Shown here one piece after another: positions 1-64,000 of a DNA stretch of 64,000 nucleotides (positions are counted from its first letter, which is position 1; every line of letters starts with the position of its first letter). The notes below the pieces were generated by a model. The model was not told the DNA's origin. It searched no databases and saw nothing but the letters and a program-made list of their open reading frames with translations. The position numbers and the translations under genes are program-made. The stretch comes from a virus, in the IMG/VR virus record IMGVR_UViG_3300046096_000525, positions 4,002 through 68,001 of that record; one strand, 5' to 3'.

Positions 1-1516
1 CATATGCTTCAGGGTTTGATAATACATCCACAGCATCTTTTGATAAATCAGCCTCCCCACCAGTTCCTGCCAATACTGTCACACACTTAAATCCGTAAGG
101 TGTCTTAAATGATGGTAGTGCTGCTAGGTAAGGTTTTAAGAAGGCGTACTTACCTATCTCATCATAAATAGATACTGATGGTGCTAGACCTGCCGTCTTT
201 TGTGTTTTTGATTTGGCACCAGACTCTAAGTTTTGTACAATTAGTGTAGAAAAAACAATAGGGTTTGAGGCATCCTCTTTAATACCAAAGGTTGTTTCAC
301 CGTTGTCCCACTCTTGTTTAAGGATGTCAATACTTAATGGCTTATCAATATAAGTCATTGAAGTTTTAATCTTGCTTGTTAGTGCATTAATATCCGAAGA
401 GCTACCCCCAATAATTGAACCGTATGAGTTAAACTTAGTAATTGTTCTCCAATGTGCTAGGGATGCTAAGATTACAGACTTCCCAAAACGTCTAGTACCA
501 TACATAAGCAATGCTTTAGAATAGTAATTTTCATTTTCCGGATTAATTGCTGCTTTTAGATTCTCTGCAAAGAACCACTCATTATCCCTAAGATCTGGTT
601 GTATGTTTGGCTCTGATCCATTTGGTTGAGGTATAGGTGTTCTAAAGAAATTTAAGTGAAAGTATAACCAAGGATGCATAAAGTATCCTCCTATAGTCAC
701 ACCATAAGTTATCTTATTTATCTCCTCTGACCAGAATTGTAAAACAACTGGGTCCTGATCAAAAAAGTGCTTTTTAGCATTCCACTTTGGTACATCCTTA
801 GGGTTCATATTAATAAACATCTCTTTTGATGTTCTTATATGCCAATCTACTGGTACTCTTTCTATTGCCTCTTTCGCATCTTCTCTTAGTAACATAAGAG
901 GCTCTCTCATTAATAGAGATGCCTTCTCATCTTTGAAAAATTTTATTACTGTATTGTCTACTTCATTTTTTATATTTAACTTTGCTAGTTTCTCTTGTAT
1001 TTTTATTTTTTCATTAAATACTGCATCCTGAAAAACTATCTCATTTGTTTTATAATCTATTTCCATCTCTGTTTCAACCTCTTGTGTAAGTACATCCATG
1101 TTGTACTTCAAGTAATCATCACATTTATCTAGATGGAGATTTATTATCTCTACAGTCTCGTCTATAAAGTCTTGCGTCTTTTTTAAGCCTCTATCACTAT
1201 CTGCCTCTGATATAAACACAGAAAGCCTACCAAGTATTGACGTGGTAAGCTCATTTTCCTGTTTAAATAAAGACTCTTTAGTTTTTTTAGTGTACTCAGA
1301 TAAATCTTTAACTCTTTTCTCGACATCTTTTAGCTTCTTGTCAGTTCCTGACGTATCACTATCTTGAGATTGTAGACTTAATATTTCCTGAGAAAACTCT
1401 GTCATTCTTTCTTCATACTTAGATGTATCATTCCAAGTATTTGATTCGATAACTTTCCTATTTCTCCTAAAGTATTCTTTATGGTTTTTTATAAAATTAT
1501 CAATGTATTCAGACAT
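1..1516 (-). CDS. terminase large subunit-like packaging ATPase (partial; C-terminal part lies beyond window start) with ~170-aa K/E-rich N-terminal extension
   Basis: Own minus-strand read: ATG at 1516-1514 overlapping upstream stop (TAATG); Walker A-like GTRRFGKS and Walker B-like SIYDEIG about 100 aa apart as in phage TerL ATPase domains; frame stays open to position 1. Not in ORF track because truncated. Confidence 0.45.
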   Translation of the reverse strand, partial: MSEYIDNFIKNHKEYFRRNRKVIESNTWNDTSKYEERMTEFSQEILSLQSQDSDTSGTDKKLKDVEKRVKDLSEYTKKTKESLFKQENELTTSILGRLSVFISEADSDRGLKKTQDFIDETVEIINLHLDKCDDYLKYNMDVLTQEVETEMEIDYKTNEIVFQDAVFNEKIKIQEKLAKLNIKNEVDNTVIKFFKDEKASLLMREPLMLLREDAKEAIERVPVDWHIRTSKEMFINMNPKDVPKWNAKKHFFDQDPVVLQFWSEEINKITYGVTIGGYFMHPWLYFHLNFFRTPIPQPNGSEPNIQPDLRDNEWFFAENLKAAINPENENYYSKALLMYGTRRFGKSVILASLAHWRTITKFNSYGSIIGGSSSDINALTSKIKTSMTYIDKPLSIDILKQEWDNGETTFGIKEDASNPIVFSTLIVQNLESGAKSKTQKTAGLAPSVSIYDEIGKYAFLKPYLAALPSFKTPYGFKCVTVLAGTGGEADLSKDAVDVLSNPEAY

Positions 1517-1956
1517 TACGCTTCTTTTGTTTTAGCAAGTAAATCTTTGAAGAAATCACTTTCTAAAAACTTAGTTCGCTCCTCCTCTAGTAATCCGCTT
1601 TCGGTCTCTACTAAAGCTCCTTTTTCAACTACAAACACTCTTTTTGGTGCCCAGGTTTTCATATCTGAATAAAACTTTAACACCTCTTCTGGTAAAGCAT
1701 CGTTTGAAAACTCATTATAAAGTTCTACTGCATTTACAAGTTTTAAAAATAATATTTGTAAGTCCTTGTTATATAGTATAGTATCTACGTAAACATGTAC
1801 TAATACATCTTGCAGTTCTTCTACTTTTTTACCTTGAATAACTTCTTTTAGGTTAGCTTTGTTATTTGTAAGCTCCTCGTTTTTCTTTTTAACCACGCTT
1901 TCAAACTCTTTATATTCTGAATACAAAGAGATTACTTTACTTTTTATTGCTTCCAT
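1516..1956 (-). CDS. hypothetical protein (146 aa, K/E-rich)
   Basis: ORF track; stop overlaps start of downstream terminase-like gene; tandem packing on minus strand. Confidence 0.5.
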   Translation of the reverse strand: MEAIKSKVISLYSEYKEFESVVKKKNEELTNNKANLKEVIQGKKVEELQDVLVHVYVDTILYNKDLQILFLKLVNAVELYNEFSNDALPEEVLKFYSDMKTWAPKRVFVVEKGALVETESGLLEEERTKFLESDFFKDLLAKTKEA

Positions 1957-1957
1957 G

Positions 1958-2155
1958 TTATTGTATTTCTTTTTCTTCTTGTCTTGTTTTTTCTATTGCT
2001 GAAAATATATCCTCGTCTGTTAAGAGCATAATATCAGATATCTTTTTTGCAGAAGTCAGTCTTATTGCACTGTACAATAACTCTCCTAAAGTGTACTCTG
2101 GAAATTCTTTTGCAAACTCTTGTAATTCTCTTACTGCGTTATTTTTAAAATTCAT
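1958..2155 (-). CDS. hypothetical protein (65 aa)
   Basis: ORF track; tightly packed between minus-strand neighbours. Confidence 0.4.
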   Translation of the reverse strand: MNFKNNAVRELQEFAKEFPEYTLGELLYSAIRLTSAKKISDIMLLTDEDIFSAIEKTRQEEKEIQ

Positions 2156-2475
2156 TATTTTTGTGTTATGTTACCTTTAAGGTTAAAAATTATTGTTTTC
2201 TGTTCGCCTGTACTATCAGTACATCTTTCTGTAACTCTTTGGTTTATTGTACCTAGTTTGTTATTATCATATGATATCCTTAACTGTATTGATCCAGGTC
2301 TTATTTCAACTATTGGTTGTGTACATCCACATGACTTTGATACTGATAAGTGCTCCACACCTAAGATGTCAATTGTAACATTTGTATCACTTCCTTGCTC
2401 TATAGTACCATAGTCTATTAAATACTCTTGGTTTTTTACTACCTCTTTTAATTGGTTTGTTCCTTTTATTTCCAT
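2155..2475 (-). CDS. hypothetical protein (106 aa)
   Basis: ORF track; minus-strand operon packing. Confidence 0.5.
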   Translation of the reverse strand: MEIKGTNQLKEVVKNQEYLIDYGTIEQGSDTNVTIDILGVEHLSVSKSCGCTQPIVEIRPGSIQLRISYDNNKLGTINQRVTERCTDSTGEQKTIIFNLKGNITQK

Positions 2476-2484
2476 TTTGTTCTA

Positions 2485-2793
2485 TTATAAATTATTCCAT
2501 TTATTTTTTGGGCACATATTCTCAGGGTCTTCTTGAGAACTTTTAAAAATCAAATTGCATGTACAAACTGTACATATTGCATCATCTGTTACCTTAACTC
2601 GCATAATAAAATTAAGTATCTTATTAACTCTGTACATCAATAATGTTTTTATTGAGTGATTTTTATCATTATCAGAATTAAATGGGCACTTCCTGCAAAA
2701 CTCAAGTCTTTTTATTTGCAAGTCAGTTAACTCTGAAGAGTACTCTAACCTACTTTTTATAGCTAAGTATGGTATTTTAAATATACTTCTCAT
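2485..2793 (-). CDS. hypothetical Cys-rich protein (CxxC...CxxC zinc-ribbon-like)
   Basis: ORF track; CRKCPF...CTVCTC pairs of cysteines. Confidence 0.4.
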   Translation of the reverse strand: MRSIFKIPYLAIKSRLEYSSELTDLQIKRLEFCRKCPFNSDNDKNHSIKTLLMYRVNKILNFIMRVKVTDDAICTVCTCNLIFKSSQEDPENMCPKNKWNNL

Positions 2794-3241
2794 GGTCTTT
2801 ATTATGTATTGTTTCTAAAATTTTCCAATATTTATAAAAGGAATGCATTATGTTTTTTTCAACATTCTCTTCTTTTTTTCTTATTGATATAAATAATAGA
2901 GGCTTATTAAAATTCTTTATGTCGTTACCCTCAGGTTTTTTAAGGATCTCTCTCAGATACTTAAGCTTGTCTGACAAATACTTATACTTCTTTGTCTGCC
3001 CCTCCTTACTGGCTAAGGCACAACCCCCTAAGTAATAATTAAACCTCATCTTTCCAAGATTTGGAAAATTTATAAGTACTAGCTCCTCATTTGATAGAAT
3101 AGCCTTTTTTAGATAAGATATGTTATGCTTGAGTATGTCCCTTAATAGTTTTACATCCTTACCTGTCCTAGATGATAACTCCTCTAGAATGTCATCTGTA
3201 AAACAAATTGGTTTATCAGGGTTTTTGGAAGGCGAGTACAT
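2777..3241 (-). CDS. hypothetical protein (154 aa)
   Basis: ORF track; minus-strand operon. Confidence 0.5.
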   Translation of the reverse strand: MYSPSKNPDKPICFTDDILEELSSRTGKDVKLLRDILKHNISYLKKAILSNEELVLINFPNLGKMRFNYYLGGCALASKEGQTKKYKYLSDKLKYLREILKKPEGNDIKNFNKPLLFISIRKKEENVEKNIMHSFYKYWKILETIHNKDHEKYI

Positions 3242-3572
3242 ATATTTGTTTTTTATTCTTGATAAAACTATCTCTTATACTCTCCATGTCCGGTGATAAT
3301 TTACTCATTCTTAAGTTTTTCTCGCTAGACATCAGATAACCTTTTTCTCTCAAGTGTACATCTGCTACTCTTATGTCACCATCTTTCTTACCTGTATCCT
3401 CTTTAATGTACTCTTTTGTATCCTTGCTATAACCACTCCTAATGTAGTAGACTAAGATAAGTCTTTCAAAATTTCTTAGTGGAACCTCTTGTGATATAGA
3501 ATAAACACGAAGTATCTTATCAATAAGATCTATCTCGTTTTTGTACTTTGTTTTTAATGTTGGAAAACTCAC
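3216..3572 (-). CDS. hypothetical protein (118 aa)
   Basis: ORF track; minus-strand operon. Confidence 0.5.
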   Translation of the reverse strand: MSFPTLKTKYKNEIDLIDKILRVYSISQEVPLRNFERLILVYYIRSGYSKDTKEYIKEDTGKKDGDIRVADVHLREKGYLMSSEKNLRMSKLSPDMESIRDSFIKNKKQIYVLAFQKP

Positions 3573-3636
3573 TGGCTTATATTTTTATGCAAAGATACAA
3601 CCATTATTTGAGATATCCAAATTTTTTAACAATTAT

Positions 3637-3924
3637 TTAACGATAATTATCAACAATCTCTTTTATGTTCTTTGTCATAGGCTGCAATCTGAATACGTTA
3701 AACATGAATGATTCTGTTAGTCTAGACAATATTCTTATAGTTAATACCGGGTTCATTTGGTACAATCTGTAAAAATCAAATGTTAGGTTACTAATAAAAT
3801 CTTCATTTTCGTCAAGGTATGTTGTTGATACAACTTTTTCTGAGACATCCTCCCATAATAAATCGTAGAACTCTTCATAAGTTAACTCTTGAAATTCCGA
3901 GTATGTAAAATCTTTTACTGACAT
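3637..3924 (-). CDS. hypothetical acidic protein (95 aa), first gene of leftward operon
   Basis: ORF track; minus-strand -7 box (plus-strand CAAATTTA at ~3952-3959) 28 nt upstream of its ATG. Confidence 0.5.
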   Translation of the reverse strand: MSVKDFTYSEFQELTYEEFYDLLWEDVSEKVVSTTYLDENEDFISNLTFDFYRLYQMNPVLTIRILSRLTESFMFNVFRLQPMTKNIKEIVDNYR

Positions 3925-3951
3925 AATTTGTGTGTTTTGGTTTTAGCTGCA

Positions 3952-3982
3952 AATTTACAAAAAAGTTTTGTAAAAAACAAAT
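3952..3982 (-). promoter_or_regulatory. Bacteroidetes sigma-A-type promoter (TTTG N19 TAAATTTG) for leftward operon
   Basis: Reverse complement of plus-strand CAAATTTA (3952-3959) and CAAA (~3979-3982) gives TAnnTTTG -7 and TTTG -33 with ~19-nt spacer. Confidence 0.45.
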
Positions 3983-4029
3983 AAGTTAAAAAAATAATTA
4001 ACAAATTTGGAAAATAGAATTATTATTTT

Positions 4030-4090
4030 TACCTTTGCAAAAAGTTTTTGACATTTTATTTTTTTTATTGAAATATTAGTTGTAACTTTG
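4030..4090 (+). promoter_or_regulatory. two rightward -7 boxes (TACCTTTG at 4030-4037, TAACTTTG at 4083-4090) upstream of candidate ncRNA
   Basis: Match to TAnnTTTG consensus seen 18+ times in window; -33 elements less clear here. Confidence 0.35.
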
Positions 4091-4099
4091 CAAAAATAA

Positions 4100-4360
4100 T
4101 TATAATGGCGTGTGGCTATCTGAAAAGATTCACGCTGAGGTAGAAATACCAATGCTCAATGGAAGAGGACATTACTGTTTGTAATGGAGACCGCCAGAGG
4201 ATGGCTAGTTAAGGTTCTAGCCAATACCACGTATGTAGATGAATAAATAAAATACTTCATCGAATAATCAATAAGGATTCCAGTGGTAAATCAAAAAAAC
4301 TTACAGCAGGTCTTTGGATTCGGTGTTTTTCCGCTGCTGGACTCTTTATCTTCTCTTATA
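4100..4360 (+). ncRNA. candidate small structured RNA in divergent intergenic region (locally GC-rich, several hairpins, no ORF longer than 20 codons)
   Basis: Hairpins GCGTG..CACGC (4108-4133), GGCTAG-TTAAGGTT-CTAGCC (4203-4222), CAGCAG..CTGCTG (4304-4340) followed by T-rich tract; located just downstream of -7 boxes; boundaries approximate. Confidence 0.25.
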
Positions 4361-4508
4361 AATTTTTAAGAGGGGGTAAGGGGGTGTTTTAACACTTAAG
4401 AATATCCATAGCGTGGGTTTTACAGTTGAAATTAGTACAGACTTTAAAAATTACTGTAAAAAAATTACAGTAATAACTAAAAAACCGTAAAAATAATTAG
4501 TATATTAT

Positions 4509-4539
4509 TTTGTAGTCTCATATATTATTTGTAACTTTG
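4509..4539 (+). promoter_or_regulatory. sigma-A-type promoter TTTG(4509-4512)-N19-TAACTTTG(4532-4539)
   Basis: Consensus match; 14 nt upstream of helicase ATG at 4554. Confidence 0.55.
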
Positions 4540-4553
4540 CAAAAAATATAAGT

Positions 4554-5939
4554 ATGTATAAGTTAAGAGATTACCAAAGTATTTCTGTAGTAAAGGGATT
4601 AGAGGTACTTAATAGTGAAAAACCAAGACGTGAGTTATTAGTATTACCTACAGGTGCAGGTAAATCTATTGTTATTGCTGAAATAGTAAAGCAACTAGGT
4701 GAACCTATTGTTGTGCTACAGCCCTCAAAAGAGTTGCTTGAACAGAACCACCAAAAGTTTATTAACGTTGGCGGCCAAGCCTCTATTTACTCGGCATCTG
4801 CAGGTCAAAAAGAAATAGGCCACGTAACATTTGCGACAATAGGTTCTATAAAGAAAGCAGTTAACGAGCTAAAAAGACTCAAAGTTACCAAAATAATTAT
4901 AGACGAAGCTCATATAGGAGTTAAAGGAGGGTCTCAACTACGTGTGTTTTTGAATAACCTAGGCATTAAGAACGTAATAGGACTTACGGCCACCCCTTTT
5001 ATACTAGCTAGCTCTATGAATGGAGCAGAGTTAAAAATGCTAACCAAGATTCAACATAAGCTTTTCACAAACATTTGCTATGTTAGTCAAATAAACAGCA
5101 TGCTAAAAAACAGCTATTGGACACCTTTAGAGTATAGAATTGTGGAGCAAGACGACACCTTTTTAAAAATAAACTCTTCCGGATCAGACTACACAGAAGA
5201 TAGTATGCAAAGCTTCTATCAGAATAATGATGTACAATCTCAAATTATAGATAATGTTGAGTACTGCCTTAGTGAAGGCTCTAGGTCAATACTTATCTTT
5301 GTGCCTAGTATCTCAGAAGCAGACGATTTGTCTACTAAAATAAAAGGATCTAGATCTGTAAGTTCTTTAACACCAAAAAAAGAAAGAGACGAAATTATAT
5401 CAGGATTTAAGGATAGAAGTATATCAGTTGTAATAAACGTTGGTATTTTGACAACAGGTTTTGATTATCCAGAATTAGAGACTATTATTCTAGCAAGGTC
5501 TACGATGTCTTTTGCATTATACTACCAAATGGTAGGTCGTGGTGTACGTATACACGATAACAAAAATAAAACTGTTGTTATAGATCTAAGTGAGAACTAC
5601 AAAAGGTTTGGTAAAGTAGAGGATTTTACAATTGACTATTTAGAAGGTTATGGATGGGGTTTATTTAGAGGAGAAGACTTAATAAGTAATTATCCTATAG
5701 AAGCAAAGCATAGACCAACAAAAACTAATCTTTTAAACAAGCATAATAAAAATATAGCTGTAGCAGTGAGTAATCCAGGAGTTAACATTATGCCTTTTGG
5801 AAAATACAAAGATATGGCTTTATCAGATGTCCTAAAAAAGGATAAAGGTTACCTAGTTTGGATGTACGAAAAGTTCACATTCTACCCTAATCAAAAATGG
5901 TTAAAAAATGATATAGCAAAGTTGTTAAATTTATCATAA
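4554..5939 (+). CDS. SF2 DEAD/DEAH-box DNA/RNA helicase
   Basis: Motif I LPTGAGKS, motif II IIIDEAH, motif III GLTATP, motif VI QMVGRGVR in translated ORF. Confidence 0.75.
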   Translation: MYKLRDYQSISVVKGLEVLNSEKPRRELLVLPTGAGKSIVIAEIVKQLGEPIVVLQPSKELLEQNHQKFINVGGQASIYSASAGQKEIGHVTFATIGSIKKAVNELKRLKVTKIIIDEAHIGVKGGSQLRVFLNNLGIKNVIGLTATPFILASSMNGAELKMLTKIQHKLFTNICYVSQINSMLKNSYWTPLEYRIVEQDDTFLKINSSGSDYTEDSMQSFYQNNDVQSQIIDNVEYCLSEGSRSILIFVPSISEADDLSTKIKGSRSVSSLTPKKERDEIISGFKDRSISVVINVGILTTGFDYPELETIILARSTMSFALYYQMVGRGVRIHDNKNKTVVIDLSENYKRFGKVEDFTIDYLEGYGWGLFRGEDLISNYPIEAKHRPTKTNLLNKHNKNIAVAVSNPGVNIMPFGKYKDMALSDVLKKDKGYLVWMYEKFTFYPNQKWLKNDIAKLLNLS

Positions 5940-5942
5940 ATA

Positions 5943-5974
5943 TTTGCATATAATAAATATTTTTTGTACCTTTG
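5943..5974 (+). promoter_or_regulatory. sigma-A-type promoter TTTG(5943-5946)-N20-TACCTTTG(5967-5974)
   Basis: Consensus match upstream of recA ATG 5997. Confidence 0.55.
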
Positions 5975-5996
5975 TAAAAAATTTAAAAAGTAAAGT

Positions 5997-6980
5997 ATGG
6001 CAGAAGAAAAAGATCCGTTATTAGATGTATTATCTAGCATGGATAAAAGATTTGGAAAAGGTGCTGTTATTGTTGGAGATACTGTTATTCAAACAGAACG
6101 GCAAAGCACTGGATCCCTAGGGGTTGATATAATCACCGGTGGTGGTTGGGGAAGAGGTAGAATGGTTGAGATATTTGGGCCAGAAAGTTCTGGAAAAACA
6201 ACCCTTTGTATCCATACAATGATACAAGCACAGAGGGATAACCCAAATAAAAGAGTTGCCTTTATAGATGCAGAGCACGCATTTGATAGAAACTACGCTG
6301 AACACCTTGGATTAGATATGTCACAAGTAATCATATCACAGCCAGATAGTGGAGAACAAGCGTTAGAAATTGCAGAAGCTTTGATAGCATCAGGTAAAAT
6401 TTCAGTTTGTGTGATTGATTCAGTTGCGGCACTTACACCAAAAGCAGAGATTGAAGGCGAGATGGGGGATTCTAAAATGGGATTACATGCTCGATTGATG
6501 TCACAAGCTTGTAGAAAGCTTACAGGAGTTGTTAATAAAACAAACACTGTACTTTTGTGGACAAATCAGATAAGAATGAAGATTGGAGTTATGTTTGGTA
6601 GCCCAGAGACAGTTCCAGGAGGAGAAGCACTTAAGTTTTACGCATCAACTAGGATTGATATTAGAAAGAGTGCTGGAGATAAAGATGATGCCGGAAATGT
6701 TATCAATAGCCACGTTAAGGTAAAGACTATTAAGAATAAGTTAGCACCGCCTTTCCAATTAACCACTTTTGATATAGTTTTTGGAGAAGGTATTGATAGA
6801 TCTAGTGAGATTTTAGCTATTGGAGAAAATCTTGGAATAATTGAGAAGAAAGGATCTTGGTTTAACTACGGAGAAACTAAGTTAGGACAAGGTGGAGGAA
6901 ACGTTAAGCAATTGCTAAAGGATAATCCAGAACTTTCTGAGGAGATAGAGGCTAAGATTAGAGAACACTTTAATATCTAG
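5997..6980 (+). CDS. recA: RecA-family recombinase
   Basis: EIFGPESSGKTT Walker A, AFIDAEHAFD, IDSVAALTPKAEIEGEMGD, LKFYASTRIDIRK match bacterial RecA signature regions over full length. Confidence 0.85.
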   Translation: MAEEKDPLLDVLSSMDKRFGKGAVIVGDTVIQTERQSTGSLGVDIITGGGWGRGRMVEIFGPESSGKTTLCIHTMIQAQRDNPNKRVAFIDAEHAFDRNYAEHLGLDMSQVIISQPDSGEQALEIAEALIASGKISVCVIDSVAALTPKAEIEGEMGDSKMGLHARLMSQACRKLTGVVNKTNTVLLWTNQIRMKIGVMFGSPETVPGGEALKFYASTRIDIRKSAGDKDDAGNVINSHVKVKTIKNKLAPPFQLTTFDIVFGEGIDRSSEILAIGENLGIIEKKGSWFNYGETKLGQGGGNVKQLLKDNPELSEEIEAKIREHFNI

Positions 6981-6982
6981 AT

Positions 6983-7444
6983 ATGTCAGTATTTAATTGG
7001 ATACATAATGGTCACGACATCAATAGTCTGCCAGATATGCAAAAACATTGCCCCAAAGTATGGGGCTTTGTTTACAAGCTAACGTTATATAAAAAAGGAA
7101 CACGAACTGTAGAGTTTGAGTACATTGGGAAAAAGAATGTGTACACAAAAAGGAAAAGAGTGTTTGGTAAAAAAGAAACAGCTGCCTTAAACGACAAAAG
7201 AAAAAAATCTTACGAGTACGTTATAAAGGAATCCGATTGGAAAAAGTATGTTTCTAGTAATAAGTTCATAAAAGCGAATAGTTCTCAGTTCGATATCTCA
7301 AGAGAGATTCTAACTTTTTGTACTAACGACTATGACTTAACATATCAAGAAGCAAAAGAGATTATTTGCTCCGGGGCCTTAGAAGATTGTAGGTTTTTGA
7401 ATGACGGAGTTTCGATTAGAAGATTTGGTAAAAAAATAATATAA
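6983..7444 (+). CDS. hypothetical protein; weak GIY-YIG-like motif (possible free-standing homing endonuclease between recA and phoH)
   Basis: WGFVYKLT...(15 aa)...EYIGKKNVYTKR resembles GIY-(x)n-YIG-(x)8-R; spacing longer than canonical, no conserved His seen. Confidence 0.4.
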   Translation: MSVFNWIHNGHDINSLPDMQKHCPKVWGFVYKLTLYKKGTRTVEFEYIGKKNVYTKRKRVFGKKETAALNDKRKKSYEYVIKESDWKKYVSSNKFIKANSSQFDISREILTFCTNDYDLTYQEAKEIICSGALEDCRFLNDGVSIRRFGKKII

Positions 7445-7448
7445 CACT

Positions 7449-8135
7449 ATGCAAACAGCAAGGGAAAAAAGAGTTCCAGTAAAACCAACGAGGGCTTTGA
7501 AGAATGATATTAAATACAAGATAACTCTTGACGAGGATCAAAAAAGAGTAAAAGAATCTATTTACAATAGCGAGCTTATAGTTATAACAGGCTATGCTGG
7601 ATCAGGTAAGTCTTTAGTAACAGCCCAGTCTGTATTAGACTTAATATTCAAAAAAGAAGTTACCCAAGTTTTTGTAACGAGAGCTGCAGTTGAGGTTGGT
7701 AAGTCCCTTGGATTTTTACCTGGAGAATTAGACTCAAAGTTTGATCCATACATAGAAGCCTTTAGAGATAACCTTTATAAGTGCTACGATAAGGATAAAG
7801 TAGATAAGCATATAAAGGATGGTCAAATACAAGGGTTACCTGTTCAGTACATTAGAGGTAAGACCATTGACCAAGGCCAAGTGCTTGTTGTAGAGGAAGC
7901 TCAGAACTTAACAAAGCACGAAATGCTAGCTATTTTAACCAGGCTAGGTAAGGGGGGTAAAATTATTATCAATGGAGATAATGAGCAGAGTGATATAAAA
8001 GAGAGTTATACCGGTTTACATTATGCTATAGACTTGTCAAAAGCTATTGCAGAAATAAGTTGGCACAAGCTTAAGTCTAACCACAGATCAGAGTTAATTT
8101 CAAAGATATTAAACTACGAACACAATAAAAAATAA
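7449..8135 (+). CDS. phoH: PhoH-like P-loop ATPase
   Basis: Walker A GYAGSGKS, Walker B-like VLVVEEAQNLT, overall PhoH-family layout. Confidence 0.8.
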   Translation: MQTAREKRVPVKPTRALKNDIKYKITLDEDQKRVKESIYNSELIVITGYAGSGKSLVTAQSVLDLIFKKEVTQVFVTRAAVEVGKSLGFLPGELDSKFDPYIEAFRDNLYKCYDKDKVDKHIKDGQIQGLPVQYIRGKTIDQGQVLVVEEAQNLTKHEMLAILTRLGKGGKIIINGDNEQSDIKESYTGLHYAIDLSKAIAEISWHKLKSNHRSELISKILNYEHNKK

Positions 8136-8152
8136 ATTATTTTTATAAAAAA

Positions 8153-8184
8153 TTTGGTAGTTTAAAATATTTTTTGTACCTTTG
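8153..8184 (+). promoter_or_regulatory. sigma-A-type promoter TTTG(8153-8156)-N20-TACCTTTG(8177-8184)
   Basis: Consensus match; 20 nt upstream of small ORF ATG 8205. Confidence 0.5.
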
Positions 8185-8204
8185 CATAGAAATTAAGAAA
8201 TACT

Positions 8205-8339
8205 ATGAGTAAAGAAGTAGAATTCACTTATTTTCTTAACGGAAAAGAAGTAGAAAAGGAAAATGTCGATTGGGATAAAGAGACAACTGTAAAAGTTGTT
8301 GACAATGATGTTTTCATAACACAAAAAGAAAAAGAATGA
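8205..8339 (+). CDS. small hypothetical protein (44 aa)
   Basis: Own read: ATG 8205 after promoter; TGA stop overlaps next ORF start (ATGAGTG at 8336); below ORF-track length cutoff. Confidence 0.3.
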   Translation: MSKEVEFTYFLNGKEVEKENVDWDKETTVKVVDNDVFITQKEKE

Positions 8340-8713
8340 GTGAATTTGTAGCATTGACCGTTATCACCTACAAGCTTAAGAAAGAAGTAAATGATAACAT
8401 TAAGAAAACCTTTTTAGGAGGAGTTAATACAAGCAAGTCTAAGGACGATTACGGTAGAGATGCCGAATTCTATAGAGATCTTGGAATAGAGCCACCCGAA
8501 GAGTTTGATCAGGAAGAAGAAACTCAGGTTTTTGATATCAAGGATGAAGACTTTGATGTAGTAGAAAGCCCGGCACGATTTAAAGTAGAAAACCTAGTGT
8601 TTTTTGTGGCCGATGAAAAAGGAGGTTCAACAATCTATGTAGATATGGATTATAGTGCCTCAGTAAAAGAATCAGTAGAAGAGATTGAATTAAGAATTAA
8701 TAAGTTAAGATAA
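8336..8713 (+). CDS. hypothetical acidic protein (125 aa)
   Basis: ORF track; tandem packing. Confidence 0.5.
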   Translation: MSEFVALTVITYKLKKEVNDNIKKTFLGGVNTSKSKDDYGRDAEFYRDLGIEPPEEFDQEEETQVFDIKDEDFDVVESPARFKVENLVFFVADEKGGSTIYVDMDYSASVKESVEEIELRINKLR

Positions 8714-8725
8714 AAAAAGTAAAGT

Positions 8726-9457
8726 ATGGCGTTAAGTAAAAATTATTTGCAGTTAGAGTTTGGTTCAGGAAAGTTTTTTGACTATTCAAAAGAGCCTAAA
8801 GATGGATATGACAAACACATGTCCACAAAAGGTAACGAAAGTTACAGAAAGTATTACAATGAAGGTGTTACCGGTGTGCTAGACTCTGTGTCTATTTATG
8901 ATGGTAAATACGGACAGCAGATTTCTATCAGTTTAAAAGACGGAGACGAAGTTTACTACTTACCAGTATCTATCTATGACCAAAAAGGGCAAGTAGATAA
9001 CACGTATGCAGAAAGCTTGATCAAATTGTTACCTCTTTTAGAGAAAGGTCAAAATCTAACTGTTCAAGGGTATAACTTTAAACCAGAAGATAGTCCATAT
9101 TCAAAAATTGGATTCAGTTTAAAAGTTAGCGGTGAAAAATTGAAGTCTACTATCACAAACAGTTATTACAAAAATGGAGAGTTAGTTCCTGGAGATGTAC
9201 CACCAATTGTGTGGGTTGAGAAATTAGGTAAAAAGAAACCTTCTGCAGCATCTCTTGAATTAAAAGATGCATACTTGTTAGAGCTGTTAGAAAAAGAAGA
9301 AAAGAGACTAACTTGGAAAAAGGAGAACACGGACCAATCCAATGACGAAGCTCCGGAACAAGAGAATGTTCCAGTAGCTACGCCACAAGAGGCTTTCGCT
9401 AGTCCGACAGATATGCCAAATATCGCAGATGAGGAAGATGATGATTTACCTTTTTAA
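8726..9457 (+). CDS. putative single-stranded DNA-binding protein (acidic C-terminal tail ending DDDLPF)
   Basis: C-terminus ...IADEEDDDLPF matches the SSB C-terminal tip (D-D-D-I/L-P-F) used for partner-protein docking; N-terminal fold not recognisable by eye. Confidence 0.45.
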   Translation: MALSKNYLQLEFGSGKFFDYSKEPKDGYDKHMSTKGNESYRKYYNEGVTGVLDSVSIYDGKYGQQISISLKDGDEVYYLPVSIYDQKGQVDNTYAESLIKLLPLLEKGQNLTVQGYNFKPEDSPYSKIGFSLKVSGEKLKSTITNSYYKNGELVPGDVPPIVWVEKLGKKKPSAASLELKDAYLLELLEKEEKRLTWKKENTDQSNDEAPEQENVPVATPQEAFASPTDMPNIADEEDDDLPF

Positions 9458-9486
9458 TATTAATAATAAACAACAAATTTTATAAC

Positions 9487-9753
9487 ATGTCAGATCAAAA
9501 CAAGATTTCAGAAGAGCATTTAGTATCATTAAAAGAATTTACAGGATTCTTTACAAATGCAAAAACAATCCTAGGAGAAGTTACTCTTAGATACGAGGCG
9601 GATAAGGAAAGTATCTTATCTCAAGTAAAAGCTAAAAACGAAGCTTTTGTAGAATTCCAAAAAGAGTTGGAAACAGCATACGGTAAAGTAAACATCAGCA
9701 TTGAGACTGGTGAGTACACAGAAGTAGAATTAGAAGACCAAAAAGCAGAGTAA
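9487..9753 (+). CDS. hypothetical protein (88 aa)
   Basis: ORF track. Confidence 0.5.
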   Translation: MSDQNKISEEHLVSLKEFTGFFTNAKTILGEVTLRYEADKESILSQVKAKNEAFVEFQKELETAYGKVNISIETGEYTEVELEDQKAE

Positions 9754-9757
9754 TATT

Positions 9758-10156
9758 ATGGTAGTAGAAGAAAAAAACCCAATGAACTACGGTTACTTTG
9801 GAGATGAGCAGATTACAATTTCTGCTAGAGAGTTCATGATGTTGAAAGCGGCTGTTGAACACGGTATTAACGCTACATCTGAGAGCTATATGCCAGAAGT
9901 ATTAAGATTTATAAACACAGAAGACTCTTCAATAGTAGAATCCCCTTCTGATGAAGACTTAACTTCAGGTAAAGTAGTAACTGTTACAGACAGAGAGGCT
10001 ACATTTAACCCTCGTAATGTTAGATTTCAGTATTCTACCAAACTTACACCAGATATGGTTGAAGGTCAAGAACTTATCATGGCTATTCATACAAGAAGTG
10101 TAGAGGCTGGTATTGCTAAAACTAAAGAGGAGTTAGAAGCTGCTTCAAAAAAATAA
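9758..10156 (+). CDS. hypothetical protein (132 aa)
   Basis: ORF track. Confidence 0.5.
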   Translation: MVVEEKNPMNYGYFGDEQITISAREFMMLKAAVEHGINATSESYMPEVLRFINTEDSSIVESPSDEDLTSGKVVTVTDREATFNPRNVRFQYSTKLTPDMVEGQELIMAIHTRSVEAGIAKTKEELEAASKK

Positions 10157-10161
10157 CAGCT

Positions 10162-10470
10162 ATGAATAACGAAGAGGAACTTTCTTCTTACTTAAAGAAG
10201 AGCTTATCTATAGTTAAAAAAGAATTAGGAGAGGTATGCACGTACCTCTCTTTTTCAAAAGAGAAATCAGTAAATAAGGATACTGGCATTTTGGAAGAAT
10301 ATGATGCTTTTGTTGCAAAGATTAAAAACAATCTTGGTGGAAAAGATAAAATTATATACCGCATAGAAAAACCCCTATATATGTTAGAGGCTGCAGATTT
10401 CAATTCGCTTTTGTATAACTTAAATGAAAAAATATATGAGCGAGGAGAGTCAAATACAGAAGCAGTATAA
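10162..10470 (+). CDS. hypothetical protein (102 aa)
   Basis: ORF track. Confidence 0.45.
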   Translation: MNNEEELSSYLKKSLSIVKKELGEVCTYLSFSKEKSVNKDTGILEEYDAFVAKIKNNLGGKDKIIYRIEKPLYMLEAADFNSLLYNLNEKIYERGESNTEAV

Positions 10471-10612
10471 TTCTTTTAAAGAGTCAGGGGATTTAAAAAT
10501 GCTATTTCCTAAACTTACAGGAAATTGGGAAAAAGACAAAGCTAGATTTACAAAAATCTGGGAAGAAAACCAAAGATTACTAGAAGAAGCAGAGCGTTTC
10601 TACAAAAAATAA
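10424..10612 (+). CDS. hypothetical protein (62 aa; true start may be Met at 10436)
   Basis: ORF track; overlaps 3' end of previous ORF in another frame. Confidence 0.4.
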   Translation: MKKYMSEESQIQKQYNSFKESGDLKMLFPKLTGNWEKDKARFTKIWEENQRLLEEAERFYKK

Positions 10613-10624
10613 AAAGTAAACAAG

Positions 10625-12163
10625 ATGTTAAAAATAGGAAAAGAGGCAAAAGAATCTCTTATCAGGGGTATTAACGTAGTATCAGATGCAGTCAAGACAA
10701 CGATGGGGGCAGAAGGTAAGACAGTTATTATCGAGAATAAAATGGGATTCAAACCTCACATTACTAAAGATGGGGTAACAGTAGCCGAGAGTATCTTACT
10801 AGAAGATGCTTACGAAGAGATTGGTGCCAAGTTGATCAAAGAAGCCGCAAGAAGAACGGTTGATTTAGTAGGAGATGGTACAACTACAGCCACGGTTATC
10901 ACACAAGAGTTGATAAACAGAGGTTTAGAGAAACTAGAATCCGGAGTATCACACGTAGAGTTAAGAGAAGGTATGGCTATTGCAATCGAAGATGTAAAGC
11001 TTGCCCTGAAAGGCTTGAAGAAAGAGGTTGGTGAAAAAGAGGTAAAGCAAATAGCTACTATCTCTGCAAATAATGATGCCGTAGTAGGAGAAATTATAGC
11101 TGACGTATACAAGAAGATTGGCGTAGAAGGAACGGTTGATGTACAAGAAGGTGTAGCAAAAGACACTACAGTTAATTACATCGAAGGTATGTCACTAGAT
11201 AGAGGTTGGGCTTTGCCACACTTTGTATCTGACACAAGTACCGGAACAGCAGAACTTAATGACACTTATATCTTGATCTACGATGGTAAGATCAATGCAG
11301 TAAACGATATTGCAGAACACGTAAGAAAGGCCCAAACAGAAGGTAAAGGATTGCACATTTTTGCTGAAGATTTAGACGAAGGTGTTATGACAATGCTTGT
11401 CAAAAGTAAAATGCAAGGTACATTCAGAGTTACCGTTACTATGAACCCAGATTTTGGAACCAATAGAACTAGTATCTTAGAGGACCTAGCAATATTTACT
11501 GGAGGAGAAGTTTTCACGCCTAAGTTCTCTACAAAAGTAGTACTAGGACATGCTGCAAAAACAATCTCAGACAAAAGTAGAACAGTTATAATTACAGATA
11601 CCGGAAGCCAAGAGCTTTTAGACAGAATTGAAGTGTTAAAAACTCAAGTTGAGAACACAGAAGACGTTGTAGACAAAGCTAAACTGGTAAAAAGGTTGTC
11701 AAACTTGAGAAATGCCGTGGCTATTGTAACAGTTGGTGGAGTTACCGATCTTGAAGTTAAAGAAAAGAAAGATAGGATTGATGATGCTGTTAGTGCTGTA
11801 CGATCTGCACTAGAAGGTGGATTTGTTGCCGGTGGAGGATCAACTTTATTATATATTTCCAAGTACAAAATGAAGAAAAAGCTGAAAGGCGGCCAAAAAG
11901 ATGGATATGAGTTGTTGAAAGCAGCTATCCAGAAGCCTTTTGAGCAAATTTTGTTGAATGCTGGGTTAGACAAAGACAAATACGAGCCTAGACTTAGAGT
12001 TTACGGTAAAGGTATCAATGTCAAAACTAGAAAAGTAGAAAATTTACTAGAAAGAGGAGTTATTGACTCAGCTAAAGTAGTAGAAGTTTCTTTAGAGAAT
12101 GCTAATTCAGTAGCCTCACTAGTACTACAAACAGATTGTATAATCACAAGTGCCGGACTATAA
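10625..12163 (+). CDS. groEL: GroEL-like chaperonin (Cpn60 family)
   Basis: DLVGDGTTTATVITQ matches GroEL AGDGTTTATVLA motif; VAGGGSTLLY ~ GroEL VAGGG; length 512 aa with equatorial/apical layout; lacks GGM C-terminal repeat. Confidence 0.8.
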   Translation: MLKIGKEAKESLIRGINVVSDAVKTTMGAEGKTVIIENKMGFKPHITKDGVTVAESILLEDAYEEIGAKLIKEAARRTVDLVGDGTTTATVITQELINRGLEKLESGVSHVELREGMAIAIEDVKLALKGLKKEVGEKEVKQIATISANNDAVVGEIIADVYKKIGVEGTVDVQEGVAKDTTVNYIEGMSLDRGWALPHFVSDTSTGTAELNDTYILIYDGKINAVNDIAEHVRKAQTEGKGLHIFAEDLDEGVMTMLVKSKMQGTFRVTVTMNPDFGTNRTSILEDLAIFTGGEVFTPKFSTKVVLGHAAKTISDKSRTVIITDTGSQELLDRIEVLKTQVENTEDVVDKAKLVKRLSNLRNAVAIVTVGGVTDLEVKEKKDRIDDAVSAVRSALEGGFVAGGGSTLLYISKYKMKKKLKGGQKDGYELLKAAIQKPFEQILLNAGLDKDKYEPRLRVYGKGINVKTRKVENLLERGVIDSAKVVEVSLENANSVASLVLQTDCIITSAGL

Positions 12164-12410
12164 TATGAAACCACTATTTCAAAGAGTTCTACTAAAAGTA
12201 GAAGTATTAAAGGAAGCCGAGTTATTCGGTGAAGAGCAAGATAAACCAAAAGTATACCTTGTTGATAAAGCAGATGACTGTCACGAATCTTTGCATAACC
12301 TATTAAATAGTCAAGTACTGTTTAATGGTGTTATTGCCGAGGTGGTAGAAGAGACAGAGGAGCATAAATTAGTATTAACTCACGAGACAAACCTTTTGAT
12401 GTCTTACTAA
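12150..12410 (+). CDS. groES: GroES-like co-chaperonin (Cpn10 family)
   Basis: MKPLFQRVLLKV ~ GroES IRPLHDRVIVKR; C-terminal KLVLTHETNLLMSY ~ EVLIMSESDILAIV; 86 aa; immediately downstream of (overlapping) GroEL-like gene. Confidence 0.6.
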   Translation: MPDYNMKPLFQRVLLKVEVLKEAELFGEEQDKPKVYLVDKADDCHESLHNLLNSQVLFNGVIAEVVEETEEHKLVLTHETNLLMSY

Positions 12411-12508
12411 AATCCCCTATAAACAACACAAGTTAATAGTCCTGTCGCTGTTGGTATACCCAGCAGTTCTGAATCCAGCCAAAAGGCGTAGGCGGTGTTA
12501 AGGTACAG
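12411..12508 (+). ncRNA. GC-rich structured RNA segment (5' flank of low-complexity ORF); contains GCGTAGGCGGTGTTAAGGT resembling tRNA acceptor/D region
   Basis: Local GC well above the window's AT-rich background; hairpin CTGTTGG-TATAC-CCAGCAG; shares GTTAAGGT box with 13106-13116. Confidence 0.25.
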
Positions 12509-12874
12509 GTGGCTGTAGGGTCAAATCTAAAAAATAAACATATCATGAATTCATCATCATTAACAGGAAGTACTACTTCTATCAGTGGTTATAGCACCAA
12601 TAGTTGTAACACTTTAGGTTCAAGCCTAACACTAACACCAAACACAATTTATTATCACGGAAATCAAAACCAAATGAGACAAGTAAAAGCAGTACTACTT
12701 AAAGTAGTAAAAGACCCAGAGACAAACGCTATTATAGACTCTACTGTAGATCTAGAGTTTTGGGTAAAACAAAAATCAGATGTGTCTTTTGAACTAGCAG
12801 CTATGAGCCAATTAGGTAGAGTGATAGATCCAGAAACAGAAGTATTAAAAGAGATATACTCGATATACTTATAG
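12509..12874 (+). CDS. questionable ORF (GTG start in track; first ATG at 12545); S/T-rich low-complexity N-half
   Basis: ORF track; embedded between two GC-rich structured RNA segments; no nuclease motifs (GIY-YIG/HNH/LAGLIDADG) seen. Confidence 0.25.
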   Translation: MAVGSNLKNKHIMNSSSLTGSTTSISGYSTNSCNTLGSSLTLTPNTIYYHGNQNQMRQVKAVLLKVVKDPETNAIIDSTVDLEFWVKQKSDVSFELAAMSQLGRVIDPETEVLKEIYSIYL

Positions 12875-13186
12875 GAAAAAGCCCTCTGCTGGTGCACCAG
12901 TATGGATCGAAGATGGGGATTACTGATACGATTGAAATAAAAACCTCTTCGGAGTTATCGTATAGGCGAGGAAGCCCACCGGAACGTAGGCCGGCACAGT
13001 TATAGCTCTGGGGATATTTGAAAAGCTATAAAAATTGGGGGCAGGGTAATATTGTTTGAGAGGTCAAAGGACAGAACTGAACCTGGACAGCCCCCATAAT
13101 ATTGCGTTAAGGTGTAATGGTTGCATGGAACTCTCATAAGGTTCACGGGGTGGTTCGATTCCACAGTACGCTACTAATTTTAAAGT
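12875..13186 (+). ncRNA. GC-rich structured RNA with nested helices and tetraloops, ending in a tRNA-like 3' module (anticodon arm GAACT-CTCATAA-GGTTC at 13127-13143; T-arm GGTGG-TTCGATT-CCACA at 13148-13164)
   Basis: Hairpins CTGGTGCACCAG, ATACGAT..(CTC-TTCG-GAG)..ATCGTAT, CCGG-AACGTAGG-CCGG, GGGGGC...GCCCCC long-range pair; CAU anticodon loop and canonical T-loop but no clean acceptor/D-arm. Confidence 0.3.
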
Positions 13187-13459
13187 ATGAGAGATAGTTA
13201 TATCAGAATGAGAAATTCCGGAAACTTGGATATTAATTGGTTCTTTAAATATTTCAGGCAAGAGGGAGGGAATGCAGATCCAAGTCTATTTTATGAAGCC
13301 TTTGAGTATGAAAGAATAGACAAGATAGAAGTTCCAGGGGGGTATATGGAAAATAAGATACCTAGAAAAAAAGAGGAATTAATACAAAACATGGATAGGA
13401 AGTTTGGATTGACTATCCTGTATGATCAAAACGGTAAATTTTTAAAAGTAGTAGACTAA
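13187..13459 (+). CDS. hypothetical protein (90 aa)
   Basis: ORF track. Confidence 0.45.
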   Translation: MRDSYIRMRNSGNLDINWFFKYFRQEGGNADPSLFYEAFEYERIDKIEVPGGYMENKIPRKKEELIQNMDRKFGLTILYDQNGKFLKVVD

Positions 13460-13460
13460 A

Positions 13461-13706
13461 ATGGCAGCAGTAGAAGCAATCAAATTTTCAGCAACATGGT
13501 GTGGACCATGCCGAGTAGTAGGTAAAGCTCTAGAAGGAGTAGACTTAAAACAAGTAGACATTGACACAGACGTTGATGGATTAGCAAAAGAGTACAATAT
13601 CCGTAGTGTACCTACAATAGTATTTGTAAAAGACGGCCAAGAGGTAGCAAGACATGCCGGACTTATTACTAAAGCAGAGTACGAAACTAAACTAGCCTCT
13701 TTGTAA
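13461..13706 (+). CDS. trxA: thioredoxin
   Basis: WCGPC active-site motif at residues 13-17, 81 aa, thioredoxin-fold length and C-terminal pattern. Confidence 0.8.
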   Translation: MAAVEAIKFSATWCGPCRVVGKALEGVDLKQVDIDTDVDGLAKEYNIRSVPTIVFVKDGQEVARHAGLITKAEYETKLASL

Positions 13707-13707
13707 G

Positions 13708-14394
13708 ATGATTAATATTTGGAAAGGTAAGAAATACCTAAAGTTAGAGCATTGTACATCCCCATGGTATACCACAAACAGAGGAAAAGACTTCTGCTTA
13801 AAGCATCATTTTACAGTATGGGGTTGGTCCCTAGCTACTAGAATGGTAAAGAGAGGATATAAAGAAGAGTACGTAAGAAAAGCAGAGTACGTATTTGGGC
13901 ATGTAAGTCCAGTACTTACTAAAAAGTATGATGCAGTAGATAAATATGAAGACCATCTAGACTTATTCTGCAAGACAGATTACCCAACACTGTACTGTTA
14001 CAATATTGAGGGAGATTTGCTAGGAAGAATAGACGACCTTAAGTGGATGTTCACCCATAACTGTGTAGCTGATAAAAATCTAGCAGGTGTGGCCTACTCT
14101 CAGACAGAGGGAGGATATATAGGATACTCACACAGAGCAAGACAAATATTCAAGATAGGGGACAAACTGTTTGACCCTAAGTACGAGCCACAAGAATTAG
14201 ACTATGAAGAGTGGGAGTGGGCAGGATTCTTACAAGACCAAGTAAGAGTACAGAAAGAGCATAACGATCTAGGAGAAGAGTACATTGTACCTATCAAAGA
14301 TGTAATACCTTTCAAGAAAAGAGGATCTGTACTTATCAAGACCCCTAAGGAAGCACGTAAAGCAGCACATAATTTCTCTAAGTATGTTAGCTAG
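13708..14394 (+). CDS. hypothetical protein (228 aa)
   Basis: ORF track. Confidence 0.5.
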   Translation: MINIWKGKKYLKLEHCTSPWYTTNRGKDFCLKHHFTVWGWSLATRMVKRGYKEEYVRKAEYVFGHVSPVLTKKYDAVDKYEDHLDLFCKTDYPTLYCYNIEGDLLGRIDDLKWMFTHNCVADKNLAGVAYSQTEGGYIGYSHRARQIFKIGDKLFDPKYEPQELDYEEWEWAGFLQDQVRVQKEHNDLGEEYIVPIKDVIPFKKRGSVLIKTPKEARKAAHNFSKYVS

Positions 14395-14617
14395 TATATT
14401 AGAACAGTACGAAGACGAAGAGTTCTTGATAGCCGATGGATTTAATCAAGCTGTAATAGGTGTAGAAGAGTCTACAATGAGACTGATCTATTCTGTCAAT
14501 AAGTGTATAGAGATATTAACAGAGGATATGTCAGAGGAAGATGCAATAGAGTACTTCAACTATAATGTCCTTAGAAGCTATGTTGGAGAGAAGACCCCAA
14601 TATGGTGTAACCCATAA
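14384..14617 (+). CDS. hypothetical acidic protein (77 aa)
   Basis: ORF track. Confidence 0.45.
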   Translation: MLASILEQYEDEEFLIADGFNQAVIGVEESTMRLIYSVNKCIEILTEDMSEEDAIEYFNYNVLRSYVGEKTPIWCNP

Positions 14618-14637
14618 GCACCACAAACCAAAAACCA

Positions 14638-14663
14638 CCCCGGAGAGATCTGGGGTTTTTTTT
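14638..14663 (+). terminator. rho-independent terminator CCCCGGA-GAGA-TCTGGGG + T8
   Basis: 7-bp GC stem with GAGA loop followed by TTTTTTTT, 21 nt after stop of 14384..14617. Confidence 0.7.
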
Positions 14664-14835
14664 ATACCCCCCCACCCTTTTATACCCTAGTGATTTAGTA
14701 GGGATTATAAATTTTTTTATATCAATTTTTTAAAACTGATTTTATGTGGGGGACACCCTAACCACCATACAGAAAACCCCGGCAAGATTCGGAGGATTTT
14801 ACCCCACCCCCCCTATGTGTCCAGCCAGATTACTT

Positions 14836-14851
14836 TGTGCCTTAAACAGCC
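14836..14851 (+). repeat. 16-nt repeat TGTGCCTTAAACAGCC (copy 1; copy 2 at 35881-35896)
   Basis: Exact 16/16 match (17-18 with flanking T/G) in two non-coding regions. Confidence 0.6.
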
Positions 14852-15375
14852 TCTAAAAGTTTTTGACTTTTCCAACTTATTTTTATACTATTTGTCTATA
14901 GTATGTTAGTATGTTATAGTGTTAGCTTATACTAGAGTGTAGTCCTGTCCAGGTGACTAGGTTCTAGGCCAGCTTATTTAGACTAGTTACATATAATATA
15001 ATTGTTAATAACTTTCTACATTTTTATTTGTGTATTAAATTCTTTTTACAGGTCGCCAAAAAATACCCCTATTTTGCTCCTGTTGCATTATCTCAGAGTT
15101 TTAATGTTACGATATCATGGAGGGGTTATCGTGTCTTAAATCGCTTTATTTAGCCTTATATGATAATCCTTTGCGAAGCCCCGAAAACACTAGGATAAAA
15201 AAATATTTAAACTTTTTTACATAAACGCTTGTTTATATCATATATAGTTGTATATTTGCAAAGGGTTAGAGAGAAAGGCACTAGCTTTTTACCTAACTAG
15301 CTGATTATCAGCACGTTCCTTGAAATACTGAATACTATCTTACAAGGCTAAGCCAGTAGGCCTAAGATTACCGGC

Positions 15376-15384
15376 ACTCTCACA
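15376..15384 (+). promoter_or_regulatory. ACTCTCACA box 9 nt upstream of ATG 15394
   Basis: Member of recurrent AACTCTCACA-N1-9-ATG motif (five copies 15376-18426). Confidence 0.4.
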
Positions 15385-15393
15385 TTATATACT

Positions 15394-15633
15394 ATGACAA
15401 ATTTTGAAGCAATTAACAAGTTCATGTACTTCGCCCACAACTTCGGTTACAACTTCATTGAAGAAGTTTGGAAATCCGAGCCTAACATGGCAAACCACTT
15501 AAGAAGTAAGTTCAACAGCTACGCCCAACAGCAAGGCAACGGGACAAACGGGTTCTTCAGGTGGTTTATGGAGCTAGACAACGGCAACAAAGAAACGTTG
15601 ACCGATTGGATTGGAGCAAATTACAAAGGATAA
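15394..15633 (+). CDS. hypothetical protein (79 aa)
   Basis: ORF track; preceded by CTCTCACA box, followed by GC hairpin. Confidence 0.5.
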   Translation: MTNFEAINKFMYFAHNFGYNFIEEVWKSEPNMANHLRSKFNSYAQQQGNGTNGFFRWFMELDNGNKETLTDWIGANYKG

Positions 15634-15642
15634 ATTAACCAA

Positions 15643-15660
15643 GCCCCTCGCAAGGGGGGC
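15643..15660 (+). terminator. GC hairpin GCCCCTC-GCAA-GGGGGGC (intercistronic; weak U-tract)
   Basis: 7-bp GC stem; followed by TATTT then AACTCTCACA box and next ATG. Confidence 0.45.
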
Positions 15661-15665
15661 TATTT

Positions 15666-15675
15666 AACTCTCACA
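15666..15675 (+). promoter_or_regulatory. AACTCTCACA box 2 nt upstream of ATG 15678
   Basis: Recurrent motif. Confidence 0.4.
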
Positions 15676-15677
15676 TT

Positions 15678-15863
15678 ATGAATAAGACTTATTACCACAT
15701 TTTAGAGTACGGAAGCTACGGGGAAGTAGGTTACCAAGGCTATTACCTAACACTAGAGGAAGCTAAACAGGAAGTTGCTCATTTATATGACTGCTTTCCT
15801 AATTCGGATTTTCAAGTTGAACCCTCTAATAGTAAGAGGGAGCCTGTTAACGTAACAATTTAA
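15678..15863 (+). CDS. hypothetical protein (61 aa)
   Basis: ORF track. Confidence 0.45.
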   Translation: MNKTYYHILEYGSYGEVGYQGYYLTLEEAKQEVAHLYDCFPNSDFQVEPSNSKREPVNVTI

Positions 15864-15872
15864 ACTCTCACA
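15863..15872 (+). promoter_or_regulatory. AACTCTCACA box 2 nt upstream of ATG 15875 (overlaps previous stop)
   Basis: Recurrent motif. Confidence 0.4.
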
Positions 15873-15874
15873 GT

Positions 15875-16192
15875 ATGAACGCAAAAAAATTTCCGATAGG
15901 GGTTCAAAGGAAGATTGACACTATCAACGCAATGATTGAAAGCATAAACGAGTCAGAAGTTGTACCTTACACTTATGCAGGTGGTACTTGGCCTTATGCA
16001 GTTTACATCAAGCCTATAGTTATTAAGAACCAATTCGTCACCATCGAGGGCGGTAAGTACGGGACTTATATTGAAGGCAAGGAAAGGTATAATGTTAACA
16101 AGGTCTCCACATTTGGGGACGATTACTGCAGGAAACATCTAGAGTACACTCTAGGGATTATTCTGAAGACATTCAAGAAGACATTAAACTAA
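15875..16192 (+). CDS. hypothetical protein (105 aa)
   Basis: ORF track. Confidence 0.5.
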   Translation: MNAKKFPIGVQRKIDTINAMIESINESEVVPYTYAGGTWPYAVYIKPIVIKNQFVTIEGGKYGTYIEGKERYNVNKVSTFGDDYCRKHLEYTLGIILKTFKKTLN

Positions 16193-16201
16193 TACTAATC
16201 A

Positions 16202-16219
16202 GCCCCTCGAAAGGGGGGC
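16202..16219 (+). terminator. GC hairpin GCCCCTC-GAAA-GGGGGGC (intercistronic)
   Basis: 7-bp stem, GAAA loop, followed by TTAATC. Confidence 0.45.
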
Positions 16220-16321
16220 TTAATCTAAACATCATGAAATATTTTTTACAGCATCAGAAACCGCAAATCATTTTTTGTATTATTGTAGCACTTTATTTTC
16301 TAACTAGATTTTTATACTAAC

Positions 16322-16549
16322 ATGAAGACACTAACAGAAATCCAGATTGAAGCCCACAAGTTGTACATGCAACTTGAGCTAGGACCTTTTTTTAATACTT
16401 ACCACGATTGGATGTATGACCTACTGCAGGAGATTGATTACCTGGAGGAGGATGATGAAGAGGATTATAAGACAGCAGAAGACATTCTAACAAAATGCAA
16501 GGCTCTGATCAAAGCACAAAAAATATTACTAACAGCAAACCTAAACTAA
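16322..16549 (+). CDS. hypothetical highly acidic protein (75 aa; EEDDEEDYK)
   Basis: ORF track. Confidence 0.45.
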   Translation: MKTLTEIQIEAHKLYMQLELGPFFNTYHDWMYDLLQEIDYLEEDDEEDYKTAEDILTKCKALIKAQKILLTANLN

Positions 16550-16716
16550 GCTATGCGAAACCTAGAAAATTACATTGTACATTGTCCAGTTGAAAACATC
16601 CAGTGGGATGAGTACGACAGACCTTATGAGCAAACACCAAATGGTAAAATAATGCTCTCGATCAAATCCGGAACTCTCCAGACAAAGATCAAAACCAGAA
16701 ACGTTTAATTAATAAC

Positions 16717-16734
16717 CGGCCCTCTACGGGGGGC
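16717..16734 (+). terminator. GC hairpin (CCGGCCCTC-TAC-GGGGGGC), intercistronic
   Basis: GC-rich stem followed by TTAATA then ACTCTCACA box. Confidence 0.35.
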
Positions 16735-16739
16735 TTAAT

Positions 16740-16748
16740 ACTCTCACA
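16740..16748 (+). promoter_or_regulatory. ACTCTCACA box 2 nt upstream of ATG 16751
   Basis: Recurrent motif. Confidence 0.4.
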
Positions 16749-16750
16749 CA

Positions 16751-17152
16751 ATGAAAAAAAGATTAGATTGCCAGATGGGTAAAAACCTAAAGATGTCTCC
16801 TGAAACGTATGCATTAAGAACTCAGGTGATGGGTCACGTATACGAAGCTAAGAACCTGTTGAGGTCTCAAGGTATCCAGATGGATCGGGTTGATGTAAGG
16901 ATCACTGATGACTCCGGTAACGGTGCCCTGGGCATGGCGAGATTGAATGACAGGATCATATGGATTAGCTTGAGCAGCCTGAAGCGATGGAAAGCACACC
17001 TCAGGGTCGTAGTATTCCATGAGCTGGTCCACACTCTCACAGGATTTGAGCATGATGACAATTGCCGTCTAATGTGTCCCTGTGTGAAGATCCGACCACT
17101 GGATGAGCAGGAGACTAATAAGTTATTCCTGAAGTACTTCACCAAAAGATAG
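16751..17152 (+). CDS. putative zinc metallopeptidase (HExxH; ImmA/IrrE- or SprT-like)
   Basis: VVVFHELVHTLTGFEHDD: HELVH plus downstream acidic ligand candidates; 133 aa. Confidence 0.45.
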   Translation: MKKRLDCQMGKNLKMSPETYALRTQVMGHVYEAKNLLRSQGIQMDRVDVRITDDSGNGALGMARLNDRIIWISLSSLKRWKAHLRVVVFHELVHTLTGFEHDDNCRLMCPCVKIRPLDEQETNKLFLKYFTKR

Positions 17153-17160
17153 TATTCAAC

Positions 17161-17190
17161 GCCCCTCAAAAAAATGGGGGGCTTTATTTT
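17161..17190 (+). terminator. terminator GCCCCTC-AAAAAAAT-GGGGGGC + TTTATTTT
   Basis: 7-bp GC stem followed by T-rich tract. Confidence 0.55.
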
Positions 17191-17210
17191 GTTTATTAAA
17201 AAATTATTTA

Positions 17211-17218
17211 TATATTTG
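17211..17218 (+). promoter_or_regulatory. -7 box TATATTTG with downstream conserved leader (CCGGCAACGGTGCC...CTAAAAACC)
   Basis: TAnnTTTG match 36 nt upstream of ATG 17254. Confidence 0.45.
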
Positions 17219-17253
17219 TACCGGCAACGGTGCCACACTAAAAACCTTATATC

Positions 17254-18021
17254 ATGGTAGCAAATTTAAACACCAACTTATTCCCGATCATTTCAGTAGG
17301 CATGTACTGCAGTTCATTAGATCCGGATTACATCTTTGATAGTTACATGATCAACCAGGATCACCAGGAAGGTCATATAAACTACGACAGTGAATACTTT
17401 CATGAAAACTTCAGAAACGATCTTTATGTTGCTGCGGTCCAGCAGGTAGCTCAGAACTATCTAGACGGTGCTCATGAGGCAGACGGTATTGAAATTGAAA
17501 TCACTGCTGGAGACATCTACAGTCCTTCGGCTTATAACTTTGCCACTGATCAGATAGAGCTAGCAGTTAAATTTAATAAGACCCGTGTTAAACAGTATGC
17601 TGCAGCTAATGCTGATGAGTTTGACCAGTTCCTACATGATCACTTTACCAGCTATGACGGCTTCCATAGCCACACAGCTAATAACTACTACGCCTGGAAG
17701 GAAGACTTCGCTGATAACAATATCCAGAGCATCGGAGCTGTATTGACATTTATATTCCGTGATGAGATAGAAGACATCCAGAACGGCTTCCTAGATGCCT
17801 GCTATGGTGACCTGTATTACTCTGAGTTCGTAGATACTACAGAACTGGATGAGTCTGTCGCTGAGGTAATACAGTATGTCAGAGATAACTATCAGACCCT
17901 GGATGTAGATCAAACTTTCTACAGTGAATTTAGCCATCTGGATCCGGACCTAGTTCTTAGAACCATGAAACTAGAGATAGATAGAATCGCCAGCCACGTC
18001 TTAGAACTGGAGCTAGCTTAA
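17254..18021 (+). CDS. hypothetical highly acidic protein (255 aa; D/E-rich, aromatic-rich)
   Basis: ORF track; composition reminiscent of DNA-mimic proteins (inference only). Confidence 0.55.
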   Translation: MVANLNTNLFPIISVGMYCSSLDPDYIFDSYMINQDHQEGHINYDSEYFHENFRNDLYVAAVQQVAQNYLDGAHEADGIEIEITAGDIYSPSAYNFATDQIELAVKFNKTRVKQYAAANADEFDQFLHDHFTSYDGFHSHTANNYYAWKEDFADNNIQSIGAVLTFIFRDEIEDIQNGFLDACYGDLYYSEFVDTTELDESVAEVIQYVRDNYQTLDVDQTFYSEFSHLDPDLVLRTMKLEIDRIASHVLELELA

Positions 18022-18034
18022 TAAATACTAATTC

Positions 18035-18054
18035 GGCCACTGTAACAGGTGGCC
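18035..18054 (+). terminator. hairpin GGCCAC-TGTAACAG-GTGGCC
   Basis: Perfect 6-bp GC stem 14 nt after stop; weak U-tract. Confidence 0.4.
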
Positions 18055-18318
18055 TTAAATAACACACAGACATGATAGTATATTTGATCATTACAGGAAT
18101 ATCAATAATGACTCTAAGAGCATTGCAAAGATAGATCACCATGGTAGAGATAGAAATTTTAGAGTTCGGTTTTATGGCAACTATCTTTAAGGGAGGGGTT
18201 GCAGTAGGGGAATTGTTAGGGGTTACATTAGATAACCTACAACAAAGTTTACTACAAGTTTACGATATCAATTTATATAGTACATATAGTTTAAATTAAG
18301 TGTGAGAGCTTATTTATG

Positions 18319-18349
18319 GGAGGGGGGAGCGAAAGTTTCCCTCTTTTTT
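18319..18349 (+). terminator. terminator GGGAG-CGAAAGT-TTTCCC/CCCTC + T7
   Basis: G/C-rich hairpin followed by TCTTTTTTT. Confidence 0.55.
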
Positions 18350-18383
18350 TATGCAAATATTTTTTTTATACCAAACTATTTTG

Positions 18384-18426
18384 TATATTTGTATTGGCAA
18401 TGAAGCCAAGCTAAAACTCTCTCACA
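18384..18426 (+). promoter_or_regulatory. -7 box TATATTTG (18384-18391) + conserved leader GGCAATGAAGCCAAGCTAAAA (18396-18416) + AACTCTCTCACA box (18415-18426)
   Basis: Shows the CTCTCACA box sits in the 5' leader downstream of a canonical promoter, directly before ATG 18427. Confidence 0.5.
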
Positions 18427-18666
18427 ATGATAAGACAATTTATTTTAAAAGAAAATGTATTGACCGATAACATCCTACAAGTGCCTAGCAAAGGTAAAGT
18501 ATTCAGTGGGGGTTATATTGCTTTGATTAAGGAATATCAATATCAAAACCCTTGGATGGATAAAGAAACAATAAAAAGGTTTAGAAGCAAAGATAGATTG
18601 AATGCATACCTAGACAAACATTATTCAGAAGCGGATTTAGATTTTTATGATACTTGTATAGAATAA
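18427..18666 (+). CDS. hypothetical protein (79 aa)
   Basis: ORF track. Confidence 0.45.
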   Translation: MIRQFILKENVLTDNILQVPSKGKVFSGGYIALIKEYQYQNPWMDKETIKRFRSKDRLNAYLDKHYSEADLDFYDTCIE

Positions 18667-18690
18667 GGGGGGGCGAAAGCCCTCTTTTTT
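18667..18690 (+). terminator. terminator GGGC-GAAA-GCCC (G-rich extended) + T7
   Basis: GAAA tetraloop hairpin right after stop, followed by TCTTTTTTT. Confidence 0.55.
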
Positions 18691-18961
18691 TATGCAAAAT
18701 AATTACTAAAACACTTGCGTATGTAAATTCTTTGGCGTATCTTTGTTTTAACAAAAGGGGAAAGGTATGGATGAATTAATTAAATAGGCGGAAGGATTTG
18801 ACAAAGGGCGTGGTTTTGAAATAGAACCGGAAGAGTAGACTCCGTCCTACCTTATAGTGAGTGGTTGGGGAGGGGAACGTTTGGGTAAAGATACGAAAAA
18901 AATCAATACAAAACAAATAAACTTATCAACACAAAATTGTTAATAACTATTTAAAATAAGC

Positions 18962-18993
18962 CTTGCATATATGAAACTATTGGCGTACATTTG
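18962..18993 (+). promoter_or_regulatory. sigma-A-type promoter CTTG(18962-18965)-N20-TACATTTG(18986-18993) with leader TTGCAACGAAGCAG
   Basis: Consensus match 43 nt upstream of ATG 19036. Confidence 0.5.
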
Positions 18994-19035
18994 TCTTGTA
19001 ATTGCAACGAAGCAGTTACTTAACCTTATATTATT

Positions 19036-19383
19036 ATGCAGAATTTCATTATTAACATTGGTTTGAATGTAGGATACATTGAGACAAAAACACAACTAGA
19101 TAGTACCTTATATCATATAGGTATAATATTTAATAACCAAGCTACAACTATCCTTAAGGATAAAAATAATGGCGGTTGTTGGGGTATTGAAAGAACGCTA
19201 ATAGTACAAGGGAGTACTGAATTGACTGAAGAAAGTTTTGGCAATGTAATACAAAGCCTTTGTTTCTTATTGCACCAAGAGGGTATGGCTTATTGTCTAG
19301 GGGATACTTGTACACTAGCGTATGCGGTAGACTATAAGGGGGAGCAATGTTTATTTGAAGAACAATATTTTTTAAGAAAATAA
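19036..19383 (+). CDS. hypothetical protein (115 aa)
   Basis: ORF track. Confidence 0.45.
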   Translation: MQNFIINIGLNVGYIETKTQLDSTLYHIGIIFNNQATTILKDKNNGGCWGIERTLIVQGSTELTEESFGNVIQSLCFLLHQEGMAYCLGDTCTLAYAVDYKGEQCLFEEQYFLRK

Positions 19384-19394
19384 TTGCAAATTGT

Positions 19395-19426
19395 TTTGGT
19401 AGTTTCAATTTAAAAAACTACCTTTG
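19395..19426 (+). promoter_or_regulatory. sigma-A-type promoter TTTG(19395-19398)-N20-TACCTTTG(19419-19426)
   Basis: Consensus match upstream of ATG 19455. Confidence 0.55.
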
Positions 19427-19454
19427 TTTAACATTAATCTAAAAATCAATTTAT

Positions 19455-20036
19455 ATGAACAAGTTAAGAGTAGTACAAGATAGTTGTTATGATAGTCCAA
19501 GAGAATGGGATAATCTAGGTACAATGATATGTTTTCACAAACGTTATGATCTAGGCGACAAACATAATTATAGTGTAGATGATTATAATAGTTGGGAGGA
19601 AATGGAAAAGGCTATACTCAAAGAAGAGGGCAAGGGTACAATAATTTTACCCCTATATTTATACGACCACTCGGGGGTAAGTATTAGTACGGGTTCATTT
19701 AGTTGCCGTTGGGATAGCGGACAAGTAGGCTTTATAATTGCGGACAAGAAAAAAATACTGCAAGAGTTTGGGGGTAAGATACTAACAAAGAAGACAAAAG
19801 AAAAAGTAGTATCTATACTAGAAAGTGAAGTATCTACTTATAGCCAATACCTAGAGGGAGAAGTGTACGGCTTTATTATAGAAGATGAAGAGGGGGAGCA
19901 GCTAGATAGTTGTTTCGGGTTTTATGGAAACGACTTTGCTATCAATGGTATGCTAGATTATATAGATGCTAGTTTGTTGGGAGTAGAAGAGGGGGAAGTA
20001 GTTAGGCTACTAGAAGAGGCAGATATTGAGTATTAG
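19455..20036 (+). CDS. hypothetical protein (193 aa)
   Basis: ORF track. Confidence 0.55.
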   Translation: MNKLRVVQDSCYDSPREWDNLGTMICFHKRYDLGDKHNYSVDDYNSWEEMEKAILKEEGKGTIILPLYLYDHSGVSISTGSFSCRWDSGQVGFIIADKKKILQEFGGKILTKKTKEKVVSILESEVSTYSQYLEGEVYGFIIEDEEGEQLDSCFGFYGNDFAINGMLDYIDASLLGVEEGEVVRLLEEADIEY

Positions 20037-20131
20037 TAAATTAATCTCCCCCTTTGTTGTAAGGTTCAAGGGGGGAAATAAAAAAAGTAAAAATAATTAT
20101 CAAAACATTAGGTTCGTATTAGAATAATAAC

Positions 20132-20164
20132 TATATTTGTAACGGCAATTAAGCCAAGCTAAAA
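20132..20164 (+). promoter_or_regulatory. -7 box TATATTTG (20132-20139) + conserved leader GGCAATTAAGCCAAGCTAAAA (20144-20164)
   Basis: Near-identical to leader at 18396-18416. Confidence 0.5.
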
Positions 20165-20174
20165 AATCAAGATT

Positions 20175-20462
20175 ATGAAAATCATCACGCAAAAAAGTGT
20201 TCAAGCCTTTAACAATAACAAGGCTATCAAGTTAAGCAATACAGAGGTAAGAGTAGAAGAGGGTAAGACAAAACTATTCCTTTTCGGTAACCTAATTGCA
20301 GTAAAAGAGGGAGGGGTTTTAAAAGTATCCAATGCAGGTTGGGATAGTAATACCACAAAGGAAAGACTTAATGCCCTAGACAATGTTCATATCAAGCAGA
20401 AGAACTTTCAATGGTATTTGAATGGGGAAGAGTGGAACGGAGCGTGGAGAGTAATTAACTAA
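20175..20462 (+). CDS. hypothetical protein (95 aa)
   Basis: ORF track. Confidence 0.45.
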   Translation: MKIITQKSVQAFNNNKAIKLSNTEVRVEEGKTKLFLFGNLIAVKEGGVLKVSNAGWDSNTTKERLNALDNVHIKQKNFQWYLNGEEWNGAWRVIN

Positions 20463-20528
20463 CAACAGATAGGCAAGTATGGGGGGGGGTTAATTCTCCC
20501 CCTAAAAAGCCACAATAAAAAAACAGCA

Positions 20529-20747
20529 ATGGAATACACAAGAACAATAATCATAGGCAAGATAGAATTCCTAAACATAGGATGTATCATACATAGTATA
20601 GAGGAAGTATTCAAGGGGGGGAGCAAAGAAGAAACAGATGCCCTAACAGATATACCCGAGAGAGAGGGGAAGGATTGGATAGTAATAGAAGATTACAGAG
20701 GACAAATAAGACTAACAAAACAATGTTTAATCAACCTAGTATCATAA
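20529..20747 (+). CDS. hypothetical protein (72 aa)
   Basis: ORF track. Confidence 0.4.
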   Translation: MEYTRTIIIGKIEFLNIGCIIHSIEEVFKGGSKEETDALTDIPEREGKDWIVIEDYRGQIRLTKQCLINLVS

Positions 20748-20750
20748 CAA

Positions 20751-20948
20751 ATGAAGAAGACAACCATACCACAGAAGTATAAAGACCAATACATAGGTGC
20801 AGTACTAGGGGGACAAACTAGGGTAACAATACTAGGGATAGAAATAACGTGGAAAGCCATACCAAGTAGAGAGAAGTTAGGGGGGAAAGAGAGGGAGAGG
20901 TTGGCAAATGAAATGGCAGAGAGAGACCTAGCTATCGTTTTTGAATAG
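20751..20948 (+). CDS. hypothetical protein (65 aa)
   Basis: ORF track. Confidence 0.4.
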   Translation: MKKTTIPQKYKDQYIGAVLGGQTRVTILGIEITWKAIPSREKLGGKERERLANEMAERDLAIVFE

Positions 20949-21147
20949 TTATTGCATTATTCGCATCTCGGCTCGGGGGGGAGATAAAGAATTAATAATG
21001 AAATGGGGGATTTATTGAGAATAATTCAAAGAATGTGTGTGTTTATAGAGGGGTGGATAGCCCCCCACCATGATTTAACCCTACTTTGCAGTTTCAAAAC
21101 AACAATAATGTTACGGGCAATTAATATATAGTAAAAAAGATAAAAAG

Positions 21148-21450
21148 ATGACTAGACAACAAAAAATAGCTAGAGTGCTAAGTATCCTATCCAAGTGGGG
21201 AGGGTTTAACGTTACAGAGGTACAAACAGAATCAAGTATAGTAGTTGGAGAACTAGGTGGTCTAGTTGCCCTTATAGAGTATCTATCCCTAGATTGTATT
21301 GATGTATCCATATATAGTGGTAGTAGTTATTCAAGTGATAGTCTAGTAGATTATACAATGATGTATTCAGAACTAACTAATGATGTACTAGAGGAGGTAC
21401 TATTAATTACAGAGGAGTATAATTCACAAATGGAATTAGAGGTTTTATAA
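21148..21450 (+). CDS. hypothetical protein (100 aa)
   Basis: ORF track. Confidence 0.45.
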   Translation: MTRQQKIARVLSILSKWGGFNVTEVQTESSIVVGELGGLVALIEYLSLDCIDVSIYSGSSYSSDSLVDYTMMYSELTNDVLEEVLLITEEYNSQMELEVL

Positions 21451-21497
21451 TAACCTTGCAGTTTTTTTATGATGCCCGAAAATTTTAACACTTTTTC

Positions 21498-21529
21498 CTT
21501 GCACAATTAAAAACTATTACTTACCTTTG
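21498..21529 (+). promoter_or_regulatory. sigma-A-type promoter CTTG(21498-21501)-N20-TACCTTTG(21522-21529)
   Basis: Consensus match upstream of ATG 21553. Confidence 0.55.
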
Positions 21530-21552
21530 ATTAACATTAAAAACTAGAAATT

Positions 21553-21822
21553 ATGGCACAAGCAATTTGGAATTTTGTAGAGCAGTATTACCCTAACTAT
21601 TCATCTAGTGATGAAATTCTACACAACGAGGACTTATTGAAGTTACTAGAGGGAGAAGTAGATACAGGTGCAGATAGTGTTTACAATGATATCCGAGAAG
21701 AACTGCTTGTTTTTGGTACAGAGCCTAGAGAAGAAGAGATACTAGGACTAGCACAACAAAGGTATTCTGAATCCCTAGTAGACATATACGAACTAGCAAT
21801 ACAAAATTATTTAAAACAATAG
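21553..21822 (+). CDS. hypothetical acidic protein (89 aa)
   Basis: ORF track. Confidence 0.45.
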   Translation: MAQAIWNFVEQYYPNYSSSDEILHNEDLLKLLEGEVDTGADSVYNDIREELLVFGTEPREEEILGLAQQRYSESLVDIYELAIQNYLKQ

Positions 21823-21824
21823 TT

Positions 21825-22313
21825 ATGAACAAAGCAGAAAACAACAGATTAATAGCAGAATTTTTAGGATATACACAACCACATCCCGATTACCCTACAA
21901 CAAGTTATTGGTACAAGGAGGGAGAGGAACCTTTAGTGTATTTATCCTTTAATACAGATTGGAATTGGTTAATGAAAGCAGTAGTTGAATGTTTTAATAA
22001 GCAAGATGCTACTACCAATGATGACCTTAACTTTAAATTGAACGATGCTTTGCTAGAGACAAATATAAATTCTTTATACAAGGCAGTAGTAGAGTTTATC
22101 CAAGAGTACAACAAGAGACCTTTTAGGATATATGGTATAGAGATAGATGATATACCCGAAGACTTTGATTATGAAAATTGTTCAGATGAAAGGTTTATGG
22201 ACGAGGCAGAGAGATGCGGTTTAGTTTGGGAGGACTTTGATGAATTCATCGAGCAGTTGAACAACGGAGACATCAATAAAGAGTATACAAGATTTAGGAC
22301 TATTAAGGTATAA
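21825..22313 (+). CDS. hypothetical acidic protein (162 aa)
   Basis: ORF track. Confidence 0.5.
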   Translation: MNKAENNRLIAEFLGYTQPHPDYPTTSYWYKEGEEPLVYLSFNTDWNWLMKAVVECFNKQDATTNDDLNFKLNDALLETNINSLYKAVVEFIQEYNKRPFRIYGIEIDDIPEDFDYENCSDERFMDEAERCGLVWEDFDEFIEQLNNGDINKEYTRFRTIKV

Positions 22314-22356
22314 AATATTTAGCTTTTTTATAGAGGCAAAAATAAATTAAAAAAAG

Positions 22357-22388
22357 TTTGGTAGATTAGAAACTTAATCGTACATTTG
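22357..22388 (+). promoter_or_regulatory. sigma-A-type promoter TTTG(22357-22360)-N20-TACATTTG(22381-22388)
   Basis: Consensus match upstream of ATG 22444. Confidence 0.55.
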
Positions 22389-22443
22389 TCAAACAAAAGA
22401 GGGATAGCCGAAACCCTATACAATAGTAGGCAAACATTAAAAA

Positions 22444-23133
22444 TTGATTATTATGAAAAAGTTAACGAAAGCACAAGAATTAAAACAAAGAGAAAAAGAA
22501 TTAGCACTTATTGAAAAAAATGCCCCTTTACTATTTGATATTGATAACGCAATTCTAGTAGGTAAAGAGAACAGAAGAGCCTTGAACGAGTTAGTTGAAA
22601 GAAATAATCAAGTAGTTGAAGAGCAAAGACAAAAGTGTTTAGCAGACCATAGTATACTAAAAGCTTTCTTAAAAGAGTATAGCGATTTAGTATCTCCTAT
22701 CACGCACAACCACGAAGATAAGCATATAGGAGACTTTGGGTTTTATGTAGGGTTTGGAGAAGACAAAGTATACTTTAACTACTCTTACTTGAGAGATTGG
22801 TGGAGAGATGCAGACAACCTTGAAACTATATACGGAGAAGATTACCCAACTTACTATCCCGAAATGGTAGAAGTATATTGTGATAAAGTGGGAGAGACAG
22901 AAACTTTTGAATCTATTTTTAAAGTGTTTGAAGATAATGATTATGTAAACATTTTGGAGACACTAGTAACAAAAAGAATTATAAACCTAAAAGACTATAC
23001 TTTAGTTTTTGAAGATAATACCGAAGAGGTAACTAAACACTACGATAAAAAAGAGGTAGAAAAAGCATACCTAAACCAAGAGGTAAGAACTATTAACGGA
23101 GTAAAAACTTGTATTAAAGTAATCATTAAATAA
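22444..23133 (+). CDS. hypothetical protein (229 aa)
   Basis: ORF track. Confidence 0.55.
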   Translation: MIIMKKLTKAQELKQREKELALIEKNAPLLFDIDNAILVGKENRRALNELVERNNQVVEEQRQKCLADHSILKAFLKEYSDLVSPITHNHEDKHIGDFGFYVGFGEDKVYFNYSYLRDWWRDADNLETIYGEDYPTYYPEMVEVYCDKVGETETFESIFKVFEDNDYVNILETLVTKRIINLKDYTLVFEDNTEEVTKHYDKKEVEKAYLNQEVRTINGVKTCIKVIIK

Positions 23134-23142
23134 TTAGAAATT

Positions 23143-23502
23143 ATGGGAAGATATTATAGTGGAGACATCGAGGGAAAATTTTGGTTTGGTTTACAAGCAA
23201 GTAATGCCCCAAGTAGGTTTGGTGGAGTAGAACAAGAACCTGCTTACATAACTTATTACTTCGAGGAAGAGAACCTAGAGGAGATAGAGCAAGAGATAAA
23301 AGCTATTGAAGAAAAGCTAGGTGCTAAAAAAGATGTTATTGATAAATTCTTTGAGAACCACAACAGCTACAATGAACCTATGCTCAAAGAGAATAATATC
23401 ACTACCGAAGAATTATCAGACTACGCAGATTTAGGTCTAGGTATTCAGATACGAGATTGTGTAAAAGAGCAAGGATATTGCAGTATGGATTGTGAATTTT
23501 AG
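23143..23502 (+). CDS. hypothetical protein (119 aa)
   Basis: ORF track. Confidence 0.5.
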   Translation: MGRYYSGDIEGKFWFGLQASNAPSRFGGVEQEPAYITYYFEEENLEEIEQEIKAIEEKLGAKKDVIDKFFENHNSYNEPMLKENNITTEELSDYADLGLGIQIRDCVKEQGYCSMDCEF

Positions 23503-23561
23503 CAAAAAAAGTTTTGTAGATTAAAATAAAAACATTACCTTTACGGAGAATTTAAAACCTA

Positions 23562-23954
23562 TTGTTTATGAAAAGAGGAGTTTATAGCTTATATCAGATT
23601 GATATTATTAAGCACGATGCAGATACGTTAACCGTACAAGCACAGAGCCGTAGAGGTATGTTTTATTATGCCCACCTAAAAAGAACCAAAGACAACTATT
23701 GGGAGGGAGGAACAGATTTTGGGTATAGTTCAAAAAAGATTTTCAAGGGTATCATCCTAGAGTTTTTCCAAGAACTTGTAGCAGAATCAAAAGAGTATGA
23801 TAATCGTTGGTATTCCCTACACTATGTAGTAAGAGCAGAAGTAGGTGGTAATAGACCACTAACTTGGGAAGAAACACACTACGGCAATATGCCACAAGAG
23901 GTAGAGCCTAATTTTAAAGGAGGAGTTAAATTTTATACAGAAAGTTATGCGTAA
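23562..23954 (+). CDS. hypothetical protein (130 aa)
   Basis: ORF track; preceded by weaker -7 box TACCTTTA (23536-23543). Confidence 0.5.
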   Translation: MFMKRGVYSLYQIDIIKHDADTLTVQAQSRRGMFYYAHLKRTKDNYWEGGTDFGYSSKKIFKGIILEFFQELVAESKEYDNRWYSLHYVVRAEVGGNRPLTWEETHYGNMPQEVEPNFKGGVKFYTESYA

Positions 23955-24270
23955 TTATACAGAGAGACAAGCAGAGGTAATAGAGTTTTTAGAGAACCTA
24001 GTTAACCGAAGATTTAGCGAAGAGGTTTTAAACAAAAAGTTATCCGACTTTTTCCAAGAGCCGATAGTTTTAGAGAACAACACCCAAGACAGAATAGACA
24101 ATGATGATTTTGATAGTGAGGAGGACTTACCGACAGATTACAATTTGATGTTCAACCTAGAGCGTGAAGACCAATACGGATACTTTGATATCTACATGTT
24201 GCCTATGCGTAGAGAGGGTTTTGATGGGAGTACAATGTATATAACAGAGGTAGGGTATGAGTTCGAGTAA
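23947..24270 (+). CDS. hypothetical acidic protein (107 aa)
   Basis: ORF track. Confidence 0.5.
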   Translation: MRNYTERQAEVIEFLENLVNRRFSEEVLNKKLSDFFQEPIVLENNTQDRIDNDDFDSEEDLPTDYNLMFNLEREDQYGYFDIYMLPMRREGFDGSTMYITEVGYEFE

Positions 24271-24478
24271 TGAAGTAGCAGTTGTATCATCGTACATTAT
24301 GTATTATGATTTGTTAGAGTTTTATGTTAACGGCAGTTTCTTCTCAAAGATAGACAAGGCTATTGAATTGGCAGAAAAGTTTATTGAGAGGTATTCAGAG
24401 CATTACAGAACAGATTGGACAGAGAGAGATTGGGAAGAGACACTAGAAAATTTTATAATATTAAACCAAAGCAATTAG
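24257..24478 (+). CDS. hypothetical protein (73 aa)
   Basis: ORF track. Confidence 0.4.
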   Translation: MSSSNEVAVVSSYIMYYDLLEFYVNGSFFSKIDKAIELAEKFIERYSEHYRTDWTERDWEETLENFIILNQSN

Positions 24479-24687
24479 CTATGAAATCAGTACACGAATT
24501 AAGTATAGATGAACTAGAAGAGTTAAGAGATAGCTATTACTATCAACTACTAGATACAGACGAAGAAGTACTAGGGGATATTGTTTTTCCCGATGAAATA
24601 CCAATGGAGAATGTTATCGCTCACTACGAGGGTACATATTTTGTAGAAGAAGATTTTTTTTGTAACGTAATGTCAATACTAAAGTAA
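24415..24687 (+). CDS. hypothetical acidic protein (likely true start ATG 24481)
   Basis: ORF track; 5' part overlaps previous ORF. Confidence 0.4.
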   Translation: MDRERLGRDTRKFYNIKPKQLAMKSVHELSIDELEELRDSYYYQLLDTDEEVLGDIVFPDEIPMENVIAHYEGTYFVEEDFFCNVMSILK

Positions 24688-24689
24688 GA

Positions 24690-25205
24690 ATGGGAAATTT
24701 AGAATTATTTGCTAGAAAATGCACTTGTTGTGGTGGAGGTATGAATAACGGATATGTAGTAGGAGGTGGTGCTGAATACTATTGTTCAGATGAATGCCTA
24801 GAGCAACACTATACCCCCGAAGAGTGGAAAGAAATGACTGCTGAAGACCAAGACGAGTTCGGTTTCTCTTTTAGTGATAGTGATAACTATTGGACAGAAT
24901 GGGATACAGAGGATGATGACGAACTAGAATACGTTTTGTATAATGGGGAGGTTATTGACAGAGAAGACTTGAAACCTAGAGTTAACAGAGGAGACTTTTT
25001 AGAGTGGTTATTCTCGGATAGCGATGATGCGAAAGCTTTAGGGGTTAGAGTTATGAAAGGTTTAGAAAAAAGAGGTAGCTTTAGTATTGATGTACAGATG
25101 CTATTTGAGGAATGTGGATATATTCCGGCTCACATATTAGATAATTCCGATATGTTTGATGAAGACCAAGAGTTTGAACCAAGTGAGGTAGAACTAATAG
25201 GGTAA
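24690..25205 (+). CDS. hypothetical Cys-rich acidic protein (CTCCGGG...YYCSDEC zinc-binding-like N-terminus)
   Basis: ORF track. Confidence 0.5.
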   Translation: MGNLELFARKCTCCGGGMNNGYVVGGGAEYYCSDECLEQHYTPEEWKEMTAEDQDEFGFSFSDSDNYWTEWDTEDDDELEYVLYNGEVIDREDLKPRVNRGDFLEWLFSDSDDAKALGVRVMKGLEKRGSFSIDVQMLFEECGYIPAHILDNSDMFDEDQEFEPSEVELIG

Positions 25206-25225
25206 AAAAATAATTAAAAAAAAGT

Positions 25226-25256
25226 TTTGGTAGTTACAAAATAATAGTTATCTTTG
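25226..25256 (+). promoter_or_regulatory. sigma-A-type promoter TTTG(25226-25229)-N19-TATCTTTG(25249-25256)
   Basis: Consensus match upstream of ATG 25293. Confidence 0.55.
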
Positions 25257-25292
25257 TACAAGTTAATAGTAACACATAAAAACAAATAAGTT

Positions 25293-25712
25293 ATGACTAG
25301 AATATCTGTTGGGGTTAGAGCGATTGAACTTTGCGATGCCCACTTAATTAAAGAGCGTATAGAGTTGTTAAGAATTCCAAACGCTATCAAGTCGGGGAAA
25401 GCCGTTGTTAAAAATATACCTAGCAGTTTTACTTTAGGTACTGGGCATGTTAAATTTTTCTACGACAAGTTAGGATACCTACAAGAGAGGTACGAAGAAC
25501 TTACGGCAGAGTGTGTTGAGAGGGATTTTAACATAACAGATTTCTCGGATAGTTTCAGAGGGTTGCCAAAAAACTTATACAATAACTACGAAGAGTTAGA
25601 TATTGATAGAAAAATTGTAGTCCAACGAGTTAACGAAAGGTTGCTCGGGATGAAGAACTTGAAGTATAACAGAGAGAGTATTGATGTACAAACTTTACTT
25701 ATAAAAAACTAA
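25293..25712 (+). CDS. denV: pyrimidine-dimer DNA glycosylase / AP lyase (T4 endonuclease V, DenV family)
   Basis: N-terminus MTRISVGV...ELCDAHLIKERIELLRIP...FTLGTGHVKFFYDKLGYLQERYEELTAECVERDFNITD closely parallels T4 EndoV [64 protein letters not shown] (from memory). Confidence 0.75.
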   Translation: MTRISVGVRAIELCDAHLIKERIELLRIPNAIKSGKAVVKNIPSSFTLGTGHVKFFYDKLGYLQERYEELTAECVERDFNITDFSDSFRGLPKNLYNNYEELDIDRKIVVQRVNERLLGMKNLKYNRESIDVQTLLIKN

Positions 25713-25715
25713 GCT

Positions 25716-25973
25716 ATGTTAAATTACGAAAAATTAATGGCACATAACCCAACAGAGTATGGCAGAATGACTAATTCTTTAGGGCAAGAGATTGTATTTG
25801 TTGAGCATCCGTTGAGGGGAGATGAAACCCCCGTAATATGTGTATGCAATGAACTAGGTCTAGCATCTTATAGCACTTTCTATGAGTTAGATGATATGAC
25901 AGCAGACCACAAAGAGTATGAACCTAGCTTTAAAAATGGGAATTTTTTAATTGGACAATTTATAGAAGAATAA
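25716..25973 (+). CDS. hypothetical protein (85 aa)
   Basis: ORF track. Confidence 0.45.
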   Translation: MLNYEKLMAHNPTEYGRMTNSLGQEIVFVEHPLRGDETPVICVCNELGLASYSTFYELDDMTADHKEYEPSFKNGNFLIGQFIEE

Positions 25974-25974
25974 C

Positions 25975-26346
25975 ATGGCAAATATAACGGCAGAACAGAG
26001 ATTAGCATTTATTAGACAAGATGTTGCTAGAGTACTAGAGACTTTACCACAGAATGTTTTAAGCACATCTATCGAGGGGTTTGAGGATTTAGGTACAATA
26101 TTAAATAATATTGCAATAGCATCAGATGAGGAAGACAAAGAGCCTTCGCATTGGCTTGTAACTTGGTTTGAAGTGTACAGAAGTGATGAAGAAGAGGGTA
26201 CAGAGACCATTGCCACATTTGATACAAAGAAACAAGCATTGGATTTTATGTATGATTACTCAATGAGATATCCGGAAGTAGAACTAGACTACGATGAGTG
26301 GCAGAGCAGTGCAGACGGAACCGGAAGACAAATTTATAAAAAATAA
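25975..26346 (+). CDS. hypothetical acidic protein (123 aa)
   Basis: ORF track. Confidence 0.5.
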   Translation: MANITAEQRLAFIRQDVARVLETLPQNVLSTSIEGFEDLGTILNNIAIASDEEDKEPSHWLVTWFEVYRSDEEEGTETIATFDTKKQALDFMYDYSMRYPEVELDYDEWQSSADGTGRQIYKK

Positions 26347-26364
26347 ATATTAATAAACAGAACT

Positions 26365-26607
26365 ATGTTAAAAGCAATCAAGAATTTTCACGACAAGTAT
26401 AGTGACAGAATTAGCGTAGTGCTAAAGTTTGCACTAGTATTAAGTTTTACAGGAACAATATTTTTTATATTCAGACCTGACCTTAACAATCACTCAAACG
26501 TAAAGCTACCCGATGAAATTCAATGGCGTAAAGTGGGGGACACTATGGTTATTAAAAAGATTACTAGCGATAGTATTCATGTAGAGTTTATTCATCCCGA
26601 AAAATAG
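26365..26607 (+). CDS. hypothetical membrane protein (80 aa, one TM)
   Basis: ORF track; hydrophobic stretch VVLKFALVLSFTGTIFFIF. Confidence 0.45.
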   Translation: MLKAIKNFHDKYSDRISVVLKFALVLSFTGTIFFIFRPDLNNHSNVKLPDEIQWRKVGDTMVIKKITSDSIHVEFIHPEK

Positions 26608-26611
26608 TATT

Positions 26612-26842
26612 ATGGCAAAATATATAGTAGAACTACACCCTAGAATAACTCCTTTAGCTATGTTGGCTATATCAGCAGAGGTAGGTAGTGTTATGAAATC
26701 AGTAGAGGATAGTACTGAACAATATGAAATAGATATTTGTATAGTACAATTATCTCAGTACAACCAAGGCAATGTTTTTTATGAAGACATTAAATTATTA
26801 GAGAATTTGAGGGAAGAGAGAGTTGATGCAATAGAATTTTAA
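26612..26842 (+). CDS. hypothetical protein (76 aa)
   Basis: ORF track. Confidence 0.45.
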   Translation: MAKYIVELHPRITPLAMLAISAEVGSVMKSVEDSTEQYEIDICIVQLSQYNQGNVFYEDIKLLENLREERVDAIEF

Positions 26843-27006
26843 TGAACTATATTGTCTTTGAGTTTAATATTAAGACCAACACTTTTGGTAAGGTTATTAA
26901 GAGAGGTTTAACAAGAGATAAAGCCAAATCCCTAGTAGCAGAACTAGGGGTTGGGTACTCTTATGGGGAGAAAAATAGAATGTTAGCAGATTTTAATTTA
27001 AAATAA
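26842..27006 (+). CDS. small hypothetical protein (54 aa)
   Basis: Own read: ATG 26842 overlaps previous stop (TAATG); below ORF-track cutoff. Confidence 0.3.
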   Translation: MNYIVFEFNIKTNTFGKVIKRGLTRDKAKSLVAELGVGYSYGEKNRMLADFNLK

Positions 27007-27017
27007 GTTAAAAAAAG

Positions 27018-27049
27018 TTTGCACAATTAAAAATTAAGTAATATCTTTG
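27018..27049 (+). promoter_or_regulatory. sigma-A-type promoter TTTG(27018-27021)-N20-TATCTTTG(27042-27049)
   Basis: Consensus match upstream of ATG 27073. Confidence 0.55.
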
Positions 27050-27072
27050 CGTAGAATTTAACAAGATAACAA

Positions 27073-27297
27073 ATGGATATAAGAATAAACATAGTAGAAG
27101 TAGCATCAGAATTAGCTGATAAAGATTTAATATCTTCTTACGGAGATGTTGGGGGAAGAAATATGTTTCCCAATGGTATTGTATCAGACCTTGAGGATGG
27201 AACCTCTTACACAGAAGAGGCACAAGATTACTTCAATGCAAGATACGATTTTTGGTGGGACTTTTTGTATGACTTAAAAGTTTCAGAGTTTGAGTAG
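27073..27297 (+). CDS. hypothetical acidic protein (74 aa)
   Basis: ORF track. Confidence 0.45.
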   Translation: MDIRINIVEVASELADKDLISSYGDVGGRNMFPNGIVSDLEDGTSYTEEAQDYFNARYDFWWDFLYDLKVSEFE

Positions 27298-27511
27298 TAC
27301 TATTATTATATCTTTAAGAGAAGTAGAGGACTTACTTAAAGATGACTCCAGATGCAGCCCAGAACTAGCAGAAGAGATTGTAAAAAGTCTAGTAGAGATA
27401 GACAGTAAAGAAGATAGAAATTGGGTCTTCACTTCAGTAGAAGATAAGTACTATATTGATGAGTACAACAATTACAAAGATTTAGTAAAAACTATAAAAT
27501 TTAAAGTATAA
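27290..27511 (+). CDS. hypothetical protein (73 aa)
   Basis: ORF track. Confidence 0.45.
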   Translation: MSSTIIISLREVEDLLKDDSRCSPELAEEIVKSLVEIDSKEDRNWVFTSVEDKYYIDEYNNYKDLVKTIKFKV

Positions 27512-27657
27512 TGGCAAATAATTCAAACGTGGTAGAAATAGAGATTACCCTTAACACAGGGTTCAACATGTTTCTAAACCCAAACACAATAGTACTGAAG
27601 TTCAAGATAGAGGAGGAGAAGGCTAAAAGAAAGTACACAAAGAGAAAGGTTAAGTAA
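27511..27657 (+). CDS. small hypothetical basic protein (48 aa)
   Basis: Own read: ATG overlaps previous stop (TAATG). Confidence 0.3.
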   Translation: MANNSNVVEIEITLNTGFNMFLNPNTIVLKFKIEEEKAKRKYTKRKVK

Positions 27658-27973
27658 TATGATAGTATGGTTTTTATTCCTAGCATTGTCAATATATACG
27701 TTAAACAAAATAAAAAAATAACACTATGCCTTTAATAGTAATATCGTTAATAATTTTTGCATATTCGTACTCACAAACTTCAAAATAGTTTGTGTGAATA
27801 AAGATACATTTGAGTCCTAATGTAGAAATATAATCTTTATAAACCCTATAACGTAGGCCGTTGTTATGGTCGTATCCCTATGCTTTACTTTAGGATAAGT
27901 TTTTCATATAAGCATAAATAACAATATGGGTGGCAGTTCGGAGAGACGAACTTAATTTAAAAAAACAAATAAT

Positions 27974-28213
27974 ATGTCAATAGGAGAGTCAAAATTACAG
28001 CTTATACTACTTTTAGTAGTTATTACAATCATTTGGATTGCTTACGAGATTTACCTTTTACCTAAGGGGAGATATACAATAGAAACTGACTTTGCATCTT
28101 GGAAGACAGATGCCTATACAATCACAGATGATGGAATAGTTTTTAAAACGCACTTGGGAGAAGAGATAGAGATCCGTAGTAGATACACCATAAAAGATTC
28201 AGAGGATAGATGA
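27974..28213 (+). CDS. hypothetical membrane protein (79 aa, N-terminal TM)
   Basis: ORF track; LQLILLLVVITIIWIAYEIYLL. Confidence 0.45.
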   Translation: MSIGESKLQLILLLVVITIIWIAYEIYLLPKGRYTIETDFASWKTDAYTITDDGIVFKTHLGEEIEIRSRYTIKDSEDR

Positions 28214-28356
28214 AAGTAATCTATATGGAGCAGACTTTGCAGTTTATCGCCAAAACAAAGGGGGTTGAACAAGCAAAAAAGATAGAGAAACTAGGTACAA
28301 TAGAGTACCTTGAAGATGTACCTTATTTGGTAATAGTGGTAGACGAAGAAAAATAA
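28210..28356 (+). CDS. small hypothetical protein (48 aa)
   Basis: Own read: ATGA start/stop overlap with previous ORF. Confidence 0.3.
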   Translation: MKVIYMEQTLQFIAKTKGVEQAKKIEKLGTIEYLEDVPYLVIVVDEEK

Positions 28357-28391
28357 ATCAAGAAAATGTTGTGGGGTTAATAAATTAGTAT

Positions 28392-28399
28392 TATCTTTG
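28392..28399 (+). promoter_or_regulatory. -7 box TATCTTTG
   Basis: Consensus match 27 nt upstream of ATG 28426. Confidence 0.45.
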
Positions 28400-28425
28400 C
28401 ACATATAAATCAAAACAAATAGATT

Positions 28426-28788
28426 ATGAGCATTTTTAAAACAAAACTCGTACTTACTGAGCAAGAAGAAAATCTAGTAAGTGTAGTAAAAAGCATGCTT
28501 TCAAGAGAAGACTGCCTTATCGAGATTAACCCTGAGAATATGGACTACCTTATCTCAATAGAGTCCTTGCAGTACTTCTTACTAGTAGATGGCAATGGTT
28601 TGCAATTATCTAACCACACTTTCTTCGTGGCAAGGAGGATGAGAGAAAAAGTCTTGGATAAGATAAAAGACCTTATCAAGGAAGAGACAGCAATGAGAAG
28701 AAGGGCCAAGATAGAGGGTATCTTCAGTAACGAATTAGATTTATTAACAAGAATTAACAACACAATAGGAGATGTCAGTAGCAAATAG
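28426..28788 (+). CDS. hypothetical protein (120 aa)
   Basis: ORF track. Confidence 0.5.
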   Translation: MSIFKTKLVLTEQEENLVSVVKSMLSREDCLIEINPENMDYLISIESLQYFLLVDGNGLQLSNHTFFVARRMREKVLDKIKDLIKEETAMRRRAKIEGIFSNELDLLTRINNTIGDVSSK

Positions 28789-29266
28789 TATACTTAAAGT
28801 ATCGGATCTAGTAAAGTTTAGTGAGAAAGATTACCTAGAGACTAAGAAAACTCTAGGGGTTATGGATGAAATGGTGCGAGAGTATGTTAGGGGTACAGAA
28901 AGCCTAGATGCACTTGAAGACCTAAAGAGAAGATTCAATGGGTACCTAGTTTACCTAGCCGGATATTATAGTAAGATTAGATGTTTCCGTGAGAACTTTG
29001 AGTTCTTGGAGGCACAGAGAAAGCGTATCAAGAGTGAGGCTATTGAGTATCTTATAAAGCATAGCGAAGAAAAGATATCACAATCAGCAGCAGAGAAAGT
29101 TGTGTACTCACATCCTTATTATATTGAGCGTATCACTTTGATAGAGCAGTTAAAGAGGTTCTTCTACCTAGTAGATTTATCTTATCAGAATTATCAAGAT
29201 GTACAAAGAAGTATTTATCAATCAATATCTGTCTTAGCAAAAGAGAGACATTCAACAATCAGTTAG
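28772..29266 (+). CDS. hypothetical protein (164 aa)
   Basis: ORF track. Confidence 0.5.
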   Translation: MSVANSILKVSDLVKFSEKDYLETKKTLGVMDEMVREYVRGTESLDALEDLKRRFNGYLVYLAGYYSKIRCFRENFEFLEAQRKRIKSEAIEYLIKHSEEKISQSAAEKVVYSHPYYIERITLIEQLKRFFYLVDLSYQNYQDVQRSIYQSISVLAKERHSTIS

Positions 29267-29267
29267 T

Positions 29268-29447
29268 ATGAGAACATCAGTACAACAAGACAAAGATTTT
29301 ATATCGGGAGTAGTACCCTCTTCATTACTAGAAGACTCAATAGATTATATCACAGCAAATTTTGAAGCTGAGGAGGTTTACGGTTTAGACTATATGATAG
29401 AGTGGGCAAAAAACTGGACTGAAGAAAATGGATACACAGAGGAGTAA
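29268..29447 (+). CDS. small hypothetical acidic protein (59 aa)
   Basis: Own read: ATG 2 nt after previous stop; just under track cutoff. Confidence 0.35.
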   Translation: MRTSVQQDKDFISGVVPSSLLEDSIDYITANFEAEEVYGLDYMIEWAKNWTEENGYTEE

Positions 29448-29468
29448 ATAAACTATAAAAAAGGTGGA

Positions 29469-30284
29469 GTGAATAATTTTAGGAAACAAGTAGGAGCAGA
29501 TTCAATATATGTAGTGTCTTTAGCTAGGTTAACTAAAAGAAGAGAGCGAGTAAAGTTACTAGAGGAACAGCTAGATTGTGGTATTAATATAGTGGAGGCT
29601 TATGACCATGTAGATTATGAAAATGACTTAGACTTTATAGATAAACATCTATCAGATAAGTTTTTTGATCCGGCAGGTTATATAACACTAGGAGTATTAT
29701 GTTGTGCATTATCTCACAGAAAGGCTTGGAAACATTTTTTAGATTCAAAGGAGGAAGTAGGCTTATTTTTAGAGGATGATGTGTTTATCACAGACAATAT
29801 TAAAAAATACAACTTTGAAGAAATAAGAGCAGAGCTAGACAATTTAGATTGGGGTATTTGTTGGTATGGAAAGTACGCAGATGATATAGCTACTAGTAGA
29901 ATGTTGACAAGTAATATAGCAGAGCCGGTTCCACATTTCCCTCAGCAGTATGCCGCACACTCTTATTTACTTACAAGACAAAGTGCAAAGTGGCTCTATA
30001 AAAACACATCTAAGATTAAGTATGCAGCAGATGTACAATTAGAGATAATGCCTTTTAATCAAGTCTGTTTAACTAAGTCTATATTCAAGCAGTTTAAAAA
30101 TGAAGATAGGGTACCAACACTAAGCGAAGAGTTAACTATAAGTAATACCTTTTCTGAGTGGGATGAAGTAACGAGTTCTATTGTTAGAATACCTGAGAAC
30201 TTTATTAAAATGAAGTACTACCCTAAGAAGGTTATACACAATACAAGTATAGTTAATGGTTGGCAATTTGAAAAAATTAGATAA
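29469..30284 (+). CDS. glycosyltransferase family 25-like (LPS/glycan beta-glycosyltransferase type)
   Basis: N-terminal IYVVSLARLTKRRERV...EAYD resembles GT25 IYVINLxRSxxRR signature; DD acidic motif mid-protein. Confidence 0.65.
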   Translation: MNNFRKQVGADSIYVVSLARLTKRRERVKLLEEQLDCGINIVEAYDHVDYENDLDFIDKHLSDKFFDPAGYITLGVLCCALSHRKAWKHFLDSKEEVGLFLEDDVFITDNIKKYNFEEIRAELDNLDWGICWYGKYADDIATSRMLTSNIAEPVPHFPQQYAAHSYLLTRQSAKWLYKNTSKIKYAADVQLEIMPFNQVCLTKSIFKQFKNEDRVPTLSEELTISNTFSEWDEVTSSIVRIPENFIKMKYYPKKVIHNTSIVNGWQFEKIR

Positions 30285-30289
30285 GATTT

Positions 30290-30865
30290 ATGGAATATGA
30301 AATACAAGTACTATCTTTACAAAAGGACAAGGATAGAAGACAGCATACAAAAGAGGTAATGGATTCCCTAGGGTTGAATTATACTTTTTTTAATGCAGTT
30401 AAGCCTAGGGAAGTCACAAAAGACATGGAAGAAAGTTTGTTCAGTAAGGTAGACTATTACGACTGGGACATAGATCAGAAAGCCGTTATGGCTACGTTTG
30501 TCTCCCACTTAGCTTTACTTCATCTATCGTATAGTACTAAGTGTAACATGCTAGTATTAGAGGATGACATAGAATTAAGCGATTATGATTTTGATCTAAC
30601 TAATATAGATTTTACAACCTTTGATGTATTCAATTTAGGAACACAGATAAGCTGCTACGCATATTTTTTATCATGGCAAGGAGCAGGTAAGGTATTGGAT
30701 ATCCTCTTAAACAAAGAGATTATAAAAGCCTACGATTGGGAGTTGTGCGAGTTAGGATTACAAAATAAAATAAAGTACAAGACAACATCAAAACCTGTAT
30801 GGAAACAAGTAGATACATTCAAATCTAATATAGCACCAAATGGGTATAAACTTAAAAACAAATAA
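30290..30865 (+). CDS. second GT25-like glycosyltransferase (shorter paralogue)
   Basis: IQVLSLQKDKDRRQHTKEVMDSLGLNYTFFNAV parallels GT25 N-terminal signature; LEDDIE acidic motif. Confidence 0.5.
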   Translation: MEYEIQVLSLQKDKDRRQHTKEVMDSLGLNYTFFNAVKPREVTKDMEESLFSKVDYYDWDIDQKAVMATFVSHLALLHLSYSTKCNMLVLEDDIELSDYDFDLTNIDFTTFDVFNLGTQISCYAYFLSWQGAGKVLDILLNKEIIKAYDWELCELGLQNKIKYKTTSKPVWKQVDTFKSNIAPNGYKLKNK

Positions 30866-30868
30866 GGT

Positions 30869-31081
30869 ATGAAAAAGTACCCCCACGAATTAGAATTTAT
30901 TTCTAGAATAAGAAGAGATGGTTCTGGAACTGAAAAAATTACAGAGGAAGATTTAAAGCACTTTGAAGAAAATAAATTTGCCAAAGAGGATCTTTATGAA
31001 ATTAATGTACTATCTATGTCAGAGAAAACATTCATAGCAAGCGGCTTTAATTCTTATGTAGTTAAAATAAAACAAATATAA
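30869..31081 (+). CDS. hypothetical protein (70 aa)
   Basis: ORF track. Confidence 0.4.
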   Translation: MKKYPHELEFISRIRRDGSGTEKITEEDLKHFEENKFAKEDLYEINVLSMSEKTFIASGFNSYVVKIKQI

Positions 31082-31093
31082 AAGTTAAGAAAA

Positions 31094-31324
31094 ATGACAA
31101 CACAAGATTTAGAGTTGACACAAGATTTAGAGAACTACAATAATGCTAAAGAGGCTATCGTAAAGGCTTTAGCTAGGGAGGGGTTCCTTACAGAGGAGCA
31201 AGTAGAAAAAATAAATACAAACTATGCCATAGTGCTAGTCAAGAACAATTGGCTAGGGCAAGCGATAGGTAAATTATTAGGTAAGAAAGATGTACAATAT
31301 ATTAAATTAATGAAAGTAGTATAA
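31094..31324 (+). CDS. hypothetical protein (76 aa)
   Basis: ORF track. Confidence 0.4.
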   Translation: MTTQDLELTQDLENYNNAKEAIVKALAREGFLTEEQVEKINTNYAIVLVKNNWLGQAIGKLLGKKDVQYIKLMKVV

Positions 31325-31327
31325 ATT

Positions 31328-31642
31328 ATGCAAGAAAAATTAAAGCAAAAATTTGCACAGAAAATGTTGGATGAGAAATTAGATTTCTTACCACTAGAAG
31401 AGTCTCTACAATTAGTAGATGCTGATATTAACTTAGACACACGCTTTTCGTGGGTATGCAGAACAGAAGAGCTTGAAGATAACGGAGAGTATATGACAAC
31501 AAAAGAATTACTATCTTCTCTTGAAGAGATTTATGGCGAGCCTGATGATTATCATTTAACAATTGGTAAACCTTACGATGAGTATGATGAGTTTACTTTA
31601 GAACTTGCTCCGGCACCAACTTATATTGATTTAATTAAATAA
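31328..31642 (+). CDS. hypothetical acidic protein (104 aa)
   Basis: ORF track. Confidence 0.45.
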   Translation: MQEKLKQKFAQKMLDEKLDFLPLEESLQLVDADINLDTRFSWVCRTEELEDNGEYMTTKELLSSLEEIYGEPDDYHLTIGKPYDEYDEFTLELAPAPTYIDLIK

Positions 31643-31645
31643 GCT

Positions 31646-31801
31646 ATGGGATCAGTGTTATTACAATTTACTTTGATGGGAGTAAACCTATATGGGGCAA
31701 AAAAACAAAAAGAAAACGGAAACAACCCAGCACCTAGTTATTTCGTAGCAGGGATGACTTTTGGTTTAGGCTTGTACAAACTATTAACTTTAATTTTATA
31801 A
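31646..31801 (+). CDS. small hydrophobic protein (51 aa)
   Basis: Own read; two hydrophobic segments; below track cutoff. Confidence 0.3.
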   Translation: MGSVLLQFTLMGVNLYGAKKQKENGNNPAPSYFVAGMTFGLGLYKLLTLIL

Positions 31802-31811
31802 AGAATAGGCT

Positions 31812-32000
31812 ATGAGAATAAAATTAGAGGCAATAATAGAGATAGAAGATGACATGTGGTATAGTCATGCTGACAAAGAAGAGTACGAGTGGTTTATCTC
31901 ACTACTCGAAGATAAAGAGAGTACAAGGCTTACCCTCCATAATGATGAAGTAGGAGACTCAATAGGAGAAACAAGTGATTTTAAATACGAAATACTATAA
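31812..32000 (+). CDS. hypothetical acidic protein (62 aa)
   Basis: ORF track. Confidence 0.4.
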   Translation: MRIKLEAIIEIEDDMWYSHADKEEYEWFISLLEDKESTRLTLHNDEVGDSIGETSDFKYEIL

Positions 32001-32002
32001 AG

Positions 32003-32383
32003 GTGAAGAAGTTATTATTTATTATATTGTTGATTTTTACAATAACAACAGGTTATTCACAACAGCAATTTAGAGAGAAGTACTCAGAGTTAGTGCTTAT
32101 TAACAAAGGAGAAGTTACTAGAGACAATGGAGAGAATACTATTTTCTATAACTATGCAAACACTTCCTCTATAAAAGTGTACTTACACAAAGGATCAGTT
32201 ATGTACTTTGATTTGATAAGTAGTGTAGAGAGAGGTGCAACAGAGGGGGGAATGACATATTCAACGGCTTTGTACAAAGAAAGAGATACTAAGTTCCTTG
32301 TAAGAGTTCAACTTTTTGATGAGGATCAGTACGGAGTAAGGTTTGTTTTCAGCAAAGATAAATCTTTACAATTTATACCTTAA
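32003..32383 (+). CDS. hypothetical secreted protein (N-terminal signal peptide)
   Basis: MKKLLFIILLIFTITTGYSQ signal-like N-terminus. Confidence 0.5.
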   Translation: MKKLLFIILLIFTITTGYSQQQFREKYSELVLINKGEVTRDNGENTIFYNYANTSSIKVYLHKGSVMYFDLISSVERGATEGGMTYSTALYKERDTKFLVRVQLFDEDQYGVRFVFSKDKSLQFIP

Positions 32384-32400
32384 AAAAATATTAAAAAAAG

Positions 32401-32432
32401 CTTGCAGTATTAAAAAACATTTTGTAAATTTG
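32401..32432 (+). promoter_or_regulatory. sigma-A-type promoter CTTG(32401-32404)-N20-TAAATTTG(32425-32432)
   Basis: Consensus match upstream of ATG 32459. Confidence 0.55.
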
Positions 32433-32458
32433 CAGACAATTTAAAAAACAGAAAATAT

Positions 32459-33538
32459 ATGAAACTATTAAGAGACATTCCTACTAAACATTTTGTAGGT
32501 ATCGACATTGAAACAGTACGTATCGTAGAGAAGTATGAAGACTTATCTCCGGAATGGCAATCAGCATGGGAGTACAAGAACAAACAAGCAGGAGAAGTAC
32601 CTTTCTTCGAGGAGTTAGCAGACTCTTGGGAAAAGATGGCATCTTTATATGCAGAGTTCAGTAAAGTTTGTGCAGTCAGTCTTGTATTTATGATCGGGGA
32701 CGACAAAGCTAAGTACAAAGAGTTTTACGGAGAAGACGAAGCAGCTTTGCTTACAGACCTTAGAAACTTCTTGCAGAGAATGTCAGATGGTGCAGATGGT
32801 AAAAACTACAGATTACTAGGGCATGCTGCTAAGTACTTTGATTACCCTTTCTTATGCAAGAGATTTGTAATCAACGGCATTCAAATACCGGTATTGTTAG
32901 ACACAGCACACCAAAAACCTTGGGAAAGCAGAAACATGTGTACCAATGCAGACATTTGGAAGATGGGTGGCTCTGGTGCCGGAAGCTCTTTACAAGCATT
33001 GTGTACTGCTTTAAATATCCCAATTAGTAAAGTAGACTTAGTTGGAGATGAAGTAGGTAATGCTTATTACAGAGGAGAAGTAGAAAGAATTGCTAAGTAT
33101 TGTACACTAGATACTATTGCTACATTCAATGTAGTTCGTAGGATCAAGGGAGAGAGAGTATTTCAGTTTGATGAGGTAACTGCTGTAAAAGAAAGCACTG
33201 CACCAAAAGAAGAAGTAAAGTTAGTTCCTAAGAAAAACACTATTGCTAAGGCAGTAGACACTAAAGTAGAAGAGGTTGACACAAGGGAGCCGGAAGATAT
33301 CTTATTTGAGAAGTTGCCTATACTACACAAGTTAGTTAATGCAACAGAGATTCTCCCTGAGACTAAGCAAGAACTTACAGATTTGTTGAAGAAGAAAAAG
33401 TTAACTAAAAAAGATAGAACTATTGTAGAAGATATCTTAGTTAATTTGTATATCAACACAGAGATGTTCAAGTCAGACAACCCTCTACAACAAGAAGTAA
33501 AGAAAGCAGAGATCACAGAACTTTTAAATAAAATATAA
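32459..33538 (+). CDS. predicted 3'-5' exonuclease (DEDD / PolB-exonuclease-like) with K/E-rich C-terminal tail
   Basis: GIDIET (Exo I D-x-E), HAAKYFDYPFL (Exo II-like), YCTLD (Exo III-like Y-x3-D). Confidence 0.45.
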   Translation: MKLLRDIPTKHFVGIDIETVRIVEKYEDLSPEWQSAWEYKNKQAGEVPFFEELADSWEKMASLYAEFSKVCAVSLVFMIGDDKAKYKEFYGEDEAALLTDLRNFLQRMSDGADGKNYRLLGHAAKYFDYPFLCKRFVINGIQIPVLLDTAHQKPWESRNMCTNADIWKMGGSGAGSSLQALCTALNIPISKVDLVGDEVGNAYYRGEVERIAKYCTLDTIATFNVVRRIKGERVFQFDEVTAVKESTAPKEEVKLVPKKNTIAKAVDTKVEEVDTREPEDILFEKLPILHKLVNATEILPETKQELTDLLKKKKLTKKDRTIVEDILVNLYINTEMFKSDNPLQQEVKKAEITELLNKI

Positions 33539-34233
33539 TGGCAGAAGTAAAAATGCTAGACTTACCAAAAGTCTATGAGAATGAGGGGGGTAAATACCCC
33601 CAACATGTTGGGAAACCAAAACTAAGTTATTCAGCATACAATTCCTTTAACGAAGAAGCATACAAGGGAGAGTTTTTTGCTAATTATTTTTTAGGTATCC
33701 GAGGCGAAGGTAACATCTTTACAGAGTACGGAGGTAAATGTGGTGTATTGTTTGAAACAAACACTGAGACATCCGATCTTTCTGACTTTGATGTAGATAC
33801 TATCCGTAGCATAGAAAGGCCTGCAAATGCCTTGTATGAGGTTGAGATCGTAGTAGACAGAGGTTCTTATGTTATCCAAGGGTTTATAGATAGGGAATAT
33901 CTAGATGTTGAGGGTAATCTTGTGATTGATGATTTAAAAACCGGTGCCATTAAGACTAAGAAAGCTTTCTACGGAGGAGATGAGTACCAACAGACAACTT
34001 TGTATGCTTATCAAAGAGAATTAGAGGGAGAGCATATTGCATATTCGGGGGTTATTTTATTAGATAGGAAAGGTAATGGTCAAGAAAAGTATCCGTTAAG
34101 GTTAACCGGAGATATTGAGCGTATTCCTACACCTTATTCTAAGAAAAGAGCAGAGGCTTTCTTAAAATCTTTTGATAAGACTGCAAAGAAAATTGAGGAG
34201 TACCATAAAATTTATAAAAAATATTTTGGATAA
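33538..34233 (+). CDS. PD-(D/E)XK nuclease (RecB/Cas4/YqaJ-like recombination exonuclease)
   Basis: VIDDLKTGA (D-x-K core) and YQQTTLYAY (QxxxY) motifs; no Cys cluster. Confidence 0.5.
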   Translation: MAEVKMLDLPKVYENEGGKYPQHVGKPKLSYSAYNSFNEEAYKGEFFANYFLGIRGEGNIFTEYGGKCGVLFETNTETSDLSDFDVDTIRSIERPANALYEVEIVVDRGSYVIQGFIDREYLDVEGNLVIDDLKTGAIKTKKAFYGGDEYQQTTLYAYQRELEGEHIAYSGVILLDRKGNGQEKYPLRLTGDIERIPTPYSKKRAEAFLKSFDKTAKKIEEYHKIYKKYFG

Positions 34234-34235
34234 TA

Positions 34236-34267
34236 CTTGCAAGATTAAAATATAGGTTGTATCTTTG
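34236..34267 (+). promoter_or_regulatory. sigma-A-type promoter CTTG(34236-34239)-N20-TATCTTTG(34260-34267) driving a ~260-nt leader
   Basis: Consensus match; no ORF over 20 codons until ATG 34534. Confidence 0.5.
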
Positions 34268-34533
34268 CAGAAGAAATAATAACACATAGAAAGACAAACA
34301 AGTAATTGACTGATAAGTATAGATAGGATATGTATAAGCCTGTGAGCTTTGCGACTTGGGCACTAATCCCGCTATTGATTTAAAACATAACAGAGTTACA
34401 ACACTATCAAGAGGTGTTATGTTTGTTGAGTATGGTAATTACTCGTAGGGCTCCCTATAAATATATGGATGAGGTGGAGCACCATAAAGTTATCCCAATC
34501 TTGATGGATGTGTTATTTTAATAAATTAAAAGT

Positions 34534-34689
34534 ATGGTAAATAAAGTAGCAGGAGTAATTCTCCTAGTTTTCGGATGGTTATTCGGGACATTTTGGATTT
34601 TTAATCACATCAATGCTTGGGCTGGAATTGCAGTTGGTGTGTTAGGTTTAATAATTTCAGCAAATCAAATTAATAAAAAATTAAAGTAA
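34534..34689 (+). CDS. small membrane protein (51 aa, two TM)
   Basis: Own read; LLVFGWLFGTFWIF and GIAVGVLGLII hydrophobic segments; 2 nt before SPFH gene. Confidence 0.3.
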   Translation: MVNKVAGVILLVFGWLFGTFWIFNHINAWAGIAVGVLGLIISANQINKKLK

Positions 34690-34691
34690 AG

Positions 34692-35504
34692 ATGAAGAAA
34701 GTTTTAGTATTGTTTTTAGGATTAGTATTAGCAATGGGTATTACCTCTTGCGAGAGAGTTGCTCCAAACTATTATGGAGTATTGATGGAAAATTATGGTA
34801 AGAATGGCAAGGATGACTATTCTAAACAGCAAGGTAGAGTATCTACAATTTCTCCTGGGACTGAGTTATTTCAAGTGCCGGCATGGGAACAACGTGGACA
34901 ATTCACTGACGATGAGGGTAGAGACAGAACATTACAAGTAAAAGCCGCTGATAACACAGCCTTTACGTCTAAGCCTTTGTACTCTTATAAAGTAATTCAA
35001 AGTAAAGTTGTAGATGTAGTATTTCAAAATTCAAGATTAGGATCAGGAGATGACTTTATGAGTGCCTTACAAGATAACGTATTGGAGCCAAGGATCTACG
35101 ATATTATAAAAGAAGCATCAAGAAGTTATACAACAGAACAATTAATGGCTAATGGAGGTTCACTAAGATTTGAGCAGTATGTTCAAAATATAGTAACAAA
35201 AGAGTTTGAAAAAGCAGGTTTAGAATTAATTAGTTTCAGCTTAAACCTTGACTTCTCTAGCAAAGTAAAAGCTAAGATTGATAGCCGTAATGAAGTAAAC
35301 ACAAACATTTCAGTTTTAGATCAAGAGATCGCAGAGCAAAAGAAGAAAAATGAGTTAGAGTTACTAAAAGCAGAGCAAAATAAAATTAGAAGTGGTGGTA
35401 TTACACCTCAGCTATTGCAAGAGCAAGCTATTAAAAAGTGGAACGGTAGATTGCCAAACACATACTCTGGAGGCTCGTTACCTTTTGTAAAAGCAGTTAA
35501 CTAA
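34692..35504 (+). CDS. SPFH/band-7 domain lipoprotein
   Basis: Lipoprotein signal MKKVLVLFLGLVLAMGITSC; central region and C-terminal coiled coil (EIAEQKKKNELELLKAEQNKI) fit stomatin/prohibitin-like architecture. Confidence 0.5.
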   Translation: MKKVLVLFLGLVLAMGITSCERVAPNYYGVLMENYGKNGKDDYSKQQGRVSTISPGTELFQVPAWEQRGQFTDDEGRDRTLQVKAADNTAFTSKPLYSYKVIQSKVVDVVFQNSRLGSGDDFMSALQDNVLEPRIYDIIKEASRSYTTEQLMANGGSLRFEQYVQNIVTKEFEKAGLELISFSLNLDFSSKVKAKIDSRNEVNTNISVLDQEIAEQKKKNELELLKAEQNKIRSGGITPQLLQEQAIKKWNGRLPNTYSGGSLPFVKAVN

Positions 35505-35589
35505 TAAAAGTATTTAAGATTCGAGGCTCAGTCAGTTGACTTGAGCACGCTACCTCGGACCTTGACAAGTGCCCCCACATGGGGGAAAT

Positions 35590-35746
35590 GATTGAGTGGC
35601 GGAATATGGCACTAGCTAAGGGTTTTACCGATAGCTAATGTCTTGGTAAACGCAAGGAGGGCAAAGAAGTTTGTACACAACTGCTGTGAGAGAGGATATT
35701 GCCTGTTGAACTCTCACATTTACAGGTTCGATCCCTGTCTCAATCA
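35590..35746 (+). ncRNA. tRNA-like element with 7-bp acceptor stem (GATTGAG/CTCAATC), canonical T-arm ACAGG-TTCGATC-CCTGT, but ~110-nt insertion containing several hairpins
   Basis: Read by eye; internal hairpins TAGCTA..TAGCTA, TCTTG-GTAAACG-CAAGG, GTGAGAG..CTCTCAC; too long for a canonical tRNA. Confidence 0.3.
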
Positions 35747-35783
35747 CGAAATGATTTGTTGATATATTATTGAAATTGAACAA

Positions 35784-35813
35784 GACGGGGCTTCGATGCC
35801 CCCACCTCCACAA
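35784..35813 (+). ncRNA. ssrA: putative tmRNA acceptor piece 3' module (T-arm GGGGC-TTCGAT-GCCCC + acceptor 3' strand CACCTCC + discriminator A)
   Basis: GACGGGGCTTCGATGCCCCCACCTCCA parallels the conserved tmRNA 3' end (E. coli GGACGGGGGTTCAACTCCCCCCAGCTCCACCA); true 5' boundary of the acceptor piece (P2 partner TTATTG ~35770) uncertain. Confidence 0.45.
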
Positions 35814-35880
35814 AAGTTTCCTTGAACTATAAACAAGGTGGTGGAGTCGCTGAGAAATCAGAGACCTAGGCTTTATCGGT

Positions 35881-35896
35881 TGTGCCTTAAACAGCC
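35881..35896 (+). repeat. 16-nt repeat TGTGCCTTAAACAGCC (copy 2; copy 1 at 14836-14851) inside the presumptive excised loop of the permuted tmRNA precursor
   Basis: Exact repeat. Confidence 0.6.
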
Positions 35897-35904
35897 GGTG
35901 TCAT

Positions 35905-36046
35905 GGGGGTGACAGGTATTGATTGGCAATAAGTAGGTAATAGGGAGAATTAATTTCAAAACTAAACGACAACGTTTACACACTTGGTGGGGTGCAAAAA
36001 AGATTTGCAGCCTAACACGCCTTAGGGGAGCGAAATCCCCTAAATT
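35905..36046 (+). ncRNA. ssrA: putative tmRNA coding piece: 5' acceptor strand GGGGGTG (pairs 7/7 with CACCTCC incl. G3-U70), tag reading frame 35944-36015 (GELISKLNDNVYTLGGVQKRFAA-stop), 3' hairpin GGGGA-GCGAAA-TCCCC
   Basis: 5' end GGGGGTGACAGGTATTGATTGG resembles tmRNA 5' GGGGCUGAUUCUGGAUUCG; tag frame opens right after a UAG, begins GE (as Bacteroidetes tags GENNYALAA) and ends AA; CAATAAG complementary to upstream TTATTG (P2-like). Confidence 0.45.
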
Positions 36047-36120
36047 GGACTTATAGCTCAGTTGGTTAGAGCAGTGCACTCATAATGCAAAGGTCGTATG
36101 TTCGAGTCATACTTGGTCCA
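36047..36120 (+). tRNA. tRNA-Met (or Ile2) with CAU anticodon, 74 nt, no encoded CCA
   Basis: Manual cloverleaf: acceptor GGACTTA/TTGGTCC (one T-T mismatch, one G-U), D-arm GCTC-AGTTGGTTA-GAGC, anticodon arm GTGCA-CTCATAA-TGCAA, T-arm GTATG-TTCGAGT-CATAC, discriminator A. Confidence 0.7.
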
Positions 36121-36267
36121 CTTAGCAAGGCATAAACGATAAGGAATACTCGTCACAGGTTTATGTTAAGTTGCAGACGGGCCGAAATGCTTACGGTTAA
36201 CGGGGCTAACTCATATAGTCCAGAGAGCAAAATCTAACGAGTGACTGATAGGAAAGACTATCAAAAT

Positions 36268-36370
36268 TGTCAGGTGGCGGAATTGGTAGACGCAGGAGTC
36301 CTCAAAACTCCCCGTAAGATGCAGCGAGAGCTTTGACCATCTCATACAGGTTCGAGACCTGTCCTGACAA
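36268..36370 (+). tRNA. tRNA-like gene (Leu-type D-arm TGGCGGAATTGGTAGACGC) with anticodon arm GGAGT-CCTCAAA-ACTCC (UCA at 34-36, C33) and 34-nt variable region; possible opal-suppressor-like or degenerate class II tRNA
   Basis: Acceptor TGTCAGG/CCTGACA perfect 7 bp, T-arm ACAGG-TTCGAGA-CCTGT, discriminator A; oversized variable region and C33 are atypical. Confidence 0.35.
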
Positions 36371-36548
36371 CAATGGTTATGAGCAACGTGCCCCAGAATT
36401 TCACAATGTTGACTGATGGAAAGACATCAAATGGAAGAGTAGCAGATAAGGTCGCCCCTGAACTGTGAGTGGGATTAATGATGACTTAATATTACTGCCC
36501 AATATACTAGGTAAAGCATGGTAAGTGATTAAGTATGTAGTTAACATC

Positions 36549-36573
36549 GAAGGTTCGATTCCTTCCTCTTTTA
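36549..36573 (+). other. tRNA 3'-end-like module (T-arm GAAGG-TTCGATT-CCTTC + CTCTTTT + A); possible partner GGAAGAG at 36433-36439 would give a 141-nt element
   Basis: Canonical T-loop; 5' half not confidently identified. Confidence 0.25.
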
Positions 36574-36615
36574 CTAAAGTTAAAAAAATTTTATTGAAAA
36601 AAAGATTTAACTAAT

Positions 36616-36646
36616 TTTGTTTTACAGAATTAATTTATTATCTTTG
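36616..36646 (+). promoter_or_regulatory. sigma-A-type promoter TTTG(36616-36619)-N19-TATCTTTG(36639-36646)
   Basis: Consensus match upstream of nrdB ATG 36727. Confidence 0.55.
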
Positions 36647-36726
36647 CACCTCAATAATAAGTATCTCTTTTAATTAGGGGGTACTTTTTTTTACCTTTAA
36701 TAATTAATAAAAACAAAAAAATCAAA

Positions 36727-37704
36727 ATGAGTATCTTCACAGAAAGAAAGAATTACAAGCCGTTTGAGTACAGCGGAATTACAGACCCACTTATCAATGC
36801 AATGTGGTCTAGTCATTGGACACACAATGAGTTTAACTTCTTGAATGACATTCAAGACTACAAGACAAAGTTAACAGAGGAAGAACAAGGAGTAGTTAAA
36901 AGAGCCATACTACTTACCTCACAAGTAGAGGTTGCAGTTAAGTCTTATTGGTCGAGTATAGGTAAACTGTTACCTAAGCCAGAGATAGCAGACATGGGGG
37001 CAGTGTTTGGCGGAGTAGAAGTAGTACACTCAAAAGCTTATGCGGAGATTTTGTCTAAGCTAGGATTAGAAGAGCAGTTTGAAGATCTTTTTACAGAGCC
37101 GGTAATTGTAGGTAGAGTAGCTTATTTAACTAAGTACATCAACAAGATCTATAAGAATGACCACAAAAATATTTGTTATTCTTTAGTACTATTCACTTTG
37201 TTTACTGAGTACACAGCTTTATTTTCACAGTTCTACACTATCCTAGGGTTTAACAGATTTAGAGGAGTTTTGAAAGATGTAGCAAATGTTGTTCAATACA
37301 CTTCAAAAGAAGAGAATTTACACGCAGAAGGTGGTATTGCATTATTAAACCAAATTAGAGCAGAGCATCCAGAGTTATTTGATGAAGAGTTCATACAAAA
37401 AATACAAAGCGAAGTTCTAGAGGCATACAAAGCTGAGTCAGATTTGATTGATTGGATCCTAGAGGGTTACGAAAATGATTTCTTATCAGCAAGAATATTA
37501 AAAGGTTACGTTCAAATAAGATTAAACGATGCTTTACAAAAGATTGGAATGGAACCGGCTTTCACAGTAGACTCTGATATTAAAGAGCAGACACTATGGA
37601 TGGAAGAAGAGGTTTACGCAAGTGCCTTGACAGACTTCTTTCACAAGAAGCCTATTGATTACAGTAAGAAAATGAAAACATATAACGAAGACGATTTATT
37701 TTAA
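36727..37704 (+). CDS. nrdB: ribonucleotide reductase class I small subunit (R2/beta)
   Basis: Di-iron ligand regions VEVVHSKAYAEIL and SKEENLHAEGG; C-terminal tail ...YNEDDLF typical of R2 docking peptide; 325 aa. Confidence 0.8.
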   Translation: MSIFTERKNYKPFEYSGITDPLINAMWSSHWTHNEFNFLNDIQDYKTKLTEEEQGVVKRAILLTSQVEVAVKSYWSSIGKLLPKPEIADMGAVFGGVEVVHSKAYAEILSKLGLEEQFEDLFTEPVIVGRVAYLTKYINKIYKNDHKNICYSLVLFTLFTEYTALFSQFYTILGFNRFRGVLKDVANVVQYTSKEENLHAEGGIALLNQIRAEHPELFDEEFIQKIQSEVLEAYKAESDLIDWILEGYENDFLSARILKGYVQIRLNDALQKIGMEPAFTVDSDIKEQTLWMEEEVYASALTDFFHKKPIDYSKKMKTYNEDDLF

Positions 37705-37705
37705 G

Positions 37706-39352
37706 ATGGGAGATTTTAGTTGGTTAAACAAAGATTCAAGAACTTTTCTAGAGAAAGATTATTTATTAGAGGGTGTTACCCCCGAAGATCGTATTAGAGA
37801 GATAGCTGATACGGCAGAGAATATCCTAGGTATTGAAGGATTTTCAGACAAATTCTATGACTATATGGGTAGAGGTTTCTACTCTTTGGCTACACCGGTT
37901 TGGATGAACTTTGGTTTAGATAGAGGTTTACCTATCTCATGTTATGGTATAGACATTCAAGATGATACCATGGATATTTTAAGAGCAACAGCAGAGATTG
38001 GTGCTTTAACAAAGATGGGTGGAGGTACTGCCGGATACTTTGGTAAGCTAAGAGGTAGAGGTGCCCCTATTAAGAACAATGGTGTATCTAATGGAGCAGT
38101 TAGCTTTTTACTACCTTTCCAAACTACAACAGATGTTATTACACAAGGACAAGCACGTAGAGGTTACTTTGCAGCTTATCTTCCTGTGGATCACCCAGAT
38201 ATCGAGGAGTTCTTACAATGTAGAAACGAAGGTCATATTATCCAAAACATTGCTCTAGGAGTTTGTATTCCAGATGAATGGATGGAGTCAGCAGAGGCCG
38301 GAGATAAAGACAAGAGAAAGATCTTAGCTAAGATCCACCAAAAAAGAGCTGAGTCAGGGTTCCCTTACATATTCTTTAGTGGTAATGTTAACAATAACAA
38401 GCCAAAAGTTTATAAGGATAAAGGTATGGAGATCAATCACTCTCAGATGTGTACAGAGATCTTAGAATACACAGATGAACACAAATCTTTTGTTTGTTGT
38501 TTATCTTCTATTAACTTGTTACATTGGGACGAGATTGTTGAGACTGATGCAGTAGAGACTTTAGCTTATTTCTTAGATGCAGTTTACTCTGAGTTCATTC
38601 AGAAAGCAGACGGTATCCCTTTTATGGAGAAAGCTTTATTGTTCGCCAAAGAACACAGAAGTATTGGTATTGGAGTTCTTGGATGGCACAGTTTATTACA
38701 ATCTAAGCTTATCCCTTTTGAGGGCCTAGAGGCTAAGATGTTGAATGCTGAAATTTTCAGAACTATCAATGATAAGAGTTTAATTGCTAGTATGCAGTTG
38801 GCTACTATGTTTGGGGAGCCAGAAATGTTAAAAGGTTATGGACAAAGATTTACTACTAGATTGGCAATTGCCCCTACGACTAGTTCTTCTTTTATTCTAG
38901 GACAAGTTAGCCCTAGTATTGAGCCATTACAATCAAACTATTTCATTAAAGATTTGGCCAAAGGTAAGTTTGTTTACAGAAACCCTTACTTAAAAAAGTT
39001 ATTAAAAGATAAAGATCAAGATACACCAGAGGTTTGGAACAGCATCCTTTTAAAAGGAGGTTCTGTACAACACTTAGATATCTTAGACGAAAAAGAAAAG
39101 TTTGTATTCAAGACTTTTGGAGAGATCAGCCAACTAGAGATAGTTCAACAAGCTGCTCAGAGACAGAAGTTTATAGATCAAGGTCAGTCATTGAATTTAA
39201 TGATACACCCTGAGACATCTTTGAAAGATGTGAATGCTTTGTTTTTTGAAGCATGGAACCTAGGAATTAAAACTTTATACTACCAAAGAAGTGTTAATAT
39301 GGCACAAGAGGTTAGTAGAAACCTTATGGAGTGTTCTAGCTGTGAAGGCTAA
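37706..39352 (+). CDS. nrdA: ribonucleotide reductase class I large subunit (R1/alpha), short form without ATP cone
   Basis: Active-site SQMCTEI (NxCxE), C-terminal CSSCEG redox cysteine pair; adjacent to nrdB. Confidence 0.8.
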   Translation: MGDFSWLNKDSRTFLEKDYLLEGVTPEDRIREIADTAENILGIEGFSDKFYDYMGRGFYSLATPVWMNFGLDRGLPISCYGIDIQDDTMDILRATAEIGALTKMGGGTAGYFGKLRGRGAPIKNNGVSNGAVSFLLPFQTTTDVITQGQARRGYFAAYLPVDHPDIEEFLQCRNEGHIIQNIALGVCIPDEWMESAEAGDKDKRKILAKIHQKRAESGFPYIFFSGNVNNNKPKVYKDKGMEINHSQMCTEILEYTDEHKSFVCCLSSINLLHWDEIVETDAVETLAYFLDAVYSEFIQKADGIPFMEKALLFAKEHRSIGIGVLGWHSLLQSKLIPFEGLEAKMLNAEIFRTINDKSLIASMQLATMFGEPEMLKGYGQRFTTRLAIAPTTSSSFILGQVSPSIEPLQSNYFIKDLAKGKFVYRNPYLKKLLKDKDQDTPEVWNSILLKGGSVQHLDILDEKEKFVFKTFGEISQLEIVQQAAQRQKFIDQGQSLNLMIHPETSLKDVNALFFEAWNLGIKTLYYQRSVNMAQEVSRNLMECSSCEG

Positions 39353-39380
39353 TTAATTTTCTATTATTTTTTTGTTTTTG

Positions 39381-39407
39381 ACCCTCTAGAAATAGAGGGT
39401 TTTTTTA
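39381..39407 (+). terminator. rho-independent terminator ACCCTCTA-GAAA-TAGAGGGT + T7
   Basis: Perfect 8-bp stem, GAAA loop, T-run; 28 nt after nrdA stop. Confidence 0.75.
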
Positions 39408-39433
39408 TGGAGTTAAAAAAAGTTTAACTTTTT

Positions 39434-39465
39434 CTTGCACATGTTAAATATTATACGTAATTTTG
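39434..39465 (+). promoter_or_regulatory. sigma-A-type promoter CTTG(39434-39437)-N20-TAATTTTG(39458-39465)
   Basis: Consensus match upstream of ATG 39492. Confidence 0.55.
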
Positions 39466-39491
39466 CATAGTAGAATTAAAACATTAAACTT

Positions 39492-39770
39492 ATGGATTTA
39501 AAAACTAAAATACAAAAAAGTTTAGATAGCCACAGAGAGGTTGAACTTAAGTACCCAAACAGGTATAAAGAGATACATAAAGTACCTTGTAAAAACTGCC
39601 CTAGTGTTATTAATAAACTTACCGGCACTGTTGATCCTGAGAACGAGGAAGTAAAGTTGTTTACCAGACAAGAGCAAATAAAAACAGTATTTCCTTGTGG
39701 TTGGAGACCGTCTAAGTTATGTAAGGGTTACTGTGATGATTTTAGTATTAAAGAAGGAGATTTAGTGTAA
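39492..39770 (+). CDS. hypothetical Cys-containing protein (92 aa)
   Basis: ORF track. Confidence 0.45.
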   Translation: MDLKTKIQKSLDSHREVELKYPNRYKEIHKVPCKNCPSVINKLTGTVDPENEEVKLFTRQEQIKTVFPCGWRPSKLCKGYCDDFSIKEGDLV

Positions 39771-39786
39771 TTAAAAAGACAATATT

Positions 39787-40401
39787 ATGGTATACAAATT
39801 TAACAATGAGAGTTTACTTTTTGAAAGAACTTACAAACTATTAAAGTACAAAGTGATAACTACTGTACTTCTATTAGCCCTTGGAGGCACACTTATTTCA
39901 GCTATGAAGTTAGTGACAGAAAAAGAACACCTAGAGAAGGTTGTGAAGCAGAAAGAAAAAAGGATTGCTTTAATAAAGGCACCCCTAAGAGAAGAAACTT
40001 ATGTGGAAGATCTTAAGAGTAACATAGGTTTTAGCCTTACAGCAGATCAGTATGCTACCTTTAAAAGACTGTCTTTGAAGTACAGAGATAAAATAGAAGA
40101 GGCTAAAATACCTGCAACACTTGTTTGGTGGGTATCTTATAAAGAGAGCAGGTTTGATGTAGATGCAAAGAACGATCACTCTACAGCTAAAGGCCAATTC
40201 CAATTCTTAGAGGGTACTTGGAATGAGATGTGTAAGTTAAAGGGTACTAGCAAAAGAGGTAGATTTAACGAAGAAAAACAAGTAGACATTATGATAACCT
40301 ACTTGAACTACCTATACAACAAGTACGGTAATTGGGAACAAGTTATGAAGGAGTACCATGGGGGTAACTACCAATACCCTGTTAAATTTTTATTAAAGTA
40401 A
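39787..40401 (+). CDS. membrane-anchored lytic transglycosylase (SLT domain); candidate endolysin or virion peptidoglycan hydrolase
   Basis: N-terminal TM VITTVLLLALGGTLISAM; SLT catalytic region VWWVSYKESRFDVDAKNDHSTAKGQFQFLEGTW (E-S...GLMQ-like). Confidence 0.6.
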   Translation: MVYKFNNESLLFERTYKLLKYKVITTVLLLALGGTLISAMKLVTEKEHLEKVVKQKEKRIALIKAPLREETYVEDLKSNIGFSLTADQYATFKRLSLKYRDKIEEAKIPATLVWWVSYKESRFDVDAKNDHSTAKGQFQFLEGTWNEMCKLKGTSKRGRFNEEKQVDIMITYLNYLYNKYGNWEQVMKEYHGGNYQYPVKFLLK

Positions 40402-40404
40402 AGT

Positions 40405-40680
40405 ATGAAACAAGAAGAACCTAAACAACACGTAGAGTTTATAAACAATAATATAGACCAACTTGATAAGGCAATAGAATCTTTTAAACAAGAAACACTT
40501 GAAGAAGCTGCTGTAAAATGGATTGAAAAAAAATATAAACAAGAAAGTTTAAGTTTTTTAGATTGCATAGAATTTGGTGCTAAATGGCAACAAGAACAAA
40601 TAGGTAACTCAGAAGTGATACAAAGAATAAGAGCAAGTAAGTCGGATGCCGAAGCAAGAAGAATAATTAGAACAACTTAG
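40405..40680 (+). CDS. hypothetical protein (91 aa)
   Basis: ORF track. Confidence 0.45.
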   Translation: MKQEEPKQHVEFINNNIDQLDKAIESFKQETLEEAAVKWIEKKYKQESLSFLDCIEFGAKWQQEQIGNSEVIQRIRASKSDAEARRIIRTT

Positions 40681-40685
40681 AAGAA

Positions 40686-41294
40686 ATGATAAATAATTTA
40701 GAACTAATAAAACCTCTGTTAAACTTCTCAGAGAAGGGGGACTTTTACATGCTGTACGTTTTTAAACGTAAGAAAGATCAGCCAGAAGGAGAAAGAGATA
40801 ACCACCAATCAGTGCGTACTATTAAAACATACTGTATTGAGAGCCTAGAGCACTTAGATAGAAGATATGATGAGATAGTCCAACTGTGTGAGATGTTTAA
40901 AGCACGGGCTTATATTCACGTACAGAAGCAGAACCATTTTGATGTATCTCTGAATATGATGGTTGCACTAGCACAACGTATACAAAACGGAAATAATAAT
41001 CAGAAAGGGTTGTTTGATTCAGTTGTAGGACAGATTAAGACACAAGAGAAAAGGTGGATTATTGATATTGATGAAAAGGTAATTAGCCCCTTAATGTTAG
41101 CCCATTTAGAGCATAATTGTAAACCCTTTGGGGACAAGATTATTTCTATAATTCCAACTAAAAATGGGAATCATCTTATTACTGAGAGGTTTGATGCACT
41201 AACGTTTAGCAAGCTTTTCCCAAACATCGACATTCAGAAGAAGAACCCAACATTATTATATTACCCAAATTCATTAGAAATAAATAACAAGTAA
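40686..41294 (+). CDS. hypothetical protein (202 aa)
   Basis: ORF track. Confidence 0.5.
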   Translation: MINNLELIKPLLNFSEKGDFYMLYVFKRKKDQPEGERDNHQSVRTIKTYCIESLEHLDRRYDEIVQLCEMFKARAYIHVQKQNHFDVSLNMMVALAQRIQNGNNNQKGLFDSVVGQIKTQEKRWIIDIDEKVISPLMLAHLEHNCKPFGDKIISIIPTKNGNHLITERFDALTFSKLFPNIDIQKKNPTLLYYPNSLEINNK

Positions 41295-41297
41295 GAT

Positions 41298-41507
41298 ATG
41301 GCAGAGTTTACATTGAAATTAAAAACCTTAAGTGCAGTAAAAGAGAATACTAAGACTTTACTTGAGCACTATAAAAAAAGGGAAATATCAAAAGAGGATA
41401 TCCTAGAGTTAGAGCAAGAGGCAATACAAGATGAAGAGTATGAGGTTGCAATTTCAATAAAGGAAGTCCTTGATTACATAGACAAAGAAACACTTAAAAA
41501 CAAATAA
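41298..41507 (+). CDS. hypothetical protein (69 aa)
   Basis: ORF track. Confidence 0.4.
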   Translation: MAEFTLKLKTLSAVKENTKTLLEHYKKREISKEDILELEQEAIQDEEYEVAISIKEVLDYIDKETLKNK

Positions 41508-41510
41508 GAT

Positions 41511-41678
41511 ATGGAAAGAGATAAAGAGATATCTATATTAATTGACTATTTAAAAAACGATGTTAGAACAACAGCTAATACCTACCCGAGTTTATTATCT
41601 GATACTATTGTTAAGAACGGTAAGCTTATAGAAGCTTATAAAATAGAATTAGAACAATTTAAAAAAAATAAGATATGA
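41511..41678 (+). CDS. small hypothetical protein (55 aa)
   Basis: Own read: ATG 3 nt after previous stop; TGA overlaps next ATG. Confidence 0.3.
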   Translation: MERDKEISILIDYLKNDVRTTANTYPSLLSDTIVKNGKLIEAYKIELEQFKKNKI

Positions 41679-41875
41679 TGGGAGCCTTTCATTGCCCACA
41701 CTGTGGGACTAAAAATGCATGCGATTGTAAAACATGCGAGCCTTATATAAAAGAGGGAGAGTACATAAATAAATGGACTGAGGACGGAGAGGCACACATT
41801 TGTGGAAAGTGTAACAAAGTGTATAGCCCAGACCAGTGCTTAGACGAAGAATTTAAACAAAGAAATAAGTTATGA
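41675..41875 (+). CDS. zinc-ribbon protein (CPHCG...CDCKTC...CGKC)
   Basis: ORF track; four Cys pairs. Confidence 0.4.
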   Translation: MMGAFHCPHCGTKNACDCKTCEPYIKEGEYINKWTEDGEAHICGKCNKVYSPDQCLDEEFKQRNKL

Positions 41876-42384
41876 GTACATTTTTTATATCAGACCTACA
41901 TCTAGGTCACCAGAATATGGCTATAAAGAGGGGGTTTACCTGTGCAGATGATATGAATAATCATATCATTAAGTGCTGGAACTCTGTTATAAGCAAGAGG
42001 GATTTAGTTTATATCCTTGGAGATGTAACTATGGAGAAAGTCAGAGACTATCCTCTACTTCTAGAACTGAAAGGGGAAAAGACAGTTGTTCTTGGTAACC
42101 ATGATGAGCCTCAGCACGCTAGAGAGCTTCTTAAGTATGTAAATAAAGTTGCCGGAATGATTGATTACAAAGGGAATTCTATATTGACACATTGTCCTAT
42201 ACATCCTAGCCAACTAGATTATAGATACAGCTACAATATCCATGGGCATGTTCATGAGAATAGTGTATTAGATATTTATGAAGATCCAAAATTTAAAATA
42301 TTAGATCCTAGGTATATAAATGTATCTTGTGAAGTAGTAAATTATACACCGGTAGAATATTCAGTTTTAATAAACAAGTTATGA
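41872..42384 (+). CDS. calcineurin-like metallophosphoesterase (lambda-phosphatase-like)
   Basis: FFISDLHLGHQN (DxH), ILGDVTME (GD), VVLGNHDEP (GNHD/E), HGHVHEN (GHxH). Confidence 0.65.
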   Translation: MSTFFISDLHLGHQNMAIKRGFTCADDMNNHIIKCWNSVISKRDLVYILGDVTMEKVRDYPLLLELKGEKTVVLGNHDEPQHARELLKYVNKVAGMIDYKGNSILTHCPIHPSQLDYRYSYNIHGHVHENSVLDIYEDPKFKILDPRYINVSCEVVNYTPVEYSVLINKL

Positions 42385-43079
42385 TAGAAAAAGGAACAGA
42401 GGTTAAAGTAAAAGAGGGCTCTAGTTATGAACATCTAAACCAATTTAAGTTAGTGGTAGTCGACCAAGAATTAGAGCCTATAGATTATCCAATAGCAGTT
42501 AAGATAGGAGATACAGATAGCTTTGAGTGGTTCAAAGAAGAAGAGTTAATAATAAACAAGATGAAAAGAGAAAATTTTGAAGTGAGCCAGAAGCAAGAGA
42601 CAATATTGATCTACGAACTTAGTAGACAACTTTTGCAAAGAGGTATTAACGCAAGTAACACAGTAATTGTATCAGTTTCTGGTGACTACTCTTGTATAGT
42701 TGGTCAAATACTAAGACACGCTTTGACCCATGATGGAGAGATTTGCGATGGTTTTAGTGTAGATGTGCCTTACCCAGACCAAACATGGGACGATGGGTAT
42801 TTAGTAGAGTTAAAAGCTTTGTTTGATCTTTACCGATACAAACTAGATAACAAAAACATACTGTTGGTGGAAGCCGGAGTTATAAGAGGCTCCAACTATA
42901 AGTTTATGATAGACTATCTAAAAAATACTATGGGTATAGTAAATAAGATAGAGACACTAGCACTATACGAAAACTCTGGATCAATATTTAAGTCAGATTT
43001 TGTTGGTGAGTACTATGATAACGAGACAGAAGACTTAACATTTTGGTGGGAAGAATATAATAATCATTGGGAAAAATAA
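42381..43079 (+). CDS. hypothetical protein (232 aa)
   Basis: ORF track. Confidence 0.5.
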   Translation: MIEKGTEVKVKEGSSYEHLNQFKLVVVDQELEPIDYPIAVKIGDTDSFEWFKEEELIINKMKRENFEVSQKQETILIYELSRQLLQRGINASNTVIVSVSGDYSCIVGQILRHALTHDGEICDGFSVDVPYPDQTWDDGYLVELKALFDLYRYKLDNKNILLVEAGVIRGSNYKFMIDYLKNTMGIVNKIETLALYENSGSIFKSDFVGEYYDNETEDLTFWWEEYNNHWEK

Positions 43080-43080
43080 G

Positions 43081-44151
43081 ATGAATAAGTTAGACAAACA
43101 GTATACAGAATTACTACAAGACATTATTGATAATGGTGTAGTTAAAGAAGACAGGACAGGTACAGGAACCATTTCAGTATTCGGAAGACAAATACGACAT
43201 AATATGTCAGAGGGATTTCCTCTGCTTACAACTAAGAAAATGCCTTGGAAAACAATTGTAACTGAGCTACTTTGGTTCTTACGTGGGGATACAAATATTA
43301 AGTACTTGGTTGATAATGGGTGTAACATTTGGAATGGAGATGCTTATAAAAATTATCTATTATTAATGATTGGTAATGAACCTGAAAAGATTTTATCAAT
43401 GACTGATTTTATTGATAAGATAAAGAACGATGATAAGTTTGCTAAGAAGTGGGGTGATTTAGGTCCAATTTATGGTAAGCAATGGAGAAAGTGGAAACAA
43501 AAAGATATATTGGAATGGGGTTATAAAGAAGGTGAAGTAGAAGTAGACCAAATCCAAAACCTAATCAATGACCTTAAAATAAATCCAGACTCAAGACGAT
43601 TAATGGTCAATGCTTGGAATGTTGGGGAATTGAACCAAATGGTTCTACCACCTTGTCATTATGGGTTTCAAGTTTATACAAGAAAGTTGAGTTTTGAACA
43701 AAGAATTGATTTGTATATTAAAAAATATGAAGCTATAGATGGTTCTAATTTTAACCAATACGAGCATACTATCCCAACCAGAGCAATCTCTTTAATGTGG
43801 AACCAACGTTCAGTAGACACATTTTTAGGGTTACCGTTTAACATTGCTTCTTATGGTTTACTATTAGAGATTATAGCAAATGAAGTAGATATGATCCCAG
43901 ACCAATTAATTGGTAATCTTGGAGATGTACATTTGTATTCAAATCATATTGAACAAGCTAAAGAACAAATTGGAAGAGAGGGGTTTGAATTACCAAGCCT
44001 TGTTTACCTAGACGAATACCATTACCTAACAGATGCAAAGTTGGTAGGAGATATATCATTTAGTGAAAAGATAGACAGGTTTAGACCTGATTTTTTTAAG
44101 ATTGAAAACTATCAATCGCACCCTACTATTAAAGCCCCTTTATCAAATTAA
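43081..44151 (+). CDS. thyA: thymidylate synthase (ThyA family) with two ~30-aa insertions; dUMP-specific Asn retained
   Basis: N-terminus NGVVKEDRTGTGTISVFGRQIRHNMSEGFPLLTTKKMPWKTIVTELLWFLRGDTNIKYL matches ThyA; SRRLMVNAWNVGELNQMVLPPCHYGFQVYT (active-site Cys in PCH); QRSVDTFLGLPFNIASY; DVHLYSNH. Confidence 0.8.
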   Translation: MNKLDKQYTELLQDIIDNGVVKEDRTGTGTISVFGRQIRHNMSEGFPLLTTKKMPWKTIVTELLWFLRGDTNIKYLVDNGCNIWNGDAYKNYLLLMIGNEPEKILSMTDFIDKIKNDDKFAKKWGDLGPIYGKQWRKWKQKDILEWGYKEGEVEVDQIQNLINDLKINPDSRRLMVNAWNVGELNQMVLPPCHYGFQVYTRKLSFEQRIDLYIKKYEAIDGSNFNQYEHTIPTRAISLMWNQRSVDTFLGLPFNIASYGLLLEIIANEVDMIPDQLIGNLGDVHLYSNHIEQAKEQIGREGFELPSLVYLDEYHYLTDAKLVGDISFSEKIDRFRPDFFKIENYQSHPTIKAPLSN

Positions 44152-44172
44152 ATAAAAATAATTTAAAAAAAG

Positions 44173-44204
44173 TTTGCATGGTATTATAATTATGCTTACC
44201 TTTG
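44173..44204 (+). promoter_or_regulatory. sigma-A-type promoter TTTG(44173-44176)-N20-TACCTTTG(44197-44204)
   Basis: Consensus match upstream of ATG 44224. Confidence 0.55.
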
Positions 44205-44223
44205 CAGAGTAAATATTATAATT

Positions 44224-44502
44224 ATGAATATAGTAACAAGAGAGTTTATTGTTTCACGGCATCCAGACTTAGAGTTATATGCTGTAGAAGAGCTATTTAA
44301 AGTCTTTGATGTAGTCGCAGACACACATTATCACGGAGAAGATGGGTTTTACTTTACTGATATCAGGAAAGCATCTGTACTAAGAGATCTCTTAGAAGAA
44401 GAGAATGAACTAAAAGGGACTACAGTTTTAGAAAACAGGTTTGCTGTATTCTTATTTGTATGCCTTATGGTATTTTTATTATCAATCATTATTAAGTTTT
44501 AA
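44224..44502 (+). CDS. hypothetical protein (92 aa, C-terminal hydrophobic segment)
   Basis: ORF track. Confidence 0.45.
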   Translation: MNIVTREFIVSRHPDLELYAVEELFKVFDVVADTHYHGEDGFYFTDIRKASVLRDLLEEENELKGTTVLENRFAVFLFVCLMVFLLSIIIKF

Positions 44503-44523
44503 AATCAGAAGAGCCAACTGTAA

Positions 44524-44748
44524 ATGGGCAAAATTATTATGGAAGTAGTTGGATGGTCAATCACAGGACTATTGTTTGGTTTATTTATATACAGCTTGAT
44601 TAGCCCTAAGTTTTGGGTTAAAGATGTACCTGTTTTAAATAACACCGAAGAGGAAAAACCAGTTTTTTTGGAAGAAGAAAAACCAGCACCTAAGAAAAAA
44701 AGACCTTATAGAAAAAGAAAGCCTAAGAATGATAAAGGCGAAAAATAA
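44524..44748 (+). CDS. small membrane protein with lysine-rich C-terminus (holin-like topology)
   Basis: TM VVGWSITGLLFGLFIYSLI followed by KKKRPYRKRKPKNDKGEK. Confidence 0.4.
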   Translation: MGKIIMEVVGWSITGLLFGLFIYSLISPKFWVKDVPVLNNTEEEKPVFLEEEKPAPKKKRPYRKRKPKNDKGEK

Positions 44749-45244
44749 GGTATGCATTGAATGTGGTAGAGATGATCAACCTTGGTTCTCAAAAAAGAGA
44801 TGCCGAGGTTGTGCTATCGCAGCTTCTAGTGGTATAAAAAGAAAACTAATAGCTGTAAAACAAACTGCAAAAAACAAGGAGTACCGCAAATCGCAATCTG
44901 CAATACGAGATACTTATTTTGAATACCATATAGCTAATTGTAGAAGCTCTGAGCATAGTGGTGTAAGTATACTTTTTCCGACTAGAGCAAATTGCTGTCA
45001 CCTTTTTGATAAGGCTAGGCATCCAAGTGTACAGGCCAAATTAACAAACTGTGTATATTTAACATTAGATGAGCATACTAGGTTTGACCAATTATTATAT
45101 AGCCATGAGTTTGAAAAGTTAGAAGATGAGTTCCCAAATGCTTGGGCATCTGCTAAGGCTAGGATGAGGCTTTTATTACCCGAAGTGCAAGAAGAGACAA
45201 AATTTAAAAACAAATTTGAACAATGGATATCATCAAAACAATAA
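44729..45244 (+). CDS. zinc-finger protein, possible NinG/HNH-like nuclease
   Basis: CIECG...CRGC zinc ribbon; His/Cys-rich segment EHSGVSILFPTRANCCHLFDKARH. Confidence 0.4.
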   Translation: MIKAKNKVCIECGRDDQPWFSKKRCRGCAIAASSGIKRKLIAVKQTAKNKEYRKSQSAIRDTYFEYHIANCRSSEHSGVSILFPTRANCCHLFDKARHPSVQAKLTNCVYLTLDEHTRFDQLLYSHEFEKLEDEFPNAWASAKARMRLLLPEVQEETKFKNKFEQWISSKQ

Positions 45245-45405
45245 GAGATAAGTTAAATCATTTTAAGTCAGATTTAGCTACACTCAAACAGCCAAAAATG
45301 GGTAAGTCTCATTTTGACAATCAGAGAATATACGAGTTAGAACAAAAAATAGCCCTATTACAATCAGAGCTACAATACGAAAAAAGAAACAAAAAAATAG
45401 AATAA
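45223..45405 (+). CDS. hypothetical coiled-coil protein (60 aa)
   Basis: ORF track. Confidence 0.35.
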   Translation: MDIIKTIRDKLNHFKSDLATLKQPKMGKSHFDNQRIYELEQKIALLQSELQYEKRNKKIE

Positions 45406-45406
45406 A

Positions 45407-45697
45407 ATGGAAGCAATATTTGTAGAAGGTATACATGATTATAATTATGTAGAAAAAATAACAGACACAGGGATAACCCACATATTATCTAGAAGTCAAG
45501 GTACACATTGGACATCTCATTGTAGAGGTGAAGAGATCTTATCTATAACAGATACCGGAGATGGTTTTATCTTTGATCACAGTAAGCCGAAAAAAGAGAT
45601 GGACTATTCTTATTCTCTAGAACTAAGCATCTTACTAAAAAAGATTGTACTAAACAGTTACTTGATAGAAGTTTCAGGCCAAAGGCAATTACTATAA
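45407..45697 (+). CDS. hypothetical protein (96 aa)
   Basis: ORF track. Confidence 0.4.
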   Translation: MEAIFVEGIHDYNYVEKITDTGITHILSRSQGTHWTSHCRGEEILSITDTGDGFIFDHSKPKKEMDYSYSLELSILLKKIVLNSYLIEVSGQRQLL

Positions 45698-45700
45698 GAT

Positions 45701-45994
45701 ATGAAGATAGAAATAGGAGAGCACTGTTTTGGCAGTTACGTTATAGTAGATGGTGTAGATATTTGTGATGAAGAGTTTGCAGATAAGGAAGAGCAAAGAG
45801 CTCTAAGAGGGGCTTTATTGCTAGAGATACTTAGAAACTCAGATAACATTAATAGCTATTATTGGAAAGAGATTGCAGATATGGCTGTAAACAATAATAC
45901 TAGGTATGAGGTAAATGCAGAAGAATCATCACATGATACATGTGAGCAGTGTGGTAATTGGAATAGTAATACAGTATATGAGTATGTTAGATAG
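45701..45994 (+). CDS. hypothetical protein (97 aa)
   Basis: ORF track. Confidence 0.4.
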   Translation: MKIEIGEHCFGSYVIVDGVDICDEEFADKEEQRALRGALLLEILRNSDNINSYYWKEIADMAVNNNTRYEVNAEESSHDTCEQCGNWNSNTVYEYVR

Positions 45995-46559
45995 TTTAAG
46001 AATTTTTGCAGAGAGATTTTATTGGCTTAAGGTTTACCTCTCACCTTTTAAAAAACCAAATATCAAATTCTATTTTGGTAAGGTAGCAGTAGGTACACCT
46101 TATTTTTTACCTAGGAAATGGGTAAAATTTACTCCACAAGATGCTGTTGATAAAGCAGTTGAGTATGTGAATGATAGTAAGTATGTTAGGAAACCTTTTA
46201 TAGAGTGGTACAATAGTTTCTTAAGATATAGAAAACCTGTACCTAAAAAAGTAGGTTTTGATTTTGTACCTTTAGGTTGGAAAACTAAATGGACAGGTAA
46301 TGATTACAGATTTGAAAACTCACCTGTTTGGAGCTTCGTATTTTTTGGGTATCAAATAGCTATTACATTTATTGCTCCGGAGATGCACCACTATTGGGAG
46401 TGTTGGTTATACTATTCTAGAGAAACAAAAGGTAAAACTAAAGATAGACTTATCAAAGCTAGAAAAGAGTTTCCTTGTGTTTGGATAACTCACTATGATA
46501 AAGGTACAGAAAAGAAAATTTGTTATTGGGATATAATTTTAAAAGACAAGTGGCTATGA
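45915..46559 (+). CDS. hypothetical protein (214 aa; true start probably internal Met near 45978)
   Basis: ORF track; 5' end overlaps previous ORF. Confidence 0.45.
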   Translation: MQKNHHMIHVSSVVIGIVIQYMSMLDSLRIFAERFYWLKVYLSPFKKPNIKFYFGKVAVGTPYFLPRKWVKFTPQDAVDKAVEYVNDSKYVRKPFIEWYNSFLRYRKPVPKKVGFDFVPLGWKTKWTGNDYRFENSPVWSFVFFGYQIAITFIAPEMHHYWECWLYYSRETKGKTKDRLIKARKEFPCVWITHYDKGTEKKICYWDIILKDKWL

Positions 46560-46807
46560 CAGTAGGAACACTAAGAAAAGAAGACGATGATTGGTATGTA
46601 GTTTACTTTGTATCAGGAGACGATGTAGATGCCTTTGCTAGAGTAGAAATGAAATTAGCAGAAGAAGACTACGAATCAGCAGTTGAAGGTGAGAGAATAC
46701 ATTTTCAATCTATAAAAAGGAAAGGCAAGTTTTTTGCAAAGGTGCAAGACCTTAAAAATGGCACCAGATATGTAAATGAACATTTAAGAGACATAATTTT
46801 AGGATAA
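46520..46807 (+). CDS. hypothetical protein (95 aa)
   Basis: ORF track. Confidence 0.4.
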   Translation: MLLGYNFKRQVAMTVGTLRKEDDDWYVVYFVSGDDVDAFARVEMKLAEEDYESAVEGERIHFQSIKRKGKFFAKVQDLKNGTRYVNEHLRDIILG

Positions 46808-47526
46808 TGATTATAGGAATAAACGGTAAGATGGGTAGTGGTAAAGATACAGTTGGTAAAATTATACAGTATCTTTTATGTAATAATGTTGGAAGTATAA
46901 CATTAGAAGACATAGCTTCTTCTGAGGATCACAATTGGTGGTTAGAAGAGCAATCTGGTTTTGAGACTAAGAAGTTTGCAGGTAAACTAAAGGCAATGGG
47001 TTCCTTATTAGCAGGAGTGCCTGTAGAAAAGTTTGAAGACCAAGAGTTTAAGAAAACTAATATGAGCTCTGAATGGGATTATGAGTTGATAGGAGAAGAC
47101 TGGGTTGACTCAAAGCCTGTTGTTGTACCTATGACTTATAGAGAGTTTCTTCAAAAACTTGGGACAGAAGCAATGCGTGATGGCTTACATACAAATGTAT
47201 GGGTGAATGCTTTATTTGCTGATTATAAACCTCTTAAAGTTAGAAGTGCAGACTCTTTTGATTTAGAGACTTATGATGGTAAGTATCCTAGTTGGGTTAT
47301 TACAGACATGAGATTCCCTAATGAATTAGAAGCTGTTGCTAAAAGAGGGGGTATTACTATTAGAGTAGTAAGAGATAATGGTACAAGAGCAATCAATACA
47401 GATTTTCACCCCTCAGAAATAGCTCTTGATGACTATGTGGTTAATTATGAAATTGTAAACGATGGTACTATCAAAGACCTAGCAGAAAAGGTACAAATAA
47501 TTTTAATAAAAGAAGGTATACTATGA
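46807..47526 (+). CDS. deoxynucleoside monophosphate kinase (T4 gp1-like P-loop kinase)
   Basis: MIIGINGKMGSGKDTVGKII parallels T4 dNMP kinase MKLIFLSGVKRSGKDTTADFI; ~240 aa. Confidence 0.6.
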   Translation: MIIGINGKMGSGKDTVGKIIQYLLCNNVGSITLEDIASSEDHNWWLEEQSGFETKKFAGKLKAMGSLLAGVPVEKFEDQEFKKTNMSSEWDYELIGEDWVDSKPVVVPMTYREFLQKLGTEAMRDGLHTNVWVNALFADYKPLKVRSADSFDLETYDGKYPSWVITDMRFPNELEAVAKRGGITIRVVRDNGTRAINTDFHPSEIALDDYVVNYEIVNDGTIKDLAEKVQIILIKEGIL

Positions 47527-47900
47527 ATCCAAGATTTGAACCGCAGCACATATTAGCTATAGATTTCGATCTAACTATATGTATGAGTGATTACCCAAAG
47601 CTTGGCCCTATGAGAAAAGGAGCCAAAGAAGCTATTACAAAGTTGTATAATGATGGGTTTGGTATTGTGATTAATACATGTAGAGAAGGTCACCCTTTGT
47701 CCGATGCAATGCATTGGCTAAAAGATAATGACATTCCCTACCACTATGTTAATTGTAATTTTCCACATTTAATAGAGTACTACAAAGCTGATTGTCGTAA
47801 GATCTCAGCAGATATGTATATTGACGACAAAGGTGTAGAGGAGCTTCCATCATGGGACAAAATTTATAAAATAATAAACAAAAAATTTGTATGCAAGTAA
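47523..47900 (+). CDS. HAD-superfamily phosphatase / nucleotidase
   Basis: ILAIDFDLTIC (DxD nucleophile motif I), small cap-less HAD size. Confidence 0.5.
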   Translation: MNPRFEPQHILAIDFDLTICMSDYPKLGPMRKGAKEAITKLYNDGFGIVINTCREGHPLSDAMHWLKDNDIPYHYVNCNFPHLIEYYKADCRKISADMYIDDKGVEELPSWDKIYKIINKKFVCK

Positions 47901-48313
47901 ATATAAAAAGATTATCAGAAAAGGCAGTAATTCCTACTTATGGGAAGCCTGGAGATGCCGGAATGGATCTAACATGTATCAGTGAAGAGTGGAGCGAGGA
48001 TAACTCAATGGTTACCTATGACACAGGTATTGCTATGGAAATTCCAGAGGGTTATGTTGGTTTAGTCTTTCCTAGAAGCTCGGTATCAAAAACATCACTA
48101 ATATTGTCTAACTCTGTTGGGGTTATTGACTCTGGTTATAGAGGTTCTATTATGTTTAAGTTTCGTTACCCTGAAGAAGGTATGGTGTATGAAATTGGTG
48201 AGAGAGTTGGACAAATTATAATTGTACCTTATCCACAAATAACGTTTAATGAGGTTCAAGAACTTTCATCAACTGACCGTGGAGAGGGTGGTTTTGGTAG
48301 TACAGGAAAATAA
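47891..48313 (+). CDS. dut: dUTP diphosphatase
   Basis: GKPGDAGMDL (motif 1/2), RSSVS (motif 3), GVIDSGYRG (motif 4), 140 aa. Confidence 0.8.
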   Translation: MQVNIKRLSEKAVIPTYGKPGDAGMDLTCISEEWSEDNSMVTYDTGIAMEIPEGYVGLVFPRSSVSKTSLILSNSVGVIDSGYRGSIMFKFRYPEEGMVYEIGERVGQIIIVPYPQITFNEVQELSSTDRGEGGFGSTGK

Positions 48314-48348
48314 ATAAGATTTAATTAGGTTAATTGAGAAGTAAGTTG

Positions 48349-48356
48349 TATCTTTG
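48349..48356 (+). promoter_or_regulatory. -7 box TATCTTTG preceding a 33-codon membrane peptide ORF (48361-48462)
   Basis: Consensus -7; -33 weak. Confidence 0.4.
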
Positions 48357-48463
48357 CACAATGAAAGAAAGATTTAGATTTTGGGCAGTTGTTATTTGGT
48401 ACCTATTTATTCTGTCAGCAGAAATAGTAGGGCTAATTTGGTTAATTAAAAATATTTTTTAGC

Positions 48464-49051
48464 ATGTATATAAACTTTGAAATCGCAAAGAAGCAGGGGT
48501 TTTCCCCTACAGATGTTGTAAACTTACAACTTATTTCTCAAAACAAAACAGAAAGTTTGTGGGAGATTATCACAGAGACTATGACCCTATCTACTTTAGA
48601 TAGATATCAGTCTTTAGAGTATGTCTCTTTAGTAAAGGCAAAGAACAAAAGCGATACTATTCAGAATCGTGTTAGGTTAACCCCTAAAGGTAATGCTTTC
48701 TTAGAAGAGCTGCAAATACCTATGATAAATGAAGATGATTTAAAACTGTATACTTGGTTAGAGTCTGTTTATAAGTCTGAGAATAAAGAGATAGGAAATA
48801 GAAAGAAAACAAAGTTGTATATAGCATTGTTTAGAGCTAACTCTGGCATTGATAGAAATAAGTTAGCTTTCCTTTGTAAAGTCTTTATGAATGATACTAG
48901 TCAGTTTGAGTGGTCAAAAGTATTAGAGTATCTATTTTTTAAACCTGCCAATATGTACACCACTAGGTTTGATATTGAAGAGTCTAGATTATACAAGTAC
49001 TACTTGAAGCACCAAACAATGTTTGATAATAAATTTAAAACCTTAGAATAA
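48464..49051 (+). CDS. hypothetical protein (195 aa)
   Basis: ORF track. Confidence 0.5.
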   Translation: MYINFEIAKKQGFSPTDVVNLQLISQNKTESLWEIITETMTLSTLDRYQSLEYVSLVKAKNKSDTIQNRVRLTPKGNAFLEELQIPMINEDDLKLYTWLESVYKSENKEIGNRKKTKLYIALFRANSGIDRNKLAFLCKVFMNDTSQFEWSKVLEYLFFKPANMYTTRFDIEESRLYKYYLKHQTMFDNKFKTLE

Positions 49052-49052
49052 A

Positions 49053-50216
49053 ATGCAAATACAAAAATTTAGAGACCTTACTAAAAAAGCTTTTCAAGAG
49101 ATTAAGCAATACCAAATTGGTAACAAAGGTATTATAAAAACAGGACTACCTTATTTTGATGATGTGTTCCCTGTAGTTAATGGTTCAGTAATTGTATTTT
49201 CAGCAGGTTCAGGTATTGGTAAGAGTTATACTTTGGCTAAGATGGTAGATAACATCTTGAATAAAGAAATAAACCCTACCTCTGACAATTTTGCAGTACT
49301 TAACATATCCCTTGAGATGAGAGTTCTTAGTTTAGTTCTTCGTGGTATGGCCAAGAATATTAAATCTAAGTCTAAGAAAGAGATCTTGTTACAAGAGTTT
49401 ACAGAAGAAGAGAAAGTTCAAGCTAAAGCTTATTTTGACTCTTTGCAAGATGATAGAGTTAGCATTTCACAAGTACCTACCACACCAAACAAGTTTTATG
49501 AGGGCTGTAAAGAGTTCTTAGAATTGAATAAAGACAAAGACTCTGTTGTTATTACTGTCGATCACTTGGCATTGATTTCTGGTGATTCGGGAGAAAGTAG
49601 AAATACTATTATTGAGAAGTTTATCGAGAGAGTGAATGACTTAAAGATGGAGTATGAGAATGTAATTTTTATATTGCTGTCCCAAACAAACTCTGAGATG
49701 ATTAAAAGAGCTAAAGATAAAGATATCATGGCTCAACCTCAACCTTCAGATTTGTATTACTCTCAGTTTACTTTCCAAGTTGCAGACTTTGTAGCTGTTA
49801 TGACTAACCCTACCAGACTTGGTATCAAGGAGTACAGTAAAGTGGATCCGGAAAGATATCCAAACTTACAGAAGTTCTTTTTAGAAGAGGATTTGAAAGG
49901 TAGAGTTTCTTTAGAACCTTTTGGTGTAAACTATGTACACTTATTAAAATGTAGAGAGGCCGATGGTATGTACCTAGATATTTATGCAGAAGAGTTAAAC
50001 ATACCGGATGTTGAAAATATAAGAAAGAACAGACACAAAGATATGTCTTCTCCTAAAACAATAGAAGTGCCTATGTTTAAAAAGGAAGAGCCTTATGTTG
50101 TTGAGAAGCCTTTACCTCCACCACCTTTAGCTACACTTGCTGATGCCTTTGGTGAAACGTTTAGTAGCCCAGCAGCAGTAGACTTCGGAGAAGATGATGA
50201 AGATGCACCATTTTAA
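49053..50216 (+). CDS. DnaB-like (SF4) replicative helicase domain protein with acidic C-terminal tail ending DDEDAPF
   Basis: GLPYFDDVFP..VIVFSAGSGIGKSY (H1/Walker A), ITVDHLALISG (H2), LLSQTNSEMIKRA (H3 SQLNR-like); C-terminus FGEDDEDAPF. Confidence 0.65.
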   Translation: MQIQKFRDLTKKAFQEIKQYQIGNKGIIKTGLPYFDDVFPVVNGSVIVFSAGSGIGKSYTLAKMVDNILNKEINPTSDNFAVLNISLEMRVLSLVLRGMAKNIKSKSKKEILLQEFTEEEKVQAKAYFDSLQDDRVSISQVPTTPNKFYEGCKEFLELNKDKDSVVITVDHLALISGDSGESRNTIIEKFIERVNDLKMEYENVIFILLSQTNSEMIKRAKDKDIMAQPQPSDLYYSQFTFQVADFVAVMTNPTRLGIKEYSKVDPERYPNLQKFFLEEDLKGRVSLEPFGVNYVHLLKCREADGMYLDIYAEELNIPDVENIRKNRHKDMSSPKTIEVPMFKKEEPYVVEKPLPPPPLATLADAFGETFSSPAAVDFGEDDEDAPF

Positions 50217-50222
50217 AATTAC

Positions 50223-50252
50223 ACCCAGCTATTAATTTAGTTGGGTTTTTTT
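50223..50252 (+). terminator. rho-independent terminator ACCCAGCTA-TTAATT-TAGTTGGGT + T7
   Basis: 9-bp stem (one G-U), T-run, 7 nt after helicase stop. Confidence 0.7.
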
Positions 50253-50346
50253 ATGTTCACTTTTTTACACTGTTCACGCAAACGTGAACGTTCAGTCACA
50301 ATGAACAAACAATTTTAATGAACATTTAAAAATATTTTACAAAAAG

Positions 50347-50378
50347 CTTGTGAGATTAAAATGTTGTTCGTATCTTTG
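50347..50378 (+). promoter_or_regulatory. sigma-A-type promoter CTTG(50347-50350)-N20-TATCTTTG(50371-50378)
   Basis: Consensus match upstream of ATG 50403. Confidence 0.55.
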
Positions 50379-50402
50379 CATAGAAATTAAAAACAAATTA
50401 TT

Positions 50403-50672
50403 ATGAGACATGAATGCAGGGTTATACCAAAAGAAGAAATAATGGCAAATAGAAGTAGTGCCTACGAGTTTATAGACTTTGATTCTATAGAAGAAGAAGA
50501 GTCTAAAGTAAAAGGGGTGTTTAATTGTTTTAGAAAAGATTTTACAGAAATGTATCCTAAGTCTGATGGAGTTGAAAAGACTTTAGTTAGACCTACAGAT
50601 GTTTACTCTAAGATAACACTATCCTTAAACAGAAAACTGAATATTCACAAAATAAATAAAGGTAAGAAGTAA
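50403..50672 (+). CDS. hypothetical protein (89 aa)
   Basis: ORF track. Confidence 0.4.
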   Translation: MRHECRVIPKEEIMANRSSAYEFIDFDSIEEEESKVKGVFNCFRKDFTEMYPKSDGVEKTLVRPTDVYSKITLSLNRKLNIHKINKGKK

Positions 50673-51040
50673 TGGAGTACACAAACATAAACGAAGAGTT
50701 AGAGGATTGGAAAAATTCTTGGCGAGAAAGTAAGTTTATATCTGCTATGAACGAGAAGCAAAGACAAAAGGATTTTCGTGAAGGTTATATGAGAGGTTTT
50801 AAGATGGCTACAATGATATCAGATAAGAAAAATCTAGATATGATAGTTAATAGTTTAGACTCTGGGTTATTGAATGAAATGATAGCCTATGCTGATAGAG
50901 AGAAAGAAGAAGTAACAAGAGTTGAAGTAATACAACATTCTGAGCCACACAATGGAAGAGCTTATACCAACTACAACGCTAAAGATGTTGAAGTACAATA
51001 CCAAGATGGTGGTAAAACATTAAAAATATTTTGTAAGTAA
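50672..51040 (+). CDS. hypothetical protein (122 aa)
   Basis: ORF track. Confidence 0.45.
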   Translation: MEYTNINEELEDWKNSWRESKFISAMNEKQRQKDFREGYMRGFKMATMISDKKNLDMIVNSLDSGLLNEMIAYADREKEEVTRVEVIQHSEPHNGRAYTNYNAKDVEVQYQDGGKTLKIFCK

Positions 51041-51528
51041 TGATAGTAGAAAATTGGTTGCCAGTAAAAGATTATGAGGGTTTTTATGAAGTCTCAGATT
51101 TAGGTAGAGTTAGAAGTCTTAGGTTTGGTAAGGTTAAGATAATGAAACAAAGTCTTAGCTCAAATAAGTACTTAATTGTTAACTTATGGAATGATAAAAA
51201 AATGAAGAGTTATAGTGTTCATATCTTAGTAGCAAGTGCTTTTTTAGGGCATGTACCAAATGGTCGTATTACAGTTGTAAACCATATTAATTTTGATAGA
51301 CTTGATAATAGATCGGTAAATTTAGAGGTAATATCATTTAGAGAAAATGCTAATAAAAAACACTTACCTTCTACAAGTAAGTACACAGGTGTTTATTGGA
51401 ATAAAGCTTCACGTAAGTGGGTGTCACGTATTTCTATTTGTGGAAGAGTTAAGTATTTAGGAAGGTTTACTACAGAGCTAGATGCTCACTACGCATACGA
51501 AGAGGAATTAGCAAAAATAACAAAATAA
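51040..51528 (+). CDS. HNH homing endonuclease (NUMOD4 + HNH_3 type), free-standing, immediately upstream of DNA polymerase
   Basis: WLPVKDYEGFYEVSDLGRVRSL (NUMOD4 Y-x-VS-x-G-x-VRS), HILVASAFLGHVPNGRITVVNHINFDRLDNRSVNLEV (HNH_3 H...NH...N..NL). Confidence 0.7.
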   Translation: MIVENWLPVKDYEGFYEVSDLGRVRSLRFGKVKIMKQSLSSNKYLIVNLWNDKKMKSYSVHILVASAFLGHVPNGRITVVNHINFDRLDNRSVNLEVISFRENANKKHLPSTSKYTGVYWNKASRKWVSRISICGRVKYLGRFTTELDAHYAYEEELAKITK

Positions 51529-51529
51529 T

Positions 51530-53473
51530 ATGAATTTAGATAAGATATACGTAATAGATGCAGAGTCAGATGGACTTGTAGATCAGTCTACAAAGATCTG
51601 GTGTATGGGAATAAGTTGGATGGATAAGTCTGGTAAGTGGAAAGTTAAATCTACTGTTGACTATGAGGATATGCGTAATATCTTGACTAACCCTGACAAC
51701 ACATTGGTCTGCCATAACATAGTTAGGTTTGATGTACCCTTGTATGAAAAGATACTTGGTATAAAAGTTACAGCTAGTGTAATAGACTCTTTAGGATTGT
51801 CTTGGTACTTGTACCCAGAAAGAGGCCAAAGAGACCATGGTTTAGCTTCTTGGGGAGAAGAGTTCGGTGTACCTAAACCGAAGATCGACAACTGGGAAAA
51901 CCTTTCTATAGAAGAATACAGAAACAGGGTAGAAGAAGATGTTAAGATTAATACTAACCTTTGGGTTAAACAATACAACTATCTTAAAAAGATCTACCAA
52001 GATCCTAGAGATATAGTAAGAATTATCAGCTACCTTAATTTTAAGCTAACATGCCTTAAGATACAAGAGGAAGATAAAATATTGATTGATGTAGAACAAT
52101 GTCAAAAAAACTTAGACTATCTACAAGGTATTGAGAATGAAAAGAAAGCTTTATTAGAAGCTGCTATGCCAAAAATACCTATCAAGAAGTCTTTGACAAA
52201 GCCTAAGGTTTGTTATAAAAAAGATGGTAGTCTTAGTGTTGCCGGAGCTAGATGGTTTGAGATCTTAGAACAAAATGGTATCAGAGAAGATTATGATGGT
52301 GAGGTTACCATGATTACAGGTTATGAAGAACCTAATGCCGGAAGTCCTACACAAGTAAAAGATTGGTTGATGGGCCTTGGTTGGAAACCTTTATTGTTTG
52401 AAGACGGTAGAAATGGTAAAGTGCCACAAGTTAGAGATAAAGAAAAGATGTTATGTAAGAGTGTATTAGCTTTAGGTGCAAAGGAGCCGGCTATTGAGCA
52501 CTTAGATGGTTTATCTGTAGTAACACACAGAGCAGGTTACTTGAAGGGCTTCTTAGAAAGAGCTGATGAGAATGGTTATGCAGTAGCTTATGCTCACGGT
52601 TTTACTAAGACTTTGAGGTTGAAACATGCCAAACCGTTTGTTAATTTACCAAAGCCGACAGCCCCTTATGGAGAATTTATCCGTAGTGTAATCATAGCTC
52701 CTAAAGGTTCTGTGCTTATTGGTTCGGATGTTAGTAGTTTGGAAGACAAGATGAAACAGATTTCTATTTATCCTTATGATCCTGGATATGTTGAAGATAT
52801 GAACAGGCCGGGTTGGGATGCCCACTTGGATCTAGGTGTTAGAAGTGGTATTATCTCACAAGAAGAGTCTGACTTCTTTCGTTGGTATAAAACAAAAGAT
52901 AAAAAGAGAGAAGACTTACCTGAGATATTCAAGGTTTATAAAGATGAAGAGTTGTCTGAGCAATTTGAAAAAGTAAGTAAAAAAAGAGCAACTTCTAAAA
53001 CAGGTAACTATGCTTTAACTTATGGTTGTGGAGTACCTAAGCTTAAAGAGTCTACTGGTCTTACTACAAAAGATGCTAAGATTTTATACGATGGGTATTG
53101 GGGTCGTAACTGGTCTGTTAAGAAATATGCAGAAGACAGAGAGGTAATAGTTGTAGATGGTAAAACTTGGATTTGGAACCCTATTACAAACTTTTACTAC
53201 TTTTTAGCCTCTGAAAAAGATAGATTTTCTGCTTGTAATCAGTCAGCAGGTGTTAGAGTCTTTGATGGTTATGTGTATGAAATGATTAAACGTGGTGTTA
53301 GACCCATTTTTCAAGCCCATGACGAGGTTTTATTAAGAGTTAAGAACGAAGACATAGATTCAACAATTGAGGCTCTTAAACAGTCTATAAATAGAGTAAA
53401 TAAACAATACAACTTTCCTGTAGAAATTGAGATTGATATCCAAACAGGGGAGTCTTATGCAGCAGTACATTAA
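51530..53473 (+). CDS. family A DNA polymerase (Pol I/T7-like) with N-terminal 3'-5' exonuclease domain
   Basis: Exo I IDAESDGL; motif A LIGSDVSSLEDKMKQI (DYSQIELR-like); motif B KKRATSKTGNYALTYGCG (RxxxKxxNFGxxYG-like); motif C IFQAHDEVLL (HDE). Confidence 0.8.
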   Translation: MNLDKIYVIDAESDGLVDQSTKIWCMGISWMDKSGKWKVKSTVDYEDMRNILTNPDNTLVCHNIVRFDVPLYEKILGIKVTASVIDSLGLSWYLYPERGQRDHGLASWGEEFGVPKPKIDNWENLSIEEYRNRVEEDVKINTNLWVKQYNYLKKIYQDPRDIVRIISYLNFKLTCLKIQEEDKILIDVEQCQKNLDYLQGIENEKKALLEAAMPKIPIKKSLTKPKVCYKKDGSLSVAGARWFEILEQNGIREDYDGEVTMITGYEEPNAGSPTQVKDWLMGLGWKPLLFEDGRNGKVPQVRDKEKMLCKSVLALGAKEPAIEHLDGLSVVTHRAGYLKGFLERADENGYAVAYAHGFTKTLRLKHAKPFVNLPKPTAPYGEFIRSVIIAPKGSVLIGSDVSSLEDKMKQISIYPYDPGYVEDMNRPGWDAHLDLGVRSGIISQEESDFFRWYKTKDKKREDLPEIFKVYKDEELSEQFEKVSKKRATSKTGNYALTYGCGVPKLKESTGLTTKDAKILYDGYWGRNWSVKKYAEDREVIVVDGKTWIWNPITNFYYFLASEKDRFSACNQSAGVRVFDGYVYEMIKRGVRPIFQAHDEVLLRVKNEDIDSTIEALKQSINRVNKQYNFPVEIEIDIQTGESYAAVH

Positions 53474-53978
53474 TATGAAGAGTTTAATAGTGTTTTTAGG
53501 ATTGTTTTTATTTAGTGGGTTTTTCTTTTTTGATAAGCCCTTAGATAAAAATGCAGTTATTGACTACATAGAGGTAGATAAGTCTAAAAGATCTATGTAT
53601 GTTTATCAAGATGGTGAGTTACTAAAAAAGTATAAGGTAGCTCTTGGATTTAGACCAAATGGTAAAAAAGAGTTTCAAGGTGATGGGAAAACACCTGAGG
53701 GAGTTTATTATATAAATGATAAGAACCCTCATAGTGTAGCTTATAAAAATTTAGGCATATCTTACCCTAACGAACAAGACTTAAGTAATGCCTCGGCTAA
53801 TAATAAGTCTGCCGGTGGAGATATAAAGATACACGGTTTGATGAAAAAATGGTATAAATTTGGAATGTTCCATAGGTATATAGATTGGACGGCTGGATGT
53901 ATAGCTGTTAGTAATTCTGAGATGGATGAGCTTTATGAACATGTTAAAATTGGGGCCAAGATAAAAATAATTGAATAA
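53427..53978 (+). CDS. L,D-transpeptidase (YkuD domain) with N-terminal signal/TM
   Basis: Hydrophobic N-terminus LIVFLGLFLFSGFFFF; catalytic IKIHGL...DWTAGCIAVSNSEMDELY (H...(S/T)xGC(I/V) motif); overlaps pol 3' end in other frame. Confidence 0.6.
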   Translation: MRLISKQGSLMQQYINMKSLIVFLGLFLFSGFFFFDKPLDKNAVIDYIEVDKSKRSMYVYQDGELLKKYKVALGFRPNGKKEFQGDGKTPEGVYYINDKNPHSVAYKNLGISYPNEQDLSNASANNKSAGGDIKIHGLMKKWYKFGMFHRYIDWTAGCIAVSNSEMDELYEHVKIGAKIKIIE

Positions 53979-53981
53979 TTT

Positions 53982-54013
53982 CTTGCACGGTAATAAAATT
54001 ATACTTAACTTTG
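53982..54013 (+). promoter_or_regulatory. sigma-A-type promoter CTTG(53982-53985)-N20-TAACTTTG(54006-54013)
   Basis: Consensus match upstream of ATG 54040. Confidence 0.55.
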
Positions 54014-54039
54014 CAGAAGAAATTTAAAACATAAAGATT

Positions 54040-54270
54040 ATGACAACAGAAAAAATTATATACTTAGGTATAGACATGGAAGTTGAAGGTACTTATTATC
54101 CTGGGGAACCTCAGGTTATGTATGATTCAGATATGGGTGGTTACCCAGGAAGTGCATCAGAGTTTGAGATATATGATGTATTTGTAGAAGGTGTTTCTAT
54201 TATTAATTTACTTCAAGATTTTCAGATGGATGATATACATACAGAAGTTCTTGAAAAAATTGAAGGGTAA
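54040..54270 (+). CDS. hypothetical acidic protein (76 aa)
   Basis: ORF track. Confidence 0.4.
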   Translation: MTTEKIIYLGIDMEVEGTYYPGEPQVMYDSDMGGYPGSASEFEIYDVFVEGVSIINLLQDFQMDDIHTEVLEKIEG

Positions 54271-54557
54271 TGTTAGCCACAAAAAAAGAGGAGAAAATAA
54301 TTTGGGATATTTATATAGGCCTTTATAAAGAGTCTACCCCAAGTGCAGATTTTAATAAGTTGGTAGAAGAGGCTCCTATAGATAGTAGTGGTAGAAAGTA
54401 TATTGCTTTTATGGACTATGAGATTGAAGAGTCTAACTTTGAAAAGATATTGGATAGTCATTTGAAAGGTCGTAGGATTACTAAATTAAAACAACGTATG
54501 ATTCGTAACACAATATTGATGGGTTGCAGTCCTAAATTTAAGAAAGATGTATTATAG
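54270..54557 (+). CDS. hypothetical protein (95 aa)
   Basis: ORF track. Confidence 0.4.
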   Translation: MLATKKEEKIIWDIYIGLYKESTPSADFNKLVEEAPIDSSGRKYIAFMDYEIEESNFEKILDSHLKGRRITKLKQRMIRNTILMGCSPKFKKDVL

Positions 54558-54804
54558 ATTAACTAGGCAAGAAGATGGGCTTATGAAAGAGTCCAAAGAT
54601 ATCAAGTGGCTTGAATTTGATGAGCAAGGTAAGTTTAAAAAACATTACAAAAATCCTAGAAGAGGTAGGAGTTTATTGATGAGTCCTTTTAACGCTTTCT
54701 TTACTTGGCAAACAACAGAGGTTAAAAAAGTAATCGAAAAAACAGAAACTATGGTTCATTTCAAAACCAAAAATTCAGAGTATAAACTTTATAAAATTAT
54801 CTAA
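54547..54804 (+). CDS. hypothetical protein (85 aa)
   Basis: ORF track. Confidence 0.4.
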   Translation: MYYRLTRQEDGLMKESKDIKWLEFDEQGKFKKHYKNPRRGRSLLMSPFNAFFTWQTTEVKKVIEKTETMVHFKTKNSEYKLYKII

Positions 54805-54805
54805 G

Positions 54806-55105
54806 ATGACAGAAGAAGAATCGTTAATCCAAAGCTACATGCTAGAGGAAGAAGAAAATGAGAATTACAGCCCTTATTGTCCAGTATGTTCCGGATGTGG
54901 GGAGTCTGGGTGTTGTAGTCCTAAAAACTGTGACCCCTATAATATTAATTGCCAATACCCAGAAACATATACGGAAGATCTAAAGCTAGCATATCGTACT
55001 TTTGATAGATGGTACGACTTACTAGAAGAAAATAACTGGTTTGGTAAGAAAGAGGAGTTTATGAAAATTTATAACGAAGAACTAGATGTAAGATATGGAG
55101 AATAG
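54806..55105 (+). CDS. hypothetical Cys-rich protein (CPVCSGCGESGCCSPKNCDPYNINC)
   Basis: ORF track. Confidence 0.4.
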   Translation: MTEEESLIQSYMLEEEENENYSPYCPVCSGCGESGCCSPKNCDPYNINCQYPETYTEDLKLAYRTFDRWYDLLEENNWFGKKEEFMKIYNEELDVRYGE

Positions 55106-55508
55106 TAAAACAATAGTTCATAGCCAAGCCACTTGTCTAGAATGTGGAGAGGTTTTAGTAAGTCAACATAGACATGATTACAAAACATGTAGTTGTCCTA
55201 ATGAGACAATGATTGATGGAGGTAACGCTTACATAAGATTTGGAGGCAAGGATCTAGCAAAGGTTGATACCTTTACAGTTTTTGATACTGATGACTTTAA
55301 GTTTGTTCGTAGATATGCTTCTAGAGGTGGTCGTGGTGTAGATGGTAAAGAGCCTTTGACTTGGACCAAACTGTGTGACATGAATGATGAGTGGCTACAA
55401 GCTGTTTTAGACTACTACCCAGAGGGTACAGAGAATTCACACCTAACCTTGATCAGAAAAGAAATTCAATATCGTAAAGAACTTAAAAGTTATGGAAGTA
55501 TCATATAA
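55095..55508 (+). CDS. hypothetical zinc-binding protein (CLECG...CSCP)
   Basis: ORF track. Confidence 0.45.
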   Translation: MENSKTIVHSQATCLECGEVLVSQHRHDYKTCSCPNETMIDGGNAYIRFGGKDLAKVDTFTVFDTDDFKFVRRYASRGGRGVDGKEPLTWTKLCDMNDEWLQAVLDYYPEGTENSHLTLIRKEIQYRKELKSYGSII

Positions 55509-55944
55509 AAAAGTAGGTAGAAAGTACGTAGAAATCGTACCCTCAGTATCGCTTAATCATGAAATTTTACTAGCTTGTGCCTTTAGATACGCATTAGGTA
55601 GAGCTACTTATGTAGTTGGATCTGTTTGTGAAGAGCTTGTAAGGCTTGAGCCATTGCTTAATGATAATTTTAAGCACCGTACAGCTAGAGAAATACAAGA
55701 GTACCAAGATGAGCACGGTAAGGCAGGTTGGGAGTTTGATAATGATGAATGGAACTATGTAAAATGGTTGTATACCCCTGAGAGAAGAGTATTGCTAGAA
55801 GCTAACTATTATATGACTGATAAATGGGTTGAAGTTGAAGCAGTACGGAGTGATGATTTAGATGAAGATGGTGAGATAAAATATTTATCACTTACAAATA
55901 AAAATAGTTATTACCATAAGGTAAGAAACATAAGAAATAAATAA
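55492..55944 (+). CDS. hypothetical protein (150 aa)
   Basis: ORF track. Confidence 0.45.
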   Translation: MEVSYKKVGRKYVEIVPSVSLNHEILLACAFRYALGRATYVVGSVCEELVRLEPLLNDNFKHRTAREIQEYQDEHGKAGWEFDNDEWNYVKWLYTPERRVLLEANYYMTDKWVEVEAVRSDDLDEDGEIKYLSLTNKNSYYHKVRNIRNK

Positions 55945-55948
55945 AATA

Positions 55949-56848
55949 ATGAACGATATATCCTTTTTTTACTATCCTGCAGATGTTAAGATACCTGAGC
56001 CCCTAGGTACTGTTACTTTTGAGCAGTTTTTGAGAGCAAATAAATCCCCTAGTCCTAGTATTAGTGGCATATTCTCTCAGATATCAGATGCTTCGGCAGC
56101 AGGTAATATGGAGTTAAAAGACAAACTTAAGTCTAAACTATACTACTTTACACCATGTGTAAAAACAAATGGAGCCGGGAGAAAATATGATAACATTACA
56201 GGGTTTACAGGACTTATGGTTCTTGACTTTGATAAGTTACAAGATGCCCCTGCTTTCAAACAGTTTTTATTTGATGCTGTACCTAGTATTATAGCAGCTT
56301 ATTTGTCTCCTAGTAAAAAAGGATGTAAGTTTATTGTTAAGATCCCTGTCTGTAAGACTACAGATGAATTTAAGAGTTACTTCTATGGTATGGGTTACTA
56401 CTTAGAAAAGTATGAAGGTTTTGACCCCTCTACACAAAACTGTATTTTACCTTTGTTCCTTTCAATAGATCCAGATCTCCTTTACAGAGATAATGCTGAG
56501 ACTTGGACCAAAAGAGGATTAAAGATTGACGAGTTCAAACCACATGTTGGTGAGATAGAAGTTTTAGACAATGTTAGTGAAAAAGATAGAAACACTGTCA
56601 GAACTATTCTTACTAGATCAATGGAAAAGATTGTGGACTCTGGACACTATATCGTAAGATCTACAGCATTATGTGCAGGAGGTTACGTTGCAAGTGGTTA
56701 TATGTCACAAGAAGAGGCAGAAGATTTATTATTCTCTCTGATTGAAGATAATAATTACCTGCAAAAAAACACAAGAGGTTATAAAATGACTGCTAAAGAG
56801 ATGTTAATAAAGGGTATGCAAAGCCCACTATATTTAAAAAATGAATAA
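55949..56848 (+). CDS. putative archaeo-eukaryotic-type primase (PrimPol / BT4734-like N-terminal domain)
   Basis: GLMVLDFDK (DxD motif I), ILPLFLSIDPD (motif III Asp); weak motif II; position within replication module. Confidence 0.4.
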   Translation: MNDISFFYYPADVKIPEPLGTVTFEQFLRANKSPSPSISGIFSQISDASAAGNMELKDKLKSKLYYFTPCVKTNGAGRKYDNITGFTGLMVLDFDKLQDAPAFKQFLFDAVPSIIAAYLSPSKKGCKFIVKIPVCKTTDEFKSYFYGMGYYLEKYEGFDPSTQNCILPLFLSIDPDLLYRDNAETWTKRGLKIDEFKPHVGEIEVLDNVSEKDRNTVRTILTRSMEKIVDSGHYIVRSTALCAGGYVASGYMSQEEAEDLLFSLIEDNNYLQKNTRGYKMTAKEMLIKGMQSPLYLKNE

Positions 56849-56997
56849 GAAAGATTTTTATAGAAAAGATTATTTAACATACAAAAAGAAGTATGCCCTT
56901 TTATGTAATTCGGTGCCAATAAATTTAATTTGTTTGGAAAAACCAAATATTAGTAGTAATTTTGTAAAAAGAATAAGTATAACAGAAATTAAAAAGA

Positions 56998-58236
56998 ATG
57001 GAAATTAACAAAAAAAGATTACAAGAGCTTTACGAGCAAGAACAAAGTAAAACATTAGCTGCAAAAGCTTATTGTGAAGAAGTGGGTATTATATATGATG
57101 AGAGCTTTCGTAAAAAAGCAAACTCGTACATATTAAAATCTGAGCGTGCTCCAGAGGACGATGACTTAGAGAACAATACAGACACAGAAACAAATCAGTA
57201 TGAAAAAGTATCTTCTCTTTCTGCCTTGAAGCCTGATGGCACAATAATGAACATAAAAGAGTACTGTAGTTTCTACGGTATTCCTTTTGAAGATGTGCGT
57301 ACTTATAAGTTAGTAACTCATACTGGTAAAGGTGCCTATTATAATATAGCATCTAACCAAGTTGATGGAGGGTATGCAGAAGCATTCCACAAAAAATTAT
57401 TAGAGGATATCGCAAATATTCCTAACAAACCTAAAACAATACGTAGAGTTGATACAGATGATGTAAAATTAGATGATGAGCATTTATTTGTAATAGATCC
57501 TGCAGATGTTCATATTGGAAAATTAGCTACAAGCTTTGAAACAGGGGAAGATTATGATAACCAGATTGCAGTACAAAGAGTTCGTGAAGGTGTTGAAGGT
57601 CTTCTTAATAAAGCCAAGGGTTTTAGGATTGATAAGATTTTGTTTGTTGGAGGTAATGATATTTTGCATATTGACACACCTAAGAGAACCACTACTTCAG
57701 GTACTGATCAAGATACTGATGGTATGTGGTATACCAACTTTTTAATTGCAAAAGAACTTTATATTGAGATCTTGACTAGGCTTATTAAAGTTGCAGATGT
57801 ACATTTTGTATTCAACCCTAGTAACCATGATTATACTCATGGGTTCTTTTTGGCTGATGTTATCCAAACTTACTTCAAAGACTGTAAGAATATTACTTTT
57901 GATTGTTCTATCGCTCACAGAAAGTATTATAGATACGGATCTAACTTAATCGGTACAACGCATGGAGATGGTGGTAAAATGGATAATCTTCCATTAACTA
58001 TGGCTCACGAAAGTCCGGATTGGGGTTCTTGTAAACATAGATATATTTATATCCACCACTTTCATCACAAGATCAGTAAAGATTATATGAGCGTATGTGT
58101 AGAGGCTTTAAGAAGTCCTTCAGGGACAGATTCATGGCATCACAGAAACCAATATCAACATGCCCCTAAGGCGATTGAAGGTTACATTCATCACCCATTG
58201 CATGGCCAGATTGCCAGACTAACACATTTATTTTAG
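56998..58236 (+). CDS. calcineurin-like metallophosphoesterase (412 aa; Mre11/SbcD-like or other phosphoesterase)
   Basis: FVIDPADVHIG (DxH), VGGNDILH (GD), NPSNHDYTHG (NHD), GTTHGDGG, IYIHHFHHK (GHxH-like). Confidence 0.55.
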   Translation: MEINKKRLQELYEQEQSKTLAAKAYCEEVGIIYDESFRKKANSYILKSERAPEDDDLENNTDTETNQYEKVSSLSALKPDGTIMNIKEYCSFYGIPFEDVRTYKLVTHTGKGAYYNIASNQVDGGYAEAFHKKLLEDIANIPNKPKTIRRVDTDDVKLDDEHLFVIDPADVHIGKLATSFETGEDYDNQIAVQRVREGVEGLLNKAKGFRIDKILFVGGNDILHIDTPKRTTTSGTDQDTDGMWYTNFLIAKELYIEILTRLIKVADVHFVFNPSNHDYTHGFFLADVIQTYFKDCKNITFDCSIAHRKYYRYGSNLIGTTHGDGGKMDNLPLTMAHESPDWGSCKHRYIYIHHFHHKISKDYMSVCVEALRSPSGTDSWHHRNQYQHAPKAIEGYIHHPLHGQIARLTHLF

Positions 58237-58250
58237 TTTATTGTAAAAAC

Positions 58251-58286
58251 AAACCCTACCAGAAATTAATCTAGTAGGGTTTTTTA
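58251..58286. terminator. bidirectional terminator AAA-CCCTAC-CAGAAATTAATCTA-GTAGGG-TTTTTT between convergent genes
   Basis: 6-bp GC stem flanked by A-run and T-run. Confidence 0.6.
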
Positions 58287-58290
58287 ATGC

Positions 58291-61200
58291 TTAATATTCT
58301 GCTGCCCATCCACCTGGCTTAAGATCATCTTCATCTATAAGGTAAGCCACTGGTATAAGAGCTTCATCTTTATTAAAGTAATCGTATGTCTCTCTCAAAG
58401 AGTTCAAATTACCTGCGTTCCAGATATCAAATGTAGGTTTTGCTCCAACAACATTCTTTAAGAAATAAACTTGTTGATTTGTCATCCCTGAAAATCTACC
58501 ACTTTTTACTACGTCTGTATCAAATGCTTGAGTAACCTTAAATAAGTTCTCTAACTTTTGAACCCCTACTAGAGGTTCTTTTACAGAAGCATAAAACTCT
58601 CCAAAAACACCTAGTTGAGTAGAAGATGTCTCTGTGGTAACCCTCTCTAACATATAAGCTGAGAATTGAGCTGCCCACATATCTTCTTCATCATCTGCCC
58701 AGTGCCCTAACCCTAATGTTAGCAAGAACAATAATGTAAGGAAGTTAAAGTCAACAAGGATTCTTCTAATATTTTCTCTTTGTACTTCGTCTCCATTAAC
58801 GTACTGATCCTTTAACTCAGCTAAAGCGGCTTTCATACCACCTTTTTTCAAACCGTTGTTGAAGTTCTCTACAACAAAATTATATAAAGAGTAGTAAGTA
58901 CCCTCTTCCATTTGTCCTGTCTGTAGATTTAAGTGTCTTCTTTTAAACCTGTTTGCTGCAGAAATTGCTAACCAACCTTTATGTGTCATTGCAAATCTTC
59001 CAAGAACGTCTCTTTGCATACTCGTTCTTTCTTCGTTGGTAATCATACCATCTATTCTCTCTACAACTTTCTTAAGTTTATTAGCTACTCCTAACTCCAT
59101 GTTTCTAAAGTCTTCTTTGAACTTGTCATCGTTAACTCTATTCATATCTTCTGCTAATCTGTCATAATCATAAGACACTGAAGCCTCATCTGTTATTAAG
59201 TAGTTATAAAAAGATTTATCAGCAAGAAGCTCCCATTGATTTTTTACATCCTTTATAGTAGCAGATGGGTTAGACCTTTTGTACAACTTTTCAAACTGTT
59301 TGAAATCTGCTAATCCTCCCTCATATACTCTGTGACCATATAACTGTGACAACATTGCTTTTGATAGTGGCACAAAGTTACCTGCGGTATGTAAAATATA
59401 CATGGATTTTGCAAGTACTCTTGGTGCTTTTGCATACATAGAGTTTTCAAATCTATTGCTCAGTTCAAATATGTTGAAGTGTTCTCCCAACATAGAAAGC
59501 CTTGATTTAGAATCAATCTCTAAGTTCTCTTTTATGGCCGGGTAAGATATTTTTAAAAACTCTTTCCCTGCTAAGCTAACTGAATTTTTATCTACGTACT
59601 GTCCTACATACTTCTCTATAAGAAGAGAGGCTTCAGCTGTAGCCCATGAAGTAACTGGTACAACAAAGTTCAATGCCAAAGAGTTATTTCGGATCCATCC
59701 GTGTAATACATTCACAACTTTTGTTACATCTATCTGTCCTAGTACTGGTACATTTACTCGCCAGTTTCTCTTTTCTTTTACCCCAAATAAATTATGGTCG
59801 TAGTAAGATTGAAACATCTTGTAAGTATTTGTAGATGTAGCTGCTTTACCTTCAGGATAAGCTCTGTTTAAAGCTAAATCATTAAGGGTAGCAAACTCAG
59901 AGTATCTCTCTTTTCTAGCCTTATATAATTGTGATTGTTGAGCTAGTAACATAGAACTGTAAAAAAGATCCGTAGATACATCTGTAGGCTCTTCTAGTTT
60001 CTTTAAGAAGTACTTTGGTACGATTCTCATATCAGCAGTCTTTGCTAATGCTTCCCCATCCAACTCCTCTCCAAAGGCTTGTTCGTCTACTCTAAATCTA
60101 ACAATATCTCTCCACCATTCTTTTATCGTACCTTTTTTACCTTTCAGCAAATCGTTAGTTTTTTCAAGACTAGTTTTCGATACTTGTGGAGCTAGGTATA
60201 AATTGTGTGTCCCTAATTCACCGTAAGATCTTAAACTCTCTTTTTGAAACTCTATGTACTCATCGTACAAAGCAAATAATTTCTGGTTGCTAGTAGCTTG
60301 TATTTTACCATTGCTATCTAAGATAGGATTGTTATTGCTATCTAGGATAGGGTTGAACAATCTTACAAACTCTTTGTTAAGATATTGATCAAGTTTTGGT
60401 TGCTTAGAACCACCCTCGAAATCTTCTTTATAGTTAGGGTTTTTGAATTTAATCTCCCCCATCTCGTAGTAAGAAAAATTGTTACTTACTTTTATGTCTG
60501 TTCTTTCATTTAGTTGTTTAACTAAAGTAGAGACATCTTGTGTACCATTTTTCAAAGAGTTGTAAAAGCTCTCTAATCCAAGAGGTGCAAAAGACTTATA
60601 GTAAGGTGCCAATTTAGACTCTGCATACTTTAATTTTGCTGTTATTATGTCATCTTCATTCAACTCAGATAGGTCATTAATACCTACTGTTCTTAGTATT
60701 AAGTTTCTATGACTCTCAGATACCCTTCTTCCTCTAACTGCATCATCTAAAGCATCTGCAAATTGTCTAGCTTTCTTAATGTTGTCTACAGTCATGTTTT
60801 TCAATGCAAACTCATACTTAGCCTCTGGCTTTGTAATTCTACCATCTTCTAGAGCTTGATAGTAAGCTTGGTTTGGTGTAGACTCTGCTATTACCGTTCT
60901 TTCTGAATCCTGCTCTACATTATTCTTGAATATTGTGTAAAGCTCTGAAGATATTCTGTCTATGTCTTCTGACAACTCAATAACCTTGGCTCTTTGTTGA
61001 TCAGACATCTCTTCAGCCATAGTGTTAGTATAGTTTCTAGAGTCTTGGTATTGCTTTAATATAGCTTTTCTGTTATCTAGAAACTCTTTGTATGCTTTTA
61101 TTTTATCAGACCAAACTTCTTCTGCATCTGGTCTTTGACTGTATGAGTCTAAGAAAGTCATCATACTTTCAGAGTTATCAAAGTTGTTCCAGAAGTCGTT

Positions 61201-64000
61201 AGAAAAACCTATGCTTGAATTCAATGTAAAGAATTCTACTGCTGCTTCTCTTCCCTCTTCTTTTTCAATTCTGTTTAACTCTTCCAAAAATTTAGGTGCA
61301 AGTTTCTCTACATCTATTTTTTGGCCTCCTGCTTGTCGTGCCTCTTCTTGCTTCTCAGCTAAGAACGCTTGATCTAATTTGTTTAGTTCAAAAGCTATTC
61401 TAGACTCTTCGTTTGCATTAGGTCTAAGTTCAAAATATGATCCATTCACTTCTATTGAAGTACTTGATGGTGAGTCTACCGGTCTTATACCAGTTTTTAG
61501 ATCCCCCAAACTATCATGTAAAGACTTTAAGGCCTTTCTTTTCAAGTTTATTGCATCTAACTCATATTTATTTTGAGCTGTATATCTAGGTAATCCTTTT
61601 TCATTCTTTACTCTAGACATAAGGCTACCTAAGTCTACAGACAATAATTTAAGGTGTGTTTTTGTAGCCTCACTTATACCTAATCTATTGTATTTATCTT
61701 CTCTTCCTTGGTAGTATTCCTCAGTAAAGCTTCTTTCTATCTTAGAATTAACTGCATCATTAACTTCTTTTGTATAAGCTTTTTCTGCATCTTCATCTTC
61801 AATTTTTGGTAAGTTGTATTCTTTTATACCTTTCTTAATAGCCTCATCAGACATAGTTGTACCAGAATACTTTTTATAAGCCTCTAGTTTTAAGTTCAAT
61901 ACATCCTCTTCAAAAGCTGTAAAATCGTATGCACTCAGGATGTAACCATCTTTGTCCATAAGTTTAGGCAAGTCAGACTCTGTAAAACCAAGCTCACGTA
62001 TTTTTGCTTGAAACTCCTTAGCTCTTTTTAAATAACTGTGTTCTGCATCAAGTGTCATATCAGCAATAACACTACCTAATATGTTTAGTAATGGATCGTG
62101 TGCGTGGGTAATTTGACCAAAAACAGCATACAACATTTGTGTATCTCTTGTAGCAACAAGTACTGCATCTTTTAATTTATCCCTTACATCTTCGTCTAAT
62201 CTATGTCTAACCATTAAACGGTCTATAATTCTATCAAGTACATCATTCTGTACATTCTTAGCGGCTCCGGTTACAGCTAAAACTTTTGTGCTTACTGCTT
62301 CAATGTCTGTTAAGATGTCTGCCAAATCTGTATCCTCTTTAGCTAAAGCTGATAACCTAGATAAAATAGGTACAATTTGTTCTGTCAAACCTTTAAGTAC
62401 TATACCTTCTTCATTTGATAAAGTTTCCCCTCTCTTTTTTGAAGTTTCGATAGCCGTTGAAACGTAGTCTGCTTGTCTTTTTGCCAAGGCTACAAGGTCT
62501 AGTATTGAGCTTTTTGTAATAGCTTTTTCTAGAGTCTCATTTAACATTTGAATACCTGCACTAGATCCTCTACCTGCTTTTCTAAGACTTTTTTCTTGTT
62601 CTAATAAAGACTTTACTAATTTCTTAACAATAGCATTTTTGGTATCTATAACTACATTACCACTAGCTTGTTGCTGATACATTCTAAAAGTCTTAGTCTT
62701 AGCTTTATCTAAGTTCAAATACTTATTCACATCCTTTGTTAACAGCAAGTCCTCCACTTTCAATGTTAATGCCTCTAAGTCTGAATAGAATGTATCGTTT
62801 GCAACCACTGAGTCAAAAAACTTTCTTAATAATTCAAAAAGTCTTCCTACTATGCTTTTTTGGGTTTCTGTTTTACCCTCTGTATTAAATCTTTCTTGTA
62901 TAGCTTTTGCTAATTCCTTACCTAATAGCTCTCTTCTAACCAAGTTCTCTACTTGTTCAGCAGACATACCTGGATTTTCTCTTGTGTATAACTCTCTGTA
63001 TGATTGAGAGAACTCTACATAAGAACTAGTTTTGTGTATATTTCTTAGTAAGTTTTCAATTTCTGCATCATCCCAAGTCTCTACAATAAAGTGTGAAGTC
63101 TCTTCTGTAAGAGAGTCTATAGAAATAAGACCGTCCTTAAAAGCTATAACTTGTTCAGCTACATCTAAAAGGGCTCTGGCCGATGGATCTACACCGTTTC
63201 TTGTGTTGTAGTTACTAACGTAGCTAGCGATAGAAGTTACTTTAACTCCCATACCGTTTAGTAAATCCAATAAGTTAAGTTTAAGAGCTTCTTCTGTAGC
63301 TGTCATAGTTTCTGAACTTACTCCAGAAGGTAGTGCCTCAGAGACTGCATTGTTGATAATCAGCTCCAAAGCATCCTCTTTACTCATAGATTTTTCTAAC
63401 TCTCTCAAAGACATAGTTCTCAACTCTTCAACAGGCATGTCTTTACCATTTACTTCTATGGTATTCTTCTTGTTGATAAGTTCAATTCTACCGTCTTTAT
63501 AGATCTTAAAGTTTTTTCTATTTAGATTGGTTTTGGCCTCCTCTTTTATAATCTGCTCATTCGCTATTTGTAACGGTGCATGGTTACCTGCTGCCTTGTG
63601 GTAAGTCAGCCCGTCTTCAATAATCTTTTCATCTGATAAAATATCGCTTTTTATCAAGTTGTTTATGAACCCTTCGTAAGTTGCTGGGTTTGTGTTAGAT
63701 GACACAGATAATAAGGTTTTGAAACCTGCATCTGTATCTATACCTATTTCTATATTTCCTCCGGAAGAGTCAGCTAAAGCCTCTTTGAAAGACTCTAATT
63801 TGGCTCCTTTATCTGATAAGAAAGAGATAGGATTTTGCTCATTTATTTTTTCTGAATAAACATTCTTAAAAATAGACAAAGCTTCTTCTAAACCTCCAAC
63901 ATGTGGTAGTCTAGCTATCTGCTTGAATAGTCTACTTTCGTTACCTTCTAGGTCAAGAACGTTTTTTATACTACCATTCTCATTATATTTAATCGTACAG
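58291..64000 (-). CDS. giant virion-associated protein (>1900 aa; N-terminus lies beyond window end), largely alpha-helical/coiled-coil with one C-terminal hydrophobic segment
   Basis: ORF track gives 1862 aa from TTG at 63879, but my minus-strand read shows the frame stays open upstream through 64000 (...CTIKYNENGSIKNVLDLEGNESRLFKQIARLPHVGGLEEALSIFKN...); the TTG start is an artefact. No polymerase/ATPase motifs found. Confidence 0.7.
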   Translation of the reverse strand, partial: CTIKYNENGSIKNVLDLEGNESRLFKQIARLPHVGGLEEALSIFKNVYSEKINEQNPISFLSDKGAKLESFKEALADSSGGNIEIGIDTDAGFKTLLSVSSNTNPATYEGFINNLIKSDILSDEKIIEDGLTYHKAAGNHAPLQIANEQIIKEEAKTNLNRKNFKIYKDGRIELINKKNTIEVNGKDMPVEELRTMSLRELEKSMSKEDALELIINNAVSEALPSGVSSETMTATEEALKLNLLDLLNGMGVKVTSIASYVSNYNTRNGVDPSARALLDVAEQVIAFKDGLISIDSLTEETSHFIVETWDDAEIENLLRNIHKTSSYVEFSQSYRELYTRENPGMSAEQVENLVRRELLGKELAKAIQERFNTEGKTETQKSIVGRLFELLRKFFDSVVANDTFYSDLEALTLKVEDLLLTKDVNKYLNLDKAKTKTFRMYQQQASGNVVIDTKNAIVKKLVKSLLEQEKSLRKAGRGSSAGIQMLNETLEKAITKSSILDLVALAKRQADYVSTAIETSKKRGETLSNEEGIVLKGLTEQIVPILSRLSALAKEDTDLADILTDIEAVSTKVLAVTGAAKNVQNDVLDRIIDRLMVRHRLDEDVRDKLKDAVLVATRDTQMLYAVFGQITHAHDPLLNILGSVIADMTLDAEHSYLKRAKEFQAKIRELGFTESDLPKLMDKDGYILSAYDFTAFEEDVLNLKLEAYKKYSGTTMSDEAIKKGIKEYNLPKIEDEDAEKAYTKEVNDAVNSKIERSFTEEYYQGREDKYNRLGISEATKTHLKLLSVDLGSLMSRVKNEKGLPRYTAQNKYELDAINLKRKALKSLHDSLGDLKTGIRPVDSPSSTSIEVNGSYFELRPNANEESRIAFELNKLDQAFLAEKQEEARQAGGQKIDVEKLAPKFLEELNRIEKEEGREAAVEFFTLNSSIGFSNDFWNNFDNSESMMTFLDSYSQRPDAEEVWSDKIKAYKEFLDNRKAILKQYQDSRNYTNTMAEEMSDQQRAKVIELSEDIDRISSELYTIFKNNVEQDSERTVIAESTPNQAYYQALEDGRITKPEAKYEFALKNMTVDNIKKARQFADALDDAVRGRRVSESHRNLILRTVGINDLSELNEDDIITAKLKYAESKLAPYYKSFAPLGLESFYNSLKNGTQDVSTLVKQLNERTDIKVSNNFSYYEMGEIKFKNPNYKEDFEGGSKQPKLDQYLNKEFVRLFNPILDSNNNPILDSNGKIQATSNQKLFALYDEYIEFQKESLRSYGELGTHNLYLAPQVSKTSLEKTNDLLKGKKGTIKEWWRDIVRFRVDEQAFGEELDGEALAKTADMRIVPKYFLKKLEEPTDVSTDLFYSSMLLAQQSQLYKARKERYSEFATLNDLALNRAYPEGKAATSTNTYKMFQSYYDHNLFGVKEKRNWRVNVPVLGQIDVTKVVNVLHGWIRNNSLALNFVVPVTSWATAEASLLIEKYVGQYVDKNSVSLAGKEFLKISYPAIKENLEIDSKSRLSMLGEHFNIFELSNRFENSMYAKAPRVLAKSMYILHTAGNFVPLSKAMLSQLYGHRVYEGGLADFKQFEKLYKRSNPSATIKDVKNQWELLADKSFYNYLITDEASVSYDYDRLAEDMNRVNDDKFKEDFRNMELGVANKLKKVVERIDGMITNEERTSMQRDVLGRFAMTHKGWLAISAANRFKRRHLNLQTGQMEEGTYYSLYNFVVENFNNGLKKGGMKAALAELKDQYVNGDEVQRENIRRILVDFNFLTLLFLLTLGLGHWADDEEDMWAAQFSAYMLERVTTETSSTQLGVFGEFYASVKEPLVGVQKLENLFKVTQAFDTDVVKSGRFSGMTNQQVYFLKNVVGAKPTFDIWNAGNLNSLRETYDYFNKDEALIPVAYLIDEDDLKPGGWAAEY

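Follow-up and report, generated by a model that had tools for sequence, protein, structure and literature searches.

An RNA-gene island of a Bacteroidota phage with a two-piece tmRNA, a pseudoknotted RNA and tRNA-shaped RNAs that probably do not decode

Results

The RNA-gene island fills the 1.1 kb that separate two genes in a Bacteroidota phage of ~127 kb, and lies within the 64-kb stretch of its DNA that was analysed here (the window). Its elements (Table 1) are all on the + strand and are packed end to end, and its sequence is 100% identical between two independent assemblies. ARAGORN with default settings and Rfam at the gathering threshold both call a single canonical tRNA in the island, with anticodon CAU, in line with the first-pass annotation, according to which only this element folds as a normal tRNA. 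Three further modules, all on the + strand (35590-35745, 36268-36369 and 36433-36572), were located by our own scanner, whose criteria were a T stem of 5 bp, the loop TTCRA and a fully paired acceptor stem of 7 bp, its strands 66-260 nt apart. They correspond to the oversized modules A, B and C, each of which has a perfect acceptor stem and a T arm. The scanner found one other match over the rest of the window, and shuffled sequence gave a mean of 0.83 matches per 128 kb, which is the chance level for such modules. The earlier description of this gap as a non-coding RNA-gene island, in which a single normal tRNA is accompanied by several tRNA-like elements whose inserts are oversized, was thus confirmed. 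Its count of at least five T-arm modules holds for A, B, C and the CAU tRNA, while the fifth T arm (35787-35802) belongs to the acceptor piece of a permuted tmRNA; this two-piece tmRNA and a double-pseudoknot RNA, called D, had been overlooked.

Table 1. Elements of the RNA-gene island, with positions in the window.
Element	Coordinates	Strand	Basis or remark
Leader, two hairpins (second = CCCCCACATGGGGG)	35505..35589	+	Precedes module A; folding z = -3.0
Module A, 157-nt tRNA-shaped RNA	35590..35746	+	Scanner match; fold
tmRNA acceptor piece	35747..35810	+	RF04321; covariation
Segment between tmRNA pieces	35811..35904	+	Alignments
tmRNA coding piece	35905..36046	+	RF04321; homolog alignment
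Elongator tRNA, anticodon CAU (tRNA-Met or lysidine tRNA-Ile2)	36047..36120	+	ARAGORN; Rfam tRNA 64.9 bits
D RNA, 147 nt	36121..36267	+	Pairing, compensatory changes, 19 distinct copies
Module B, 103-nt tRNA-shaped RNA	36268..36370	+	11 aligned distinct orthologs
Spacer and second copy of D's terminal hairpin (36410-36432)	36371..36432	+	Relatives' alignment
Module C, 140-nt tRNA-shaped RNA	36433..36573	+	Scanner; five orthologs
nrdB promoter, Bacteroidota-type TTTG-N19-TAtcTTTG	36616..36646	+	Right-hand limit of island

The leader is conserved with 91% identity in relative L077 and is identical in L268 and L269, where it lies upstream of the element at the position of A. A consensus search revealed no convincing promoter of the Bacteroidota or sigma-70 type directly upstream of the island; motifs of the Bacteroidota type number 12 on the + strand, against 0.9 expected, and most of them sit just upstream of genes. 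Module B and the segment that follows it form a window-specific insertion of ~142 nt: relatives L001, L003 and L013 align contiguously to 36121-36267 and 36410-36590, with a 24-nt overlap. Two antisense ORFs had been dismissed as shadows, and we concur, since the RNAs beneath them are conserved and covarying and the indels of relatives in this region are not multiples of three. Thermodynamic folding was not discriminating, A, B, C and D having z-scores from -1.9 to +0.8, and no antisense targets of their bodies were found in the window above shuffled expectation. When GenBank phages were searched with the island, the CAU tRNA alone was matched. Among the 50 window ORFs scanned, none encodes SmpB, a CCA-adding enzyme, an aminoacyl-tRNA synthetase or an integrase. 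A Tad6-like anti-Thoeris protein is encoded in the same window.

A circularly permuted two-piece tmRNA gene lies at 35747-36046. The Rfam model RF04321 (tmRNA_permuted) matches 35754-36015 with 51.1 bits, against a gathering score of 47, and is above threshold in three relatives also, homologs scoring 57-65 bits. The parts follow each other in permuted order, with the T arm and 3' strand (35787-35810) ahead of the 5' strand (35905-35911) and the tag (35968-36015), and the scanner found no matching 3' strand downstream of the 5' acceptor strand. In the acceptor piece, a 5' extension provides one P2 strand and is followed by the T stem (35787-35791/35798-35802) with its 6-nt loop, the 3' acceptor strand CACCTCC (35803-35809) and the discriminator A (35810), CCA not being encoded. 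The coding piece opens with the 5' acceptor strand GGGGGTG, a D-loop analogue and a P2 strand, and continues with the tag frame, which reads DNVYTLGGVQKRFAA and TAA, and a 3' hairpin (36022-36043) whose stem covaries among homologs. Covariation was also observed in the T stem, acceptor stem and P2 in 7-8 homologs, including the replacement of acceptor pair G5-C68 by A5-U68 and compensatory changes at four of the five T-stem pairs. The G3:U70 pair (GGGGGUG/CACCUCC) is kept in 8/8 homologs, though pair 5:68 covaries.

Permuted tmRNAs were called by ARAGORN in L003, L001 and L077, with the tags DNVYQLGGVQRRFAA, DNVYQLGGVQLRAVA and GDVYQLGGVQLRAVA, respectively. The last Ala codon of the tag is GCC, GCG, GCT or GCA depending on the homolog, the tag of L013 carries an in-frame 3-nt deletion, and the C-termini read ...RFAA*, ...RAVA*, ...RIAA* or ...RSAA*. 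Judged from these sequences, the tag (A)DNVYTLGGVQKRFAA is under coding constraint. Between the two pieces, the first ~55 nt (35816-35870) of the intervening segment are invariant across all homologs, and a 29-mer of it occurs in 7 viral contigs. A similar element lies 3' of the tag where related phages have a tmRNA of the standard form, and the invariance of the segment is a poor fit to a simple excised spacer. A canonical T loop and the pseudoknots that flank the tag are both absent: the T loop has 6 nt in the window (UUCGAU) and is GGCAGAG in the L126 type, and a hairpin only, free of pseudoknots, lies 3' of the tag. ARAGORN, default or relaxed, did not call the tmRNA gene in the window itself; this and the 6-nt T loop mean that the window copy could be impaired. 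Such shortened or absent features lower confidence in full function, while the tmRNA assignment itself stands. Reduced forms of tmRNA are known in organelles (PMC11915505).

The elongator tRNA adjoins the coding piece of the tmRNA directly. AUA codons are as common as AUU in window genes (27 per 1000), which makes an Ile2 identity plausible. Next to it, the D RNA is bounded exactly by tRNA-type ends, and in 15 of the 17 copies uncut by a contig end, out of 19 distinct ones, it begins one base after a tRNA-type discriminator. Two H-type pseudoknots and a CCG/CGG hairpin are present, and the hairpin at its terminus (36244-36267) has the loop GGAAAGAC. Pairing across its 30 pairs reaches 99.8%, compared with 25-38% for slid partners, and compensatory changes occur at 8 of them. 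The idea that D is the intervening sequence of a permuted tRNA-like gene was rejected, the flanking acceptor strands not being consistently complementary. Short coding frames or tags in D or in the module bodies were likewise set aside: ORFs are not conserved, a 1-nt indel shifts the frame in D, and the AUG-CAG... of B reads AUG-UAG in orthologs.

Module A, where matching acceptor strands and a T arm had already been noticed, is supported by both scanner match and fold. Its acceptor stem reads GATTGAG/CTCAATC, with A73, and its T arm ACAGG-TTCGATC-CCTGT; a hairpin of ~34 nt interrupts the Leu-type D arm, and an anticodon arm is absent. It adjoins the tmRNA acceptor piece directly. It has no match to the Rfam tRNA model at E<=10, and ARAGORN called it at relaxed thresholds only, as a tRNA with a "79-nt intron". 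In relatives, the same frame holds other bodies at this position, for total lengths of 75 nt (L268/L269), 121 nt (L126) and 147 nt (L004).

The T arm at 36549-36573 had been taken for a lone one. Its 3' strand CTCTTTT pairs in fact with GGAAGAG at 36433-36439 (A3-U70), which defines module C, with a T arm at 36549-36565 and A73. The 5' domain (~48 nt) is conserved and likely contains a pseudoknot, the middle part is variable, and an anticodon arm with 5 bp and a 7-nt loop is absent. Among five orthologs, acceptor pair 5:68 alternates between G-C and A-U, two T-stem pairs between A-U and G-C, and GCAG/CUGU is exchanged for GUAG/CUAC. Module C is restricted to the clade with permuted tmRNA, where it occupies the position of the relatives' standard tmRNA. 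A loose pattern for C gave 69 matches, the real ones being the 5 modules already known.

Module B has the acceptor stem TGTCAGG/CCTGACA, A73, a Leu-type D arm, a 5-bp arm with the loop CCUCAAA and a 34-nt extra arm that holds a GNRA hairpin; its unusual loop, with C at position 33, and its 34-nt variable region are as first described. An exact search for the arm in viral contigs gave chance matches inside unrelated coding genes only. Orthologs were located through the body: 12 were found, and 11 distinct ones were aligned. In this alignment, 28 pairs are 99.7% paired, against 30-41% when slid, with double changes at 6/7 acceptor pairs. At ~90% identity, C33 is fixed while position 34 varies: the window has U, eight orthologs have G and three have C. 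Flanks are unrelated between orthologs, one of which has a wholly different acceptor stem and one of which (L343) a broken 3' acceptor strand; B is missing from the closest relatives of the phage. The geometrically correct 5-bp/7-nt arm is kept in all orthologs, so that an anticodon-arm-like role is possible.

Modules A and B are representatives of a large family carried by phages, in which at least 235 distinct members were counted across more than 120 viral contigs. Its members share a handle, made of the acceptor stem AGUCAGG/CCUGACU, A73, a T arm and usually a Leu-type D arm, some D arms being non-Leu. Modules of the AGTCAGG type measure 61-310 nt in total, with unrelated structured bodies (191 clusters, with compensatory changes within clusters) in place of the anticodon region. 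In an unbiased test, acceptor stems were fully paired in 130/139 cases and exactly AGTCAGG/CCTGACT in 107/139, and A73 was present in 133/139. An arm with U33 and R37 was found in 1/235 family modules, compared with 149/200 ordinary tRNA-sized modules of the same loci, and members of normal tRNA length (61-76 nt) are likewise devoid of an anticodon arm. A 25-mer of the 3' frame occurs in more than 120 viral contigs, against 14 MAG contigs among 185,579 species genomes. Up to six copies are found within 2 kb of one genome, some arrays having nothing between modules; the modules behave as cassettes that pass from one genome to another, and close relatives have exchanged bodies. No protein family recurs beside the arrays, the best being present at 15/140 loci, and searches of the accessible literature gave no earlier description of the handle family.

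Discussion

A, B and C almost certainly do not decode codons. ARAGORN with default settings and RF00005 (E<=10) report 36047-36120 only, a result that speaks against A, B and C as decoding tRNAs. The first-pass annotation had proposed that B may be a suppressor tRNA reading UGA, and such a Leu-type decoder with anticodon UCA, possibly with kin among its relatives, has features in its favour: all four arms arranged as in a tRNA, a 7-nt loop in which UCA occupies 34-36 and is followed by A37, A73, a Leu-type D arm, and an arm which is both conserved and covarying. Recognition by bacterial LeuRS is independent of the anticodon, and TGA is a rare stop in the window (3/51 long ORFs). However, C33 is invariant in B, whereas decoders have a near-universal U33, and the changes at position 34 would make a Leu-type body read stop, Cys or Trp, depending on the ortholog. 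Long ORFs are moreover intact under code 11, with TGA as sense adding marginal coverage (tested on 64 of ~127 kb), and two of the three TGA stops close genes at ATGA overlaps. With no match to the Rfam tRNA model at E<=10 and no B in the closest relatives, a suppressor is scarcely to be expected here. Splicing of A, B and C to normal tRNAs, through removal of introns or insertions, appears similarly improbable. Group I introns are known in bacterial tRNA-Leu, and ARAGORN's intron options rendered B as a tRNA(CAU) with a 10-nt intron and A as a tRNA-Lys with a 79-nt intron, at a relaxed score. These two models are mutually arbitrary, and relaxed-threshold calls, which are mutually inconsistent and include spurious tmRNAs, were set aside in general. 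Bodies (~20-220 nt) are mostly under 120 nt and mostly too short for group I introns, and Intron_gpI has no match in the island (E<=10) or in 8 module-rich loci (E<=0.1). Most members, normal-length ones included, have no anticodon arm that splicing could restore. Bodies that are unrelated between members, conserved and covarying within orthologs, point to functional RNA and not to excised spacers.

Decay has also to be considered, the modules being then tRNA pseudogenes, attachment-site fragments or recombination scars with no RNA function. The continuum of body lengths, the swapping of bodies between close relatives, the duplicated hairpin that flanks the insertion carrying B, and the broken acceptor strand of the L343 ortholog would all fit. 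Yet acceptor and T stems stay paired through compensatory changes, bodies covary, more than 120 viral contigs preserve the frame exactly and C is conserved in five phages; the modules are complete, with both acceptor strands, and the 50 ORFs scanned include no recognisable integrase. The proposal of degenerate or attP-like fragments is thus very improbable. A different possibility, unlikely in our view, is that the handle itself is the functional part, and that the modules are leucine-accepting or enzyme-binding tRNA mimics which titrate or decoy a host factor, bodies tuning or diversifying the interaction. LeuRS, EF-Tu, a tRNA-modifying enzyme, or a defence toxin aimed at the acceptor end or T loop of tRNA could be imagined as the factor, with the same reserve. 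Conservation of the acceptor-stem sequence, of A73 and of the Leu-type D arm indeed goes well beyond pairing needs, some members (61-75 nt) are barely more than a handle, and many copies are present per genome. Turnover and cassette mobility moreover recall arms-race loci, in a window that encodes an anti-Thoeris protein. By contrast, some D arms are non-Leu, the acceptor stem of C is different and A/U-rich, and the conservation and covariation of the bodies imply that they matter in their own right.

Overall, the island is probably a set of stable-RNA genes cut apart by RNase P and RNase Z, which comprises the two-piece tmRNA, the CAU tRNA, D and the non-decoding A, B and C. From the geometry of these elements, we infer that the island would be transcribed as one or a few precursors, with host RNase P cutting at every tRNA-type 5' end and host RNase Z after every discriminator A. 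CCA would then be added, as no element of the island encodes it. The products would be A, the two-piece tmRNA, the decoding tRNA, D (147 nt, with ends set by the neighbouring tRNA-type cuts), B and C. The top half of a tRNA, i.e., acceptor and T arm with the Leu-type D arm in A and B, would serve as a maturation and stability handle, a different structured body replacing the anticodon domain in each of A, B and C. An acceptor piece of ~64 nt and a coding piece of ~142 nt would together form the tmRNA. G3:U70 would direct its charging with alanine, and the charged tmRNA, assisted by host SmpB, would then rescue stalled ribosomes, appending the tag (A)DNVYTLGGVQKRFAA; SmpB is presumed to come from the host because none was found among the 50 window ORFs scanned. 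The analysis shows directly which elements are present, how they are structured and conserved and how exactly they adjoin; co-transcription, the processing enzymes, the charging and any roles of the bodies and D are inferred. The lack of a consensus promoter upstream of the island counts against the scheme, and a handle used for processing only would leave the strong conservation of acceptor-stem sequence, beyond pairing, unexplained. It is possible, and we put this forward tentatively, that A and B represent an undescribed and widespread class of phage RNAs, in which hundreds of unrelated bodies are plugged into a conserved handle. The modules, exchanged between phages as cassettes, would then act as leucine-chargeable mimics or as a natural tRNA scaffold for the maturation, stabilisation or delivery of diverse effector RNAs, and the class would be accompanied by a new RNA, D, and a tmRNA that became two-piece independently in a Bacteroidota-phage lineage.

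If true, this would have several consequences. Two-piece tmRNA would have a further, phage-internal origin, and the standard and permuted forms found at the same locus of sister phages would constitute a natural system for the study of permutation. Phage tRNA islands would hold a large hidden population of non-decoding tRNA-shaped RNAs, which standard annotation misses or mislabels as odd tRNAs or suppressors, and this bears on claims of phage code switching that rest on predicted suppressor tRNAs. The handle with its interchangeable bodies, together with D, would point to RNAs that may mediate new kinds of phage-host interaction, and would be nature's equivalent of the engineered tRNA scaffold.

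Comparison with known systems

To our knowledge, the tmRNA of Bacteroidota is one-piece. Two-piece tmRNA has been described in Alphaproteobacteria, some Betaproteobacteria, Cyanobacteria and marine phages, e.g., Melnitz and pelagimyophages (PMC9004378, PMC11915505). The tmRNA of the island resembles these in the order of acceptor piece, intervening segment and coding piece, in G3:U70, in a tag ending in AA and a stop, and in its match to RF04321. It differs from them in a host clade that appears to be Bacteroidota, in being bracketed by a tRNA-like RNA and a tRNA, in having no pseudoknots after the tag, in a T loop that is short (window) or non-canonical (L126 type), and in an invariant intervening segment. 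In related phages, the tmRNA at this locus is of the standard one-piece kind and has an identical acceptor stem (GGGGGUG/CACCUCC); this suggests that permutation occurred separately within a phage lineage.

Top halves of tRNAs are found in other RNAs, such as mascRNA, the tRNA-miRNA units of MHV68 and the stable "species 1/2" RNAs of the phage T4 tRNA cluster. The 3' TLS of plant viruses is a tRNA-like structure that keeps the acceptor/T-arm half (PMC4810235). As in these RNAs and in the tRNA-like domain of tmRNA, the top half in the island's modules is attached to a body that is not a tRNA, and would give RNase P, RNase Z and the CCA enzyme a handle to act on; elsewhere it serves in some cases as an aminoacylation handle. 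Like T4 species 1/2 and kin, the modules lie within a viral tRNA cluster. In contrast to TLS, mascRNA, MHV68 and T4 RNAs, they combine one sequence-conserved handle with at least 191 unrelated bodies at the anticodon position, across hundreds of phage contigs, and behave as mobile cassettes.

GOLLD and ROOL are large structured RNAs of phage tRNA islands (PMC12286853). D is likewise a structured, pseudoknotted non-coding RNA among phage tRNA genes. However, D measures ~147 nt, has its own fold and matches no Rfam family at E<=10; the GOLLD and ROOL models match nowhere in the window, whether the gathering threshold or E<=10 is applied. In relative L117, a GOLLD RNA lies beside an array of handle-family modules, D and GOLLD being separate elements there.

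Polycistronic transcripts are punctuated by tRNAs in animal mitochondria, and also in synthetic tRNA-gRNA arrays. Unlike in these systems, many of the punctuating elements are here non-decoding and body-carrying, processing is predicted, and some arrays have nothing between modules. The likeness lies in the arrangement of the island, where tRNA-shaped elements adjoin D and both tmRNA pieces, which cuts by RNase P and RNase Z would set free.

RNA Island Between the SPFH Gene and nrdB

The SPFH/Band-7 gene (34692-35504) and nrdB (36727-37704) are separated by 1,222 bp in which no credible ORF was found, and the island sequence was byte-identical between two JGI assemblies made independently, one of which is a contig of 126,746 bp. 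A single canonical tRNA, with anticodon CAU (36047-36120), was recovered both by ARAGORN (default settings) and by Rfam (gathering thresholds). A custom-written scanner, which accepted only a TTCRA T loop on a 5-bp T stem together with a mismatch-free acceptor stem of 7 bp, added three oversized modules, A, B, and C, all on the plus strand. This scanner returned one match elsewhere in the window and 0.83 per 128 kb of shuffled sequence; the extra match (63771-63917), inside a 1,862-aa ORF without Pfam match (58291-63879, minus strand), is most likely due to chance. The view of the first-pass annotation thus holds, i.e., an RNA-gene island devoid of credible coding sequence, with one normal tRNA and further tRNA-type modules. 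The T arm that it described as lone (36549-36573), by contrast, has a 5′ partner strand at 36433-36439, within module C, and a fifth T arm (35787-35810), which is indeed present, had gone unrecognized as part of a two-piece tmRNA. The island is more interesting than a tRNA cluster, though for reasons other than those initially given.

Features of the RNA island, examples of promoters in the window, and standard tmRNAs of related phages (L numbers designate related contigs).
Feature	Position	Strand	Remark
Module A	35590-35745	+	Scanner match
Module B	36268-36369	+	Scanner match
Module C	36433-36572	+	Scanner match
tmRNA 5′ extension	Ahead of T stem	+	One P2 strand; first part of layout
tmRNA T stem	35787-35791/35798-35802	+	
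tmRNA 3′ acceptor strand and discriminator	35803-35810	+	CACCUCC, then A
tmRNA intervening segment	Between 3′ and 5′ acceptor strands	+	94 nt
tmRNA 5′ acceptor strand	35905-35911	+	GGGGGUG; yields G3:U70
tmRNA D-loop analogue and second P2 strand	3′ of 35905-35911	+	
tmRNA tag frame	35968-36015	+	DNVYTLGGVQKRFAA and stop
tmRNA covarying hairpin	36022-36043	+	Ends three bases short of CAU tRNA
Bacteroidota-type promoters	4509-4539, 5943-5974, 8153-8184, 36616-36646	+	Motif match
Standard one-piece tmRNAs	L004 5910-6237, L008 5189-5524, L012 5445-5849, L014 5566-5903, L107 3196-3518, L006 5429-5801		Same locus in related phages

Two-Piece tmRNA

The Rfam model RF04321 (tmRNA_permuted) matched 35754-36015 with 51.1 bits (gathering score 47), and homologs in related contigs reached 57-65 bits. 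ARAGORN labeled the homologs permuted tmRNA, with tags DNVYQLGGVQRRFAA, DNVYQLGGVQLRAVA, and GDVYQLGGVQLRAVA; it did not call the window copy, the T loop of which has 6 nt. One sub-lineage combines a non-canonical T loop with a D loop devoid of GG, and no pseudoknots were found after the tag. Among the 7-8 aligned homologs, both sides change at four of the five T-stem pairs (GGGGC/GCCCC, GGGAG/CUCCC, CCGAG/CUCGG, CCGGG/CCCGG), acceptor pair 5:68 shifts from G-C to A-U with G3:U70 retained, and P2 covaries. The final alanine codon of the tag appears as GCC, GCG, GCU, and GCA, and one homolog bears an in-frame 3-nt deletion inside the tag: this is the signature of a translated tag.

Module B and the Family of Non-decoding Modules

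A metagenome scan with the body of module B yielded 12 distinct orthologs, the genomic surroundings of which are unrelated; in the window, the module sits within a 142-nt insertion, flanked by a duplicated hairpin and absent from the closest relatives. In 11 aligned sequences, its cloverleaf, with an extended extra arm bearing a GNRA hairpin, was 99.7% paired, vs. 30-41% in slid controls, with double changes at six of the seven acceptor pairs. One ortholog even has a wholly different acceptor stem (GACCGAG/CUCGGUC). These comparisons show that B is a real structured RNA. It had been suggested as a possible UGA-reading suppressor tRNA. In a decoding tRNA, however, the anticodon would be conserved and U33 present, whereas the 7-nt loop of B reads C/U-C-N-C-A-A-A, with C33 constant throughout; N is U in the window only, eight orthologs having G and three having C. 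Read with the standard code, the window genes are intact, and ORF coverage rose only from 0.765 to 0.815 with TGA as sense; TGA is moreover the stop codon of three ORFs, in two cases at an ATGA overlap. The suppressor reading was thus rejected.

Modules A and B are members of a large family, made up of RNAs that are tRNA-shaped but non-decoding, in which a shared top half (acceptor stem, T arm, and A73; the handle, or frame) carries a body replacing the anticodon region. Syntenic and pattern-derived loci provided 235 distinct modules with acceptors at most one mismatch from AGUCAGG, their lengths being continuous from 61 to 310 nt (median 103). A 5-bp/7-nt arm occupied the anticodon position in 27 of them, about 16 being expected by chance, and U33 with a purine at 37 occurred in only one, vs. 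149 of 200 ordinary tRNA-sized modules from the same loci, where bona fide tRNA-Leu genes (acceptors starting GCC or GGC) have normal arms. In an unbiased set of 139 modules, the 5′ and 3′ halves of which were located independently, the acceptor was fully paired in 130, was exactly AGUCAGG/CCUGACU in 107, and was followed by A73 in 133. The bodies fell into 191 unrelated clusters (163 singletons), with compensatory changes inside clusters. The 25-nt 3′ frame was present in more than 120 viral contigs among the matches listed, vs. 14 contigs only, all MAGs of scattered taxonomy, among 185,579 species genomes; this marks the frame as a phage-borne sequence rather than a host tRNA-Leu. Close relatives keep the frame GATTGAG/CUCAAUC constant at the position of A with a module length of 75, 121, or 157 nt, and the sequence common to B orthologs is limited to the module ± about 5 nt, so that modules behave as cassettes. 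The alternative readings, intron-containing tRNAs and att-type fragments, were not supported. Among the 50 window ORFs scanned, none was found to encode SmpB, a CCA-adding enzyme, an aaRS, an RNA ligase, or an integrase. Beside the module arrays, no recurrent protein family was seen. Extra D-loop hairpins recur among orthologous modules (143 nt in L252, 3296-3438, vs. 113-nt orthologs such as L117, 1702-1814), and an insertion of this type is also present in module A (35606-35641).

Module C and the D RNA

Unlike the A/B family, module C has an A/U-rich acceptor stem, and its A3-U70 pair confers no alanine identity. It covaries at the acceptor stem, the T stem and a 5′ stem, and is restricted to the five phages of the permuted-tmRNA clade, in the slot which the standard tmRNA occupies in relatives.

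Segment 36121-36267 (D), between the CAU tRNA and module B, is almost invariant among relatives, and a D 20-mer was found in 21 viral contigs, some of 343-373 kb. In its model, two H-type pseudoknots are accompanied by a hairpin with a CCG/CGG stem and by a terminal hairpin with loop GGAAAGAC; the 30 pairs were 99.8% paired, vs. 25-38% in slid controls, with compensatory changes at eight pairs, four of them within one pseudoknot stem. Nineteen distinct copies were collected, 17 of which are not truncated at a contig end; in 15 of these, D starts exactly one base past the T arm, acceptor and discriminator of a tRNA-type element. Downstream of the terminal hairpin, a tRNA-like module or a tmRNA begins. 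No Rfam family matched D at E ≤ 10. The GOLLD RNA of L117 (3644-4051, 299 bits), about 1.8 kb downstream of AGTCAGG-type modules and D, is distinct from D. A near-threshold match to freshwater-1 RNA (70.1 bits, gathering score 72) lies inside a tRNA array of L147 (4124-4186).

Proposed Working of the Island

Every island element ends with discriminator A followed by C, without encoded CCA, and directly abuts the next. Most economically, this is read as one precursor transcript, or a few, in which tRNA-type structures serve as punctuation. From a mechanistic point of view, we infer that RNase P would set the 5′ ends, and RNase Z with the CCA-adding enzyme the 3′ ends, thereby releasing A, both tmRNA pieces, the CAU tRNA, D, B, and C. 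In this scheme, host AlaRS and SmpB would act on the tmRNA, and the bodies of A, B, and C would depend on the tRNA top half as a handle for their maturation and stability. The conserved handle sequence hints at an additional specific partner, or at leucylation; no antisense target was found within the window. For the CAU tRNA, the identity may be either Met or lysidine Ile2, the latter because AUA and AUU codons are equally frequent.

Other Genes of the Window

A candidate anti-defence gene (13708-14394, plus strand) encodes a 228-aa protein with a match (E = 1.2e-13) to the Pfam family Tad6, which inhibits type I Thoeris. Two putative homing endonucleases are encoded on the plus strand (6983-7444 and 51040-51528), as a SegE-like GIY-YIG gene between recA and phoH and a NUMOD4/HNH/AP2 gene ending two bases ahead of the family A DNA polymerase gene. 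A GroEL/Cpn60-family chaperonin (10625-12163) and full-length RecA (5997-6980) are also encoded, both on the plus strand, and two neighboring glycosyltransferase family 25 (LPS biosynthesis) matches (29469-30865, plus strand) may represent a split or duplicated gene.

Comparison With Known Systems

GOLLD and ROOL are known from phage tRNA islands, their function being unknown (PMC12286853). Neither D nor the family of handles with bodies appears to have been described before, no description having been found in Rfam 15 or the searchable literature. Two-piece tmRNAs of phages are already known, chiefly from marine phages (PMC9004378), and the Rfam permuted-tmRNA model is recent (PMC11915505); what is unusual here is the host setting. 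The closest cultured relatives by SPFH comparison are Bacteroides and Phocaeicola phages, and Bacteroidota-type promoter motifs (TTTG-N18-22-TAnnTTTG) occur 12 times on the plus strand of the window, vs. 0.9 expected. Several of them share a −33 region extended to TTTGGTAGTT..., and the sequence immediately upstream of the island has none. At the same locus, the tmRNAs of sister phages are of the standard one-piece form, and their acceptor stem is identical to that of the permuted form. Together with the Bacteroidota setting, this points to a permutation that arose within this phage lineage. The tags of these standard tmRNAs are unusually long (e.g., ANAQIEANMNKVFSLLREEVAVAA; up to 29 residues). 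In the intervening segment, an initial stretch of ~55 nt (35816-35870) is invariant in all eight homologs, while functional stems vary, and resembles the post-tag element of the sister phages' standard tmRNAs (TTTC-hairpin-TGGTGGAaTCG-hairpin-GACC), a placement which differs from that predicted by a simple circular permutation.

Follow-up and report, generated by a model that had tools for sequence, protein, structure and literature searches.

A probable circularly permuted tmRNA gene in a phage with Bacteroidota-type expression signals

Identification of the candidate gene

Positions 35747-36046 (+) of the 64,000-nt stretch of viral DNA analysed here (the window) very likely constitute a phage-borne, circularly permuted tmRNA gene, in which the acceptor piece lies upstream of the coding piece. 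tmRNA is the RNA that rescues stalled ribosomes, and its two-piece form, found in three bacterial lineages, in organelles and in aquatic phages, is a textbook case of RNA gene permutation. Our reading is based on a match to the Rfam covariance model RF04321 above its threshold, on eight sequence variants with compensatory changes in every helix and on the codon-like pattern of substitutions in the tag. The same observations agree with the permuted order (acceptor piece, then coding piece) proposed in the first-pass annotation of the sequence.

The structural elements named in that annotation were found in the sequence. On one strand, a T arm, acceptor 3′ strand and discriminator (GACGGGGCTTCGATGCCCCCACCTCCA) at 35784-35810 are followed by the acceptor 5′ strand GGGGGTG at 35905-35911, 94 nt downstream of the acceptor 3′ part, and by the tag at 35968-36015. 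GGGGGTG pairs with CACCTCC (35803-35809) at seven of seven positions, G3·U70 included, and the hairpin GGGGA-GCGAAA-TCCCC is present at 36025-36040. The element is somewhat larger than the extent given earlier, 35760-36046, and reaches back to 35747 on the 5′ side. It is bounded by a tRNA-like element ending at 35746 and by a tRNA-Met starting at 36047 (Table 1). The terminal CCA assumed for the acceptor piece is not encoded: the acceptor strand is followed by A-CAA. CCA is likewise unencoded in the tRNA-Met of this phage and in all tmRNA genes of the phage group.

Table 1. Parts of the tmRNA locus and its neighbours (window coordinates)
Feature	Position	Strand	Remarks
tRNA-like element	35590-35746	+	157 nt; acceptor, T arm and extra arm, no normal anticodon arm; from sequence and fold
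Acceptor piece	35747-35810	+	64 nt; CCA not encoded; 5′ end presumed from abutment on the 3′ end of the upstream tRNA-like element; RF04321 alignment, covariation
P2 3′ strands	P2c 35752-35757; P2b 35765-35771; P2a 35775-35778 and 35781-35783	+	RF04321 alignment; several pairs covary
T stem	35787-35791/35798-35802	+	4 of 5 pairs covary among 8 variants
T loop	35792-35797	+	UUCGAU, 6 nt
Acceptor 3′ strand	35803-35809	+	CACCUCC
Discriminator	35810	+	A
Intervening spacer	35811-35904	+	94 nt; presumably excised
Spacer hairpin	35820-35838	+	CCUUG-AACUAUAAA-CAAGG
Spacer complement of mature 3′ end	35839-35846	+	UGGUGGAG, complement of CUCCACCA
Second spacer hairpin	35850-35861	+	CUGA-GAAA-UCAG
Variable spacer hairpin	about 35867-35889	+	
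Coding piece	35905-36046	+	142 nt; 3′ end presumed from the adjoining tRNA-Met 5′ end at 36047; Rfam alignment, covariation counts
Acceptor 5′ strand	35905-35911	+	GGGGGUG
D-loop analogue	35912-35922	+	
P2 5′ strands	35923-35925, 35927-35930, 35936-35942, 35947-35952	+	
Linker	35953-35967	+	15 nt, ends with UAAAC; between P2c and tag frame
Tag frame	35968-36015	+	GAC...GCA GCC UAA; would encode DNVYTLGGVQKRFAA after the charged Ala
Hairpin inside tag	35995-36007	+	Covarying
Terminal hairpin	36022-36043	+	UUAGGGGA-GCGAAA-UCCCCUAA; helix-5-like, after stop codon
tRNA-Met (CAU)	36047-36121	+	ARAGORN; Rfam tRNA 64.9 bits

The locus is part of a structured, non-coding RNA island of 1.2 kb (35505 to about 36700-36726), which lies between an SPFH/Band-7 gene and nrdB. 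The tRNA-like element upstream of the tmRNA was called by neither ARAGORN nor the Rfam tRNA model. In the relatives described below a tRNA or tRNA-like 3′ end is also found at its position, and the tRNA-Met is kept at the same place in all of them. The alternative of a one-piece gene was checked. Downstream of the tag there is no T arm able to pair with GGGGGUG; the next element is the tRNA-Met, whose acceptor strand is UUGGUCC, and RF00023 (standard one-piece tmRNA) has no match in the window.

RF04321, built in 2025 from alpha, beta and cyano sequences, is the sole permuted-tmRNA model in Rfam 15 and covers the tRNA-like domain only (PMC11915505). It matches 35754-36015 (+) with 51.1 bits, just 4 bits over the gathering threshold of 47 bits; the E-value, 4.4e-7, spans the whole window searched against all 4227 families. 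In the Rfam scan suggested in the first-pass annotation RF04321 was above threshold; no subtype model (alpha, beta or cyano) matched the window in full. In the Rfam listing, which retains only the best of overlapping matches from the same clan, the one further tmRNA-type match at a permissive threshold was a partial match of beta_tmRNA over the tRNA domain (25.6 bits vs 84 required), and alpha_tmRNA and cyano_tmRNA were not listed for the window at E up to 10.

ARAGORN, also suggested earlier, overlooked the window copy with default settings, reporting the tRNA-Met and no tmRNA, but called a permuted tmRNA in all three close relatives run (L001, L003 and L013; for L013 the tag given was a frame further downstream). 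With lowered thresholds the program returned several overlapping, spurious tmRNA calls in the RNA island and was unusable. Such calls, in an island full of tRNA-like elements, could speak for a chance resemblance, that is, a tRNA-like T arm lying beside unrelated sequence and scoring above threshold. Against this stand the search-wide E-value of the RF04321 match and eight homologues with compensatory changes in all six helices, and we regard the probability of a chance match as negligible.

When the locus was compared by BLAST with 50,697 phage records, the tRNA-Met alone found a match, and the tmRNA used as the sole query gave nothing at E up to 1. No close relative of the phage was found among these 50,697 deposited genomes.

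Covariation among related genes

A search with the SPFH protein retrieved 73 related IMG/VR loci, three of which (L001, L003 and L013) align with the window over the entire tmRNA region at about 80% identity. Searching with a 27-mer of the spacer added four further IMG/VR contigs and one metagenome contig; a degenerate pattern of the coding piece returned the same seven IMG/VR contigs and no additional members. Thus, beyond the window, the permuted gene is carried by seven IMG/VR contigs and one metagenome contig, which makes nine sequences in all and eight distinct variants. RF04321 scores six of the relatives at 57-67 bits, and L099 falls under the threshold. L101 and L103 reach the alpha threshold of 50 bits (50.8), only over model positions 82-172.

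The eight variants were aligned manually with knowledge of the structure, a procedure biased in its favour, after removal of the spacer and padding of indels; the alignment agrees with the independent alignment made by Rfam. Standard pairs account for 96.3% of the pair cells. Changes on both sides were found in 12 of the 40 base pairs, whereas slid controls gave at most one each and none of 500 shuffles reached the observed value. Compensatory changes are present in all six helices. G3·U70 is invariant in the eight variants, and G5-C68 is replaced by A-U in L099. The terminal hairpin has compensatory changes in three of its eight pairs, with 96.9% of cells paired.

Helix P2 was proposed in the first-pass annotation to form by pairing of CAAUAA with UUAUUG. 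These segments can pair (89.6% paired), but they do not covary; it is the nested P2a/P2b/P2c register, in agreement with the Rfam alignment, which does. P2a, P2b and P2c together comprise 20 bp that are 89-98% paired, with compensatory changes in each. The minimum-free-energy fold also joins 35748-35761 to 35967-35977 over a long range; this pairing was rejected because the changes in L099 and L103 are uncompensated.

Tag reading frame and resume codon

A tag frame had been assigned earlier to 35944-36015. The frame is indeed open after the TAG and ends with GCA GCC TAA, but its likely start is GAC 35968 and not GGA 35944; judged from the sequence, the tag is most likely (A)DNVYTLGGVQKRFAA. 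We rejected a start at 35944, because 35944-35952 lie in helix P2c, the substitutions there are all non-synonymous and the conserved feature is a codon starting with G after UAAAC. All eight codons from 35944 to 35967 overlap helix P2c and the linker, and their variation is solely non-synonymous. The codon after (U/C)AAAC begins with G in all eight variants: it is mostly GAC, GCU in L103 and GGA in L099. Known resume codons start with G. In L001 and L003 ARAGORN selects the tag start equivalent to 35968, and other viral permuted tmRNAs have a UAAAC-GCN context ahead of the tag.

From GAC 35968 onward the frame looks translated. Codon differences in the tag frame are 82 synonymous and 87 non-synonymous, as against 26/157 and 27/119 in the other two frames. 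The frame is open in eight of eight variants, whose tags end with FAA, SAA, IAA or AVA, and L013 and L105 share an in-frame 3-nt deletion in the tag. Some of the amino-acid variation reflects the covarying hairpin at 35995-36007. The segment AAACG-NNNN-CGUUU (35964-35977), with an invariant stem and a variable loop, could form a hairpin over the proposed resume codon.

T arm and reduced architecture

The T loop of the window gene, UUCGAU, is one nucleotide short of the 7-nt consensus UUCRANN; the 5-bp T stem is present. Relatives have UUCGACU or UUCGAUU, except that in L101 to L103 the loop is GGCAGAG, far from the consensus, and the D-loop analogue shows a matching loss of GG. The 24-mer comprising the T arm with its 6-nt loop and the acceptor strand occurs identically in 24 other IMG/VR contigs, so the 6-nt arm is not a private defect of the window gene. 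Among the 24-mer contigs scanned with Rfam there are eight distinct permuted genes, which score 78-122 bits with RF04321 and have full alpha or beta matches. In bacteria the 24-mer is nearly absent (2 of 185,579 species genomes, both of them MAGs, from Saccharibacteria and Pirellulales); with just these two MAGs, an attempt to trace the source lineage of the T arm by means of the 24-mer pointed to no host lineage.

In four of the viral contigs (L078, L081, L086 and L093) the same 24-mer is directly followed by protein-coding sequence, with no 5′ half. Many mobile elements integrate at the ssrA 3′ end and carry a copy of the T arm and acceptor strand (PMC9004378, PMC11915505), and the window sequence might by analogy be the remnant of an integration site, in which a copy of the ssrA 3′ end serves as attachment site. 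In the window, however, the 3′ fragment is accompanied by the 5′ acceptor strand, the P2 partners, the tag frame and the terminal hairpin, which covary with it. The surrounding RNA island is of the tRNA type, the replication module of the phage is lytic-type, and the ten larger window proteins that were searched include no integrase. This origin seems to us very improbable.

The pseudoknot PK1 is absent from the window gene, as judged from the 15 nt (35953-35967) that separate P2c from the resume codon, and the Rfam alignment skips 16 consensus positions. PK1 is outside the RF04321 model, so its absence does not exclude the gene from that family, but it does set the gene apart from typical tmRNAs. 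Beyond the stop codon a lone hairpin is followed by the tRNA-Met, which leaves no downstream pseudoknots.

The missing PK1, the 6-nt T loop and the aberrant T loop of L101 to L103 with its matching GG loss are features that could also belong to a tRNA-like decoy or a degenerating tmRNA, an RNA that is transcribed and perhaps charged or SmpB-bound, no longer tags proteins and competes with or inhibits the tmRNA of the host. Such a role would also fit the RF04321 score of the window gene, which is low beside the 78-122 bits of other viral permuted tmRNAs, and it has a precedent in the CDS-less tmRNA-like gene of mycobacteriophage DS6A (PMC11915505). On the other hand, a decoy would need neither a tag that is open in all eight variants, nor the synonymous excess, the in-frame deletion, the ...AA or ...VA end and the codon starting with G. 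We consider a decoy unlikely and favour a tmRNA that functions in tagging.

Phage and host context

Searches with PHROG and Pfam identified among the window proteins a helicase, GroEL, exonucleases, both RNR subunits, a DnaB-like helicase and PolA, and mark the window as phage DNA. GroEL, the exonucleases and PolA (39% identity) are common to the window and Cellulophaga phage phi40:1 (Callevirus), a cultured flavobacterial phage. The motif TAnnTTTG occurs 125 times (88 ± 8 expected), with a peak 30-45 nt upstream of start codons. At 17 genes the -7 part of the promoter motif (-33 TTG / -7 TAnnTTTG) is in place, and 15 of the 17 have TTG at about -33. Shine-Dalgarno-like motifs precede 4 of 101 ORFs, which is under the 12% background. 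Promoters of this kind and missing Shine-Dalgarno sites are characteristic of Bacteroidota.

The assignment to a Bacteroidetes phage in the first-pass annotation is well supported by the 17 promoters, the scarcity of Shine-Dalgarno sites and the proteins common to phi40:1. A tblastn search of the window with an approximate E. coli SmpB sequence found nothing; this is a weak test and covers 64 kb only. No Bacteroidota-type promoter motif was found immediately upstream of the RNA island, the nearest being upstream of the SPFH gene, and the island is therefore probably transcribed as one precursor.

One-piece tmRNA genes of sister phages

Eight sister contigs (L004, L005, L006, L008, L009, L012, L014 and L015) have a one-piece tmRNA. 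Their SPFH proteins are 80-90% identical to that of the window phage. Where the SPFH gene lies upstream, the tmRNA gene follows it at the same locus as in the window. RF00023 scored the genes of L004, L008, L009, L012 and L014 at 48-86 bits; those of L005, L006 and L015 were found via a profile of the acceptor piece. Three of the one-piece genes in sister contigs were overlooked by default ARAGORN. Phage phi40:1 also has a one-piece tmRNA (RF00023, 87.6 bits).

The one-piece genes of the sister phages and phi40:1 resemble the window gene in that CCA is unencoded. They differ from it in having PK1 and long, mutually homologous tags (22-29 residues) with the QIEANM motif. One-piece L004 and L012 share the 5′ end GGGGGUGACUGGUUUUGACAG with permuted L003, L013 and L105; the corresponding window sequence is ...GACAGGUAUUGA.... 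Over the first 21 nt L003 (permuted) is the same as L004 and L012 (one-piece), and the window differs there (GGGGGUGACAGGUAUUGA). The P2 3′ strand is also similar: with the acceptor-piece profile, one-piece genes scored 29-37 bits (L012 37, L008 34), compared with 20-29 bits for alpha and beta permuted genes.

The intervening spacer

In the eight variants 35816-35848 (33 nt) are identical and 35816-35869 are nearly so. The first 55 nt of the spacer, nearly identical throughout, are conserved above the level of the tmRNA itself; the gene overall is about 80% identical. The invariant hairpin is followed by UGGUGGAG, an exact complement of the mature 3′ end CUCCACCA, and L099 contains an additional insert with a second GGUGG element. 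In the minimum-free-energy fold of the precursor CUCCAC (35806-35811) pairs with GUGGAG (35841-35846), a helix in competition with the acceptor stem; in the centroid fold the acceptor stem forms instead.

A similar hairpin with UGGUGGA(G/U) is found directly after the tag in the one-piece tmRNAs of the sister phages and phi40:1. The element is thus inside the RNA in the one-piece genes, whereas in the window it is in the spacer between the two pieces. Local alignment of the spacer with the one-piece element gave z = 5.9 (L008) and 3.8 (L004); in an nhmmer search with the spacer profile the similarity to the one-piece element was not significant (E = 0.84). If the two elements are homologous, the order of the permuted gene (3′ domain, element, 5′ domain, tag) is no simple circular permutation of the sister gene. 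The placement of this element in the two gene forms is the most interesting point of the case.

Comparison with known two-piece tmRNAs

In 2022, 53 of 133 unique phage tmRNAs were called two-piece, nearly all of them from aquatic phages, and two-piece tmRNAs were already reported in phage Melnitz (an OM43 phage) and in pelagimyophages (PMC9004378). The claim of the first-pass annotation that the gene is unusual must be narrowed accordingly: phage two-piece tmRNAs as such are already published (PMC9004378), but the Bacteroidota context and the minimal architecture are unusual. In Bacteroidota genomes tmRNA is almost always one-piece, with 24,380 standard and 48 permuted instances (PMC11915505, Supplementary Table 2). 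Flavobacterial phages, e.g. Calle, have been noted to have tmRNA genes, with the form not stated (PMC8776804).

The two-piece genes of aquatic phages (Melnitz, pelagimyophages and the IMG/VR contigs L074-L097; RF01849 alpha, RF01850 beta) are like the window gene in being phage-borne, in the order acceptor piece, spacer, coding piece, in the G3·U70 acceptor stem and in UAAAC before the resume codon. Their tags start with (A)ND.. or (A)D.. and end with AA, as does the tag of the window gene, and L074-L097 have the exact 24-nt T arm and acceptor strand in common with the window. Unlike the window gene, they match the full models with 66-135 bits and have kept PK1 and the downstream pseudoknot. 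CCA is encoded in all alpha- and beta-type viral genes examined, in contrast to the window gene. Their resume codons are GCN and their promoters of the sigma-70 type (TTGACA/TATAAT), compared with GAC and Bacteroidota-type promoters in the window. Between the window and the aquatic-phage permuted genes there was no significant similarity outside the tRNA-like ends (z at most 2.5).

Three features appear to be new: that the permuted form occurs in phages with Bacteroidota-type signals, that it exists there side by side with the one-piece genes of sister phages, and that its minimal architecture falls outside all three subtypes (alpha, beta and cyano).

Possible origin of the permuted gene

Beyond the tRNA-like end, the coding piece showed no significant similarity to either the one-piece or the alpha/beta permuted group. 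Global identities and local alignments with shuffles did not separate the sister one-piece genes from the alpha/beta permuted genes as ancestors. A lean towards the sister one-piece genes came solely from the spacer (z 3.8-5.9) and from the acceptor-piece profile. By these comparisons the permuted gene could have arisen in situ or as a recombination mosaic.

One joint reading, which we put forward tentatively as a possibility rather than as the probable course, is that the two-piece gene arose, or was rebuilt by recombination, from the flavobacterial-type phages' own one-piece tmRNA. It would then be one more independent origin of two-piece tmRNA, within a phylum that otherwise has the one-piece form; its product would be a minimal, pseudoknot-free RNA of about 206 nt and the spacer would be functional. 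The hairpin and UGGUGGAG would derive from the one-piece ancestor and pair with the CCA-bearing 3′ end of the tmRNA or of tRNA-Ala, and would control processing or charging.

Proposed maturation and function

The two-piece tmRNA of Caulobacter crescentus is bacterial and chromosomal, keeps its pseudoknots and has an encoded CCA. It can serve as a mechanistic model for the processing predicted for the window gene. In the account of PMC9004378, which cites Keiler, Shapiro & Williams 2000, a single precursor is cut by tRNA-processing enzymes and the pieces are held together by pairing.

From the observed sequence, gene order, covarying helices and translated-looking frame we infer a functional permuted ssrA gene. 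Its phage is of the lytic type, with expression signals indicative of a Bacteroidota host. Processing of the upstream tRNA-like element at its 3′ end would set the start of the acceptor piece at about 35747. An endonuclease of the RNase Z type would cut after the discriminator A35810, where the host CCA-adding enzyme would supply CCA, and RNase P would cut before G35905 and before the tRNA-Met at 36047. The predicted products are the 64-nt acceptor piece and the 142-nt coding piece, joined through the acceptor stem (7 bp) and helix P2 (about 20 bp); the 94-nt spacer would be discarded.

Host AlaRS would charge the RNA via G3·U70, and its delivery to stalled ribosomes would depend on SmpB and EF-Tu of the host. 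With GAC 35968 as the resume codon, translation would add (A)DNVYTLGGVQKRFAA and terminate with release at UAA 36013-36015. A plausible benefit for the phage would be extra ribosome-rescue capacity or a tag of its own choice during infection.

Implications

Default ARAGORN missed the window gene and three sister one-piece genes; counts of phage tmRNAs based on ARAGORN only are therefore underestimates.

Both forms of tmRNA occur at the same locus in one phage group (eight one-piece sister contigs and nine two-piece sequences). Such closely related 'before and after' genes allow study of how a permuted RNA gene arises and which of its parts are dispensable. The window gene would be a natural minimal tmRNA: PK1 and downstream pseudoknots are missing, the T loop has 6 nt and CCA is presumably added after transcription. 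It would need to function with SmpB, AlaRS and proteases from a Bacteroidota host that has a one-piece tmRNA itself. The gene would thus be well suited for testing which features trans-translation truly needs and why phages supply a tmRNA and a tag themselves.

Structured RNA elements flanking the tmRNA gene

The RNA island, the non-coding stretch of about 1.2 kb between the SPFH gene and nrdB, starts with a leader element. In the sister phages, which carry a one-piece tmRNA, this element lies immediately 5′ of the tmRNA, and it may be a promoter or processing module common to the window and these phages. A regular promoter architecture (aaaaaGyTTGCA, about 19 nt, TAnnTTTG) was found at 17 sites of the window, each 20-45 nt ahead of a start codon; the window has almost no Shine-Dalgarno motifs. 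No promoter of this type is present immediately upstream of the RNA island.

Features of the RNA island and related elements
Feature	Sequence	Position	Remark
Leader element, two covarying hairpins	window	35509-35589
	L012 (sister phage)	7366-7443
	L008 (sister phage)	7161-7187
tRNA-like element, 157 nt	window	35590-35746	basis: sequence and fold
Conserved stretch, about 137 nt	window	36122-36258
Class-II tRNA-like element	window	36270-36370	flanking repeats 36241-36263 and 36410-36430
Third oversized tRNA-like element	window	36425-36568
Terminator-like hairpin and T run	window	36659-36695	close to the end of the RNA island
Promoter sites (examples from 17)	window	4532, 5967, 28392, 32425, 39458, 50371, 54006
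One-piece tmRNA gene	L005 (sister phage)	about 2400-2775	basis: acceptor-piece profile
One-piece tmRNA gene	L006 (sister phage)	about 7400-7799	basis: acceptor-piece profile
One-piece tmRNA gene	L015 (sister phage)	about 7300-7674	basis: acceptor-piece profile

In the 157 nt element upstream of the acceptor piece, the acceptor stem has 7 bp (GAUUGAG/CUCAAUC), the T arm is normal, the extra arm has 7 bp and the D stem is interrupted by an inserted hairpin. A 7-nt anticodon loop was not recognisable, and neither ARAGORN nor Rfam tRNA called the element. In the relatives a tRNA or tRNA-like 3′ end occupies the position matching 35746, immediately 5′ of the tmRNA acceptor piece.

The conserved stretch of about 137 nt, part of which ARAGORN at low stringency misreads as a tmRNA tag, shows >90% conservation in L001, L013, L103 and L105, with substitutions that look paired. 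It matches no Rfam family, and is likely to be another structured RNA. The class-II tRNA-like element, found in the window only, has a leucine-type D arm, a long variable arm and the anticodon loop CCUCAAA, which would give the anticodon UCA with C33. A copy of the repeat GACTGAT(A)GGAAAGAC(T)ATCAAA, in direct orientation, lies on either side of it. L103 carries a different insert at the equivalent site, which suggests that this position takes up tRNA-like modules as cassettes. The third element (acceptor GGAAGAG/CUCUUUU, T arm GAAGG-UUCGAUU-CCUUC) contains an internal insert of about 70 nt; its ends are kept in L001, L013 and L103, and it was not called by standard tools.

Detection and T-arm variation of the tmRNA genes

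The one-piece tmRNA genes of L005, L006 and L015 were absent from default ARAGORN output and were recovered with the acceptor-piece profile. The default run missed these three genes and also the window gene, so ARAGORN seems to report too few tmRNAs for this phage group.

Among the window and L001, L003, L099, L101-L103 and L105, relatives with a homologous permuted gene, the T arm (window 35787-35802) is hypervariable, with four different stems and four different loops, although the rest of the tmRNA gene is 80-95% identical. The T loop of L101-L103, GGCAGAG, is non-canonical, and in these variants the D-loop analogue has lost its GG. The hypervariability of the arm could stem from patchy recombination or from selection acting on it. 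A T arm whose loop has 6 nt (GGGGCUUCGAUGCCCC + CACCUCCA) is present in 24 viral contigs of IMG/VR (L074-L097), which include tmRNAs of the alpha type, of the beta type and one standard tmRNA, and in only 2 of 185,579 species genomes of bacteria and archaea. It looks like a tmRNA variant mainly of viruses.
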